This document shows, one piece after another, positions 1 through 64,000 of a stretch of 64,000 nt of DNA. Position 1 is the stretch's first letter; every line of letters begins with the position of its first letter. Below the pieces are notes generated by a model. The model made no database searches and had not been told where the DNA came from. It worked only from the letters and a program-made list of their open reading frames with translations. The translations under genes were made by a program, and so were the position numbers. The stretch comes from Heptranchias perlo (lineage: Eukaryota): contig NW_027139821.1 in NCBI RefSeq assembly GCF_035084215.1, positions 1 through 64,000 on the forward strand, written 5' to 3'.

Positions 1-3000
1 CAATTCTACACCACCCACCTTACTTTCCCACCCCACTCTCCCCCATCCTCACAACACTCCGTCTCCCACCACACTCCCTCAATCCCACCCCCCTCCTTAC
101 CCACCACCCCCCCTCACCACACCACCCTCCTTACTCCACCCACACTCAGCCTCCATCCTCCCCACCCTCCTTACTCCACCCACCACTCCCTCCAGACCAC
201 CCACCCCCTTCCCTCCCCACCTCCCTCATCCACCTCCTTACTCCACCCACACTCCCTCAATCCTCACCACCCTCCTACTCCACCCACACTCCCTCAATCC
301 TCACCACCCTCCTTACTCCACCCACACTCCCTCAATCCACACCACCCTCCTTACTCCACACACACTCCCTCAATCCTCACCACCCTCCTCACTCCCACCC
401 ACACTCCCTCAATCCTCACCACCCTCCTTACTCCACCCACACTCCCTCAATCCTCACCACCCTCCTTACTCCACCCACACTCCCTCAATCCACACCACCC
501 TCCTTACTCCCCCCACACTCCCTCAATCCTCACCACCCTCCTTACTCCCACCCACACTCCCTCAATCCTCACCACCCTCCTTACTCCACACACACTCCCT
601 CAATCCTCACCACCCTCCTTACTCCACACACACTCCCTCAATCCACACCACCCTCCTTACTCTACCCACACTCCCTCAATCCTCACCACTCTCCTTACTC
701 CCACCCACACTCCCTCAATCCTCACCACCCTCCTTACTCCACCCACACACCCTCAATCCTCACCACCCTCCTTACTCCACCACACTCCCTCAATCCTCAC
801 CACCCTCCTTACTCCCACCCACACTCCCTCAATCCTCACCACCCTCCTTACTCCACACACACTCCCTCAATCCTCACCACCCTCCTTACTCCACCCACAC
901 TCCCTCAATCCTCACCACTCTCCTTACTCCACCCACACTCCCTCAATCCTCACCACCCTCCTTACTCCACCCACACTCCCTCAATCCTCACCACCCTCCT
1001 TACTCCCACCCACACTCCCTCAATCCTCACCACCCTCCTTACTCCACCCACACTCCCTCAATCCTCACCACCCTCCTTACTCCACCCACACTCCCTCAAT
1101 CCTCACCACCCTCCTTACTCCACCCACACTCCCTCAATCCACACCACCCTCCTTACTCCACCCACACTCCCTCAATCCTCACCACCCTCCTCACTCCACC
1201 CACACTCCCTCAATCCTCACCACCCTCCTTACTCCACCCACACTCCCTCAATCCTCACCACCCTCCTTACTCCCACCCACACTCCCTCAATCCTCACCAC
1301 CCTCCTTACTCCCACCCACACTCCCTCAATCCTCACCACCCTCCTTACTCCACCCACACTCCCTCAATCCTCACCACCCTCCTCACTCCACCCACACTCC
1401 CTCAATCCTCACCACCCTCCTTACTCCCACCCACACTCCCTCAATCCTCACCACCCTCCTTACTCCCACCCACACTCCCTCAATCCTCACCACCCTCCTT
1501 ACTCCCACCCACACTCCCTCAATCCTCACCACCCTCCTTACTCCACCCACACTCCCTCAATCCTCACCACCCTCCTTACTCCACCCACACTCCTCAATCC
1601 TCACCACCCTCCTTACTCCCACCCACACTCCCTCAATCCTCACCACCCTCCTTACTCCCACCCACACTCCCTCAATCCTCACCACCCTCCTTACTCCACC
1701 CACACTCCCTCAATCCTCACCACCCTCCTTACTCCACCCACACTCCCTCAATCCTCACCACCCTCCTCACTCCACCCACACTCCCTCAATCCTCACCACC
1801 CTCCTTACTCCCACCCACACTCCCTCAATCCTCACCACCCTCCTTACTCCCACCCACACTCCCTCAATCCTCACCACCCTCCTTACTCCACCCACACTCC
1901 CTCAATCCTCACCACCCTCCTTACTCCCACCCACACTCCCTCAATCCTCACCACCCTCCTCACTCCACCCACACTCCCTCAATCCTCACCACCCTCCTTA
2001 CTCCACCCACACTCCCTCAATCCTCACCACCCTCCTTACTCCCACCCACACTCCCTCAATCCTCACCACCCTCCTTACTCCCACCCACACTCCCTCAATC
2101 CTCACCACCCTCCTCACTCCACCCACACTCCCTCAATCCTCACCACCCTCCTTACTCCCACCCACACTCCCTCAATCCTCACCACCCTCCTTACTACACC
2201 CACACTCCCTCAATCCTCACCACCCTCCTTACTCCCACCCACACTCCCTCAATCCTCACCACCCTCCTTACTCCACCCACACACCCTCAATCCTCACCAC
2301 CCTCCTTACTCCACCCACACTCCCTCAATCCTCACCACCCTCCTTACTCCACCCACACTCCCTCAATCCACACCACCCTCCTTACTCCACCCACACTCCC
2401 TCAATCCTCACCACCCTCCTTACTCCCACCCACACTCGCTCAATCCTCACCACCCTCCTTACTCCACCCACACTCCCTCAATCCTCACCACCCTCCTTAC
2501 TCCACCCACACTCCCTCAATCCACACCACCCACCTTACTCCACACACACTCCCTCAATCCTCACCACCCTCCTTAATCCACCCACACTCCCTCAATCCTC
2601 ACCACCCTCCTTACTCCACCCACACTCCCTCAATCCTCACCACCCTCCTTAATCCACCCACACTCCCTCAATCCTCACCATCCTCCTTACTCCCACCCAC
2701 ACTCCCTCAATCCGCACCATCCTCCTTACTCCACCCACACTCCCTCAATCCTCACCACCCTCCTTACTCCACCCACACTCCCTCAATCCTCACCACCCTC
2801 CTTACTCCGCCCACACTCCCTCAATCCTCACCACCCTCCTCACTCCACCCACACTCCCTCAATCCTCACCACCCTCCTCACTCCACCCACACTCCCTCAA
2901 TCCCCACCACCCTCCTCACTCCACCCACACTCCCTCAATCCTCACCACCCTCCTTACTCCACCCACACTCCCTCAATCCTCACCACCCTCCTTACTCCGC

Positions 3001-6000
3001 CCACACTCCCTCAATCCTCACCACCCTCCTCACTCCACCCACACTCCCTCAATCCTCACCACCCTCCTCACTCCACCCACACTCCCTCAATCCTCACCAC
3101 CCTCCTCACTCCACCCACACTCCCTCAATCCCCACCACCCTCCTCACTCCACCCACACTCCCTCAATCCTCACCACCCTCCTTACTCCGCCCACACTCCC
3201 TCAATCCTCACCACCCTCCTCACTCCACCCACACTCCCTCAATCCCCACCACCCTCCTCACTCCACCCACACTCCCTCAATCCTCACCACCCTCCTTACT
3301 CCACCCACACTCCCTCAATCCTCACCACCCTCCTTACTCCACCCACACTCCCTCAATCCTCACCACCCTCCTTACTCCCACCCACACTCCCTCAATCCTC
3401 ACCACCCTCCTTACTCCACCCACACTCCCTCAATCCACACCACGCTCCTTACTCCACCCACACTCCCTCAATCCACACCACCCTCCTTACTCCACCCACA
3501 CTCCCTCAATCCTCACCACCTTCCTTACTCCCACCCACACTCCCTCAATCCTCACCACCCTCCTTACTCCACCCACACTCCCTCAATCCTCACCACCCTC
3601 CTTACTCCACCCACACTCCCTCAATCCTCACCACCCTCCTTACTCCCACCCACACTCCCTCAATCCTCACCACCCTCCTCACTCCACCCACACTCCCTCA
3701 ATCCTCACCACCCTCCTTACTCCACCACACTCCCTCAATCCTCACCACCCTCCTTACTCCGCCCACACTCCCTCAATCCTCACCACCCTCCTTACTCCCA
3801 CCCACACTCCCTCAATCCTCACCACCCTCCTTACTCCACCCACACTCCCTCAATCCACACCACCCTCCTTACTCCACCCACACTCCCTCAATCCACACCA
3901 CCCTCCTTACTCCACCCACATTCCCTCAATCCACACCACCCTCCTTACTCCACACACACTCCCTCAATCCTCACCACCCTCCTCACTCCCACCCACACTC
4001 CCTCAATCCTCACCACCCTCCTTACTCCACCCACACTCCCTCAATCCTCACCACCCTCCTTACTCCACCCACACTCCCTCAATCCTCACCACCCTCCTTA
4101 CTCCCACCCACACTCCCTCAATACTCACCATCCTCCTTACTCCCACCCACACTCCCTCAATCCTCACCATCCTCCTTACTCCACCCACACTCCCTCAATC
4201 CTCACCACCCTCCTTACTCCACCCACACTCCCTCAATACTCACCATCCTCCTTACTCCCACCCACACTCCCTCAATCCTCACCATCCTCCTTACTCCACC
4301 CACACTCCCTCAATACTCACCACCCTCCTTATTCCACCCACACTCCCTCAATCCACACCACCCTCCTTACTCCCACCCACACTCCCTCAATCCTCACCAC
4401 CCTCCTCACTCCACCCACACTCCCTCAATCCTCACCACCCTCCTTACTCCACCCACACTCCCTCAATCCTCACCACCCTCCTCACTCCACCCACACTCCC
4501 TCAATCCTCACCACCCTCCTCACTCCACCCACACTCCCTCAATCCTCACCACCCTCCTCACTCCACCCACACTCCCTCAATCCACACCACCCTCCTTACT
4601 CCCACCCACACTCCCTCAATCCTCACCACCCTCCTCACTCCACCCACACTCCCTCAATCCTCACCACCCTCCTTACTCCACCCACACTCCCTCAATCCAC
4701 ACCACCCTCCTTACTCCACACACACTCCCTCAATCCTCACCACCCTCCTCACTCCCACCCACACTCCCTCAATCCTCACCACCCTCCTTACTCCACACAC
4801 ACTCCCTCAATCCTCACCACCCTCCTTACTCCACACACACTCCCTCAATCCTCACCACCCTCCTTACTCCCACCCACACTCCCTCAATCGTCACCACCCT
4901 CCTTACTCCACCCACACTCCCTCAATCCTCACCACCCTCCTTGCTCCACCCACAGTCCCTCAATCCTCACCACCCTCCTTACTCCACGCACACTCCCTCA
5001 ATCCTCACCACCCTCCTTACTCCCACCCACACTCCCTCAATCCTCACCACCCTCCTTACTCCACCCATACTCCCTCAATCCTCAACACCCTCCTTACTCC
5101 CACCCACACTCCCTCAATCCTCACCACCCTCATTCCCACCCACACTCCCTCAATCCTCACCACCCTCCTTACTCCCACCCAGACTCCCTCAATCCTCACC
5201 ACCCTCCTTACTCCACCCACACTCCCTCAATCCTCACCACCCTCCTTACTCCCACCCACACTCCCTCAATCCTCACCACCCTCCTTACTCCACCCATACT
5301 CCCTCAATCCTCACCACCCTCCTTACTCCCACCCACACTCCCTCAATCCTCACCACCCTCCTTACTCCACACACACTCCCTCAATCCTCACCACCCTCCT
5401 TACTCCACCCACACTCCCTCAATCCTCAACACCCTCCTTACTCCACACACGCTCCCTCAATCCTCACCACTCTCCTTACTCCACACACACTCCCTCAATC
5501 CTCACCACCCTCCTTACTCCACCCACACTCCCTCAATCCTCACCACCCTCCTTACTCCACCCACACTCCCTCAATCCTCACCACCCTCCTTACTCCACAC
5601 ACACTCCCTCAATCCTCACCACCCTGCTTACTCCACCCACACTCCCTCAATCCTCACCACCCTCCTTACTCCACCCATACTCCCTCAATCCTCACTACCC
5701 TCCTTACTCCACCCACACTCCCTCAATCCTCACCACCCTCCTGAGTCCTACCCACACTCCCTCAATCCTCACCACCCTCCTTACTCCCATCCACACTCCC
5801 TCAATCCTCACCACCCTCCTTACTCCACCCACACTCCCTCAATCCTCACCACCCTCCTTACTCCACCCACACTCCCTCAATCCTCACCACCCTCCTTTCT
5901 CCCACCCACATTCCCTCAATCCACACCACCCTCCTTACTCCCACCCACACTCCCTCAATCCTCACCACCCTCCTTACTCCACCCACACTCCCTCAATCCT

Positions 6001-8627
6001 CACCACCCTCCTTACTCCACCCACACTCCCTCAATCCTCACCACCCTCCTTACTCCACCCACACTCCCTCAATCCTCACCACCCTCCTTACTCCACCCAC
6101 ACTCCCTCAATCCTCACCACCCTCCTTACTCCCACCCACACTCCATCAATCCTCACCACCCTCCTTACTCCACCCACACTCCCTCAATCCTCACCACCCT
6201 CCTCACTCCACCCACACTCCCTCAATCCTCACCACCCTCCTTACTCCCACCCACACTCCCTCAATCCTCACCACCCTCCTCACTCCACACACACTCCCTC
6301 AATCCTCACCACCCTCCTTACTCCACCCACACTCCCTCAATCCTCACCACCCTCCTTACTCCCACCCACACTCCCTCAATCCTCACCATCCTCCTTACTC
6401 CAACCACACTCCCTCAATCCTCACCACCCTCCTTACTACACCCACACTCCCTCAATCCTCACCACCCTCCTTACTCCCACCCACACTCCCTCAATCCTCA
6501 CCACCCTCCTTACTCCACCCACACTCCCTCAATCCTCACCATCCTCCTCACTCCACCCACACTCCCTCAATCCTCACCATCCTCCTTACTCCCACCCACA
6601 CTCCCTCAATCCTCACCACCCTCCTTACTCCACCCACACTCCCTCAATCCTCACCACCCTCCTTACTCCCACCCACACTCCCTCAATCCTCACCACCCTC
6701 CTTACTCCACCCACACTCCCTCAATCCTCACCACCCTCCTTACTCCCACCCACACTCCCTCAATCCTCACCATCCTCCTTACTCCCACCCACACTCCTTC
6801 AATCCTCACCACCCTCCTCACTCCCACCCACACTCCCTCAATCCTCACCTCCCTCCTTACTCCCACCCACACTCCCTCAATCCTCACCACCTTCCTTACT
6901 CCACCCACACTCCCTCAATCCTCACCACCCTCCTTACTCCCACCCACACTCCCTCAATCCTCACCACCATCCTTACTCCACCCACACTCCCTCAATCCTC
7001 ACCACCCTCCTTACTCCCACCCACACTCCCTCAATCCTCACCATCCTCCTTACTCCACCCACACTCCCTCAATCCTCACCACCCTCCTTACTCCACCCAC
7101 ACTCCCTCAATACTCACCACCCTCCTTACTCCACCCACACTCCCTCAATCCTCACCACCCTCCTTACTCCACACACACTCCCTCAATCCTCACCACCCTC
7201 CTTACTCCCACCCACACTCCCTCAATCCTCACCACCCTCCTTACTCCACACACACTCCCTCAATCCTCACCACCCTCCTTACTCCACACACACTCCCTCA
7301 ATACTCACCACCCTCCTTACTCCACCCACACTCCCTCAATCCTCACCACCCTCCTTACTCCACACACACTCCCTCAATCCTCACCACCCTCCTTACTCCC
7401 ACCCACACTCCCTCAATCCTCACCACCCTCCTTACTCCCACCCACACTCCCTCAATCCTCACCACCCTCCTTACTCCACCCACACTCCCTCAATCCTCAC
7501 CACCCTCCTCACTCCACCCACACTCCCTCAATCCTCACCACCCTCCTCACTCCACACACACTCCCTCAATCCTCACCACCCTCCTTACTCCCACCCACAC
7601 TCCCTCAATCCTCACCACCCTCCTTACTCCCACCCACACTCCCTCAATCCTCACCACCCTCCTTACTCCCACCCACACTCCCTCAATCCTCACCACTCTC
7701 CTTACTCCACCCACACTCCCTCAATCCTCACCACCCTCCTTACTCCACCCACACTCCCTTAATCCTCACCACCCTCCTTACTCCACCCACACTCCCTTAA
7801 TCCTCACCACCCTCCTTACTCCACCCACACTCCCTTAATCCTCACCACCCTCCTCACTCCACCCACACTCCCTCAATCCTCACCACCCTCCTTACTCCAC
7901 CCACACTCCCTTAATCCTCACCACCCTCCTCACTCCACCCACACTCCCTCAATCCTCACCACCCTCCTTACTCCCACCCACACTCCCTCAATCCTCACCA
8001 CCCTCCTTACTCCACCCACACTCCCTTAATCCTCACCACCCTCCTCACTCCACCCACACTCCCTCAATCCTCACCACCCTCCTTACTCCACCCACACTCC
8101 CTCAATCCTCACCACCCTCCTTACTCCCACCCACACTCCCTCAATCCTCACCACCCTCCTTACTCCACCCACACTCCCTCAATCCTCACCACCCTCCTTA
8201 CTCCCACCCACACTCCCTCAATCCTCACCACCCTCCTCACTCCACACACACTCCCTCAATCCTCACCACCCTCCTTACTCCACACACACTCCCTCAATCC
8301 TCACCACCCTCCTTAATCCACCCACACTCCCTCAATCCTCACCACCCTCCTTACTCCCACCCACACTCCCTCAATCCTCACCACCCTCCTTACTCCACCC
8401 ACACTCCCTTAATCCTCACCACCCTCCTTACTCCACACACACTCCCTTAATCCTCACCACCCTCCTCACTCCACCCACACTCCCTCAATCCTCACCACCC
8501 TCCTCACTCCACCCACACTCCCTCAATCCTCACCATCCTCCTTACTCCACCCACACTCCCTCAATCCTCACCACCCTCCTTACTCCACCCACACTCCCTC
8601 AATCCTCACCACCCTCCTTACTCCCAC
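1..8627. repeat. 38/39-bp minisatellite (CTCCACCCACACTCCCTCAATCCTCACCACCCTCCTTA)n, ~225 copies
   Basis: Direct tandem periodicity; almost no G on the + strand; first ~240 bp degenerate. Confidence 0.97.
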
Positions 8628-8861
8628 CATCTGATTCTTGCTTCACTCCAGATTCATTTGCCTTCCCCTCTTCACCATAAATATAAACACCAAATCCAGG
8701 ACAAGGAACTAATTGTTCAAACACTCCTTCCTGTTGCTCCCCCTTCCTGTCGGTGAGTGGGTGCTGTTCTCTACGCTCCAATCTCAATGGAATATCTATG
8801 GTGGGACACTGGTCATTGAGTGGCAGAGAAAGGCCCCCGGGATTGAGGATTCTCTCAACCT
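8628..8861 (-). CDS. Possible orphan internal exon (phase 1-1, 234 nt) of an unidentified gene
   Basis: Unique island between two minisatellites. Acceptor tctttactcacAG; only one frame stays open (EVERILNPGGLSLPLNDQCPTIDIPLRLE..GVKQESD); donor G|GTGGGA, or alternative in-phase A|GTAAGG at 8622. No recognisable domain. Confidence 0.3.
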
Positions 8862-8878
8862 CTGTGAGTAAAGACCCC

Positions 8879-11237
8879 AGTCTGGGCCTGCTCTCCTGTT
8901 CGTATATGGACAGTCTGGGCCTGCTCTCCTGTTAGTATATGGACAGTCTGGGCCTGCTCTCCAGCTCGTCTCTGGACAGTCTGGGCCTGCTCTCCAGCTC
9001 GTCTCTGGACAGTCTGGGCCTGCTCTCCAGCTCGTCTCTGGACAGTCTGGGCCTACTCTCCAGCTCGTCTCTGGACAGTCTGGGCCTGCTCTCCAGCTCG
9101 TACATGGACAGTCTGGGCCTGCTCTCCAGCTCGTACATGGACAGTCTGGGCCTGCTCTCCAGCTCGTACATGGACAGTCTGGGCCTACTCTCCAGCTCGT
9201 ACATGGACAGTCTGGGCCTACTCTCCAGCTCGTATATGGACAGTCTGGGCCCACTCTCCAGCTCGTACATGGACAGTCTGGGCCTACTCTCCAGCTCGTA
9301 TATGGACAGTCTGGGCCTGCTCTGTTAGTATATGGACAGTCTGGGCCTGCTCTGTTAGTATATGGACAGTCTGGCCCAGCTCTGTTAGTATATGGACAGT
9401 CTGGGCCTGCTCTGTTAGTATATGGACAGTCTGGCCCAGCTCTGTTAGTATATGGACAGTCTGGGCCTGCTCTGTTAGTATATGGACAGTCTGGGCCTGC
9501 TCTGTTCGTATATGGACAGTCTGGGCCAGCTCTGTTAGTATATGGACAGTCTGGGCCTGCTCTGTTAGTATATGGACAGTCTGGCCCAGCTCTGTTAGTA
9601 TATGGACAGTCTGGGCCTGCTCTGTTAGTATATGGACAGTCTGGCCCAGCTCTGTTAGTATATGGACAGTCTGGGCCTGCTCTCCTGTTAGTATATGGAC
9701 AGTCTGGGCCTGCTCTCCTGTTAGTATATGGACAGTCTGGGCCTGCTCTCCAGCTCGTCTCTGGACAGTCTGGGCCTGCTCTCCAGCTCGTCTCTGGACA
9801 GTCTGGGCCTGCTCTCCTGTTAGTATATGGACAGTCTGGGCCTACTCTCCAGCTCGTCTCTGGACAGTCTGGGCCTGCTCTCCAGCTCGTACATGGACAG
9901 TCTGGGCCTGCTCTCCAGCTCGTACATGGACAGTCTGGGCCTGCTCTCCAGCTCGTACATGGACAGTCTGGGCCTACTCTCCAGCTCGTACATGGACAGT
10001 CTGGGCCTACTCTCCAGCTCGTATATGGACAGTCTGGGCCCACTCTCCAGCTCGTACATGGACAGTCTGGGCCTACTCTCCAGCTCGTATATGGACAGTC
10101 TGGGCCTGCTCTGTTAGTATATGGACAGTCTGGGCCTGCTCTGTTAGTATATGGACAGTCTGGGCCTGCTCTGTTAGTATATGGACAGTCTGGCCCAGCT
10201 CTGTTAGTATATGGACAGTCTGGGCCTGCTCTGTTAGTATATGGACAGTCTGGCCCAGCTCTGTTAGTATATGGACAGTCTGGGCCTGCTCTGTTAGTAT
10301 ATGGACAGTCTGGGCCTGCTCTGTTCGTATATGGACAGTCTGGGCCAGCTCTGTTAGTATATGGACAGTCTGGGCCTGCTCTGTTAGTATATGGACAGTC
10401 TGGGCCAGCTCTGTTAGTATATGGAGAGTCTGGGCCTGCTCTGTTAGTATATGGAGAGTCTGGGCCTGCTCTGTTAGTATATGGACAGTCTGGCCCAGCT
10501 CTGTTCGTATATGGACAGTCTGGGCCTGTTCTGTTAGTATATGGACAGTCTGGGCCAGCTCTGTTAGTATATGGACAGTCTGGCCCAGCTCTGTTCGTAT
10601 ATGGACAGTCTGGGCCAGCTCTGTTCATATATGGACAGTCTGGCCCAGCTCTGTTCGTATATGGACAGTCTGGCCCAGCTCTGTTAGTATATGGACAGTC
10701 TGGCCCAGCTCTGTTAGTATATGGACAGTCTGGCCCAGCTCTGTTCATATCTGGACAGTCTGGGCCAGCTCTGTTAGTATATGGACAGTCTGGGCCAGCT
10801 CTGTTAGTATATGGACAGTCTGGGCCTGCTCTGTTAGTATATGGACAGTCTGGGCCAGCTCTGTTAGTATATGGACAGTCTGGGCCAGCTCTGTTCGTAT
10901 ATGGACAGTCTGGGCCAGCTCTGTTAGTATATGGACAGTCTGGGCCTGCTCTGTTAGTATATGGACAGTCTGGGCCAGCTCTGTTAGTATATGGACAGTC
11001 TGGGCCAGCTCTGTTCATATATGGACAGTCTGGGCCAGCTCTGTTAGTATATGGACAGTCTGGGCCAGCTCTGTTAGTATATGGACAGTCTGGGCCAGCT
11101 CTGTTAGTATATGGACAGTCTGGGCCAGCTCTGTTCATATATGGACAGTCTGGGCCAGCTCTGTTAGTATATGGACAGTCTGGGTCTGCTCTGTTTGTAT
11201 ATGGACAGTCTGGGCCTGCTCTGTTAGTATATGGACA
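8879..11237. repeat. Composite 30/33-bp minisatellite (core ATGGACAGTCTGGGCCTGCTCT) with higher-order duplication
   Basis: Blocks of 33-mers and 30-mers; the block pattern recurs with an offset of ~789 bp. Confidence 0.95.
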
Positions 11238-11261
11238 TTCACTGAGCTATGATGCCTCTTC

Positions 11262-11652
11262 CTCCTGCCCCATCCCCCACTGTCCTGTAATCCTGCCCCA
11301 TCCCCCACTGTACTGTAATCCTGCCCCATCCCGCACTGTCCTGTAATCCTGCCCCATCCCCCACTGTACTGTAATCCTGCCCCATCCCCCACTGTCCTGT
11401 AATCCTGCCCCGTCCCCCACTGTATTATTGTAATCCTGCCCCATCCCCCACTGTACTGTAATCCTGCCTTATCCCCCACTGTACTGTAATCCTGCCTCAT
11501 CCCCACTGTACTGTAATCCTGCCCGATCCCCCACTGTACTGTAATCCTGCCTCATCCCCACTGTACTGTAATCCTGCCCCATCCCCCACTGTACTGTAAT
11601 CCTGCCCCATCCCCCACTGTCCTGTAATCCTGCCCCATCCCCCACTGTCCTG
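11262..11652. repeat. 28-bp minisatellite (ATCCCCCACTGTACTGTAATCCTGCCCC)n
   Basis: Tandem periodicity of 28, ~14 copies. Confidence 0.93.
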
Positions 11653-11708
11653 TTTTGCTTTTAAAGTCGATGGTCCCAAAGTTCTTGGGACGAGGAAAAT
11701 GCAACTTT

Positions 11709-12680
11709 AATGGGAGGGTTAATGTACCAGAGGGAGGGGCTGTGATGGGGGGGTTAATGTACCAGAGGGAGGGGCTGTGATGGGGGGGTTAATGTACCAG
11801 AGGGAGGGGCTGTGATGGGGGTTAATGTACCAGAGGGAGGGGCTGTGATGGGGGGGGTTAATGTACCAGAGGGAGGGGCTGTGATGGGGGGGTTAATGTA
11901 CCAGAGGGAGGGGCTGTGATGGGGGTTAATGTACCAGAGGGAGGGGCTGTGATGGGGGGGGTTAATGTACCAGAGGGAGGGGCTGTGATGGGGGTTAATG
12001 TACCAGAGGGAGGGGCTGTGATGAGGGGGTTAATGTACCGGGGGAGGGGCTGTGATGGGGGGGTTAATGTACCAGAGGGAGGGGCTGTGATGGGGGTTAA
12101 TGTACCAGAGGGAGGGGCTGTGATGAGGGGGTTAATGTACCGGGGGAGGGGCTGTGATGGGGGGGTTAATGTACCAGAGGGAGGGGCTGTAATGGGGGGG
12201 TTAATGTACCGGGGGAGGGGCTGTAATGGGGGGGTTAATGTACCAGAGGGAGGGGCTGTAATGGGGGGGTTAATGTACCGGGGGAGGGGCTGTGATGAGG
12301 GGGTTAATGTACCGGGGGAGGGGCTGTGATGGGGGGGTTAATGTACCAGAGGGAGGGGCTGTAATGGGGGGGTTAATGTACCGGGGGAGGGGCTGTAATG
12401 GGGGGGTTAATGTACCAGAGGGAGGGGCTGTAATGGGGGGGTTAATGTACCGGGGGAGGGGCTGTAATGGGGGGGTTAATGTACCAGAGGGAGGGGCTGT
12501 GATGAGGGGGTTAATGTACCAGAGGGAGGGGCTGTAATGGGGGGGTTAATGTACCAGAGGGAGGGGCTGTAATGGGGGGGTTGATGTACCAGAGGGAGGG
12601 GCTGTAATGGGGGGGTTGATGTACCAGAGGGAGGGGCTGTAATGGGGGGGTTAATGTACCAGGGGGACGGGCTGTGATGG
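11709..12680. repeat. ~35-37-bp G-rich minisatellite (GGGGGGGTTAATGTACCAGAGGGAGGGGCTGTGAT)n
   Basis: Tandem units with variable G-run length, ~27 copies. Confidence 0.93.
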
Positions 12681-13089
12681 GCGAGCTGGTCCAATGGGAT
12701 CTCTCTATCTGAGTGGTTTGACAGAGGGGGTGGGGGCCTTTGCTCAGATGCCAAGGAGGTTGAGCAGCTCAGGAAGTGTCTTTGGCCGGTGATCAATGCG
12801 GGTGAATTCTGTTCCCAGATGAAGGAAGGACAGAGATGGGACAACACCGTGTGAGTGCCTGAGAAACTCCTGTTGGATGCTGTCTGGGCCGGAGCACAGA
12901 GACGGCCTTGTTTTCAGTGGAGAGACACTGAAGGCAGACGAGGAACTCACCGCCACTCACCGTGATGCCAATTACATGTCCCGGCATCTGTCGGCCGTGG
13001 AACGTCCAACCCTGGTAACAAGCTGCTTTCACCAGAACATCGGAACAGGAAATGGTGCAGGAAAAGGGTCCTGTTAATTGCCAGAATGG

Positions 13090-14200
13090 TGATTGACGAC
13101 TAAGGTCAGAGCATGGAGTCAGGGGACAGGTAACAGAATGGATAACAAGCTGGTTACAAAACAGAAAACAGAGAGTAGGGGTTAAAGGTAGTTACTCAGA
13201 CTGGCAAAAGGTGGGAAGTGGTGTTCCCCAGGGATCGGTGCTGGGACCACTGTTGTTCACCATTTACATCAACGATTTGGACTCAGGAATCAGAAATACA
13301 ATTTCAAAATTTGCAGACACCAAATTGGGGATATAGTTAGTACCAGGAGGACTGTGACAAAATATAAGACATTAATAAACTTGCAGAATGGGCGTGTAAT
13401 TGGCAAATTAATTTCAATATAGATAAGTGTGAGGTGGGACATTTTGATCAGAAGAATAAGGAGGCCCCATACTGATTGGATAATAAGAGTCTAAATGGGG
13501 TAAAGGAGCAGAGGGATCTGGGGGGACAGATACACAAATCACTAAAAGTAGCGACACAGCAAACCACACACTGGGGTTCATTTCCAGAGGGATAGAGTTA
13601 AAAAGCAGAGAAGTTATATTAAACTTGTATCGAACCTTGGTTAGACCACACTTGGAGTACTGTGAACAGTTCTGGTCTCTATATTATAAAAAGGATAAAG
13701 AGGCACTGGAGAAGGTGCAAAAAAGATTCACAAGGATGATATCAGAACTGAGAGGTTATACCAATCAGGGAAGTCTGAATGGGCTGGGGATCTTTTCTTT
13801 AGAAAACAGAAAACTGAGGGATGACCTGATAGAGGTCTTTAAGATTATGAAAGGGTTCGATAGAGAAGATGTTTCCACTTGTGGGGGAGACCAGAACGAG
13901 GGGCCATAAATATAAGATAGTCACTAATAAATCCAATAGGGAACTCAGGAGAAACTTCTTTACCCAGAGAGTGGTGAGAATGTGGAACTCGCTCCCACAA
14001 GGAGTAGTTGAGGTGAATAGTGTCGATGGATTTAAGGGGAAGCTCGATAAACACATGAGGGAGAAAGGAATAGAAGGATATGGTGATAGGGTGAGATGAA
14101 GTAGGGAGGGAGGAGGCTCGTGTGGAGCACAAACACCGGGATAGACCTGTTGGGCCGAATGGCCTGTTTCTGTGCTGTACATTCGATGTAATTCTGTGCA
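13090..14200 (+). mobile_element. CR1-clade LINE, 5'-truncated 3' fragment
   Basis: Degenerate RT motifs [21 protein letters not shown] and SKFAD; LYRTLVRPHLEYC..RNFFTQRVVRMWNSLP; CR1 3' end gggccgaatggcct. Confidence 0.9.
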
Positions 14201-15334
14201 ATTGAAGATTCACTGGGGAAATGTCCTGTAAACCGTTTGAAATGGGCTTAAAAGGGAATTTCAGCTTCAAAGCGTCTCGGTTAATGACACCATGAAGGCC
14301 AGTGTACAAACGAGGCCCTCCTTGCCGGGACAGACAGCCATTCACTGGACTCAGGTCCAGGGAAGAAGCAGTTAGTGAGTGGTGAACATGTCACATCCCC
14401 TCAGACTTGTGCGAGATCCAATGGATGGGCGAGGTGGGTCATAAAAGCCATCCCATCGCTTGGGATCTGCAGGTCACGAACTCAGAGACAATCCAAGACC
14501 CTCCGTGTTTATTCGAAGTGATTGACGAACCCCTCTGGCACGTCTCACTCAGATTGGCCGATTATATGGAGAGATTTTATCCTGAGTTTAAGGTATAACA
14601 ACGAGTGCTTGAGAAACCCTCAAGTCTCTCTCGGTAATCCAGACTGGAGTAATCGGTAGTAATAGACACCCTTCCCAGTACAAGGTGTCCTTAAGGACAG
14701 AGCAGAGGTTCGAAGTGACATTGTGACTACACTAGCCCTTTACAGGGAGAGGGAAGTGTGTCACTGAACTGTACAATATCAGACCAGGGCCGGTGAGGAC
14801 TAAGCCCATGAGCAGATATTGTCGCCCGTTCAAAGGTGGGTTCAGACAGAACAGACGATCCAATCCCAGCACATAATCCCACCGCTGAAGGGGCTCGTCG
14901 TCTAAAGGCTCCAACAGGCAACGTCTGTGTCCCAGAGAAGGAAGGAGATGGACTGAGCCACACTGCTCGTAAGGACACAGTCCTGTAAGCTCTGGAAACA
15001 CTGCTCATCACCAGCATCGAGACTTTCATTCATTCACTAAACTGCCTGTCTAACGATGTTAACTTGTCAGCTGCTGAGGGGTTTAACCCCAATGGAACCT
15101 CACCAATTGAGCAGGTCCCAGGCACCGCTCTCATCTATAATTTCACATCCCTGCTGAATTACGGTGACACCACTGACTTACCTTTAGAACCTCGGTTACT
15201 CGTTTGGTTCAGTAACTCAGTCCATTAAGGTTTGCTGTTCAAACTCATTGATGAATCTGATTACATCGATTTATATCGATTAATTGCTCCTAAACTCAAT
15301 GTTTAACTTTGTTAATAAATAGTCGTTAGTGTTT

Positions 15335-15910
15335 GTCCTGCTCTCCTCTGACAAAACTGTTCACTATTCCAGGATCATCCTGGAATGGAAAGATAATCCC
15401 CAGCTTCTCTCCACTACAAACGGTCCTCTTAAACCCCCCTCTCCTGCCCCTCCACCCTCACCTCAAACAACAGGTGTGAGGAGCTCATGGACTTTGTCAC
15501 TCAGATTGAGACCATCGTTCAGCTGCCTCTGATGCTTCCCTCCCTCCCCCGATCCCACCGAGCCAAACTTTCCCTCCAGTTCCCCCCTGCCCTAGCCCTG
15601 AACTCACATCTTTCTCTAATTTCTCTCCTATCTCCCCTCATGTCCTCTCCGAGCTCATCTTGACCATGAGACCCACCTCCTGCTCCCTCTACCCTATTCC
15701 CACCAAACTGATGACCACCCAACTTCCCTTCCTGGCCACCATGTTAGCTGATATTGTTAACAGTTCCCTCTCCTCAGATACTGACCCCCTCCCCTTCAAA
15801 TCTGCCGTCATCAGCCCCCTCCTCAAAAAAAACACCCTTCACCCCTCTGTCCTTGCAAACTCCCGCCCCATCTCCACCCTCCCTTTCCTCTCCAATGTCC
15901 TTGATCATGT
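15335..15910 (+). mobile_element. L2-clade LINE fragment (RT N-terminal region)
   Basis: Translates PTSCSLYPIPTKL..IVNSSLSS..FKSAVISPLLKK..L.NSRPISTLPFLS. Confidence 0.8.
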
Positions 15911-15929
15911 TGGGATATTGAAACCCAGT

Positions 15930-16871
15930 GTTCATTCGGCCCCTCGATCCTCCAATTAGATCAAGGCTGATCTGAACCTCAACTCCATTTTCCCCCTTTG
16001 CTCCATATCCCTTGATGTCCTGACCCAACAAAAATCGATCAATCTCAGTTTTGAAAGCTCCAATGAACCCCCAGAATGCTCAGCCTTTTGGGGGAGAGAG
16101 TTCCAGATTCCCACCACCCTTTGTGTGAAGAAATGCTTCCTGGTTTCACCCCTGAACGGCCTGGCTCGAATTTGAAGATTCCGTCCTCTTGTTCTTGTCT
16201 CCCCGACTAGACGAAGTAGTTTCTCCGTATCTACCCTATCAAATCCTTTTAACATTTTAAACACCCTCGATCAGATCACCCCTCAATCTTCTAAACTCGA
16301 GGGAATACAAGCCTCGTCTGTACAACCTGTCCTCGTAATTTAACCCTTTTAGCCCCGCGATCATTCTGGTGAATCTGGGCTGCACCCCCTCCAAGGCCAA
16401 TCTATCCTTCCTGAGGTGCGGTGCCCAGAACTGAACACAGTCTCCAGATGTGGTCTGACCAGAGCTCTGCACAGCTGGAACATAACTTCCTCCCCTTTGT
16501 ATTCCAGCCCCCGAGATAAAGGCTAACGTTCCATTAGCCTTTCCCAATCCTTTTTGTATCTCCACTGGCTTTTAATGATTTCTGGACTTGGACTCCCAAA
16601 TCTCTCTGTTCCTCTCCAGTTCCTAGTTTCTCACCGTGTAGAAAATACTCTGATTTATCTTTCTTGGGTCCAAAGTCGATGACCTCACATTTTCCCACAT
16701 TGAACTCCATCTGCCCCAGTTTTGCCCACTCACTGAATCTCTCAATGTCTCTTCACAACTCCCTGCTCCCATCTACACTACTTACTGCGCCACCTAATTT
16801 AGTGTCATCAGCAAACTTGGATATACGATTCTCCATTCCTTCATCTAAGTCATTTATAAATATGGTGAAAA
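15930..16871 (-). mobile_element. CR1-clade LINE 3' fragment
   Basis: CVQFWAPHLRKD..RRLRGDLIE..HFFTQRVVGIWNSLPQ on the minus strand, frameshifted. Confidence 0.9.
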
Positions 16872-17192
16872 TTGAGGCCTTGGAGGACGACCTCGAGCAG
16901 CTCTGGGCCGGGAGGGCCCGGCTTCAGACTGCACCATCTCAGCCTGGGCTGCAGCAGCCTGGCCTGGCTGGCCGAGAGACAACAACAGGTGCACTGGCAG
17001 GAGTGACAGGGGTGGGAGCAGGAAGGCTGTCGTCCGGAGAGGGGACAGCAGGTCCGACTGTCATGGCACCACTGCCACTCTCCCGGGGCAGCACCTCAGA
17101 AATCCTGGTGATCAGCTGGAGAACGGATTGCTGGAGTGCTGTGACCCCCTGGAAGCCCCGTTCCACAGTGGAACCCAGAGCCACGATAGCAG

Positions 17193-17483
17193 CGGTCCGA
17201 GCTTCCAGCCGGCAGTCCGAGCTCCCGCCCGGCGGTCCGAGCTCCCGCCCGGCGGCCCGACCTTCCGCCCGGCGGTCCGAGCTCCCGCCCGGCGGTCCGA
17301 GCTCCCGCCCGGCGGTCCGAGCTCCCATCCTGCGGTCCGAGCTCCCATCCTGCGGTCCGAGCTCCCGCCCGGCGGTCCGAGCTCCCGCCCGGCGGTCCGA
17401 GCTCCCATCCTGCGGTCCGAGCTCCCGCCCGGCGGTCCGAGCTCCCGCCCGGCGGTCCGAGCTCCCATCCTGCGGTCCGAGCT
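17193..17483. repeat. 20-bp GC-rich minisatellite (GAGCTCCCGCCCGGCGGTCC)n inside Myb-like exon 3
   Basis: Tandem periodicity of 20, ~14 copies. Confidence 0.92.
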
Positions 17484-18065
17484 GTATCCGTAGTTTGCGG
17501 ACCTTTCATCACATCGGTCTGTGCTGCAATGGAAGCTGAGACATCGGTCATCAGACCCTGTATCACGGTGGGTTCCACAGGTTTGCTGATGGAGGTGACC
17601 ACCCGTTCCATGTGGGAAAGGATGGGCTCCAAGCTCTGCGCAAAGCCCTGTGCCAAGTTGGAGCTGGACTCCTCCATGCCCCTTCTCATTGTGCGCAGGC
17701 TTTCTGGCAGGTTTTCCAGTGCCCTGAGCATTTGGTGGTGTTCGTCCATCAGCCGTCTTCTGTCGCCTTGCCCATCGAAGTCCTTATCTGACCCCTCGGC
17801 AGCAGAACTAGTGAGTGACCTGACCCTCCGGTGAGCTGGGACCTGTGGTATCCGTTCCCCCCGCCCCGGCCCCTGTGCTCGGTGTCTCACCACGGACAGA
17901 TCCCTCCTCGAACCTAACCTCGAAAGGAGGCGCAGTGTCAGTCTCTGAGCTGGTGGCTGCGAGTGTCAGATCGAGTGACGGTGTCTCTTCAGTGTCACTG
18001 TCTTCCTCCTCCTCCTCCTCAGACGGTGCTGGCTGCAGTTCTTGGGTTTCTGCAATGATAAGCAG

Positions 18066-18532
18066 TGTCAGCCGTGGTCCAGTGGGCAGCACTCTCACCT
18101 CTGAGTCAGAAGGTCGTGGGTTCAATTCACACTCCAGAGACTTGAGCACTAAATCTAGGCTGACACGTGGAGTACTGAGGGAGTGCTGCATTGTCAGAGG
18201 TGCCGTCTTTCTGATGAGACGTTAAACTGAGGCCCCGTCTGCCCTCTCAGGTGGATGTGAAAGATCCCATGGCCACTATTTCGAAGAAGTGCAGGGGAGT
18301 TCTCCCCGGTGTCCTGGCCAATGTTTATCCCTCAAACAACATCACTAAAAAACACATTCTCTGCTCATTATCATATTGCTGTTTGTGGGATCTTGCTGTG
18401 TGATAATTGGCTGCCCCGTTTCCCACATTACAACAGTGACGACACTTTGAAAATACTTCATTGGCTGTAAAGTGCTTTGGGATGTCCTGGGTTGTGAAAG
18501 GTGCTATATAAATGCAAGTCTTTCTTTCTTTT
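18066..18532 (+). mobile_element. tRNA-derived DeuSINE (SacSINE1/AmnSINE-like) with L2-type tail
   Basis: A box tggtccagtggg and B box ggttcaattc; Deu-domain-like aaagatcccatggc..ccccggtgtcctggccaa; tail gctatataaatgcaagt(cttt)n. Confidence 0.8.
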
Positions 18533-19779
18533 GACAAAGGGAGACTGGTTGAGTTGTGGAGCGGGGAGAGCAGCAAATAAGACGTGTGTGCTGACAGCAT
18601 CAGCAGCGCGTGAGTCAGAAAAGATTGTGGGATGAGGGAGGTGTGGGAAACGAGAAGGAGGATTAGGTTTGCAGAGACCACCCCCCTCCCCATCGGGGTC
18701 GCCAGTGTCCACGGCCGCAGCGATGGCCCATCCAATGATCCCCAGGGCTGTCTCCTCCATGGGGGTGAGGACGTGGAGACGTGCCTGCCCTCCGTCCGTT
18801 CTCTCCTGCTGCCGGCTGTTCTGCTCCACCTTCTCCTGCAAGACAGAGGGAAGTGTGTCAGTGAGTGTCCTGCAAGGTGTTTGGGTGATGGGCCTGTCAT
18901 GGTCGAATAGCTGCCCTTGTGTGTGACCTGTGAGTGGTGGGTGTGTGGATTCCAAGTGTGGTACTACGTGCAGGTGAGATGCAGCATGCGAAGTGCAGCA
19001 TTGCCTACGGAGGGGCAGCGTTTGCTGGCGGGTGGGTGACGGGGGGTGTGATGCATGGACCAGTGTTGGTACGATGTGCCACTTGACACTTGCATTCACT
19101 TACCTTGACTACTCGTGTCAGATCATTGAACTTTTTCCTGCACTGTATCCACGTGCGTGACACAATGCTCCTGGCATTCACTTCCAGCGCCATTTCCTCC
19201 CACTGCCTCTGTAGCTGGTGTCTGGAGGGTCTCCTGCCACCCTGCAGGTACAGGATGGCCCTCCGTGCGTCCACTCCTCCACCAGGGCCTCCAGTGCGCT
19301 GTCGGAGAACCTCGGGGCACGCTCTCTCGCAGGTCCAGCCGTTCCACTTGTCCTCCTGCACCGCTTGAATTGACAGTGCACCTCCCCTTTAAGAGGTGCA
19401 GGCTGCCTTTAACTAGTGCTGGCCACGCCCCATATCAGGCCCCCTGCTGGTGCGTGGAGCCACTCAACGACACGGGTAGCGCTCGCCCAACGCAGAAATC
19501 ACGGAGCTGATCCGGAGGCACGAATCACGCGTGTTCCAATATCGGAACCTCCGGGCACGGGTTAACCGCGCACCGCGACCCCCACGCCCGGATTCGGGGG
19601 TGATCCAATTTAACCCCCACTATCTCCCATCCTACATGGGCCCTGGGGTCAGCTCACTTATCTATGAACGGGTGCTCTCCTACTAGGGGTTGGCCTTTGA
19701 CACAGGTGAAGAATTTAACGTCCTGCGGGTGCTTAAAGGGGTCAGTCTGATCGTCCTTTAATGGTGGCTGCCAGGGCAC

Positions 19780-19990
19780 AGGGAGGGCAGTGCCAGTTAC
19801 CCTTGGAGATGGGGAGCTGGAGGTTCTACTGCAGGAGGTTAGGCAAAGGAGGGAGAGCCTGTCTGGGGAAAGGCCTTCCCAATTCATGGTGGCAGCCTGG
19901 TGGAGAGAGGTGGCATCGGGCATCAGTGTCACTTCCACTGCCCCCGACAGGTGGACAGTGCAGGAAGTTCATCACAAGGATGGTCAAAGT
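19780..19990 (+). pseudogene. Degenerate Harbinger Myb/SANT-like exon 1 (older element)
   Basis: LGDGELEVLLQEVRQRRESL..AAWWREVASGIS.. with frameshift to QCRKFITRMVK|gtgaga. Confidence 0.6.
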
Positions 19991-20351
19991 GAGAGTGACC
20001 TCCCAGAGTGCTCAGCTGATTCTGTGCTGTGTGTGTTTTCCACTCACCAGCTCCCCACAGTTCACCTCGTTCGACATGAAGAGACTTCACTGTTCCCACA
20101 AGTTCCCGACCACCTTGGAACCCCAGCCAATCACTCACTCCCAATGTCTCACAACTCTGCCGGCTCCCAGGTAAAAGCGGGAATTCTGATCTCAAAGTTG
20201 GCACACATCACTATTCCCTCCCTTTAATGCTCAGCTCCTTGTGCTCTCGTGTCTTTCACACTTCCTGTTTTCCCCTTTATATGAACATAAGAAATAAGAA
20301 CAGCATTGGCCATTCGGCCCCTCGATCCTGCTCCACCATTCAATCAAATGG

Positions 20352-21140
20352 AAGGAGTCTTACAACACCAGGTTATAGTCCAACAGCTTTATTTGGAATC
20401 ACAAGCTTTCGGAGCTTTCCTCCTTCGTCAGGTGAGTGTAGGATTCCGTAAATGCACAGCATATATAGTCAGAGAACAATGCCTGGTGATTACAGATAAT
20501 CTTTCTAACTGCCCGTTATCACATCTCGGCATAGATATAATCAAAGTAATCAAAGGAATGGATGGTGTTCAGACAGAGAAACATTACATCCCCGACCACT
20601 GAATACACAAGCGGTCATAACACAAAGACAGAGAGAGAGAGAGAGAAACACCCGAAAGGCAGCGAAAGAGAGAGAATGACCAGTTGTATTAAAAACAGAT
20701 AACTTTTTTTGCTGGTGGGGTGACATATAGCGTGACATGAACCCAAGATCCCAGTTGAGGCCGTCCTCATGGGTGCGGAACTTGGCTATCAATTTCTGCT
20801 CGACGATTTTGCGTTGTCGTGTGTCTCGAAGGCCGCCTTGGAGAACGCTTACCCGAAGATCGGTGGCTGAATGTCCTTGACTGCTGAAGTGTTCCCCGAC
20901 TGGGAGGGAACCCTCCTGTCTGGCGATTGTTGCGCGGTGTCCGTTCATCCGTTGTCGCAGTGTCTGCATGGTCTCGTCAATGTACCATGCTCCGGGGCAT
21001 CCTTTCCTGCAACGTATGAGGTAGACAACGTTGGCCGAGTCACAGGAGTGTGAACCATGTACCTGGTGGGTGGTGTCCTCTCGTGTGATGGTGGTATCTG
21101 TGTCGATGATCTGGCATGTCTTGCAGAGGTTGCTGTGGCA
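20352..21140 (-). mobile_element. Penelope-like retroelement 3' end (GIY-YIG endonuclease plus terminal repeat)
   Basis: Translates CKTC..SCDSANVVYLIRCRKGCPGAWYIDETMQTLRQRMNGHR..HF..EQKLIAKFRTHEDGLN; terminal hammerhead motif and AATAAA. Confidence 0.9.
20399..20435 (-). ncRNA. Minimal type I hammerhead ribozyme motif in the Penelope terminal repeat
   Basis: Minus strand reads TCAC-CTGACGA-A-GGAG-GAAAG-CTCC-GAAAGCTT-GTGA: stem I TCAC/GTGA, CUGANGA core, stem II GGAG/CTCC, GAAA, palindromic AAGCTT stem III. Confidence 0.72.
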
Positions 21141-21958
21141 GATGCAGTATAACGTGGATAAATGTGAAGTTATCCACTTTGGAAGGAAAAACAGAAAGGC
21201 AGAGTATTATTTAAATGGTGATAGATTGGGAAATGTTGATGTACGAAGGGACCTGGGTGTCCTTGTACACCAGTCACTGAAAGCAAACATGCAGGTGCAG
21301 CAAGCAGTTAGGAAGGCAAATGGTGTGTTGGCCTTCATTGCAAGGGGATTTGAGTACAGGAGCAGGGATGTCTTACTGCAGTTATACAGGGCCTTGGTGA
21401 GACCACGCCTGGAGTATTGTGTGCAGTTTTGGTCTCCTTACCTAAGAAAGGATATACTTGCCATAGAGGGAGTGCAGCGAAGGTTCACCAGACTGATTCC
21501 TGGGATGGCAGGACTGTCGGATGAGGAGAGATTGGGTCGACGAGGCCTGTATCCACTAGAGTTTAGAAGAATGAGAGGGGATCTCATTGAAACATATAAA
21601 ATTCTGACCGGGCAAGACAGACTGGATGCAGGGAGGATGTTTCCCCTGGCTGGGGGTTCCAGAACGAGGGGTCACAGTCTCAGGATACGGGATAGGACTG
21701 AGATGAGGAGAAATTTCTTCTCTCAGAGGGTGGTGAACCTGTGGAATTCTCTACCACAGAAGGCTGTGGAGGCCAAGTCACTGAATATATTTAAGAAGGA
21801 AATAGATAGATTTCTAGACACAGAAGGCATCATGGGGTATGGGGAGAGAGCGGGGATATGGGTCTGAGATAGACGATCAGCCATGATCATATTGAATGGC
21901 GGAGCAGGCTCGAAGGGCCGAATGGCCTACTCCTGCTCCTAATTTCTGTTTCTATGTT
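21141..21958 (+). mobile_element. CR1-clade LINE 3' fragment
   Basis: WQMQYNVDKCEVIHFGRKN..LYRALVRPRLEYCVQFWSP..WNSLPQ; tail tttctatg. Confidence 0.92.
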
Positions 21959-21959
21959 T

Positions 21960-22700
21960 ACCCTGCTAGTTCCATCCTCAAAAAAACTCTAATAAATTTG
22001 TCAATGACTATTTCCCTTTCATAAAACCGTGCTGACTCTGCCTAATCATTTTATGATTTTCTAAGTGCTCTGTTACCACTTCCTTAATCATGGATTCCAG
22101 CATTTTCCCGACGACTGATGTCAGGCTAACTGGCCTGTAGTTCCCCGTTTTCTCTCTCCTTCCCATCTTGAATAGCGGGGTTACATTTGCTACCTTCCAA
22201 TCCACCAGAACCGTTCCACAATCTGGAGAATTTTGGAAGATCACAACCAATGCATCCACTATCTCTGCAGCCACCTCTTTTAGAATCCTTGGATGTCGGC
22301 CATCAGGTCCAGGGGATTTATCAGCATTTAGTCCCATTAGTTTGTCCAGTACTTTTTCGCGAGTGATATTAATTGTTTTAAGTTCCTCACTCTCATTTAC
22401 CCCTTGGTTCCCCACTATTTCTGGTCTGCTTTTTGTGTCTTCTACTGTGAAGATAGATACAAAATATTTCTTTAACGCATCTGCCATTTCCTTATTCCCC
22501 ATTATAATTTCTCCTGTCTCAGCCTCTAAGGGACCCACGTTTACTTTTGCTACTCTCTTCCTTTTTACATACTTGTAGAAGCTCTTACAATCCATTTTTA
22601 TATTTCTTGCTAATTTACTTTCATATTCTATTTTCTCCCTTTTTATCAATTTTTTGGTCATCCTTTGTTGGTTTCTAAAGCTCTCCCAATCCTACTCTTC
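21960..22700 (-). mobile_element. CR1-clade LINE internal fragment (its 3' tail is probably 20285-20350)
   Basis: KSPGPDG.HPRILKE..DWKVANVTPLFK.G..GNYRPVSLTSVVGKMLE..SQHGFMKGK. Confidence 0.9.
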
Positions 22701-22822
22701 TTGGCAACATTTTTGAAGTCTTACAGAAGACCCCCACAATGAAGGAGAGGAAAGCTATGGGGGGAGAACAAGCTTTCACCAGGCCTCTGATTCCCCATCA
22801 GGAGAAGGCAATGGACATTTTT

Positions 22823-23897
22823 AAAAATTCGTTCATGGGATGTGGGCGTCGCTGGCAAGGCCGGCATTTATTGCCCATCCCTAATTGCCCCTTGAGAAGG
22901 TGGTGGTGAGCCGCCTTCTTGAACTGCTGCAGTCCGTGTGGTGAAGGTTCTCCCACAGTGCTGTTAGGAAGGGAGTTCCAGAATTTTGACCCAGCGACGA
23001 TGAAGGAACGGTGATATATTTCCAAGTCGGGATGGTGTGTGACTTGGAGGGGAACGTGCAGGTGGTGTTGTTCCCATGTGCCTGCTGCCCTTATCCTTCT
23101 GGGTGGTGGAGGTCGCGGGTTTGGGAGGTGCTGTCAAAGAAGCCTTGGCGAGTTGCTGCAGTGCATCCTGCAGATGGTACACACTGCAGCCACAGTGTGC
23201 CGGTGGTGAAGGGAGTGAATGTTTAGGGTGGTGGATGGGGTGCCAATCAAGTGGGCTGCTTTGTCCTGGATGGTGTCGAGCTTCTTGAGTGTTGTTGGAG
23301 CTGCACTCATCCAGGCAAGTGGAGAGTATTCCATCACACTCCTGACTTGCGCCTTGTAGATGGCGGAAAGGCTTTGGGGAATCAGGAGGTGAGTCACTCG
23401 CTGCAGAATACCCAGCCTCTGACCTGCTCTTGTAGCCACAGTATTTACGTGGCTGGTCCAGTTAAGTTTCTGCTCAATGGTGACCCCCAGGATGTTGATG
23501 GTGGGGGATTTGGCGATGGTAATGTCGTTGAATGTCATGGGGAGATGGTTGGACTCTCTCTTGTTGGAGATGGTCATTGCCTGGCACTTGTCTGGCACGA
23601 ATGTTACTTGCCAGTTATCAGCCCAAGCCTGGATGTTGTCCAGGTCTTGCTGCATGCGGGCACGGACTGCTTCATTATCTGAGGGGTTGCGAATGGAACT
23701 GAACACTGTGCAATCATCAGCGAATATCCCCATTTCTGACCTTATGATGGAGGGAAGGTCATTGATGAAGCAGCTGAAGATGGTTGGGCCGAGGACACTG
23801 CCCTGAGGAACTCCTGCAGCAGTGCTCTGGGGCTGAGATGATTGGCCTCCAACAACCACTACCATCTTTCTTTGTGCTAGGTATGACTCCAGCCAAT
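22823..23897 (-). mobile_element. CR1/L2-group LINE 3' fragment (distinct family)
   Basis: [44 protein letters not shown]. Confidence 0.88.
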
Positions 23898-24121
23898 TGG
23901 GGAGACCAATATCTGAAGGAGCGGAGGGAGAATTGACAGGGTCTGTGTCAGCTGAAGGTTTGAAGCTCGACATTTGATATATCATTTCCCATGATCCAAA
24001 AGCATCGTCACTACCGGATTCAGACTGAGGCCTCTCCTGTACACATTACATTCCAGCTCCCACATCCAATCCCTCTTCCTGATCTCCATCCCTCAGTGGG
24101 CCCAAATCTCAAACATCAATG

Positions 24122-25470
24122 TTACTAGAATCTGTTATCAGGGACAGAGTGACTGAGCATTTCATTAAATATAATCTGATCAGAGAGAGCCAGTGTGGAT
24201 TTGTAATGGGTAAGTCATGTCTAACGAACCTGGTGGAATTTTTTGCGTCAGTAACTAACGTGGGATAAGGGAGTGTCTGTGGATATTATTTCTATGGACT
24301 TTTCCAGAAGGTATTCGATAAGGTGCCACATAAGAGACTTAACAAAAATGAGAGCGGATGGAATTGGAGGCTTGGATCGGGAATTGGTCAGGAGGTTGGA
24401 GACAGAGAGTGGGGATAATGGGAATGGACTCAGATTGGCAGGATGTGACTAGTGGTGTCCCCCAGGGATCTGTACTGGGGCATCAGCTTTTCACTCTATT
24501 TATAAATGATTTAGATGAAGGAATGGAGAGCTGTATATCTAAGTTTACTGATGACGCTAAGTTAGGTGGCAGAGTAATTAGTGTAGGTGGGAGCAGGAAG
24601 TAACAAAGGGACATTGAGAGATGAGTTGATCGATCGATAAAGTGAGTGGGTAAAACCGAGGCAGATGGAGTTCAAAGTGAGGAAGTGTGAGGTCATCGAC
24701 TTTAGACTGGAGACAGATCAATCAGAGTATTTTCTACACGGTGAGAAGTTTGGAACTGGAGAGGAACAGAGAGATTTGGGAGTCCAAGTACAGAAATCAT
24801 TAAAAGCCAGTGGAGATACAAAAAGGATTGGGAAAGGCTAATGGAACGTTGGCCTTTATCTCGGGGGCTGGAATACAAAGGGGAGGAAGTTATGTTCCAG
24901 CTGTGCAGAGCTCTGGTCAGACCACATCTGGAGACTGTGTTCAGTTCTGGGCACCGCACCTCAGGAAGGATAGATTGGCCTTGGAGGGGGTGCAGCCCAG
25001 ATTCACCAGAATGATCCCGGGGTTTAAAGGGTTAAATTACGAGGACAGGTTGTACAGACTAGGCTTGTATTCCCTTGAATATAGAAGATTAAGGGGTGAT
25101 CTAATTGAGGTGTTTAAGATGATTAAAAGGATTTGATAGGGTGGATAGAGAGAAACTATTTCCTCTGATGGGGGAGTCCAGAACAAGGGGGCATAACCTT
25201 AAAATTAGAGCTCGGCCGTTCAGGGTGATGTCAGGAAGCATTTCTTCACACAAAGGGGAGTGGAAATCTGGAACTCTCTCCCCCAAAAAGCTGTTGAGAC
25301 TGGGGGTCAATTGAAAATTTCAAAACTGAGATTGATCGATTTTTGTTAGACACGGGTATTAAGGGTTATGGAACCAAGGCGGGAGATGGAGTTAAGATAC
25401 AGATCAGTCATGATCCAATTGAATGATGGAACAGGCTCGAGGGGCTGAATGGCCTCCTCGTGATCCTATG
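24122..25470 (+). mobile_element. CR1-clade LINE 3' fragment
   Basis: Degenerate [46 protein letters not shown]; CR1 3' end. Confidence 0.9.
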
Positions 25471-27858
25471 TCCAATAATGATGGAGATGGAGGAAGAGGA
25501 ATATAGGAATTGCTGGACGGAAAAAGACCAAGGTCCTCTCGTTCTCCTCCCGTTATCCTGGTGGTCACATGATACAATGATAATAGAGTTCACCAATCAT
25601 AGCAATCATAGAATCACAGAAAGTTAGGGCATAGAAGGAGGCCGTTCAGCCCATCGTGTCTGTGCCAGCCGAAAAAGAGCCATCCAGCTTAATCCCACTT
25701 TCCAGCACTTGGTCCGGGATAGCCCTGTAGGTTACGGCACCTCAAGTGCACATCCAGGTACTTTTTAAATGAGTTGAGGGTTTCTGCCTCTCCCACCCTC
25801 TCAGGCAGTGAGTTCCAGACCCCCACCACCCTCTGGAGTGAAAAACATGTCTCCTCAGCTCCCCTCTAATCCTTCTACCAATTACTTTAAATCGTGCCCC
25901 CTGATTATTGACCTCTCTGCTAAGGGAAATAGGTCCTCCCTATCCACTCTATCTAGGCCCCTCATAATTTTATACACCTCAATTAAATCTCCCCTCAGCC
26001 TCCTCTGTTCCAAAGAAAACAACCCCAGCCTATCCAATCTTTCCTCATAGCTAAAATTCTCCAGCCCTGGCAACATCCTCGTAAATCTCCTCTGTACCCT
26101 CTCTAGTGCAATCACATCTTTCCTGTAATATGGTGACCAGAACTGTGCACAGTACTCAAGCTGTGGTCTAACCAATGTTTTATACAGTTCTAGCATAACC
26201 TCCCTGCTCTTATATTCTGTGCCTCTGCTAATAAAGGAAAGTATCCCGTATGCCTTTTTAACCACCTTATCTACCTGTCCTGCTACCTTCAGGGATCTAT
26301 GGACATACACTCCAAGTTCCCTCTGTTCCTCTACACCTCTCAGTATCCTCCCATTTATTGTGTACTCCCTTGCCTTGTTTGCTCTCCCCAAATGCATTAC
26401 CTCACACTTCTCCAGATTGAATTCCATTTGTCACTTTTCTGCCCACCTGACCAGTCTATTGATATCTTCCTGCAGTCCACAGCTTTCCCCCTCACTATCA
26501 ACCACATGGCCAATTTTTGTATCATCTGCAAACTTCTTGATCAAGCCCCCCACATTCAAGTCCAAATAATTAATATATATCAAAAAAAGCAAGGGACCCA
26601 GTACTGAGCCTTGTGGAACCCCACTGGAAACAAAAAGTCGCATAAACACCCGTCAACTATTACCCTTTGCTTCCTGACACTGAGCCAATTTTGGATCCAA
26701 CTTGCCACTTTCCCTTGGATCCCATGGGCTTTTACCTTTTTGATCAGTCTGCCAGGTGGGACCTTGTCAAAAGCCTTGCTAAAATCCATGTAGACTACAT
26801 CAAACGCACTACCCTCATCGACCCTCCTTGTTACCTCATCAAAAAATTCAATCAAGTTGGTCAGACACGACCTTTCCTGAACAAATCCATGCTGACTGTC
26901 CTTGATTAACCCGTGCCTTTCTAAATGATGATTTATCCTGTCCCTCAGAATCGATTCCAATAATTTGCCCACCACCGAGGTTAGACTGACTGGCCTGTAA
27001 TTATTCGGTTTATCTCTTTCTCCCTTTTTAAACAATGGGACAACGTTAGCAGTCCTCCAATCCCCTGGCACCACGCCTGTATCCAGGGAGGATTGGAAAA
27101 TGATGGTCAGAGCCTCCGCTATTTCCTCCCTTGCTTCTCTTAACAGCCTGGGATTCATTTCATCCGGGCCTGGCACTTTCAAAGATGCTAATCCCCTAAA
27201 TACATCCTCTCTCACTGTTTATCCCATCCAATATTTCACACTCCTCCTCCTTAACTATAATCTCTGCATCGTCCCTCTCCTTTGTGAAGACAGAAGCAAA
27301 GTATTCATGAAGAACGATTCCCACATCTTCCCCCTCCACACACAGGTTACCTTTTTGGTCTCTAATCGGCCCTACTCTTTCCTTAGTTATTCTCTTGCTC
27401 TTTATGTATTTATAAAACATTTTTGGGTTTTCTTTAACTTTACTTGCCAGTATTTTTTCATGCCCTCTCTTTGCTTTCCTAATTTCCTTTTTAATTTCAC
27501 CCCTGCACTTTCTAGACTCCTCCAGGATTTCTGCAGTATTGAGCTCTCGGTGTCTGATATAAGCTTCCCTTTTTTGCCTTATTTTACCCTGTGTGCTCCT
27601 TGTCGTCCAGGGGGCTCTAGATTTGGGAGTCCCACCCTTTTTCTTTGTGGGAACATGTTTACTCTGAACCCCTCGAATCTCCCCCTTGAATGTCTCCCAC
27701 TGCTCTGACACTGATTTACCTTCAAGTAGCTGTTTCCAGTCCACTTTTGCTAAATCACTTCTCAGCTTAGTAAAATTGCCCTTTCCCTAATTTCAACCTT
27801 TTACTCCTGTTCTATCTTTGTCCTTTTCCATTACTATGCTAAATCTAACTGAATTATG

Positions 27859-30800
27859 GGCCCCGATATTACCAGGGAGGTGGGTTGGCAGCAGGGGGGG
27901 GCGACTGGGCGCGTGGGTAACCCGCCCAGTAAAATCCATCCGTTCCCCACGCGATCGCGGGTAAATTGAAGCCACTTACCGTGGCTTCCGGGTTTCCCGT
28001 CGTCAACCTGCGCAGCGGGCGGCCTGCGTACCCACATCACAGGCTGTCAGCTGGAGGAGCCCTATTTAAAGGGGAAGTCCTCCAATGGCTGCTCCTGCAG
28101 CAAAGAACCAAAATTATAGAATGGAGCAGCCGAGGGGAAAGGCTGCTCCCAGATTTAACAATCCCTCACTCCAGGTCCTACTGGATCGGGTGAGGAAGAG
28201 GAGGGATATTTTCTACCCGGCAGACGGGAGGAAGTGGCCTGTCTCTGCCACCAAGAAGGCCTGGCTCGAGGTGGCAAAGGAGGTCACCAGCAGCAGCAAC
28301 GTCTCCCGCACCTGGATCCAGTGCAGGAAGAGCTTCAATGACCTAACCAGGTCAGTCAAAGTGAGCACACTTACTCATTCTCCTACACTCCATCTTCCAC
28401 AACACCGCCCCCACCCCACAACTCCTTCTGCACTGCCAACACTACTCTATCACATCACTCCTCACACCCACTCAAACCTCATCCTCAACTTACCTGCACT
28501 TCCTCACCTCCCCAGTGCTCACCCCACCACTACCACTCAACCCAATCCTCATACAATCTCATGGCTCTGTCTCATACTCACCCTCTGATGCATCTCTTTC
28601 ACGGTCAGCCTCACCCAAACCAATGCATTCAGCGGTTGGCCACGTCACCATCCCTCACTCACGCCTCTCTACTTTCTCCCCTTATAAAAGAGAGCCCAGA
28701 ATGCATGGGAGAGGGCGAAGACCGGAGGGGGGCGCAACATCTGGTCGTCCTCACAGACGCGGAGCAGGAGGCTCTGGAGCTGAGCCACACCCTCGAGTGC
28801 CTGTCTGTCGGGGATGTCGAGGCTGCCACCCGACAAACATCTGGTGACAGAACTTTAACATTCAGCACTCACAATAGCAAATGATGTTAACATGCCTCAC
28901 CATCTTCAGCACCTCAACATCTGTCATCATGCTTAATATTACCTTCTGTTCTCTTACAGGGCCTTCAGCGACCGCCATGACAGTGGAGGGCGATTCCTCA
29001 GAGGACCTGCCGGCCTTTGAGGGGGCACCGTCACATCTGAGCGAGCCATCCACCAGCGCAGATACTCACACCTTGGTGGGTCCCCGTCCTCACTTAATTG
29101 GGGTCGCACACGGTGAGTCACCACACCCATGTGAGCACAAGCAGACACTGGTGGTAGGGGCAGCTGTGGAGAGTCCCTGTCGGTGGGAGCACTCCTCTCC
29201 AGGCTCTGCTCAGCAGGACACAGATGCTGAACCCTGGGGGCCAACCATGAAAAGGAGAATGATCGAGGGACAGCAGCACATTTACGAGGTGCTGGAAAAA
29301 GTGCCACGCGCACTCTCCACAATCGCACAGAGGATGGAGGAGTCCAACTCCTGCATGAGTGGAATGGTGGCACAGATACAGGAGGGAATCTCTGAGATAG
29401 TGTCACAGGGACATGAGGGAATCTCTGAGATAGTGTCACAGGGACATGAGGGAATCTCTGAGATACTGTCACAGGGACGTGAGGGAATCTCTGAGATAGT
29501 GTCACAGGGACGTGAGGGAATCTCTGAGTTACTGTCACAGGGACATGAGGGAATCTCTGAGATACTGTCACAGGGACGTGAGGGAATCTCTGAGATAGTG
29601 TCACAGGGACGTGAGGGAATCTCTGAGATACTGTCACAGGGACGTGAGGGAATCTCTGAGATACTGTCACAGGGACGTGAGGGAATCTCTGAGATAGTGT
29701 CACAGGGACGTGAGGGAATCTCTGAGATACTGTCACAGGGACGTGAGGGAATCTCTGAGATACTGTCACAGGGACGTGAGGGAATCTCTGAGATACTGTC
29801 ACAGGGACGTGAGGGAATCTCTGAGATAGTGTCACAGGGACGTGAGGGAATCTCTGAGATAGTGTCACAGGGACGTGAGGGAATCTCTGAGATACTGTCA
29901 CAGGGACGTGAGGGAATCTCTGAGATAGTGTCACAGGGACGTGAGGGCATCTCTGAGATACTGTCACAGGGGCATGAGGGAATCTCTGAGATACTGTCAC
30001 AGGGACGTGAGGGAATCTCTGAGATACTGTCACAGGGACGTGAGGGAATCTCTGAGATAGTGTCACAGGGACGTGAGGGAATCTCTGAGATACTGTCACA
30101 GGGGCATGAGGGAATCTCTGAGATACTGTCACAGGGGCATGAGGGAATCTCTGAGATACTGTCACAGGGACGTGAGGGAATCTCTGAGATAGTGTCGTGG
30201 GTAAGTGTGGGAATGTCTGCGATGGAGGGAAGGCGAGCCTCCATGGAGCTTCAAGCACGGCTCACCAATGATTCCATTCAGACCCTGACAACGGCCCTTC
30301 GGACTCAGGGTGAGCAACTTTCTGCTGCTTTAAACAGGCAGGCAGATACTCTGGCACTGGCCTGACAAGACTTCACACATGTCCTCCAAACTGTCGTCCA
30401 GCAGGGTGGTAGGAGTGATGTGGGCCTGGCCCAGGAGAGGGATGATGGCGAAAGGGGGCATGGAAGTGGGGACGTCACTCAAAGCACCCCCACGTCTCAC
30501 CCATTGCCCCCCTCTCAACCTGTACCCACAATGCTGCCTCCTCTCCTGGTGGTCGAGTCTGCCCCTGCACAGGTGCAGGTGGAGCAGTCTTTGGAGGGGC
30601 CCTCATGGGCACCGAAACCCAGAGGGCGAAGGCCCAAAGCATCTAATCGATCAGGGCATGAATGAGAGCAACCTGCCACTACCTCTGCTGCAGCCACAGG
30701 GGATGCACCACGTGGGAGTAGTCGGAAGCGAAAGGTGAAGGTTTTGTGAGCACGAAGGGGATGCACAAGGGGGTCTGACAGACTGTCATGCTTTTTATTT

Positions 30801-31646
30801 ATATTTCATTTTTGTTAAACTCACATTAAATATTATTATTGTCACCACTACTGCCACGTCTTGGCCATTCTTGACTGGCTTGTGTAATAAGTCCCTTTCA
30901 TGAGGTTCTCCATGAACACCCACACTTGATGCCACCCATTGGGTGACCCGACAGTGGGTGTATGTGTAGTTCCACGACTATTTTGTGCAGGTCCCTGTGG
31001 TGCAGCACTGTGTTGTGGAGCTCCATGTGGCGGAGGTGGACGGCGTGCCTGGCGAGGCTGGTGATGGTGCCCGTCCTCGGATGAAGTGATGAATGCAGCA
31101 ATGGTGCCCCCCATCCTGACGGTGTGAGTTTGAGGGGGTCCGCAAAGTGGGTAAATGTGTTTGTACAGCAGAGTTTAGGGTCTAAATTAATAATTTTGAG
31201 TGGAAAGACAAAGGTGTTGCAGCCAAAACTTAGTCTGAAGTGACAGAGTGCCCTGCTGCAATAAATGAGGTTTTCCCCCCACCTGTCAAATAATCCTTTG
31301 CATCTCCCACTGGCTGCTGAGTGAAACACGTCTGCTCCAACAGGGAGTGTTTCCCACAGCACGGGAAACACGCTGAGGATCCTTCAAAATTGCACCCCTG
31401 TCAAAATCTCCACTCAATGAGGTCTGTCAAGTACCTCAAGTATCTGACGATCTAAAGCAGCATCCCGCCGGCTTTAATTGCCGGTGGGAGTCCCACATTC
31501 GGGAGCTGCGCACGCACCCGAACACGTCACTGGGGAACCCGGAAGTCAGCGGGTTGGAGCTGGGCTCCGAAACTGCTCCGAGATTCCGCCATTTTAGGAG
31601 CCCCCCGCCCCCAATGCCGCCGCTCGGCCATCTGAAAATCGGCCCC
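27859..31646 (+). mobile_element. Non-autonomous Harbinger-type transposon with TIRs, 3-bp TSD and a Myb/SANT-like gene
   Basis: Left end GGCCCCGATATT, right end AAAATCGGCCCC; ATG duplicated at 27856-58 and 31647-49, and removal restores the CR1 sequence gaattATGatcact. Exon 1 MEQPRGKAAPRF..AWLEVAKEV..RTWIQCRKSFNDL (28120-28360). Premature stops; no DDE transposase domain recognised. Confidence 0.88.
29380..30197 (+). repeat. 33-bp in-frame minisatellite encoding (QGREGISEILS)n, ~25 copies
   Basis: Unit GAGGGAATCTCTGAGATACTGTCACAGGGACGT; frame preserved in ORF 28881-30365. Confidence 0.95.
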
Positions 31647-33459
31647 ATGATCACTCCCAGCAAAATGCTCTCCCACTGATCCTCCTTCCACTGCCCAGCT
31701 TTATCCCCGAAAACTAAATCCAGAACTGACCCCCCGCCCCCTCTTGTTGGGCTTGCTACGGACTGGATAAAAAAGTTCTCCTGAATGTAATTGATGAATT
31801 CTGCACCCTCTGTACCTTTTACACTGATTCTATCCCAGTTAATATCAGGGGCGTTGAAATCCCCCACTATTACTGCCCCATTGTTTTTGCACTTTTCAGA
31901 AATTTGCCTCCATATTTGCTCTTCTATCTCCCTCTGACTGTTTGGGGGTCTATCGTTCACTCCCAGCAGTGGGACTGCCCCTTTTTTTGTTCCTTTGCTC
32001 AACCCATGTGACCTCATTTGATGATCCTTTGAACATATCATCCCTCCTCACGGCCGTAATTGTTTCTTTAACCAATATTGCCCACCCCCCCTCCTTTTTT
32101 ATCCCCCTCTCTATCTCGTCTAAAAACCCTGTATCCAGGAACGTTGAGCTGCCATTCCTGCCCCCCAGTCAATCTCCATCAATGTGTCTACAACAGACCC
32201 ACTGATGAGGTGAGGAAAACCCCCAGTGGTGGAGAGATTTGGGAACCAGAGGTCCAAAGTCACCTGTTCCTCCCCAGCCTCTTACTCGAACGTCATGTCT
32301 CAAATTACTCATTTACTGTATCCCAAAATATTCAGTTCTGAAAGAAATCGATCTGATGTGTATTTGAATGAATGAACATTCTCTGCTCTGAGAACTTACT
32401 CCATTTACATAATCACAAGGAAATAAGGTGGAGAAGGGAGGTGATGTTGATGAAGATACGATGTTGTCTTGCTCATTGGAGGAACCATGCAACACATGAG
32501 CAGGAGCACTGAAGCTCCAGTGACTCACCTTTCCCACAGAAAATGTGGATTTACAAAAAACACCAACAAGTGGACTCTGGACCTGGAGCGCTGAGCGTCC
32601 ACTCACAGGGCAGACAGGTGGCGTGTCGGAGTCTCCGGCCATACACGGCTCCTTTCAGGCCAGCTGTAGTCCATGGGTGACAACAGGTCTGACCATGAGG
32701 GAGAGTTTCAAATCACTGCAGGCCTCCATGGGCCGTGTGGCCACTCCAAGCAGGCCTGCACAGGATGCTCCCAAGGAAGAGGGCCCTCGACCAGGAGCAG
32801 GCTGCTGCCTGGCATCCCACACTGCTGCCATGGAGGCCCTGGGCAACTAAATCAAGAGGGCTGTCTCCAAAGGTGGTTCCTAAGTTGCTGACAGGTTGGA
32901 GAGAGCTCTTGGCTCTGGCTTTCCCGATCTTTCAAGGACTATTGTAACTGCATTCCCTGAGTTCAGAGGCAGTGCCAGGAGCCAGTGGACATGTGGTCAG
33001 TTCCACAGTGAGCCAGTGATATGTGGTCTCAGGTTGGCAGGGTAAGTAAGGCCACTGTCCAGTCACTGCAGATACATTCAGAGGGCACCCTATGGCAGCA
33101 GGGCTAAGCTGCCCCTTGTGCTTTCTCAATCAGCTGATAGTGTAACCAGCCCACTGGCCGACTCTAGACACGAGAGCAGAAGGGACAGACAAGATCTCCC
33201 AGAGGCAGCAGAGGGGGAGCACTGGAATGGGAAAGCAGTGACAGAGTTCAGGGTGGACATGTAACTTTTATCCAGGTGGGATGGTGATGGTCAGTTTGAG
33301 TTACTGGCTGCTCTGGTAAGTCACTGACTAGTATTGTACTGGTCAAGGGGGGGTCAGGGTAATGGTTTAAGAGTCACCCCCTGATCTAATTGTTCCCGGT
33401 GTCCCTGGTACTCGATGTTCCAGGGTCTGGTCCTGGACAGAGTGAACACACAGCTGCAG

Positions 33460-34168
33460 TTTGGAGAGCGAGAGCTTTTATTATTCCACAGTTATAAATT
33501 GAAGCCAGTAAGTAGAGTGGTGCAGAGTGCAATCCCAAACATTTCCATTGCCCACCCTAGTCCCACACAGCAGGCCAGTAACAGCCTGGCTGGGTTCAGA
33601 GACCTGAAGCTGCTCCTTCCCTTTAACAAACCGCAGTCCCAGGGAGACACAGGGCCCACTTCAGACACCAATCAATACGGGCGGGAAGAACAGAAACTTC
33701 AACTGAGCAGAGAATCAAAACATTTCACCCTTGCCGAGGGGAAGAGGTTGGAGACGGAGTCACTGATCTGGGACTAATCAGCGGCCCGCTGACCTCTCCC
33801 TGAATCAGTTTAATGAACATTTCCCATCGACAGGAACACAGGCAACGACTGCAATTAAAAACATCTCATTTAACATTCAATGGCAAAACACACAACTGGA
33901 GATTTCGATCAAATCACCAAGAAAAAAAGCCAAAAATCATCTCAATGATGGAAACATTACAGAATACAGTAAAAAAACAGCGAGAGCAGCCAGTGACAAT
34001 CAATCAAAACTAATTGCGATTAACAATCCCCGATCGTTTCTCAATCAATCCTCCCAGCGACACCGAACATCCAGATTCTGGATCCAATCAACTTCACTCA
34101 GGATCAGCCTGGGGAATGGAACAGAGACAGATTCACAGGGAGGCTCACACCCAGTACAGGAGGTGGGA
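33460..34168 (-). other. Probable non-coding terminal (3'UTR) exon of the class I gene
   Basis: Strong acceptor tttctatatcaatctctctcAG at 34170-34169. Non-repetitive sequence. AATAAA at 33482-33477 followed by a GU-rich tgtgtgtt element. The donor 1 nt after the stop codon implies a downstream UTR exon. Confidence 0.45.
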
Positions 34169-34184
34169 CTGAGAGAGATTGATA

Positions 34185-34715
34185 TAGAAACTCCGTTCCC
34201 CAGACCCCCGACTCCATCCCTCTCCCTGGCCACTGTCTGAGGCTGAACCAGACCGTTCACAACCTTGGGGTCCTATTTGACCCTGAGATGAGCTTCTGAC
34301 CCCATATCCGCTCCATCACCAAGACCGCCTACTTCCCCCTCAGTAACATCGCCCGTCTCCACCCCTCCCTCAGCTCATCTGCTGCTGAAACCCTCATCCG
34401 TGCCTCTGTTACCTCCAGACTGGACTATTCCAATGCTCTCCTGGCCGGCCTCCCATCTTCCACCCTCCATAAACTTGAATTCATCCAAAACTCTGCTCCC
34501 GTATCCTAACTCACACCAAGTCCCGATCTCCCATCACCCCCTGTGCTCGCTGACCTACATTGGCTCCCGGTCCGGGAACGCCTCGATTTTAAAATTCTCA
34601 TCCTTGTTTTCAAATCCCTCCATGGCCCTCGCCCCCTCCCTATCTCTGTAACCTCCTCCAGCCCTACAACCCTCCGAGATCTCTGCGTTCCTCCAATTCT
34701 GGCCTCTTGTCCACC
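34185..34715 (+). mobile_element. L2-clade LINE 3' fragment
   Basis: NLGVLFDPE..RLDYSN.LLAGLP..LADLHWLPVRERLDFKILILVFKSLHG. Confidence 0.85.
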
Positions 34716-35526
34716 CCCACTCCCTTCACCCCACCATTGGTGGCCGTTCCAGGTGCCACGGGACAGGCCCCCTACAGACACAAGTAAAGATTGCAGCAAT
34801 GTGAGTGAACACGGCCAGCCCAGCCCAGGACACAATCCTTCCCATCAAACCTCTCCAGGAGCACCAGATCTCAGAGAAGACCGAGTGTTCCAGCATAGTG
34901 TCACAAGGTACACTGCACAATGGGTCAGTCTAAGGCCCAGGGTCCTAGGTGAGGTATAATCCCCATCCTCAAATCCTCAGCACAACCAGCTCCCCCTCTC
35001 AAGGTGACAGATTCCATCCTCCAGTATATTAAACAGCTGCAGGGTCTCACTGAGCAGCTGACGGGACCCAGAAGTTTGTTGCTCACCAGTCCTGGTTTCG
35101 AAACCTCCAGTTCTCCCTGTTTAAATTAATTCATTCCACTGCTGCCAGGAATATTAACCTCCACAACCCAGCCAGACGTCTGGAATTCCCTCCTCACTCC
35201 CCCAACATATTCACTTAAAGCCTCGGCCTGACGATGGCCCAGAACGATTGGACCTTCAGTTTGTTAGCTGAAGGGAAGTGGATGCTGCAGCAGCTCAGGC
35301 ACCTTTAATAGAACAAGAGGTCACCAGGTGATTCCTGGGGTCAGAGAGAAGCTTTACTCTCTCCCTGACCTCACCTGGGCCTGATTCACACTGATGATGG
35401 GTTCAAAAAAACTCTTCCTTCCCACAAAAAAAGCTCGTATTGCCAGATCTGCGATGTATTAAACCCCAGTTGATCAATGGTGGACCGTGACTGTCAAAGG
35501 AATTCCACTTCACCCCTGGGGGTTGT

Positions 35527-36127
35527 GGGCTGGAAATTGGGCCGTGTCGCGCACGTTGTTTCAGCGCGACACGGCCTCCTGAAGTGACAAGATGGTGCCT
35601 TGGCTGCGCACGCACGTTTCCAGCGTGACGTGTGCCGGACGCCACCTTGGTATAGGTATTAGCGCAGGCGCGAATATCGAACGCCGGCAGCATTTAAAGT
35701 AAGGACAAAATGGATCCAATCAGCGTGGGATTTAGTAGTGCGCAACCTTTATTCAATCTGTTAACGTCACTCAGCAGTTTTTAAACATAGGGACGGGACC
35801 TGCATCTGTGTTTTACGTGTGCAATGTCTGATCTCCATTCAGATTCCGAGCAGACAGCAGACTGTTATTTTCAGCAAATAACAGGCACTGGCTACCTTTA
35901 AGAGATTTTAAGAGACATCCTCCCTTTAAGAGAATGGGGCTCCCCCTGCAGGGTAAAGTGCAAATTGCAATGAATCCTTGTGTCAACGCTGATTTCCAAC
36001 GCTGCCTGAAGGTGAGGACTGAGGCCGGACGATTGTCTCGTCCTGCCTGCACAGGGGCCATCGGGCTCAGGTTAATATCGGATCGCGCTACCCGCGCCCA
36101 ATAATAGGCCTGATCCAATTTTACCCC
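35527..36127. mobile_element. MITE / non-autonomous DNA transposon with Harbinger-like TIRs
   Basis: Left GGGCTGGAAATTGG and right CCAATTTTACCCC form an imperfect inverted repeat of the same TIR type as at 19605-19618; CpG-rich subterminal regions; no clear TSD. Confidence 0.6.
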
Positions 36128-36343
36128 TCTGTCTTTTACAGACTGTGTTATGGAATCAGGGTTTCACTCGGTGAGAAATCTCTACAAACATTAAGTGAAA
36201 AAGCAGCGTTCCAGTGAGGAGACTCATTCCAGTCAAATATAAGCAGCTCCCTCCCGACCCCCTGAGCCCACAGTTACTGCTCTTCACAACCTGGTTTGCT
36301 GCTCATTCAGCTGCTGTTAAACTCAAGTGATTGACTTCGTACC

Positions 36344-36390
36344 TCAGGCTTGGGCTGATGAGTTCGAGGACGATTCTCCTCTTTCAGCAG
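36344..36390 (-). CDS. UAA: MHC class I cytoplasmic exon 2 with stop codon
   Basis: Acceptor cttttcttttcacAG|CT. Translates PAERGESSSNSSAQA*, a Ser-rich class I tail; TGA at 36346-36344 is followed by G|GTACG. Joined to the previous exon across an N gap. Confidence 0.82.
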
Positions 36391-36436
36391 CTGTGAAAAG
36401 AAAAGATTTCTGTCAAACAGACATTGTAGAACACAG

Positions 36437-36645
36437 NNNNNNNNNNNNNNNNNNNNNNNNNNNNNNNNNNNNNNNNNNNNNNNNNNNNNNNNNNNNNNNN
36501 NNNNNNNNNNNNNNNNNNNNNNNNNNNNNNNNNNNNNNNNNNNNNNNNNNNNNNNNNNNNNNNNNNNNNNNNNNNNNNNNNNNNNNNNNNNNNNNNNNNN
36601 NNNNNNNNNNNNNNNNNNNNNNNNNNNNNNNNNNNNNNNNNNNNN
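36437..36645. other. Assembly gap (N run) in the last coding intron of the class I gene
   Basis: About 209 N. Confidence 0.99.
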
Positions 36646-37170
36646 GAGACATGCGCGCAGAGAGAGGCGCACACAGAGAGAGCGAGGCAGACGCAGAGAG
36701 AGAGAGAGGCGCACACAGAGAGGAAGTGAGGCGCACGCAGAGAGAAAGAGAGGCGCATGCAGAGAGAGAGAGAGGCGCACGCAGAGAAAGAGAGAGAGAG
36801 GCGCACGCAGAGAAAGAGAGAGAGAGGCGCACGCAGAGAAAGAGAGAGAGGCGCACGCAGAGAGAGAAAGAGAGGCGCACGCAGAGAGAAAGAGAGGCGC
36901 ACGCAGAGAGAGAGGCGCACGCAGAGAGAGAGAGAGGCGCACGCAGAGAGAGAGAGAGGCGCACACAGAGAGAAAGAGAGGCACAAAGAGAGAGGCAGGC
37001 AGAGACACACACTCAGAGAGAGAGAGAGAGACACAGAGAGAGAGACACACACTCAGAGAGAGAGAGAGAGGGACACACACACACACAGAGATAAAGATGC
37101 ACAGAGAGACACACACGGAGACGCACACAGACAGAGACACACACAGACAGACAGAGACCCACAGACACAC
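36646..37170. repeat. (GA)n/GGCGCACGCA compound microsatellite
   Basis: Low-complexity repeats abutting the gap. Confidence 0.9.
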
Positions 37171-37197
37171 CCACCCTTGCACTATTTGCACACTTAC

Positions 37198-37233
37198 GAT
37201 TTGCTGGGCTGTAACCAGATTTTTTCTCTCCTC
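37198..37233 (-). CDS. UAA: MHC class I cytoplasmic exon 1 (36 nt)
   Basis: Acceptor gtttctgtctcttgtAG|GA, donor AATC|GTAAGT. Translates GGEKKSGYSPAN with the conserved class I tail Tyr; phase 1 at both ends. Too short for the ORF track. Confidence 0.85.
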
Positions 37234-37404
37234 CTACAAGAGACAGAAACAGACAGAACTTCAGTTACAAACAGCTCCTCGATCAGCACAGCCCCTCGCC
37301 GACACAAACTTACTCCAGAAACAGGGGCAATGACCAGATTTCCCTGTGGGCACTCACAGGAGGCTCACTGAGAAACAGGCATTGGACAATATCCTCTCTC
37401 CACC

Positions 37405-37765
37405 CGGTCCCTTCACTCCCCAATCAGGCCCAGTCCCTTCACTCCCCGTACGGGGCCCCGGTCCCTTCACTCCCTGTACGGGGCCCCGGTCCCTTCACTC
37501 CCTGTACGGGGCCCCGGTCCCTTCACTCCCCGTACGGGGCCCCGGTCCCTTCACTCCCCGTACGGGGCCCCGGTCCCTTCACTCCCCGTACGGGGCCCCG
37601 GTCCCTTCACTCCCCGTACGGGGCCCCGGTCCCTTCACTCCCTGTACGGGGCCCCGGTCCCTTCACTCCCCGTACGGGGCCCCGGTCCCTTCACTCCCCG
37701 TACGGGGCCCCGGTCCCTTCACTCCCCGTACGGGGCCCCGGTCCCTTCACTCCCTGTACGGGTCC
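37405..37765. repeat. 28-bp palindrome-containing minisatellite (GTCCCTTCACTCCCCGTACGGGGCCCCG)n
   Basis: ~12 tandem copies in the intron after the TM exon. Confidence 0.93.
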
Positions 37766-37894
37766 CTGTCCATCACTGGACTGTGTCGGAGTTTCCCACA
37801 TGTCTATGGGAAGTCTCTAATGTTCTGCCATTTGTGCTGTAACATTTGAACCTGCTCATCCCCGTGTGGGACAGATCCTGTCCTCATTTCCTAC

Positions 37895-38020
37895 CTCTCT
37901 TCTTCCAGACAACGGCACCAATGACGAGAGCAATCAGGACGACGGCAGCAAGAACAATTCCAACAATTAAACCCAGATTCGGTCCCTCTGAAGATCCCGG
38001 AGTCACTCGGAACGTCCCAT
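37895..38020 (-). CDS. UAA: MHC class I connecting peptide/transmembrane exon
   Basis: Acceptor cttattccccccacAG|AT, donor AGAG|GTAGGA, 126 nt. Translates DGTFRVTPGSSEGPN-LGLIVGIVLAAVVLIALVIGAVVW-KKR (hydrophobic span plus basic stop-transfer). Confidence 0.92.
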
Positions 38021-38894
38021 CTGTGGGGGGAATAAGGAGGAGGAGAGAAATGAATAACGACAGTCGCTGCTGATTAGGAAGTAATGAGACCAAAGCTGTG
38101 CCTGAGACTGAGTTCGATTCGAGTCTGCGATGTGATGGGCAGTCTGATCAGAGCAAGTTGGAGGTTAGAAAGTTCAGCGTGGCTTTGATTCCACTCCTGG
38201 GAAGCACTTTGGGACGTTTCTCTCCATTAAAGGCACTTTATAAATACAAGTTGTTGCTTGTCTGCAGATATTGGAATTACCCATCAGTCCAAAGTCATTA
38301 CGAGTCCCCTCCACAAGTGATGAATCCCCAGCACAGTCTCAGAGTCGGCTGGTGGAAGTATAGTGATGGGTGATACGGCCTTTCTATGGAAGGTTGAGGA
38401 GTTCAATGGACTAACGGCCTCCTTCACCTGACACACAGATCCCAGCCAGTCAATAACTCAGTGTAACCCAGATATATGGTGCTGCTCATTATAGACAGGC
38501 AGGTTTGGAAATCTCTTGTATTTCTGAATAAAATTTCCCCGTCACCGTGGGCTGAAACTCACAATATTCTCACTTTCCTTCATTTCAGACAGAACAGAAT
38601 CTCTGGTTTAACTGAGCCTCAATCTCCAGCTCTGCAGAATGGGAGTGTTGGTGACTCATTACAATGGGGGCTCCCACCAGACCCCCTCCTCCCCGAAAAT
38701 CCAGTCTCACCTCAAGGCCAGAATCAGCAGAGGGGGCGAAGGGGGGATATGAGGGAAGAGACGGCAGTCGCGACTCCCAGTTCCCAAGGAGGGTGTCAAT
38801 GGGAACACTCTCCCCTCAGGGAGAGGTCATGGGGCTCGGGCCCACTCCAAGAATCGCACTTAACACAGGCTGAGATTTCAGTGTAGCAGAGTGA

Positions 38895-39310
38895 GGGCCA
38901 GGGTCAGGGGTCAGAGGGAGGGTCAGGGTCAGAGGGAGGGTCAGGGTCAGGGTCAGAGGCAGGGCCAGGGTAAGAGGGAGGGTCAGGGTCAGGGATCAGA
39001 GGGAGGGTCAGGGTCAGAGGCAGGGCCAGGGTCAGGGATCAGAGGGAGGGTCAGGGTCAGAGGCAGGGCCAGGGTCAGATGGAAGGCCAGGGGTCAGATA
39101 GAGGGCCAGGGGTCAGATAGAGGGCCAGGGGTCAGATAGAGGGCCAGGGGTCAGATAGAGGGCCAGGGGTCAGATAGAGGGCCAGGGGTCAGAGGCAAGG
39201 CCAGGGTCAGATGGAGGGCCAGGGGTCAGAGGGAAGGCCAGGGGTCAGATGGAAGGCCAGGGGTCAGAGGGAGGGTCAGGGGTCAGAGGGAAGGCCAGGG
39301 GTCAGAGGGC
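38895..39310. repeat. Degenerate (GGCCAGGGGTCAGA..)n repeat
   Basis: GGTCAG core recurring at about 18-19 bp spacing. Confidence 0.85.
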
Positions 39311-39734
39311 TGGGGGAAATCGGGCGGGGGCGGGGCCTGAACACCATCACTGCGAGGGCCTCACACTGTGATTGACAGGCCGGTCGGCCGCCCATGACTT
39401 TGCCTGATTTGGGGAATGGGGCTTTGAAGGTGCTGCTCGTCTCCCGGAGGTGCCTCTCCTGCTGATCAGTGGGAGCGATGAGCCGCAGCCCCGGGGGACT
39501 GACTGTGGATCTACCGGAGTGGGACATGTTACCCTCTCCCAGGAGCTCAGCACATCTGCTCCCTCATCACCCCCTCAACCAATCCCCACCGTGGGGCCAG
39601 CAAGAAACCTCGAGCACAGAGAGAGGCAACTGAGAAACGGAGAGAAGGCTTTAAAGCAGCAATTTGGTGAGAGTGGGAATTCAGTACAGAGGGGGAGGAG
39701 GTGCTCAGGAATTTTAACCGAGGGACAACAGTAA

Positions 39735-41858
39735 AGGAGAAAGAGGGAGGGAACGGAGCACTGGGAGTAAAGAGAAAGAGGGAGGGAACGGAGCACTGGA
39801 AGTAAAGAGAGAGAGGGAGGGAACGGAGCACTGGGAGTAAAGAGAAAGAGGGAGAGAACGGAGCACTGGGAGTAAAGAGAGAGAGGGAGGGAACGGAGCA
39901 CTGGGAGTAAAGAGAAAGAGGGAGAGAACGGAGCACTGGGAGTAAAGAGAGAGAGGGAGGGAACGGAGCACTGGAAGTAAAGAGAGAGAGGGAGGGAACG
40001 GAGCACTGGGAGCAAAGAGAGAGAGGGAGGGAACGGAGCACTGGGAGTAAAGAGAGAGAGGGAGGGAACGGAGCACTGGGAGTAAAGAAAGAGGGAGGGA
40101 ACGGAGCACTGGGAGTAAAGAGAGAGAGGGAGGGAACGGAGCACTGGGAGTAAAGAAAGAGAGGGAGGGAACGGAGCACTGGGAGTAAAGAGAGAGAGGG
40201 AGGGAACGGAGCACTGGGAGTAAAGAGAGAGAGGGAGGGAACGGAGCACTGGGAGTAAAGAGAAAGAGGGAGGGAACGGAGCACTGGGAGTAAAGAGAGA
40301 GAGGGAGGGAACGGAGCACTGGGAGTAAAGAGAGAGAGGGGGGAACGGAGCACTGGGAGTAAAGAGAGAGAGGGAGGGAACGGAGCACTGGGAGTAAAGA
40401 GAGAGAGGGAGGGAACGGAGCACTGGGAGTAAAGAGAGGGAGGGAACGGAGCACTGGGAGGAAAGAGAGAGAGGGAGGGAACGGAGCACTGGGAGTAAAG
40501 AGAGAGAGGGAGGGAACGGAGCACTGGGAGTAAAGAGAAAGAGGGAGGGAACGGAGCACTGGGAGTAAAGAGAGAGAGGGAGGGAACGGAGCACTGGAAG
40601 TAAAGAGAGAGAGGGAGGGAACGTAGCACTGGGAGTAAAGAAAGAGAGGGGGGGAACGGAGCACTGGGAGTAAAGAGAGAGAGGGAGGGAACGGAGCAAT
40701 GGGAGTAAAGAGAGAGAGGGAGGGAACGGAGCACTGGGAGTAAAGAAAGAGAGGGAGGGAACGGAGCACTGGGAGTAAAGAGAGAGAGGGAGGGAACGGA
40801 GCACTGGGAGTAAAGAGAGAGAGGGAGGGAACGGAGCACTGGGAGTAAAGAGAGAGAGGGAGGGAACGGAGCACTGGGAGTAAAGAGAGAGAGGGAGGGA
40901 ACGGAGCACTGGGAGTAAAGAGAGAGAGGGAGGGAACGGAGCACTGGGAGTAAAGAGAGAGAGGGAGGGAACGGAGCACTGGGAGTAAAGAGAGAGAGGG
41001 AGGGAACGGAGCACTGGGAGTAAAGAGAGAGGGAGGGAACGGAGCACTGGGAGTAAAGAGAGAGAGGGAGGGAACGGAGCACTGGGAGTAAAGAGAGAGA
41101 GGGAGGGAACGGAGCACTGGGAGTAAAGAGAGAGAGGGAGGGAACGGAGCACTGGGAGTAAAGAGAGAGAGGGAGGGAACGGAGCAATGGGAGTAAAGAG
41201 AGAGAGGGAGGGAACGGAGCACTGGGAGTAAAGAGAGAGAGGGAGGGAACGGAGCACTGGGAGTAAAGAGAGAGAGGGAGGGAACGGAGCACTGGGAGTA
41301 AAGAGAGAGAGGGAGGGAACGGAGCACTGGGAGTAAAGAGAGAGAGGGAGGGAACGGAGCACTGGGAGTAAAGAGAGAGAGGGAGGGAACGGAGCACTGG
41401 GAGTAAAGAGAGAGAGGGAGGGAACGGAGCACTGGGAGTAAAGAGAGAGAGGGAGGGAACGGAGCACTGGGAGTAAAGAGAGAGAGGGAGGGAACGGAGC
41501 ACTGGGAGTAAAGAGAGAGAGGGGGGGAACGGAGCACTGGGAGTAAAGAGAGAGAGGGAGGGAACGGAGCACTGGGAGTAAAGAGAAAGAGGGAGGGAAC
41601 GGAGCACTGGGAGTAAAGAGAGAGAGGGAGGGAACGGAGCACTGGGAGTAAAGAGAAAGAGGGAGGGAACGGAGCACTGGGAGTAAAGAGAGAGAGGGAG
41701 GGAACGGAGCACTGGGAGTAAAGAGAGAGAGGGAGGGAACGGAGCACTGGGAGTAAAGAGAGAGAGGGAGGGAACGGAGCACTGGGAGTAAAGAGAGAGA
41801 GGGAGGGAACGGAGCACTGGGAGTAAAGAGAGAGAGGGGGGGAGAGGGGGGGGAACGG
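39735..41858. repeat. 35-bp purine-rich minisatellite (GAGTAAAGAGAGAGAGGGAGGGAACGGAGCACTGG)n, ~60 copies
   Basis: Highly homogeneous tandem array in the alpha3-TM intron. Confidence 0.96.
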
Positions 41859-41859
41859 A

Positions 41860-42570
41860 TATGGGGACGGTGCCAGAGGACTGGAGGATTGTAAATGTTA
41901 CACACTGTTCAAAAAAGGGGAGAGGGATAAACCCGGGAAATCCAGGCCAGTCAGTCTAACGTCAGTGGAGGGGAAACTTTAAGACAATAATCTGGGACAA
42001 AATTAATCGTCACTTGGAAAAGTCTGGGTTAATAAAAGAAAGTCAGCACGGATTTGTTAAAGGCAAATCGTGTTTGACCAACTTGATTGAGTTCTTTGAT
42101 GAAGTAACGGAGAGGGTTGATGAGGGCAGTGAGGTGGATGTTGTGTATATGGACTTTCAAAAGGCATTTGATAAAGTGCCACATAATAGACTTGTCAGTA
42201 AAATTAAAGCCATGGGATTAAAGGGACAGTGGTAAATTGGCTCAGGGACAGAAAGCAGAGAGTAGTGGTGAAGGGTTGTTTCTCAGACTGGAGGGAAGTT
42301 TACAGTGGGGTTCCCCAGGGCTCAGTATTAGGACCACTGCTCTTTTTGAGAGATATTAATGACCTGGACTTGGGTATAGAGGGTATAATTTCAAAGTTTG
42401 CAGCTGACACGAAACTCGGAAATGTAGTAAACAATGTGGAGGATAGTAACAGAGTTCAGGAGGACACAGACAGACTGGTGAAATGGGCAGACACATGGCA
42501 GATGAAATTTAACACAGAGAAGTGTGAAGTGATGTATTTTGGAAGGAAGAATGAGGAGAGGCGATAGAAA
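41860..42570 (+). mobile_element. CR1-clade LINE RT fragment, antisense in the class I intron
   Basis: [55 protein letters not shown]. Confidence 0.9.
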
Positions 42571-42623
42571 CATCTTTAATCCTCAGCCTCAGACTCTCCC
42601 CCTGCACTCACTGATCCTCTTAC

Positions 42624-42899
42624 CCCAGTCTCGGGTCTCCACTCCTGCTTTGCTGCTGTGATCCACCTGACAGGAGTAGGTGGCTCCGTCCTCGGGCCCG
42701 ATCTCAACCCATCTCTTGATCTGGTAGGTGCCATCGTGGTTGGGCAGGATGCCAGTGGAATCAGTGTCTGAGATCGGCCGTCCATTTCTCAGGAGGGTGA
42801 GTTCGATATCTCGAGGGTAAAACCCCGTGACCAGGCAGGAGAGTTGGGCCGGTTTAGTGTCTGAGGCCTTGTCCACAGAAAGAAACACTTGGGGAGTAA
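42624..42899 (-). CDS. UAA: MHC class I alpha3 (Ig C1-set) exon
   Basis: Acceptor ttttactctcAG|TT, donor TGGG|GTAAGA, 276 nt. Translates VTPQVFLSVDK..LSCLVTGFYPRDI..GILPNHDGTYQ..YSCQVDHSS..RDW; in frame with alpha2. Confidence 0.95.
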
Positions 42900-42938
42900 C
42901 TGAGAGTAAAACAGATCAGAGCCGAGTCAGTGTGAGAC

Positions 42939-43335
42939 AGGGAACGGTACAAACCCCTTTAAACTGGGGATTAGACCCCAGGGAACGGGACAAACCCCTT
43001 TAAACTGGGGATTAGACCCCAGGGAACGGGACAAACCCCTTTAAACTGGGGATTAGACCCCAGGGAACGGTACAAACCCCTTTAAACTGGGGATTAGACC
43101 CCAGGGAACGGGACAAACCCCTTTAAACTGGGGATTAGACCCCAGGGAACGGTACAAACCCCTTTAAACTGGGGATTAGACCCCAGGGAACGGTACAAAC
43201 ACCTTTAAACTGGGGATTAGACCCCAGGGAACGGGACAAACCCCTTTAAACTGGGGATTAGACCCCAGGGAACGGGACAAACCCCTTTAAACTGGGGATT
43301 AGACCCCACGGAACGGGACAAACCCCTTTAAACTG
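42939..43335. repeat. 41-bp minisatellite (AGGGAACGGGACAAACCCCTTTAAACTGGGGATTAGACCCC)n
   Basis: ~10 copies starting ~40 nt from the alpha3 acceptor; a remnant unit continues at 44468-44495. Confidence 0.93.
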
Positions 43336-44467
43336 TGTGCGGCTGCATCAAGCTGTGCATAGACCCTCAGTACGCAAACACAAAGTGTCACTACGTGCTG
43401 AGGTTCTACCTGTCCCCGGTGTTGAGAAGGATGGGCCTGGCCACGCTGCCACGGAACGCTCCGTCCAGTTGGACCGTTCCGCCCCACCTGTCCTTCGTGG
43501 AAAGGTTTGTGCAGGAAAACACCTTTGACCACAAGGCGATCAGCAAGTGGTCCGCACGTAACGTCCTCGAGACCCTGCGGGAAAAGGAGATGGTGGATCC
43601 TGTCGGTTGGTTCCCCGAGCAGACTGTCAATGTCATTTGGCAGAACGCCTCATCACCAGAGCTTTCAAACAAGCACCAAGACCTAGCTTGGCTGGTGGTG
43701 AGAAGGGCCCTTCCCGTCAGATCCTTCATGCACTCCCGGACTCTCAGTGCCACCGCGCGCTGTCCCAGAGGAGGCTGCGGTGGAGACGAGACCGTCACCC
43801 ATCTCCTTCTGGAATGTGCCTTTGCAAAGAAGGTGTGGAGAGAGATGCAGTGGTATCTGTCCAGGTTCATCCCGAGCAGTTCCGTAACACAGGTTTCTGT
43901 GCTCTACGGGCTGTTCCCGGGGACGCACACCGAGACGGACATTGGCTGCTGCTGGAAGACCATCAACTCGGTGAAAGACGCCCTTTGGTCTGCCCGAAAC
44001 TTGCTGGTCTTCCAGCACAAGGAGCTGTCCTCGACCGAGTGTTGCAGACTGGCACATTCCAAGGTCCAGGACTACGTGCTGAGGGACGCACTGAGGATGG
44101 GTGCGGCCGCCGCAAAGGCTCTGTGGGGAAAGGCAACCGTTTAGAGCCTTCCCGCCATTGTAAACCGAGGGGCTGCAATCAGGGAAAAACCCCCTCGGGC
44201 AGAATGTAAAATTCAAATTGCTGTAATGTACCTGTAATGAATCTGTAATGAATCTGTAAGCAATAATCTGTGTTGAGCATGATGCATTGAGGCACCCTAG
44301 AGTGTCATGAACTGTAATTATGTCCAATGTGTTCATTGTACTGCACTTAACGTAACCTGCAAATTGTAAAATCTGTATTGTGTACGTTTGGAAAGTGATA
44401 TCACAACTGTATTGTATGTATTGCTGCAAATTTTATGAATAAAGTATATTTTTTGAAAAAAAAACAA
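43336..44467 (+). mobile_element. L1/Tx1-clade LINE, 5'-truncated, with intact ORF2 C-terminus, poly(A) and TSD
   Basis: zf-RVT-type CCHC motif (ARCPRGGCGGDETVTHLLLECAFAKKVW); AATAAA plus A-tail at ~44438-44467; flanking ACAAACCCCTTTAAACTG at 43318-43335 and 44468-44485. Confidence 0.88.
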
Positions 44468-44492
44468 ACAAACCCCTTTAAACTGGGGATTA

Positions 44493-47400
44493 GACTCTCA
44501 CTCCCCCCCTCACTCACCGACTCTCACTCCCCCCTCACTCACCGACTCTCACTCCCACCCCTCACTCACCGACTCTCAGTGCCCCCTCACTCACCGACTC
44601 TCACTCCCCCCTCACTCACCGACTCTCAGTGCCCCCTCACTCACCGACTCTCAGTCCCTCCCTCAATCACCGACTCTCAGTCCCTCCCTCACTCACCGAC
44701 TCTCACTCCCCCCCTCACTCACCGACTCTCACTCCCCCCCTCACTCACCGACTCTCAGTCCCTCCCTCAATCACCGACTCTCAGTCCCTCCCTCACTCAC
44801 CGACTCTCAGTGCCCCCCTCACTCACCGACTCTCAGTCCCTCCCTCAATCACCGACTCTCAGTCCCTCCCTCACTCACCGACTCTCAGTGCCCCCTCACT
44901 CACCGACTCTCAGTCCCCCCCTCACTCACCGACTCTCAGTCCCTCCCTCAATCACCGACTCTCAGTCCCCCCCCTCACTCACCGACTCTCAGTCCCTCCC
45001 TCAATCACCGACACCCACTCCCCCCTCACTCACCGACTCTCAGTGCCCCCCTCAATCACCGACTCTCAGTCCCCCCCTCACTCACCGACTCTCACTCACC
45101 GACTCTAATTCCCCCCCTCACTCACCGACTCAGTCCCCCCCTCACTCACCGAGTCTCACTCCACCCTCACTCACCGACTCTCACTCCCCCCTCACTCACC
45201 GACTCTCACTCCCCCCCTCACTCACCGACTCTCACTCCCCCCCTCACTCACCGACTCTCAGTTCACGCCTCACTCACCGACTCTCACTCCCCCCCTCACT
45301 CACCGACTCTCACTCCCCCCCTCACTCACTGACTCTCACTCCCCCCCCTCACTCACCGACTCTCACTCCCCCCCTCACTCACCGACTCTCAGTCCCCCCT
45401 CACTCACCGACTCTCAGTGCCCCCCTCACTCACCGACTCTCAGTCCCCCCCTCACTCACCGACACCCACTCCCCCCTCACTCACCGACTCTCACTCCCCC
45501 CTCACTCACCGACTCAGTCCCCCCCTCACTCACCGACTCTCACTCCCCTGCTCACTCACCGACTCTCAGTCCCCCCCTCACTCACTGACTCTCACTCCCC
45601 CGTCACTCACCGACACCCACTCCCCCCTCACTCACCGACTCTCACTCCCCCCCTCACTCACCGACTCTCAGTCCCCCCCTCACTCACTGACTCTCACTCC
45701 CCCCTCACTCACCGACTCTCAGTCCCCCCCCTCAATCACCGACTCTCAGTCCCTCCCTCACTCACCGACTCTCACTCCCCCCCTCACTCACCGACTCTCA
45801 GTCCCTCCCTCACTCACCGACTCTCACTCCCCCCCCTCACTCACCGACTCTCAGTCCCCCCCCCACACTCACCGACTCTCACTCCCCCCTCACTCACCGA
45901 CTCTCAGTCTCCCCCTCACTCACCGACTCTCAGTCCCCCCCTCACTCACCGACTCTCAGTCCCTCCCTCACTCACCGACTCTCACTCCCCCCTCACTCAC
46001 CGACTCTCAGTCCCCCCTCACTCACCGACTCTCAGTCCCCCCCCCCTCACTCACCGACTCTCACTCCCCCCTCACTCACCGACTCTCAGTCCCCCCCCCT
46101 CACTCACGGACTCTCACTCCCCCCTCACTCACCGACTCTCAGTCCCCCCCCCTCACTCACGGACTCTCAGTCCCCCCCTCACTCACCGACTCTCAGTGCC
46201 CCCCTCACTCACCGACTCTCACTCCCCCCTCACTCACCGACTCTCAGTCCCTCCCTCAATCACCGACACTCAGTCCCTCCCTCACTCACCGACTCTCACT
46301 CCCCCCCTCACTCACCGACTCTCAGTCCCCCCCCCTCACTCACCGACTCTCAGTCCCCCCCTCACTCACCGACTCTCAGTGCCCCCCTCACTCACCGACT
46401 CTCACTCCCCCCTCACTCACCGACTCTCAGTCCCTCCCTCAATCACCGACACTCAGTCCCTCCCTCACTCACCGACTCTCACTCCCCCCCCTCACTCACC
46501 GACTCTCAGTCCCCCCCCTCACTCACCGACTCTCAGTCCCTCCCTCAATCACCGACACTCAGTCCCTCCCTCACTCACCGACTCTCACTCCCCCCCCTCA
46601 CTCACCGACTCTCACTCCCCCCCTCACTCACCGACTCTCAGTCCCCCCCTCACTCACCGACTCTCAGTGCCCCCCTCACTCACCGACTCTCACTCCCCCC
46701 TCACTCACCGACTCTCAGTCCCTCCCTCAATCACCGACTCTCAGTCCCTCCCTCACTCACCGACTCTCACTCCCCCCCCTCACTCACCGACTCTCAGTCC
46801 CCCCTCACTCACCGACTCTCACTCCCCCCCTCACTCACCGACTCTCAGTCCCCCCCCTCACTCACCGACACTCAGTTCACCCCTCACTCACCGACTCGCA
46901 CTCCCCCCCTCACTCACCGACTCTCACTCCCCCCCTCACTCACCGACTCTCAGTCCCCCCCCCTCACTCACCGACTCTCACTCCCCCCTCACTCACCGAC
47001 ACCCACTCCCCCCTCACTCACCAACTCTCACTCCACCCTCACTCACCGACTCAGTCCCCCCCTCACTCACCGAATCTCACTCCCCCCCTCACTCACCGAC
47101 ACCCACTCCCCCCTCACTCACCGACTCTCACTCCCCACTCACTCACCGACTCACTCCCCCCCCTCACTCACCGACTCTCAGTCCCCCCCTCACTCACCGA
47201 CTCTCACACCCCCTCAGTCACCGACTCTCACTCCCCCCCCTCACTCACCGACTCTCACTCCCCCCCTCATACACCGACTCTCAGTCCCTCCCTCACTCAC
47301 TGACTCTCACTCCCCCCTCACTCACCGACTCTGAGTCCCCCCTCACTCACTGACTCTCACTCCCCCACCTCACTCACCGACTCTCACTCCCCCCCTCACT

Positions 47401-50400
47401 CACCAACTCTCACTCCCCCCTCACTCACCGACTCTCAGTCCCCCCCTCACTCACCGACTCTCACTCCCCCCCCTCACTCACCGACTCTCACTCCTCCCCT
47501 CACTCACCGACTCTCACTCCCCCCCTCACTCACCGACTCTCACTCCCCCCCTCACTCACCGACTCTCACTCCCCCCCTCACTCACCGACTCTCACTACCC
47601 CCCTCACTCACCGACTCTCAGTCCCCCCTCACTCACCGACTCTCACTCCCCCCCCTCACTCACCGACTCTCAGTCCCCCCCTCACTCACCGACTCTCAGT
47701 CCCCCCCTCACTCACCGACTCTCAGTCCCCCCCTCACTCACCGACTCAGTCCCCCCCTCACTCACCGACTCTCACTCCCCCCTCACTCACCGACTCTCAC
47801 TCCCCCCCTCACTCACCGACTCTCACTCCCCCCCTCACTCACCGACTCTCACTACCCCCTCACTCACCGACTCTCAGTCCCCCCTCACTCACCGACTCTC
47901 AGTCCCCCCTCACTCACCGACTCTCACTCCCCCCTCACTCACCGACTCAGTCCCCCCCTCACTCACCGACTCAGTCCCCCCCCTCACTCACCGACTCTCA
48001 CTCCCCCCTCACTCACCGACTCTCAGTCCCCCCCCTCACTCACCGACTCTCACTCCCCCCCTCACTCACCGACTCTCAGTCCCCCCTCACTCACCGACTC
48101 TCACTCCCCCCTCACTCACCGACTCTCACTCCCCCCCTCACTCACCGACTCTCACTCCCCCCCTCACTCACCGACTCTCACTCCCCCCTCACTCACCGAC
48201 TCTGAGTCCCCCCCTCACCCACCGACTCTCACTCCCCCCTCACTCACCGACACCCACTCCCCCCTCACTCACCGACTCTCAGTCCCCTCCCTCAATCACC
48301 GACTCTCAGTCCCTCCCTCACTCACCGACTCTCACTCCCCCCCTCACTCACCGACACTCAGTTCACCCCTCACTCACCGACTCTCACTCCCCCCCTCACT
48401 CACCGACTCTCACTGCCCCCTCACTCACCGACTCTGAGTCCCCCCCTCACTCACCGACTCTCACTCCCCCCTCACTCACCGACTCTGAGTCCCCCCCTCA
48501 CTCACCGACTCTCACTCCCCCCTCACTCACCGACTCAGTCCCCCCCTCACTCACCGACTCTCACTCCCCCCCTCACTCACCGATTCTCACTCCCCCTTCA
48601 CTCACCGACACCCACTCCCCCCTCACTCCCCGACTCTCACTCCCCCCCTCACTCACCGACTCTCAGTCCCCCCCTCATTCACCGACTCTCACTCCCCCCT
48701 CACTCACCGACTCACAGTCCCCACTCACTCACCGACTCTCAGTGCCCCCCTCAATCACCGACTCTCACTCCCCCCCTCACTCAACCAACTCTCACTCCCC
48801 CCCTCACTCACCGACTCTCAGTCCCTCCCTCACTCACCGACTCTCACTCCCCCCCTCACTCACCGACTCTCACTCCCCCCCTCACTCACCAACTCTCACT
48901 CCCCCCCTCACTCACCGACTCTCAGTCCCCCCCCTCACTCACCGACTCTCACTCCCCCCCTCACTCACCGACTCTCACTCCTCCCCTCACTCACCGAATC
49001 TCAATCCCCCCTCACTCACCGACTCTCACTCCCCCCCTCACTCACCGACTCTCACTCCCCCCCTCACTCACCGACTCTCACTACCCCCTCACTCACCGAC
49101 TCTCAGTCCCCCCTCACTCACCGACTCTCACTCCCCCCCCTCACTCACCGACTCTCAGTCCCCCCTCACTCACCGACTCTCAGTCCCCCCCTCACTCACC
49201 GGCTCTCAGTCCCCCATCACTCACCGACTCTCACTCCCCCCTCACTCACCGACTCTCACTCCCCCCTCACTCACCGACTCTCAGTCCCCCCCTCACTCAC
49301 CGACTCAGTCCCCCCCCTCACTCACCGACTCTCACTCCCCCCTCACTCACCGACTCTCACTCCCCCCCCTCACTCACCGACTCTCACTCCCCCCCTCACT
49401 CACCGACTCTCACTACCCCCCTCACTCACCGACTCTCAGTCCCCCCCTCACTCACCGACTCTCAGTCCCCCCCTCACTCACCGACTCTCACTCCCCCCCT
49501 CACTCACCGACTCAGTCCCCCCCTCACTCACCGACTCAGTCCCCCCCTCACTCACCGACTCTCACTCCCCCCCTCACTCACCGACTCTCAGTCCCCCCCC
49601 TCACTCACCGACTCTCACTCCCCCCCCTCACTCACCGACTCTCAGTCCCCCCTCACTCACCGACTCTCACTCCCCCCTCACTCACCGACTCTCACTCCCC
49701 CCCTCACTCACCGACTCTCACTCCCCCCCCTCACTCACCGACTCTCACTCCCCCCTCACTCACCGACTCTGAGTCCCCCCCTCACCCCACCGACTCTCAC
49801 TCCCCCCCTCACTCACCGACACCCACTCCCCCCTCACTCACCGACTCTCAGTCCCTCCCTCAATCACCGACTCTCAGTCCCTCCCTCACTCACCGACTCT
49901 CACTCCCCCCCTCACTCACCGACACTCAGTTCACACCTCACTCACCGACTCTCACTCCCCCCCTCACTCACCGACTCTCACTGCCCCCCTCACTCACCGA
50001 CTCTGAGTCCCCCCCTCACTCACCGACTCTCACTCCCCCCTCACTCACCGACTCTGAGTCCCCCCCTCACTCACCGACTCTCACTCCCCCCTCACTCACC
50101 GACTCAGTCCCCCCCCTCACTCACCGACTCTCACTCCCCCCCTCACTCACCGATTCTCACTCCCCCTTCACTCACCGACACCCACTCCCCCCTCACTCCC
50201 CGACTCTCACTCCCCCCCTCACTCACCGACTCTCAGTCCCCCCCTCATTCACCGACTCTCACTCCCCCCCTCACTCACCGACTCACAGTCCCCACTCACT
50301 CACCGACTCTCAGTGCCCCCCTCAATCACCGACTCTCACTCCCCCCCTCACTCAACCAACTCTCACTCCCCCCCTCACTCACCGACTCTCAGTCCCTCCC

Positions 50401-53400
50401 TCACTCACCGACTCTCACTCCCCCCCTCACTCACCGACTCTCAGTCCCCCCTCACTCACCGACTCAGTCCCCCCCTCACTCACCGACTCTCACTCCCCCC
50501 CCTCACTCACCGATTCTCACTCCCCCCTCACTAACCGACACCCACTCCCCCCTCACTCCCCGACTCTCACTCCCCCCCTCACTCACCGACTCTCAGTCCC
50601 CCCCTCACTCACCGACTCTCAGTCCCCCCTCACTCACCGACTCTCGGTGCCCCCCTCACTCACCGACTCTCAGTCCCTCCCTCACTCACCGACTCTCACT
50701 CCCCCCCTCACTCACCGACTCTCAGTCACCCCTCACTCACCGACTCTCACTCCCCCCCTCACGCACCGACTCTCAGTTCACCCCTCACTCACCGACTCTC
50801 ACTCCCCCCCTCACTCACCGTCTCTCAGTCCCCCCCTCACTCACCGACTCTCACTCCCCCCCTCACTCACCGACTCTCACTCCCCCCCTCACTCACCGAC
50901 TCTCACTCCCCCCCTCACTCACCGACTCTCAGTTCACCCCTCACTCACCGACTCTCACTCCCCCCCTCACTCACCGACTCTCAGTCCCCCCCCTCACTCA
51001 CCGACTCTCAGTTCACCCCTCACTCACCGACTCTCACTCCCCCCCTCACTCACCGTCTCTCAGTCCCCCCCTCACTCACCGACTCTCACTCCCCCCCTCA
51101 CTCACCGACTCTCACTCCCCCCCTCACTCACCGACTCTCACTACCCCCTCACTCACCGACTCTCAGTCCCCCCTCACTCACCGACTCTCAGTCCCCCCTC
51201 ACTCACCGACTCTCACTCCCCCCTCACTCACCGACTCAGTCCCCCCCCTCACTCACCGACTCAGTCCCCCCCTCACTCACCGACTCTCACTCCCCCCCTC
51301 ACTCACCGACTCTCAGTCCCCCCCCTCACTCACCGACTCTCACTCCCCCCCTCACTCACCGACTCTCAGTCCCCCCTCACTCACCGACTCTCACTCCCCC
51401 CTCACTCACCGACTCTCACTCCCCCCCTCACTCACCGACTCTCACTCCCCCCCTCACTCACCGACTCTCACTCCCCCCTCACTCACCGACTCTGAGTCCC
51501 CCCCTCACCCACCGACTCTCACTCCCCCCTCACTCACCGACACCCACTCCCCCCTCACTCACCGACTCTCAGTCCCTCCCTCAATCACCGACTCTCAGTC
51601 CCTCCCTCACTCACCGACTCTCACTCCCCCCCTCACTCACCGACACTCAGTTCACACCTCACTCACCGACTCTCACTCCCCCCCTCACTCACCGACTCTC
51701 ACTGCCCCCTCACTCACCGACTCTGAGTCCCCCCCTCACTCACCGACTCTCACTCCCCCCTCACTCACCGACTCTGAGTCCCCCCCTCACTCACCGACTC
51801 TCACTCCCCCCTCACTCACCGACTCAGTCCCCCCCTCACTCACCGACTCTCACTCCCCCCCTCACTCACCGATTCTCACTCCCCCTTCACTCACCGACAC
51901 CCACTCCCCCCTCACTCCCCGACTCTCACTCCCCCCCTCACTCACCGACTCTCAGTCCCCCCTCATTCACCGACTCTCACTCCCCCCTCACTCACCGACT
52001 CACAGTCCCCACTCACTCACCGACTCTCAGTGCCCCCCTCAATCACCGACTCTCACTCCCCCCCTCACTCAACCAACTCTCACTCCCCCCCTCACTCACC
52101 GACTCTCAGTCCCTCCCTCACTCACCGACTCTCACTCCCCCCCTCACTCACCGACTCTCAGTCCCCCCTCACTCACCGACTCAGTCCCCCCCTCACTCAC
52201 CGACTCTCACTCCCCCCCTCACTCACCGATTCTCACTCCCCCCTCACTAACCGACACCCACTCCCCCCTCACTCCCCGACTCTCACTCCCCCCCTCACTC
52301 ACCGACTCTCAGTCCCCCCTCACTCACCGACTCTCAGTCCCCCCTCACTCACCGACTCTCGGTGCCCCCCTCACTCACCGACTCTCAGTCCCTCCCTCAC
52401 TCACCGACTCTCACTCCCCCCCTCACTCACCGACTCTCAGTCACCCCTCACTCACCGACTCTCACTCCCCCCCTCACGCACCGACTCTCAGTTCACCCCT
52501 CACTCACCGACTCTCACTCCCCCCCTCACTCACCGTCTCTCAGTCCCCCCCTCACTCACCGACTCTCACTCCCCCCCTCACTCACCGACTCTCACTCCCC
52601 CCCTCACTCACCGACTCTCACTCCCCCCCTCACTCACCGACTCTCAGTTCACCCCTCACTCACCGACTCTCACTCCCCCCTCACTCACCGACTCTCAGTC
52701 CCCCCCCTCACTCACCGACTCTCAGTTCACCCCTCACTCACCGACTCTCACTCCCCCCCTCACTCACCGTCTCTCAGTCCCCCCCTCACTCACCGACTCT
52801 CACTCCCCCCCTCACTCACCGACTCTCACTCCCCCCCTCACTCACCGACTCTCACTCCCCCCCTCACTCACCGACTCTCAGTTCACCCCTCACTCACCGA
52901 CTCTCACTCCCCCCTCACTCACCGACTCTCAGTCCCCCCCCTCACTCACCGACTCTCCGTCCCCCCCTCACTCACCGACTCTCACTCCCCCCTCACTCAC
53001 CGACACCCACTCGCCCCTCACTCACCGACACTCACTCCCCCCCCTCACTCACCGACTCTCACTCCCCTCCTCACTCACCGACTCTCAGTCCCCCCCTCAC
53101 TCACCGACTCTCACTCCCCCCCTCATACACCGACTCTCAGTCCCTCCCTCACTCACTGACTCTCACTCCCCCCTCACTCACCGACTCTCAGTGCCCCCCT
53201 CAATCACCGACTCTCAGTCCCTCCCTCACTCACCGACTCTCACTCCCCCCCCTCACTCACCGACTCTCACTCCCCCCCTCACTCACCGACTCTCAGACCC
53301 TCCCTCACTCACCGACTCTCATTCCCCCCTCACGCACCGACTCTCACTCCCCCCTCACTCACCGACTCTCTGTCCCCCGCCCCTTACTCACCGACTCTCA

Positions 53401-56400
53401 CTCCCCCCTCACTCACCGACTCTCAGTCCCCCCCTCACTCACCGACTCTCAGTCCCTCCCTCACTCACCGACTCTCACTCCCCCCCTCACTCACCGACTC
53501 TCAGTCCCCCCTCACTCACCGACTCTCACTCCCCCCTCACTCACCGACTCTCAGTTCACCCCTCACTCACCGACTCTCAGTCCCCCCCTCACTCACCGAC
53601 TCTCACTCCCCCCTCACTCACCGACACCCACTCCCCCCTCACTCACCGACTCTCACTCCCCCCTCACTCACCGACTCAGTCCCCCCCTCACTCACCGAAT
53701 CTCACTCCCCCCCTCACTCACCGACTCTCACTCCCCCCTCACTCACCGACACCCACTCCCCCCTCACTCACCGACTCTCACTCCCCCCTCACTCACCGAC
53801 TCAGTCCCCCCCTCACTCACCGACACTCACTCCCCCCTCACTCACCGACACCCACTCCCCCCTCACTCAGCGACTCTCACTCCCCCCCTCATACACCGAC
53901 TCTCAGTCCCTCCCTCACTCACTGACTCTCACTCCCCCCTCACTCACCGTCTCTCACTCCCCCCTCACTCAACGACTCTCAGTCCCCCTCTCACTCACCG
54001 ACTCTCACTCCCCCGCTCACTCACCGACTCTCAGTCCCCCCTCACTCACCGACTCTCACTCCCCCCCCTCACTCACCGACTCTCAGTTCACCCCTCACTC
54101 ACCGACTCTCACTCCCCCCCTCACTCACCGACTCTCACTCACCGACTCTCAGTCCCCCCCTCACTCACCGACTCAGTCCCCCCCTCACTCACTGACTCTC
54201 ACTCCCCCCCTCACTCACCGACTCTCAGTCCCCCCCTCAATCACCGACTCTCAGTCCCTCCCTCACTCACCGACTCTCACTCCCCCCCTCACTCACCGAC
54301 TCTCAGTCCCTCCCTCACTCACCGACTCTGACTCCCCCCCTCACTCACCGACTCTCAGTCCCCCCCCCTCACTCACCGACTCTCACTCCCCCCTCACTCA
54401 CCGACTCTCAGTCTCCCCCTCACTCACCGACTCTCAGTGCCCCCCTCAATCACCGACTCTCACTCCCCCCCTCACTCACCGACTCTCAGTCCCCCCCTCA
54501 CTCACCGACTCTCAGTCCCCCCTCACTCACCGTCTCTCACTCCCCCCTCACTCACCGACTCTCAGTGCCCCCCTCAATCACCGACTCTCAGTCCCTCCCT
54601 CACTCACCGACTCTCACTCCCCCCCTCACTCACCGACTCTCAGTCCCCCCTCACTCACCGACTCTCACTCCCCCCCTCACTCACCGACTCTCAGTGCCCC
54701 CCTCAATCACCGACTCTCAGTCCCTCCCTCACTCACCGACTCTCACTCCCCCCCTCACTCACCGACTCTCAGTCCCCCCTCACTCACCGACTCTCACTCC
54801 CCCCCTCACTCACCGACACTCAGTTCACCCCTCACTCACCGACTCTCACTCCCCCCCTCACTCACCGACTCTCACTCCCGCCTCACTCACCGACTCTCAG
54901 TCCCCCCCCCCTCACTCACCGACTCTCAGTCCCCCCCTCACTCACCGACTCTCACTCCCCCCTCACTCACCGACACCCACTCCCCCCTCACTCACCGACA
55001 CTCACTCCTCCCTCACTCACCGACTCAGTCCCCCCCTCACTCACCGAATCTCACACCCCCCTCACTCACCGACACCCACTCCCCCCCCTCACTCACCGAC
55101 TCTCACTCCCCCCTCACTCACCGACACCCACTCCCCCCCTCACTCACCGACACTCACTCCCCCCTCACTCACCGACTCTCAGTCCCCCCCTCACTCACCG
55201 ACTCTCACTCCCCCCCTCACTCACCGACTCTCACTCCTCCCCTCAATCACCGACTCTCAGTCCCCCCCTCACTCACCGACTCTCACTCCCCCCCTCACTC
55301 ACCGACTCTCACTCCCCCCTCACTCACCGACTCTCAGTCCCCCCCTCACTCACCGACTCTCACTCCCCCCCCTCACTCACCGACTCTCACTCCCCCCTCA
55401 CTCACCGACTCTCAGTCCCCCCCTCACTCACCGACTCTCACTCCCCCCCTCACTCACCGACTCTCACTCCTCCCCTCAATCACCGACTCTCAGTCCCTCC
55501 CTCACTCACCGACTCTCACTCCCCCCCCTCACTCACCGACACTCAGTTCACCCCTCACTCACCGACTCTCACTCCCCCCCTCACTCACCGACTCTCACTG
55601 CCCCCTCACTCACCGACTCTGAGTCCCCCCCTCACTCACCGACTCTCACTCCCCCCTCACTCACCGACTCTGAGTCCCCCCCCTCACTCACCGACTCTCA
55701 CTCCCCCCCTCACTCACCGACTCAGTCCCCCCCTCACTCACCGACTCTCACTCCCCCCCTCACTCACCGATTCTCACTCCCCCTTCACTCACCGACACCC
55801 ACTCCCCCCTCACTCCCCGACTCTCACTCCCCCCCTCACTCACCGACTCTCAGTCCCCCCTCATTCACCGACTCTCACTCCCCCCTCACTCACCGACTCT
55901 CAGTCCCCACTCACTCACCGACTCTCAGTGCCCCCCTCAATCACCGACTCTCACTCCCCCCCTCACTCACCGACTCTCACTCCCCCCCTCACTCACCGAC
56001 TCTCAGTCCCTCCCTCACTCACCGACTCTCACTCCCCCCCTCACTCACCGACTCTCAGTCCCCCCTCACTCACCGACTCTCAGTCCCCCCTCACTCACCG
56101 ACTCTCAGTGCCCCCCTCAATCACCGACTCTCAGTCCCTCCCTCACTCACCGACTCTCACTCCCCCCCTCACTCACCGACTCTCAGTTCCTCCCTCACTC
56201 ACCGACTCTCACTCCCCCCCTCACTCACCGACTCTCAGTCCCCCCTCACGCACCGACTCCCACTCCCCCCCTCACTCACCGTCTCTCAGTCCCCCCCTCA
56301 CTCACCGACTCTCACTCCCCCCCTCACTCACCGACTCTCACTCCCCCCCTCACTCACCGACTCTCACTCCCCGACTCTCAGTTCACCCCTCACTCACCGA

Positions 56401-59400
56401 GTCTCACTCCCCCCTCACTCACCGACTCTCAGTCCCCCCCCTCACTCACCGACTCTCCGTCCCCCCCTCACTCACCGACTCTCACTCCCCCCTCACTCAC
56501 CGACACCCACTCGCCCCTCACTCACCGACACTCACTCCCCCCCTCACTCACCGACTCTCACTCCCCTCCTCACTCACCGACTCTCAGTCCCCCCCTCACT
56601 CACCGACTCTCACTCCCCCCCTCATACACCGACTCTCAGTCCCTCCCTCACTCACTGACTCTCACTCCCCCCTCACTCACCGACTCTCAGTGCCCCCCTC
56701 AATCACCGACTCTCAGTCCCTCCCTCACTCACCGACTCTCACTCCCCCCCTCACTCACCGACTCTCACTCCCCCCCTCACTCACCGACTCTCAGACCCTC
56801 CCTCACTCACCGACTCTCATTCCCCCCCTCACTCACCGACTCTCACTCCCCCCTCACTCACCGACTCTCTGTCCCCCGCCCCTCACTCACCGACTCTCAC
56901 TCCCCCCTCACTCACCGACTCTCAGTCCCCCCCTCACTAACCGACTCTCAGTGCCCCCCTCAATCACCGACTCTCAGTCCCTCCCTCACTCACCGACTCT
57001 CACTCCCCCCTCACTCACCGACTCTCAGTTCACCCCTCACTCACCGACTCTCAGTCCCCCCCTCACTCACCGACTCTCACTCCCCCCTCACTCACCGACA
57101 CCCACTCCCCCCTCACTCACCGACTCTCACTCCCCCCTCACTCACCGACTCAGTCCCCCCCTCACTCACCGAATCTCACTCCCCCCCTCACTCACCGACT
57201 CTCACTCCCCCCTCACTCACCGACACCCACTCCCCCCTCACTCACCGACTCTCACTCCCCCCTCACTCACCGACTCAGTCCCCCCCTCACTCACCGACAC
57301 TCACTCCCCCCTCACTCACCGACTCTCACTCCCCCCTCACTCACCGACTCAGTCCCCCCCTCACTCACCGACACTCACTCCCCCCTCACTCACCGACACT
57401 CACTCCCCCCTCACTCAGCGACTCTCACTCCCCCCCTCATACACCGACTCTCAGTCCCTCCCTCACTCACTGACTCTCACTCCCCCCTCACTCACCGTCT
57501 CTCACTCCCCCCTCACTCAACGACTCTCAGTCCCCCTCTCACTCACCGACTCTCACTCCCCCGCTCACTCACCGACTCTCAGTCCCCCCTCACTCACCGA
57601 CTCTCACTCCCCCCCTCACTCACCGACTCTCAGTTCACCCCTCACTCACCGACTCTCACTCCCCCCCTCACTCACCGACTCTCACTCACCGACTCTCAGT
57701 CCCCCCCTCACTCACCGACTCAGTCCCCCCCTCACTCACTGACTCTCACTCCCCCCTCACTCACCGACTCTCAGTCCCCCCCTCAATCACCGACTCTCAG
57801 TCCCTCCCTCACTCACCGACTCTCACTCCCCCCCTCACTCACCGACTCTCAGTCCCTCCCTCACTCACCGACTCTGACTCCCCCCCTCACTCACCGACTC
57901 TCAGTCCCCCCCCCCTCACTCACCGACTCTCACTCCCCCCTCACTCACCGACTCTCAGTCTCCCCCTCACTCACCGACTCTCACTCCCCCCCTCACTCAC
58001 CGACTCTCAGTCCCCCCCTCAATCACCGACTCTCAGTCTCCCCCTCACTCACCGACTCTCAGTCCCCCCCTCACTCACCGACTCTCAGTCCCCCCTCACT
58101 CACCGACTCTCACTCCCCCCCTCACTCACCGTCTCTCACTCCCCCCTCACTCACCGACTCTCAGTGCCCCCCTCAATCACCGACTCTCAGTCCCTCCCTC
58201 ACTCACCGACTCTCACTCCCCCCCTCACTCACCGTCTCTCACTCCCCCCTCACTCACCGACTCTCAGTGCCCCCCTCAATCACCGACTCTCAGTGCCCCC
58301 CTCACTCACCGACTCTCACTCCCCCCCTCACTCACCGACTCTCAGTCCCCCCTCACTCACCGACTCTCACTCCCCCCTCACTCACCGACTCTCAGTCCCC
58401 CCCTCACTCACCGACTCTCAGTCCCCCCTCACTCACCGACTCTCACTCCCCCCTCACTCACCGACTCTCACTCCCCCCCTCACTCACCGACACTCAGTTC
58501 ACCCCTCACTCACCGACTCTCACTCCCCCCCTCACTCACCGACTCTCACTCCCCCCCTCACTCACCGACTCTCACTCCCCCCCCTCACTCACCGACTCTC
58601 ACTCCCCCCTCACTCACCGTCTCTCAGTCCCCCCTCACTCACCGACACTCACTCCACCCCCTCACTCACCGTCTCTCACTCCACCCCCTCACTCACCGTC
58701 TCTCAGTCCCCCCCTCTCTCACCGACTCTCACTCCCCCCTCACTCACCGACTCTCACTCCCCCCTCACTCACCGACTCTCAGTCCCCCCTCACTCACCGA
58801 CTCTCACTCCCCCCCTCACTCACCGACTCTCACTCCCCCCTCACTCACCGACTCTCACTCCCCCCTCACTCACCGACTCTCAGTCCCCCCCTCACTCACC
58901 GACTCTCACTCCCCCCCTCACTCACCGACTCTCACTCACCGACTCTCACTCCCCCCTCACTCACCGACTCTCAGTCCCCCCCTCACTCACTGACTCTCAC
59001 TCCCCCCCCACTCACCGACTCTCACTCCCCCCCTCACTCACCGACTCTCACTCCCCCCCTCACTCACCGACTCTCACTCCCCCCCCTCACTCACCGACTC
59101 TCACTCCCCCCCTCACTCACCGTCTCTCAGTCCCCCCTCACTCACCGACACTCACTCCACCCCCTCACTCACCGTCTCTCACTCCACCCCCTCACTCACC
59201 GTCTCTCACTCCACCCCCTCACTCACCGACTCTCACTCCCCCCCCTCACTCACCGACTCTCAGTCCCCCCCTCACTCACCGACTCTCAGTCTCCCCCTCA
59301 CTCACCGACTCTCACTCCCCCCCTCACTCACCGACTCTCAGTCCCCCCCTCAATCACCGACTCTCAGTCTCCCCCTCACTCACCGACTCTCAGTCCCCCC

Positions 59401-62400
59401 CTCACTCACCGACTCTCAGTCCCCCCTCACTCACCGACTCTCACTCCCCCCCTCACTCACCGTCTCTCACTCCCCCCTCACTCACCGACTCTCAGTGCCC
59501 CCCTCAATCACCGACTCTCAGTCCCTCCCTCACTCACCGACTCTCACTCCCCCCCTCACTCACCGACTCTCAGTCCCCCCCTCACTCACCGACTCTCAGT
59601 GCCCCCCTCAATCACCGACTCTCAATCCCTCCCTCACTCACCGACTCTCACTCCCCCCTCACTCACCGACTCTCACTCCCCCCCTCACTCACCGACACTC
59701 AGTTCACCCCTCACTCACCGACTCTCACTCCCCCCCTCACTCACCGACTCTCACTCCCCCCCTCACTCACCGACTCTCACTCCCCCCCTCACTCACCGAC
59801 TCTCACTCCCCCCTCACTCACCGTCTCTCAGTCCCCCCTCACTCACCGACACTCACTCCACCCCCTCACTCACCGTCTCTCACTCCACCCCCTCACTCAC
59901 CGTCTCTCAGTTCCCCCCCTCACTCACCGACTCTCACTCCCCCCCTCACTCACCGACTCTCACTCCCCCCTCACTCACCGACTCTCACTCCCCCCTCACT
60001 CACCGACTCTCAGTCCCCCCCTCACTCACCGACTCTCACTCCCCCCCCTCACTCACCGACTCTCACTCACCGACTCTCACTCCCCCCTCACTCACCGACT
60101 CTCAGTCCCCCCCTCACTCACTGACTCTCACTCCCCCCCCACTCACCGACTCTCACTCCCCCCCTCACTCACCGACTCTCACTCCCCCCCTCACTCACCG
60201 ACTCTCACTCCCCCCCTCACTCACCGACTCTCACTCCCCCCTCACTCACCGTCTCTCAGTCCCCCCTCACTCACCGACACTCACTCCACCCCCTCACTCA
60301 CCGTCTCTCACTCCACCCCCTCACTCACCGTCTCTCACTCCACCCTCACTCACCGACTCTCACTCCCCCCTCACTCACCGACTCTCACTCCCCCCCCTCA
60401 CTCACCGACTCTCAGTCCCCCCCTCACTCACCGACTCTCACTCCCCCCCTCACTCACCGACTCTCACTCCCCCCTCACTCACCGACTCTCAGTCCCCCCC
60501 TCACTCACCGACTCTCAGTCCCCCCTCACTCACCGTCTCTCACTCCACCCCCTCACTCACCGTCTCTCAGTCCCCCCCTCACTCACCGACTCTCACTCCC
60601 CCCCCTCACTCACCGACTCTCAGTCCCCCCCTCACTCACCGACTCTCAGTCCCCCCCTCACTCACCGACTCTCACTCCCCCCTCACTCACCGACTCTCAG
60701 TCCCCCCCTCACTCACCGACTCTCAGTCCCCCCCGTCACTCACCGACTCTCACTCCCCCCTCACTCACCGACTCTCACTCCCCCCCCTCACTCACCGACT
60801 CTCACTCCCCCCCCACTCACCGACTCTCACTCCCCCCCTCACTCACCGACTCTCACTCCCCCCCTCACTCACTGATTCTCACTCCCCCCCCACTCACCGA
60901 CTCTCACTCCCCCCCTCACTCACCGACTCTCACTCCCCCCCTCACTCACCGACTCTCACTCCCCCCCTCACTCACCGACTCTCACTCCCCCCCCACTCAC
61001 CGACTCTCACTCCCCCCCTCACTCACCGACTCTCACTCCCCCCCTCACTCACCGACTCTCACTCCCCCCCTCACTCACCGACTCTCACTCCCCCCCTCAC
61101 TCACCGACTCTCACTCCCCCCCTCACTCACCGACTCTCACTCCCCCCTCACTCACCGACTCTCAGTTCCCCCCTCACTCACCGACTCTCACTCCCCCCCT
61201 CACTCACCGACTCTCACTCCCCCCCTCACTCACCGACTCTCACTCCCCCCCTCACTCACCGACACTCACTCCACCCCCTCACTCACCGTCTCTCAGTCCC
61301 CCCCTCACTCACCGACTCTCACTCCCCCCCTCACTCACCGACTCTCACTCCCCCCCTCACTCACCGACTCTCACTCCCCCCCTCACTCACCGACGTTCAC
61401 TCCCCCCTCACTCACCGACTCTCACTCCCCCCTCACTCACCGACTCTCAGTCCCCCCCTCACTCACCGACTCTCAGTCCCCCCTCACTCACCGACTCTCA
61501 GTCCCCCCCTCACTCACTGACTCTCACTCCCCCCTCACTCACCGACTCTCACTCCCCCCTCACTCACCGACTCTCACTCCCCCCCTCACTCATCGACTCT
61601 CACTCCCCCCCTCACTCACTGATTCTCAGTCCCCCCTCACTCACTGACTCTCACTCCCCCCCCACTCACCGACTCTCACTCCCCCCCTCACTCACCGACT
61701 CTCACTCCCCCCCTCACTCACCGACTCTCACTCCCCCCCTCACTCACCGACTCTCACTCCCCCCTCACTCACCGTCTCTCAGTCCCCCCTCACTCACCGA
61801 CACTCACTCCACCCCCTCACTCACCGTCTCTCAGTCCCCCCCTCACTCACCGACTCTCACTCCCCCCCTCACTCACCGACTCTCACTCTCCCCCTCACTC
61901 ACCGACTCAGTCCCCCCCTCACTCACCGACTCTCAGTCCCCCCCTCACTCACCGACTCTCAGTCCCCCCCTCACTCACCGACTCTCACTCCCCCCTCACT
62001 CACCGACTCTCAGTCCCCCCCTCACTCACCGACTCTCAGTCCCCCCTCACTCACCGACTCTCACTCCCCCCCCACTCACCGACTCTCACTCCCCCCCTCA
62101 CTCATCGACTCTCACTCCCCCCCTCACTGATCGACTCTCACTCCCCCCTCACTCACCGACTCTCGCTCCCCCCCTCACTCATCGACTCTCACTCCCCCCC
62201 TCACTGATCGACTCTCACTCCCCCCTCACTCACCGACTCTCAGTCCCCCCTCACTCACCGACTCTCACTCCGCCCCCTCACTCACCGACTCTCTCTCCCC
62301 CCCTCACTCACCGACTCTCACTCCCCCCTCACTCACCGACACCCACTCCCCCCTCACTCACCGACTCTCACTCCCCCCTCACTCACCGACTCTCAGTCCC

Positions 62401-62592
62401 CCCCTCACTCACCGACTCTCAGTCCCCCCCTCACTCACCGACTCTCAGTCCCCCCTCACTCACCGACTCTCAGTCCCCCCCTCACTCACTGACTCTCACT
62501 CCCCCCCCACTCACCGACTCTCACTCCCCCCCTCACTCATCGACTCTCACTCCCCCCCTCACTCATCGACTCTCACTCCCATCCTCACTCAC
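44493..62592. repeat. ~18 kb ~26-bp satellite (CTCACTCACCGACTCTCA[C/G]TCCCCCC)n filling the alpha2-alpha3 intron
   Basis: Continuous tandem array of roughly 700 units with variable C-run; runs up to the alpha2 donor. Confidence 0.98.
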
Positions 62593-62865
62593 CGGCCCTC
62601 AGTTCCCTCTTTCCGTAGTCGAGGTATTTCCTCAGCCACTCGATGCACTCCTCCTCCAGGTATCCCTTCCACCGCTGGTTCCAGGCCCTGTCCTGGTCCC
62701 ACTTGTTCTTGGTGATCTCTCCCCACTGTACCGGTGTTACCCACACCATGTGTTCCAGATCGAAGCTGATGAAATCCTTCCCGTCCCAGCTGTCCTGATA
62801 GAACCCTCTCGTGGTCCCATCATTCCCCAGCTCACAGCCGTACATCACCTGGATCGTGTGGATTC
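62593..62865 (-). CDS. UAA: MHC class I heavy chain, alpha2 exon (classical/UAA-like)
   Basis: Acceptor ttgattgacAG|GAATCCAC, donor GCCG|GTGAGT, 273 nt, phase 1. Translates GIHTIQVMYGCELG..DGKDFISFD..TKNKW..GYLEEECIEWLRKYL, with the C101/C164 pair and anchors T143, K146, W147, Y159, Y171 (HLA-A2 numbering, aligned by eye). Symbol tentative because alpha1 is not in the window. Confidence 0.95.
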
Positions 62866-62974
62866 CTGTCAATCAAACACAGGGGGTCAGTCAGACCCAC
62901 ACCCCCCGGCTCACTGGCAACCCCCCAGGGTCAGGGGTCAGGGGTTAGAGATGGGGAATGCTGCGGAGTGATCA

Positions 62975-64000
62975 TCGACCCCCAGACCCCGCCTCCGCCC
63001 AGACCCCGACCCCCTGAGCCCACTCCCCCCGGACCCTGACCCACAGAGCCCACACCTCCCGGACCCCGACCCACAGAGCCCGGCCCACCCGGACCCCAAC
63101 CCCCAGAGCCCACACCTCCCGGACCCCGACCCACAGAGCCCGGCCCACCCGGACCACGACCCCCTGAGCCCACTCCCCCCGGACCCCAACCCCCAGAGCC
63201 CACTCCCCCCGGACCCCGGCCCCCAGAGCACACACCTCCCGGACCCTGACCCACAGAGCCCGGCCCACCCGGACCCCGACCCCCAGAACCTGCTCCATCA
63301 GGGCCCCGACCCCCAGAACCCGCACCCCCCTGACACCGACCGCCAGAGCCCACTCCCCCCGGATCCGGACCCCCAGAGCCCGGCCCACCCGGACCCCGAC
63401 CCCCAGAGCCCACTCCCCCTGGATCCGGACCCCCAGAGCCCGGCCCACCCGGACCCCGACCCCCAGAGCCCACTCCCCCCGGATCCCGACCCACAGAGCC
63501 CACTCTCCCCGGATCCCGACCCCCAGAACCCGCTCCGTCAGGACCCCGACCCCCAGAACCCGCTCCCCCCTGACATCGACCCCCAGAGCCCACTCCCCCC
63601 GGATCCCGACCCACAGAGCCCGCTCCCCCCTGACACCGACCGCCAGAGTCCACGCCGCCCGGACCCCAACACTCAGAGCCCACTCCCCCCGGATCCCGAC
63701 CCCCAGAACCCACTCCGCCAGGACCCCGAACCTCAGAGCCCGCTCCCCCCAGACCCCGACACCCAGAGCCCACTCCCCCCAGACCCCGACCCCCAGAACC
63801 CGCTCCGTCAGGACCCCGACCCCCAGAGCCCGCTCCGTCAGGACCCCGACCCCAAAGCCCACTCCCCCCGGATCCCGACCCCCAGAGCCCGCTCCGTCAG
63901 GACCCCGACCCCCAAAGCCCACTCCCCCCAGATCCCGACCCCCACAACCTGCTCCGTCAGGACCCCGATCCCCAGAGTTCGCATCGCCCGGACCCCAACC
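62975..64000. repeat. 30-bp GC-rich minisatellite (GGACCCCGACCCCCAGAGCCCACTCCCCCC)n in the intron upstream of alpha2
   Basis: Tandem periodicity of 30, continuing past the window end. Confidence 0.93.

Follow-up and report, generated by a model that had tools for sequence, protein, structure and literature searches.

How does a gene keep using its proper splice donor when hundreds of near-identical donors follow directly behind it? The question is raised by an MHC class I gene in the window (the whole 64,000-nt stretch of shark DNA analysed). Its alpha2-alpha3 intron, read on the minus strand, begins at 62592, next to an alpha2 exon whose last bases are GCCG, and closes at the alpha3 acceptor at 42900/42899, a span of 19,693 nt. 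A 26-bp tandem array (52-bp dimer), placed by TRF at 44493-62601, takes up 18.1 kb, or 92%, of this intron. In the direction of transcription, with a slash at the exon-intron boundary, the parts of the locus are:

62593..62865, minus strand: MHC class I alpha2 exon, 273 nt (Pfam MHC_I, E=1.5e-27)
62584..62596, minus strand: true alpha2 splice donor, GCCG/GTGAGTGAG; RNA contigs cross from the exon into alpha3 at this point
44493..62592, minus strand: 26-bp donor-spanning minisatellite, ~705 units, 58% G, GTGAGT at 628/701 junctions
44470..44492, minus strand: incomplete unit detached from the 41-bp array, immediately next to the 26-bp array
43336..44470, plus strand: ~1.1-kb fragment of a LINE (non-LTR retrotransposon), 5'-truncated and in antisense orientation relative to the gene (Pfam zf-RVT, E=1.3e-11)
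42938..43335, minus strand: 41-bp minisatellite, ~10 units
42624..42899, minus strand: alpha3 exon, 276 nt (Pfam C1-set, E=8.2e-18); site of the join to the alpha2 end in RNA contigs
37895..38020, minus strand: transmembrane (TM) exon; alpha3-TM join in RNA contigs
37198..37233, minus strand: first cytoplasmic exon, open frame, GT-AG borders
36344..36390, minus strand: last coding exon, with the stop

The leader exon (74125-74173) and the alpha1 exon (67684-67944) lie beyond the window on contig C1654. The gene, a shark MHC class I gene of classical type, is intact: its full reading frame of 355 aa is open over all exons, which rules out a pseudogene, and its alpha2 domain is 55-81% identical to shark and ray class I proteins. 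Y7, Y59, R84, T143, K146, W147, Y159 and Y171, read by eye from the frame, are all present; these, in this numbering, we take to be the peptide-anchoring residues of class Ia. The seven-exon heavy chain is that of the elasmobranch classical class Ia (UAA) and Ia-like genes, and the available text of Verissimo et al. 2023 (PMC10751288) reports several Ia-like copies in the neighbourhood of the Ia gene. None of 26 proteasome-family matches lay on the 90-kb contig C1654, which is short for linkage to PSMB8/9, or on the paralogue contigs. The gene is repeat-prone: tandem arrays with units of 26-65 bp occur in five of its six introns, and the remaining intron has a (CT)n tract. The 41-bp minisatellite is present, with 4-14 units, in 11/11 copies of the window's alpha3 type; the LINE fragment that interrupts it here is missing from the 10 other copies with the same acceptor type. 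The window also contains a second, unrelated G-rich array at least 8.6 kb long.

We parsed the 26-bp array into 702 units, four of them double, or 701 junctions. GT is present at 683/701 junctions and TCG/GTGAGT at 576. The array strand is the sense strand of the gene, and the array starts at the alpha2 donor, which is in register as its first unit. There are 97 distinct unit types, and growth occurred by block duplications of 1.7 and 3.3-3.5 kb.

We asked where the unit came from. Its tail derives from the last ~17 nt of the alpha2 exon: the two agree at 13/17 bases (shuffle p 4e-4), and at 9/11 when 11 bases are compared (shuffle p 5e-4). Some units encode E-L-R-V in the exon frame, an ending also found in 5/49 parsed homologues. 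Exact 23-mer matches genome-wide (557+393 = 950) equal the sum over 12 class I loci; all are on the sense strand, and every one sits at the alpha2 donor of a class I copy. No array follows the donor in 9/9 more distant class I loci examined. The first-pass annotation of this DNA had read a ~700-unit donor array on the minus strand, with the true donor as unit 1, and proposed that it grew out of the exon-intron junction; both claims hold. A widespread genome-wide satellite, the contrary case it had named, is ruled out by the confinement of exact matches to these 12 donors, and the donor-derived arrays that it had suggested looking for in other class I genes do exist in this genome. One copy (C1438) carries the alpha2-plus-array module on a different, ancient alpha3 lineage, the switch lying at the far end of the array.

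Among the 12 copies, array length spans 254 bp to 18.1 kb, or 10 to ~700 units (70-fold), within one genome. Nine copies have short arrays (254-1,313 bp), and near-identical gene copies get by on 10-50 units. Is the 18-kb length real? Pure repeats are difficult to assemble, and the contig of C526, probably a second allele of the window's gene, breaks within its array. Over-expansion of a short array by the assembler is nevertheless highly improbable, given the 97 unit types and the imperfection of the block duplications (43/50 units alike at 1.7 kb). Moreover, two other contigs carry long arrays of 13.7 kb and, in C526, at least 17.9 kb, with different variant units: the window and C526 have 21/97 unit types in common and a longest exact match of 154 bp. 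That the C526 array is nearly as long as the window's despite its different units is not obviously predicted by neutral turnover.

We then looked for the donor in use among assembled RNA contigs from four runs, all of one sample of one study, which we counted as RNA because their contigs join alpha1-alpha2, alpha2-alpha3 and alpha3-TM. The alpha3 acceptor was found in 20 contigs in the four runs, all bearing the alpha2 exon end, and the alpha2 donor in three contigs, which continue into alpha3. The first-pass annotation had looked to joins from array units into 42899: alpha2-alpha3 joins were seen there at the true donor, and no join from an array unit was found among the loose ends listed (13 of 15 in one case). 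Copy-specific stretches of the window's alpha2 exon occur in RNA contigs, and those of this longest-array copy match at a contig depth of 5,385-17,817 in three runs, although depth cannot rank genes. The test is weak for rare events: paralogues share the junction contigs, the overlap of a decoy contig with alpha3 would be just ~30 letters, and nonsense-mediated decay (NMD) would hide a decoy product. The gap in contig coverage over the first four array units proves nothing. The true donor is used in the main spliced product of the gene family, and rare decoy use lies beyond the resolution of these contigs.

What distinguishes the true donor from the decoys? They differ at position -3. Judged solely by pairing to U1, with the U1 motif taken from general knowledge, the decoys form six Watson-Crick pairs versus seven for the true donor. 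Read-through into the intron gives G-E-stop in 11/11 copies having the alpha2 exon, bearing out the immediate in-frame stop predicted earlier for the decoys. We rejected the stop codon as a designed feature: it simply results when the donor sequence GTGAGTGA is read in phase 1. In the window copy, the two decoys nearest the exon are inactivated (GT to AT at 62566 and 62540) and one is dead in another copy (2/11 copies affected); overall, 8% of junctions lack GT. The loss of proximal decoys may hint at selection against leaky splicing.

These observations bear on whether class I output is tuned through the length of the array, additional units leading to more decoy use and NMD, or to slower transcription or splicing, so that length would be a putative dial for each copy or allele. 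Every decoy use meets the stop at codon +2, lengths differ 70-fold among copies, two proximal decoys are dead in the window copy, and an association between tandem repeats and levels of splicing in humans is described in the available part of PMC10078293. We nonetheless regard such tuning as improbable. The longest-array copy is abundant as RNA at the contig depths given above (which do not rank genes), decoy joins are absent from the loose ends listed, the donor bases carry no selective signal (see below), and the splicing of human F7 is unchanged from 1 to 12 units in the available text of PMC1557585.

A selected function of the decoys should show in their bases. Across 2,147 junctions, the nine donor positions vary at 3.5% and nine other unit positions at 3.4% (p 0.82), and variant classes number 11.3 versus 10.9 (p 0.86), per-position counts that are non-independent because the units are homogenised. 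Donor bases are no better conserved than the remaining bases of the unit. This weighs against a pre-mRNA acting as a selected, putative U1 platform, whether as a U1 sponge, as protection from premature polyadenylation or as a series of steps for recursive splicing, roles that the first-pass annotation had proposed or pointed to and that we consider extremely unlikely. Donors that go unused can still bind U1 in early complexes, according to the available text of PMC3413131, and the array holds 652 GTGAGT on the sense strand and none on the antisense strand, against 17 and 16 on the two strands in 35.7 kb of the remaining window. This strand bias, however, follows from the origin of the array at a donor. 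A recursive splicing site is an acceptor (polypyrimidine tract plus AG) directly before a donor. The array offers no polypyrimidine tract (no 15-mer has more than 7 pyrimidines) and just three AGGT in 18.1 kb; the sole real acceptor of the intron is at 42900. As for polyadenylation, the two signals counted, AATAAA and ATTAAA, each occur 0 times in the 19,693-nt intron. A mammalian cell contains about a million U1 particles; some tens of nascent transcripts, each offering ~630 sites, would engage at most a few percent of them. The earlier interpretation is thus partly supported: the evidence backs its account of the origin but does not support its proposed functions.

Might the array act as DNA instead? 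A long, G-rich transcribed repeat present in all copies would be a candidate end zone for conversion or crossover tracts, moving peptide-binding alpha1-alpha2 modules between class I genes; to judge from the sequence, this is possible yet unlikely, and it is compatible with a tolerated array. The C1438 alpha2 exon is 96% identical to that of C1057, shows 0/25 fourfold-site differences from the window's and is followed by the 13.7-kb array, whereas its alpha3 falls outside the window's alpha3 clade (98/95 support), a clade that includes Heterodontus, Squalus and Pristiophorus. The change of lineage falls at the 3' end of the array, ~70 nt upstream of the acceptor. The other 11 copies have 99% identical alpha3 exons behind alpha2 exons 87-100% identical, and the sense strand of the array is 58% G with a G4Hunter-type score of 1.34. 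However, C1438 is a single event, and a switch at the array is expected because any alpha2/alpha3 exchange must end in this intron, which is nearly all array. The array contains no AGCT switch-type motifs, and class I families commonly combine homogenised alpha3 with diverse alpha1-alpha2. Equally doubtful is a broader proposal, in which array length (10-700 units) would be a heritable dial, long arrays marking the main expressed locus and setting its output by way of decoy splicing followed by decay, and in which the G-rich tract would also serve as an exchange zone moving peptide-binding modules between ancient alpha3 lineages.

Arrays of this kind are already known; the new element is scale. 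In the available text of Borensztajn et al. 2006 (PMC1557585), human F7 intron 7 has a 37-bp VNTR of 5-9 units, of which only the most upstream site is used with 1-12 units; intron 2 of IFI6 (also named 6-16), CBS intron 13, LMNB2 and PDGF are grouped with it. As in our array, the first unit lies over the exon-intron boundary, the donor is repeated into the intron, G-runs are present and the authentic donor is mainly used. The same text counts against pure tolerance in one respect: human IFI6 and CBS each use their two proximal pseudo-sites. F7 has 5-9 units, CBS 15-20 and IFI6 25 pseudo-sites, versus ~700 in the shark array, which is ~28 times the largest published case compared. Unlike these human cases, as far as that text describes them, the shark array fills most of its intron, is common to a 12-copy family and has decoys that differ from the true donor at -3. 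The amphioxus mirage minisatellites of Adh3 and the globins BflGb6 and BflGb9 are likewise tandem copies of an exon-intron boundary with splice signals, unstable in length and evolving in concert within the array; splicing is not disturbed according to the available text of Ebner et al. 2010 (PMC3087553), in which the units are few (3-6 in BflGb6), versus hundreds of 26-bp units in a jawed vertebrate immune gene. Head-to-tail units, a boundary-spanning first unit, copy-number variation among the 12 copies of one genome and upstream donor use place the shark array among donor-spanning ("mirage", F7 IVS7-type) minisatellites. The words "intron" and "satellite" are absent from the main text, as available, of Verissimo et al. 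2023 (PMC10751288). Among the titles and abstract openings of the available papers, we found no description of this array or of tandem donors in shark class I introns.

Taken together, these results point to a donor-spanning minisatellite whose unit was copied from the end of the alpha2 exon together with its donor. The array likely expanded without being selected for a function and is likely tolerated because splicing uses the first donor. The mechanism is probably ordinary. One ancestral duplication of ~17 exon and 9 intron bases would have founded the array, which may then have spread through gene duplication and conversion and expanded unstably, favoured by its G-runs. The true donor would be chosen by exon definition and 5'-to-3' order, aided by one extra U1 pair, and any rare decoy product would be cleared by NMD because of the stop at codon +2.

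A vertebrate gene is thus transcribed and spliced at its true donor despite more than 600 near-identical donors behind it, against 5-25 in the human cases compared, as far as their source describes them. One genome provides a natural series of 10, 16-50, 530 and 700 units behind the same donor, with the same acceptor in 11/12 copies, a ready test of "first donor wins" versus the in-vitro proximity rule. For shark immunogenetics, the array accounts for the breaks of contigs at class I loci and shows where an alpha2/alpha3 module exchange has its boundary.

The class I gene on the minus strand has seven coding exons, GT-AG introns and a 355-aa open frame, read from the window and the next 26 kb of the contig. 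Alpha2 and alpha3 match the Pfam families MHC_I and C1-set, respectively, and the gene product is closest, among named proteins, to class I chains of sharks, the top match being labelled Heptranchias perlo. The product carries the residues that anchor peptide in classical class I molecules. Of 26 proteasome-family matches, used to look for linkage to PSMB genes, none lies on this gene's contig (only 90 kb long) or on those of its paralogues. The features that concern us are:

62865-62593, minus strand: alpha2 exon, ending GCCG
62592 to the next acceptor at 42900/42899, minus strand: alpha2-alpha3 intron, 19,693 nt, starting GTGAGTGAG
22008-24045, 26580-27218 and 31436-32047: further LINE fragments identified by domain match (RVT_1, endonuclease), located downstream of the gene

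A 26-bp period runs across 44493-62601 (TRF), and the array occupies 18.1 kb of the intron. Unit parsing gave 701 junctions, with GT in 683 and GTGAGT in 628, confirming the true donor followed by donor-like units that the first-pass annotation had described. The sense strand has 652 copies of GTGAGT and the opposite strand none; 35.7 kb of the window outside the array has 17 and 16 on the two strands. Blocks of units recur at offsets of 1.7 and 3.3–3.5 kb, a signature of unequal exchange. Outside the 26-bp array, the intron consists of a 41-bp array interrupted by a 1.1-kb antisense LINE fragment, plus an acceptor region of ∼38 nt. This LINE (43336-44470), a 5'-cut copy found in this gene copy only, can serve as an allele marker.

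The array was proposed to have grown out of the exon-intron junction, and this claim is supported. In the common C-type unit, 13 of the last 17 bases are identical to the exon end (shuffle p 4e-4), as are 9 of the last 11 (p 5e-4); equally good matches occur three times in 44.4 kb of the remaining window. In the exon frame, twelve units read E-L-R-V, an ending found in 5 of 49 parsed homologues; exons of this genome end in E-L-R-A or E-L-M-A. From these matches and readings, the unit comprises ∼17 exon and 9 intron bases, the source probably being an older allele.

We searched the genome for alpha2 and obtained 31 matches, 11 of them at 72–100% identity. The array begins exactly at the donor in all 11, and is absent after the donor in all nine more distant class I loci examined among the other 20 matches. 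At a twelfth locus, the contig (C526) starts inside such an array and runs on to an alpha3 exon. One 23-mer finds 557 exact matches on the forward strand and 393 on the reverse in the 3.25-Gb genome; the 12 loci account for exactly these numbers, every match on the sense strand, so the satellite is not widespread in either orientation.

Array lengths at the 12 loci (bp): 254, 407, 432, 477, 616, 664, 715, 1,083, 1,313, 13,747, at least 17,856, and 18,095

That such lengths tune expression, as first suggested, is unlikely. Downstream, C526 and the window stay colinear for 12.6 kb (98.7–98.8% identity). Of the window's 97 unit types C526 shares 21, and it is probably the second allele of the window's copy; there is very little chance that the array is an assembly artefact.

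Other repeats surround these genes. The leader-exon donor of the window's gene is also reiterated, in 10 units of 65 bp beyond the window (G000:C1654:∼74124-73480, L027/L026). Each unit begins GTGAGT or GTGGGT, the array tail is unlike the exon end, and the four paralogues in which a leader exon was found have 8–16 units. A second giant array (window:1-8624; 38-bp unit, G-rich on the minus strand, at least 8.6 kb) continues off the contig end and, as far as seen, has nothing to do with a splice site. A ∼10-kb block with several minisatellites (window:8700-19600) has an inverted duplicate, ∼98% identical, near G000:C1050 354-364 kb, beside another class I copy.

The alpha2 exons (L001-L011) diverge by as much as 13% at the DNA level but at only 0–2 of 21–25 fourfold sites (five pairs counted), and alpha3 identity is 99–100% across 11 copies, as expected of diversifying selection combined with homogenisation. 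L010 has a stop codon within alpha2. Two alpha3 types coexist in sharks. On contig C1438, the alpha2 exon and its 13.7-kb array (G000:C1438:1497-15880; L029, L030) join an alpha3 that falls outside the clade uniting the window's alpha3 with Heterodontus, Squalus and Pristiophorus sequences (support 98/95; 28 rows, 26 hand-picked from 68 matches). Its alpha2 is 96% identical to that of contig C1057 and does not differ from the window's at any of 25 fourfold sites. The lineage change lies at the array 3' end, suggesting that the alpha2 module, array included, was transferred between old alpha3 lineages. A role for the array as a recombination zone is improbable.

We wondered whether the donors serve a function. 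Nine donor positions vary at 3.5% versus 3.4% at nine other fixed positions (2,147 junctions, 12 loci), and locus-variant classes number 11.3 versus 10.9 (p 0.86 and 0.82 for the two comparisons), a coarse test as units are not independent; nothing points to the donor being either retained or lost. A selected U1 platform is very improbable. AATAAA and ATTAAA are absent from the intron, leaving the proposed U1 guard against premature polyadenylation no canonical signal to act on. Recursive splicing would need acceptors, for which the array offers only three AGGT and no 15-mer with more than 7 pyrimidines. With U1, the true donor forms 7 Watson-Crick pairs and the common decoy 6. All 11 copies with an alpha2 exon do have the predicted in-frame stop behind a decoy, but its letters are simply those of the donor. 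In the window copy, the two decoys nearest the exon have lost their GT (to AT, at 62566 and 62540), as has the first in one other copy, and 7 of the 18 dead junctions of the window array fall within the first 40 units. Dead proximal decoys count against a purely neutral view.

Four RNA runs from one sample contain the exon and are spliced. Stretches of 60–69 nt, 4–13 letters off each of the 10 paralogues, match without difference (contig depths 5,385–17,817, three runs), showing that the long-array copy is transcribed. The alpha2 exon end stands at the alpha3 acceptor on 20 contigs from four runs (agreement 0.99–1), and from the donor 3 contigs run on into alpha3. No decoy join was seen in these assembled contigs, where rare forms are dropped and junction letters are common to paralogues. 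A decoy contig would scarcely overlap alpha3 and NMD would deplete it, so such contigs test rare use poorly.

Taken together, we consider it most likely that a single junction duplication was passed on to every member of this class I family and grew through slippage and unequal exchange, in a region with a minisatellite in nearly every intron, and that the array is tolerated because splicing selects the first donor by exon definition. In F7 minigenes with 1–12 units, the first donor is described as chosen even with stronger sites downstream (PMC1557585). An in-vitro study reports the opposite: of two strong donors, both bound by U1, the downstream one is used (PMC3413131). Given this, and the use of proximal pseudo-sites in IFI6 and CBS (PMC1557585), a small leak may occur.

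Our search, which excluded most subscription papers, found no description of this array. Donor-spanning minisatellites are published for human F7, IFI6, CBS, LMNB2 and PDGF (PMC1557585), and amphioxus "mirages" are of this kind (PMC3087553). IFI6 is given 25 pseudo-sites (PMC1557585); the window array has ∼28 times as many. The array belongs to a known kind: what sets it apart is its extreme size and its presence throughout the family.

Follow-up and report, generated by a model that had tools for sequence, protein, structure and literature searches.

The 64,000-nt window analysed here, the whole stretch of Heptranchias perlo DNA under study, carries on its minus strand an intact, spliced MHC class I heavy chain gene of cartilaginous-fish type, with alpha-2, a C1-set alpha-3, a transmembrane segment and a tail in one frame. 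The alpha-2 exon (62593-62865, 273 nt, phase 1 at both ends) has an open frame, matches Pfam MHC_I (E 6e-28) and finds its best PDB match in 6LUP (E 2e-35); its boundaries are also backed by the loose ends of spliced contigs. Its donor is joined across a 19,693-nt intron to the alpha-3 exon (42624-42899, minus strand, 276 nt, Pfam C1-set E 8e-18), which is followed by the transmembrane (38020-37895), cytoplasmic (37233-37198) and last coding (36390-36345) exons, all with an open frame. Joined end to end starting with alpha-2, the five exons encode 252 residues before the first stop is met, and the alpha-1 exon falls outside the 64-kb window. An assembly gap of 209 N (36437-36645) lies in the last coding intron.

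Among the best 30 database matches to alpha-2, the closest by identity are shark proteins. Alpha-2 shares 75-81% identity with the Heptranchias perlo class I proteins P0008, P0010 and P0011: 75-79% with P0010 and P0011, with which the alpha-3 and transmembrane exons agree at 100%, and 81% with P0008, the best match, in which alpha-3 is of another type. Many exon variants are present among the contigs of the sequencing runs, and a tblastn search found no second alpha-2 copy within the 64-kb window. An exchange of alpha-2 exons between loci could be favoured by the long repeat intron; the records of P0008, P0010 and P0011 are of protein only, without intron sequence. The residues that we take to be the peptide anchors of alpha-2 are present in P0001. 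A classical (UAA-type) class I locus is recognised by such anchors, by high polymorphism and by linkage to TAP/PSMB genes, and the gene is a candidate for one.

The alpha-2/intron junction is repeated in register over about 18 kb, in the form of a 26-bp minisatellite (44493-62601, minus strand) with units mostly of 25-27 nt. Each unit joins 11 nt that resemble the end of the exon to 15 nt that resemble the start of the intron, the latter with a run of six to seven G. In the numbering used here, which was obtained by wraparound alignment, the true donor is unit 0 and is followed by 705 decoys and a partial last unit. The true donor, CCG/GTGAGT (62587-62595, minus strand, +1 at 62592), is in register with all the decoys and matches the unit at 9 of its 11 exonic positions, and the decoys follow at steps of about 26 nt. 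The motif TCG/GTGAGT is intact in 576 of the 705 decoys. As judged by a crude score, the predicted duplex with the complement of a consensus donor, decoys would be about as strong as the true donor (-10.5 kcal/mol for unit 3 and -10.2 for unit 5, compared with -10.2 for the authentic site). With in-register repetition, pseudo-sites of such strength and use of the upstream site, the array belongs to the class of junction-spanning minisatellites known from F7, CBS, IFI6, LMNB2 and PDGFA. Weaker GT sites lie at +5, +17, +31 and +43. About 297 units have a left half that, taken as the end of an exon, would give L-R-V; the same ending is present in 7 of 24 listed proteins of sharks and rays, and the unit may therefore copy an older junction. 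Long exact internal duplications occur within 44493-62601 at offsets of about 1.3, 1.7, 3.3 and 3.5 kb, and the proximal 750 nt of the array are part of none of the exact duplications of at least 200 nt. A local run of the donor-weakening change +5 G>T is seen in units 684-699 (44900-45060 and 44660-44860), affecting 6 of the last 22 units; this family has 35 copies over the whole array.

Four of nine listed sequencing runs were compared with the window. In two of them, which are RNA-like, contigs (four in X1, three in X3) part from the genomic sequence at 62593 and run on into the beginning of alpha-3, matched to window sequence that ends at 42899. Splicing across the 19,693-nt intron therefore employs the true donor. 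Both runs come from one sample, their RNA nature is guessed (neither is recorded as RNA), and they mix several alleles or loci; what they show is use of the true donor, not exclusive use. Cover of the X1 and X3 contigs is zero over 62575-62591, and among the listed loose ends none joins alpha-3 letters to a decoy position. This absence was not counted as evidence, because contigs drop rare forms and RNA bearing a stop may be degraded. Reading through the true donor brings a stop codon into frame at +6 to +8, as taken from the sequence. Since the decoys can be reached only via the true donor's own +1 to +8, any decoy product would be truncated. The predicted exon lengths with decoys 1, 2 and 3 are 299, 325 and 351 nt.

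The window contains CTCATCGA at 61589, 62101, 62178, 62536 and 62562 and CTGATCGA at 62127 and 62204 (first letters), with no further copies of either in 44400-62620. On the minus strand, CTCATCGA represents a +1 G>A change in units 1, 2, 16, 19 and 39, and CTGATCGA the same change plus +3 G>C in units 15 and 18. The first-pass annotation had described the first two units next to the donor as TCG/ATGAG, and this is what is found in unit 1 (62561-62569, +1 at 62566) and unit 2 (62535-62543, +1 at 62540), which lie 26 and 52 nt from the true donor. The further variants that it had placed at 62100-62215 and near 61590 are also there. They correspond to units 15, 16, 18 and 19 (62100-62211, minus strand; +1 at 62208, 62182, 62131 and 62105), which contain a 77-nt duplication and in which the block 18-20 matches units 1-3, and to the isolated unit 39 (61588-61596, minus strand, +1 at 61593), 999 nt from the true donor. 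Its remark that such variants were missing from the distal array was likewise correct, with no +1 G>A among units 40-705. The broader statement that the decoys nearest the donor have lost their GT is right for units 1 and 2 but not for units 3-14 (62228-62517, minus strand), all of which keep it. Eleven of these twelve are perfect TCG/GTGAGT sites, unit 4 has a -1 G>A change, and the first lies at 62514, 78 nt from the true donor. The pattern is thus genuine but smaller than the title of that annotation implied.

Altogether 18 of the 705 decoys are GT-null: 7 of the 39 nearest the exon, 11 of the other 666, and none of the 39 at the far edge. Five of six units scored as truncated were counted as bearing GT, a deletion rejoining them to the next unit. 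The distal GT-null changes are +1T (two), +1C (two) and +2G (seven). The +1 G>A change lowers the predicted duplex from -10.2 to -3.5 kcal/mol.

The sequence around the variant units is that of a locally copied tract. Units 1-5 are identical to units 93-97 and to units 137-141, save for two +1A bases; units 18-20 equal units 1-3 plus one +3 change, and units 15-16 repeat units 18-19 at 77 nt. Eight blocks share the same marker unit, and as +1A is present in two of them (at units 3 and 20) and absent in six, it is derived. A single mutation, spread by block copying, is the best reading of the seven +1A copies. The simplest history would consist of one mutation, one spread to a neighbouring unit and a few short block copies in either direction. 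Among the 15 families with at least four copies, +1A alone spans fewer than 197 units (38), and the other 14 span at least 197. Sharing of a variant by adjacent units is otherwise seen in 12 of 260 copies. At positions other than that of +1A, substitution families reach at least seven copies per 39 units in 55 of 667 windows.

The enrichment of +1/+2 changes near the exon, which the first-pass annotation had raised, depends on how changes are counted. By copy it stands: GT changes are 7 of the 20 changes among the first 39 units but 11 of 247 in the rest of the array, and no GT-null unit is present among the 39 at the far edge. By family it disappears, since 4 of 37 substitution families fall at +1/+2, which are 2 of 19 positions, and one of nine families does so in the first 39 units; counted in this way, GT is struck at the expected rate. 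Fisher tests gave p 1.9e-5 for GT-null units (7/39 vs 11/666) and p 6e-4 for units 1 and 2 (2/2 vs 16/703), values that are overstated because the copies are not independent, and the pattern was picked after the fact from a single array. Beyond unit 39, none of 665 two-unit windows had both units GT-null and none of 628 windows of 39 units matched the proximal GT-null count, the maximum there being 2. Ordinary divergence of the array edge, one of the two explanations that had been offered, does not in its general form fit the pattern. Differences per unit average 0.72 over the 39 units next to the exon and 0.77 over the middle of the array, against 1.03 over the 39 at the far edge. Consensus units are found near the exon (units 5-9), and at the far edge, without a single GT-null unit, the last two are consensus. 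General edge divergence is absent.

Crude neutral simulations were run with duplication, deletion and point mutation, with unfitted block sizes and without gene conversion. Runs were kept if the consensus was still GT and divergence was 1.2-3.5% (1138 of 1500, 464 of 1500, 464 of 600, 382 of 500 and 55 of 200). In the kept runs, unit 1 was null in 2.4-7.3%, units 1 and 2 were both null in 0.2-3.6%, and at least seven of the first 39 units were null in 1.7-9.1%, the top of each range resting on 55 runs. According to these models, drift can make the pattern, though not often, and the likelihood ratio for selection is estimated at about 15-30.

Known systems offer a comparison. Five human genes with a junction-spanning minisatellite, F7, IFI6, CBS, LMNB2 and PDGFA, are described in the available text of Borensztajn et al. 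2006 (PMC1557585). According to the same text, F7, LMNB2 and PDGFA use the authentic site only, the two most proximal of the 25 pseudo-sites in intron 2 of IFI6 (6-16) are also used, and CBS uses two pseudo-sites. In the F7 minigenes reported there, the most upstream intact site was always chosen and use dropped with distance from the real site; TGG/gtgagt pseudo-sites, 37 nt apart, did not compete even against a weaker authentic site, CAG/gtgagt pseudo-sites did compete, and G triplets were without effect. It cites Yang et al. 2000, a paper whose title states that a substitution in the second repeat of CBS prevents multiple alternate splicing, and Lievers et al. 2001, which also covers the 31-bp VNTR of CBS intron 13. 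A different rule is reported by Hodson et al. 2012 (PMC3413131): in vitro, with two strong sites, the downstream one gains the upper hand once the two are more than about 30 nt apart, and from 45 nt upward it is the winner. The choice of a 5' splice site among identical neighbours is still argued between upstream-first selection (F7, PMC1557585) and the downstream rule in vitro (PMC3413131).

CBS is the nearest parallel, as its repeat also spans the exon/intron junction; the second repeat is reported to be substituted in CBS and the first pseudo-site is destroyed here by +1 G>A (62566). Unlike CBS, with 15-20 units, the shark array has 705, two proximal and five farther units are changed, and the effect on splicing is predicted from sequence. 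With the 37-bp VNTR of F7 intron 7, as described there, the array shares in-register donor copies, use of the upstream site and G runs in the units. It differs in that the F7 repeat provides 4-8 pseudo-sites, none of them altered and each the same as a real site that is weaker, at a spacing of 37 nt instead of 26 nt. The two proximal pseudo-sites reported to be used in IFI6 occupy the very positions that are dead in the shark array. Unlike here, IFI6 tolerates its leak, LMNB2 and PDGFA have none, and all of these arrays are human and under about 25 units. Junction-spanning VNTRs are thus known already, and what is new here is the scale and the taxon. In the literature searched, which consisted of listings with most subscription journals outside their coverage, this intron array has not been reported in sharks. 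On the two dead units the literature points both ways, IFI6 and CBS speaking for a role and F7 and the in-vitro rule against it.

Exon definition has a soft limit near 300 nt. Exon definition would lead to an upstream-first choice in which any leak is limited to the nearest sites. The true donor probably wins by being the first strong one encountered downstream of the acceptor of the exon, a situation like that in F7 intron 7, and by analogy with other such arrays leak would fall on the nearest one or two pseudo-sites. Leaked mRNA would be useless owing to the in-frame stop read from the sequence, and would presumably be removed by NMD. Choice of the upstream site might be helped by the G runs as well, but the G triplets of F7 had no effect, and G runs behave differently in fish. 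We propose that upstream-first choice silences most decoys, that only the first one or two can leak, that +1A has been kept there, and that the five farther copies are passengers, an explanation to which we give an even chance. Of a five-unit block, the copy closest to the exon would have acquired a single +1 G>A, which then passed to the next unit and was copied inward to units 18-19, 15-16 and 39, in this presumed order. Retention of the change at units 1 and 2 would shift the nearest strong competitor from 26 to 78 nt and the exon that it would give from 299 to 351 nt. Selection on units 1 and 2 is plausible; against retention are the facts that probably one mutational event in one array is concerned, that it was noticed after the fact, that by family GT is not over-hit, that other families also reach seven copies or more in 39 units, and that the weaker GT sites at +5, +17, +31 and +43 are still there.

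The strongest competitor is a neutral private variant, in which +1 was struck by chance in an exon-proximal unit and spread by slippage or conversion, upstream-first choice leaving it without effect, and in which exon-proximal units are rarely overwritten by long block duplications. Under this account, the membership of all seven copies in one family of related blocks and the 4 of 37 families hitting GT are as expected, as is the tolerance of 576 perfect decoys from +78 onward. The 1.7-9.1% of neutral runs with at least seven GT-null units in the first 39 also leave room for it. The use of the authentic site only, with pseudo-sites intact, in F7, LMNB2 and PDGFA fits as well, according to the text available. 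Intact decoys may indeed be harmless, since the F7 TGG/gtgagt pseudo-sites 37 nt apart failed to compete; and if the in-vitro rule held, by which a downstream strong site wins at 45 nt or more, unit 3 would compete anyway, and losing units 1 and 2 would be of no help. The neutral account is less at ease with a variant that occupies precisely the first two units, an outcome of 0.2-3.6% of neutral runs, with a far edge that has no matching cluster and a near edge that has no general excess of divergence, and with the rarity of variant sharing by adjacent units (12 of 260 copies). We rate selection as evenly balanced and drift as somewhat short of that because the simulated likelihood ratio of about 15-30 has to be weighed against a low prior and the after-the-fact choice of the pattern.

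A stronger version of retention, in which a short GT-free buffer is maintained by selection to part the donor from some 580 perfect decoys spread over 18 kb, and in which the leak into the stop changes as the first units turn over, seems improbable to us. If it were true, repeat variation would set the expression level of a shark MHC class I allele without any coding or promoter change.

Broad selection over the whole exon-definition range, units 15-19 and 39 included, was the other explanation offered in the first-pass annotation, and it is very unlikely. Ten of the first 39 units are changed between -1 and +5, the highest count of all 39-unit windows (one later window has nine), and this would suit it. 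It is already contradicted by units 3-14, twelve straight decoys from +78 to +359 that all keep GT. Furthermore, five of the seven variant units lie 384-999 nt from the donor, where units 15-39 would give exons of 657-1272 nt, and the variant units look like block copies of one another, units 18-20 matching units 1-3. A sequencing or assembly error in a low-complexity array rich in G/C runs, among whose listed contigs none bridges the exon and units 1-2, is scarcely credible, as the same change is met seven times, in blocks duplicated in an orderly way, and two of these copies carry a further, nested change, and as, more weakly, DNA run X6 reads C at 62540 in 9834 of a depth of 9953, the remaining 1% or so, whose letters are not displayed, being similar to 7/705.

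The proposed retention at units 1 and 2 bears on a wider question. Here a gene that carries 576 perfect decoys is spliced, an extreme example from nature that agrees with upstream-first choice, and in it units 1 and 2 amount to a two-base experiment. If selection is confirmed, the CBS solution would have been repeated in a shark, which suggests a general rule for junction-spanning repeats; if it fails, the variant would reflect ordinary local turnover in a minisatellite.

Other copies of the gene and of the unit were seen in the sequencing runs. One contig of the DNA run X6 represents another class I copy, with 14 differences in 189 letters; its alignment ends at 62568 with three letters left over, and as read from this one contig, whose leftover letters are not displayed, the copy differs from the window at about -1 of unit 1. 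It could carry a -1 change, or it could lack the array altogether, because the array's far end breaks at the same point of the unit and the collapsed intron would be about 99 nt; it does not separate the two main readings. Contigs of a second organism (X9) differ from two units of the array at 2 of 56 letters and mostly have C at 62540, and none of those listed is tied to a class I gene. In X9 the repeat unit (62520-62580) stands at about 10 times the depth of the contigs that cover class I exons; it may therefore be older than this species, or be dispersed. Metagenome contigs gave no match to the intron-start pattern, and a 15-residue match of the protein scan (L001) lies in an unrelated low-GC reading frame and was put down to chance.

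The alpha-2 intron also holds a 41-bp minisatellite (42938-43335, 9.7 copies) and the 3' fragment of a non-LTR retrotransposon (43336-44467, plus strand, Pfam zf-RVT E 1e-11) with an A-rich tail. The fragment is inserted in a 41-bp unit, adjoins the far end of the 26-bp array and is flanked by an 18-nt direct repeat (43318-43335 and 44468-44485) like a target-site duplication. Once the 26-bp array, the retrotransposon fragment and every 41-bp unit except one are taken out of 42900-62592, about 99 nt of intron remain, and the 19.7-kb intron may therefore have grown about 200-fold by repeats alone. The start of the intron after alpha-3 (42595-42616) resembles a doubly changed decoy (units 15 and 18) over about 10 letters, with further unit-like sequence, a resemblance that may be chance in purine-rich sequence. 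Each of the four upstream introns seen, from the one before alpha-2 through the cytoplasmic intron, has a minisatellite or microsatellite (62976-63977, 39730-41843, 37403-37766 and 36659-37174), and none of these four arrays overlaps a splice site. Four more minisatellites, with units of 38, 30, 28 and 35 bp, lie downstream of the gene in 1-12681, the first of them extending over at least 8.6 kb.
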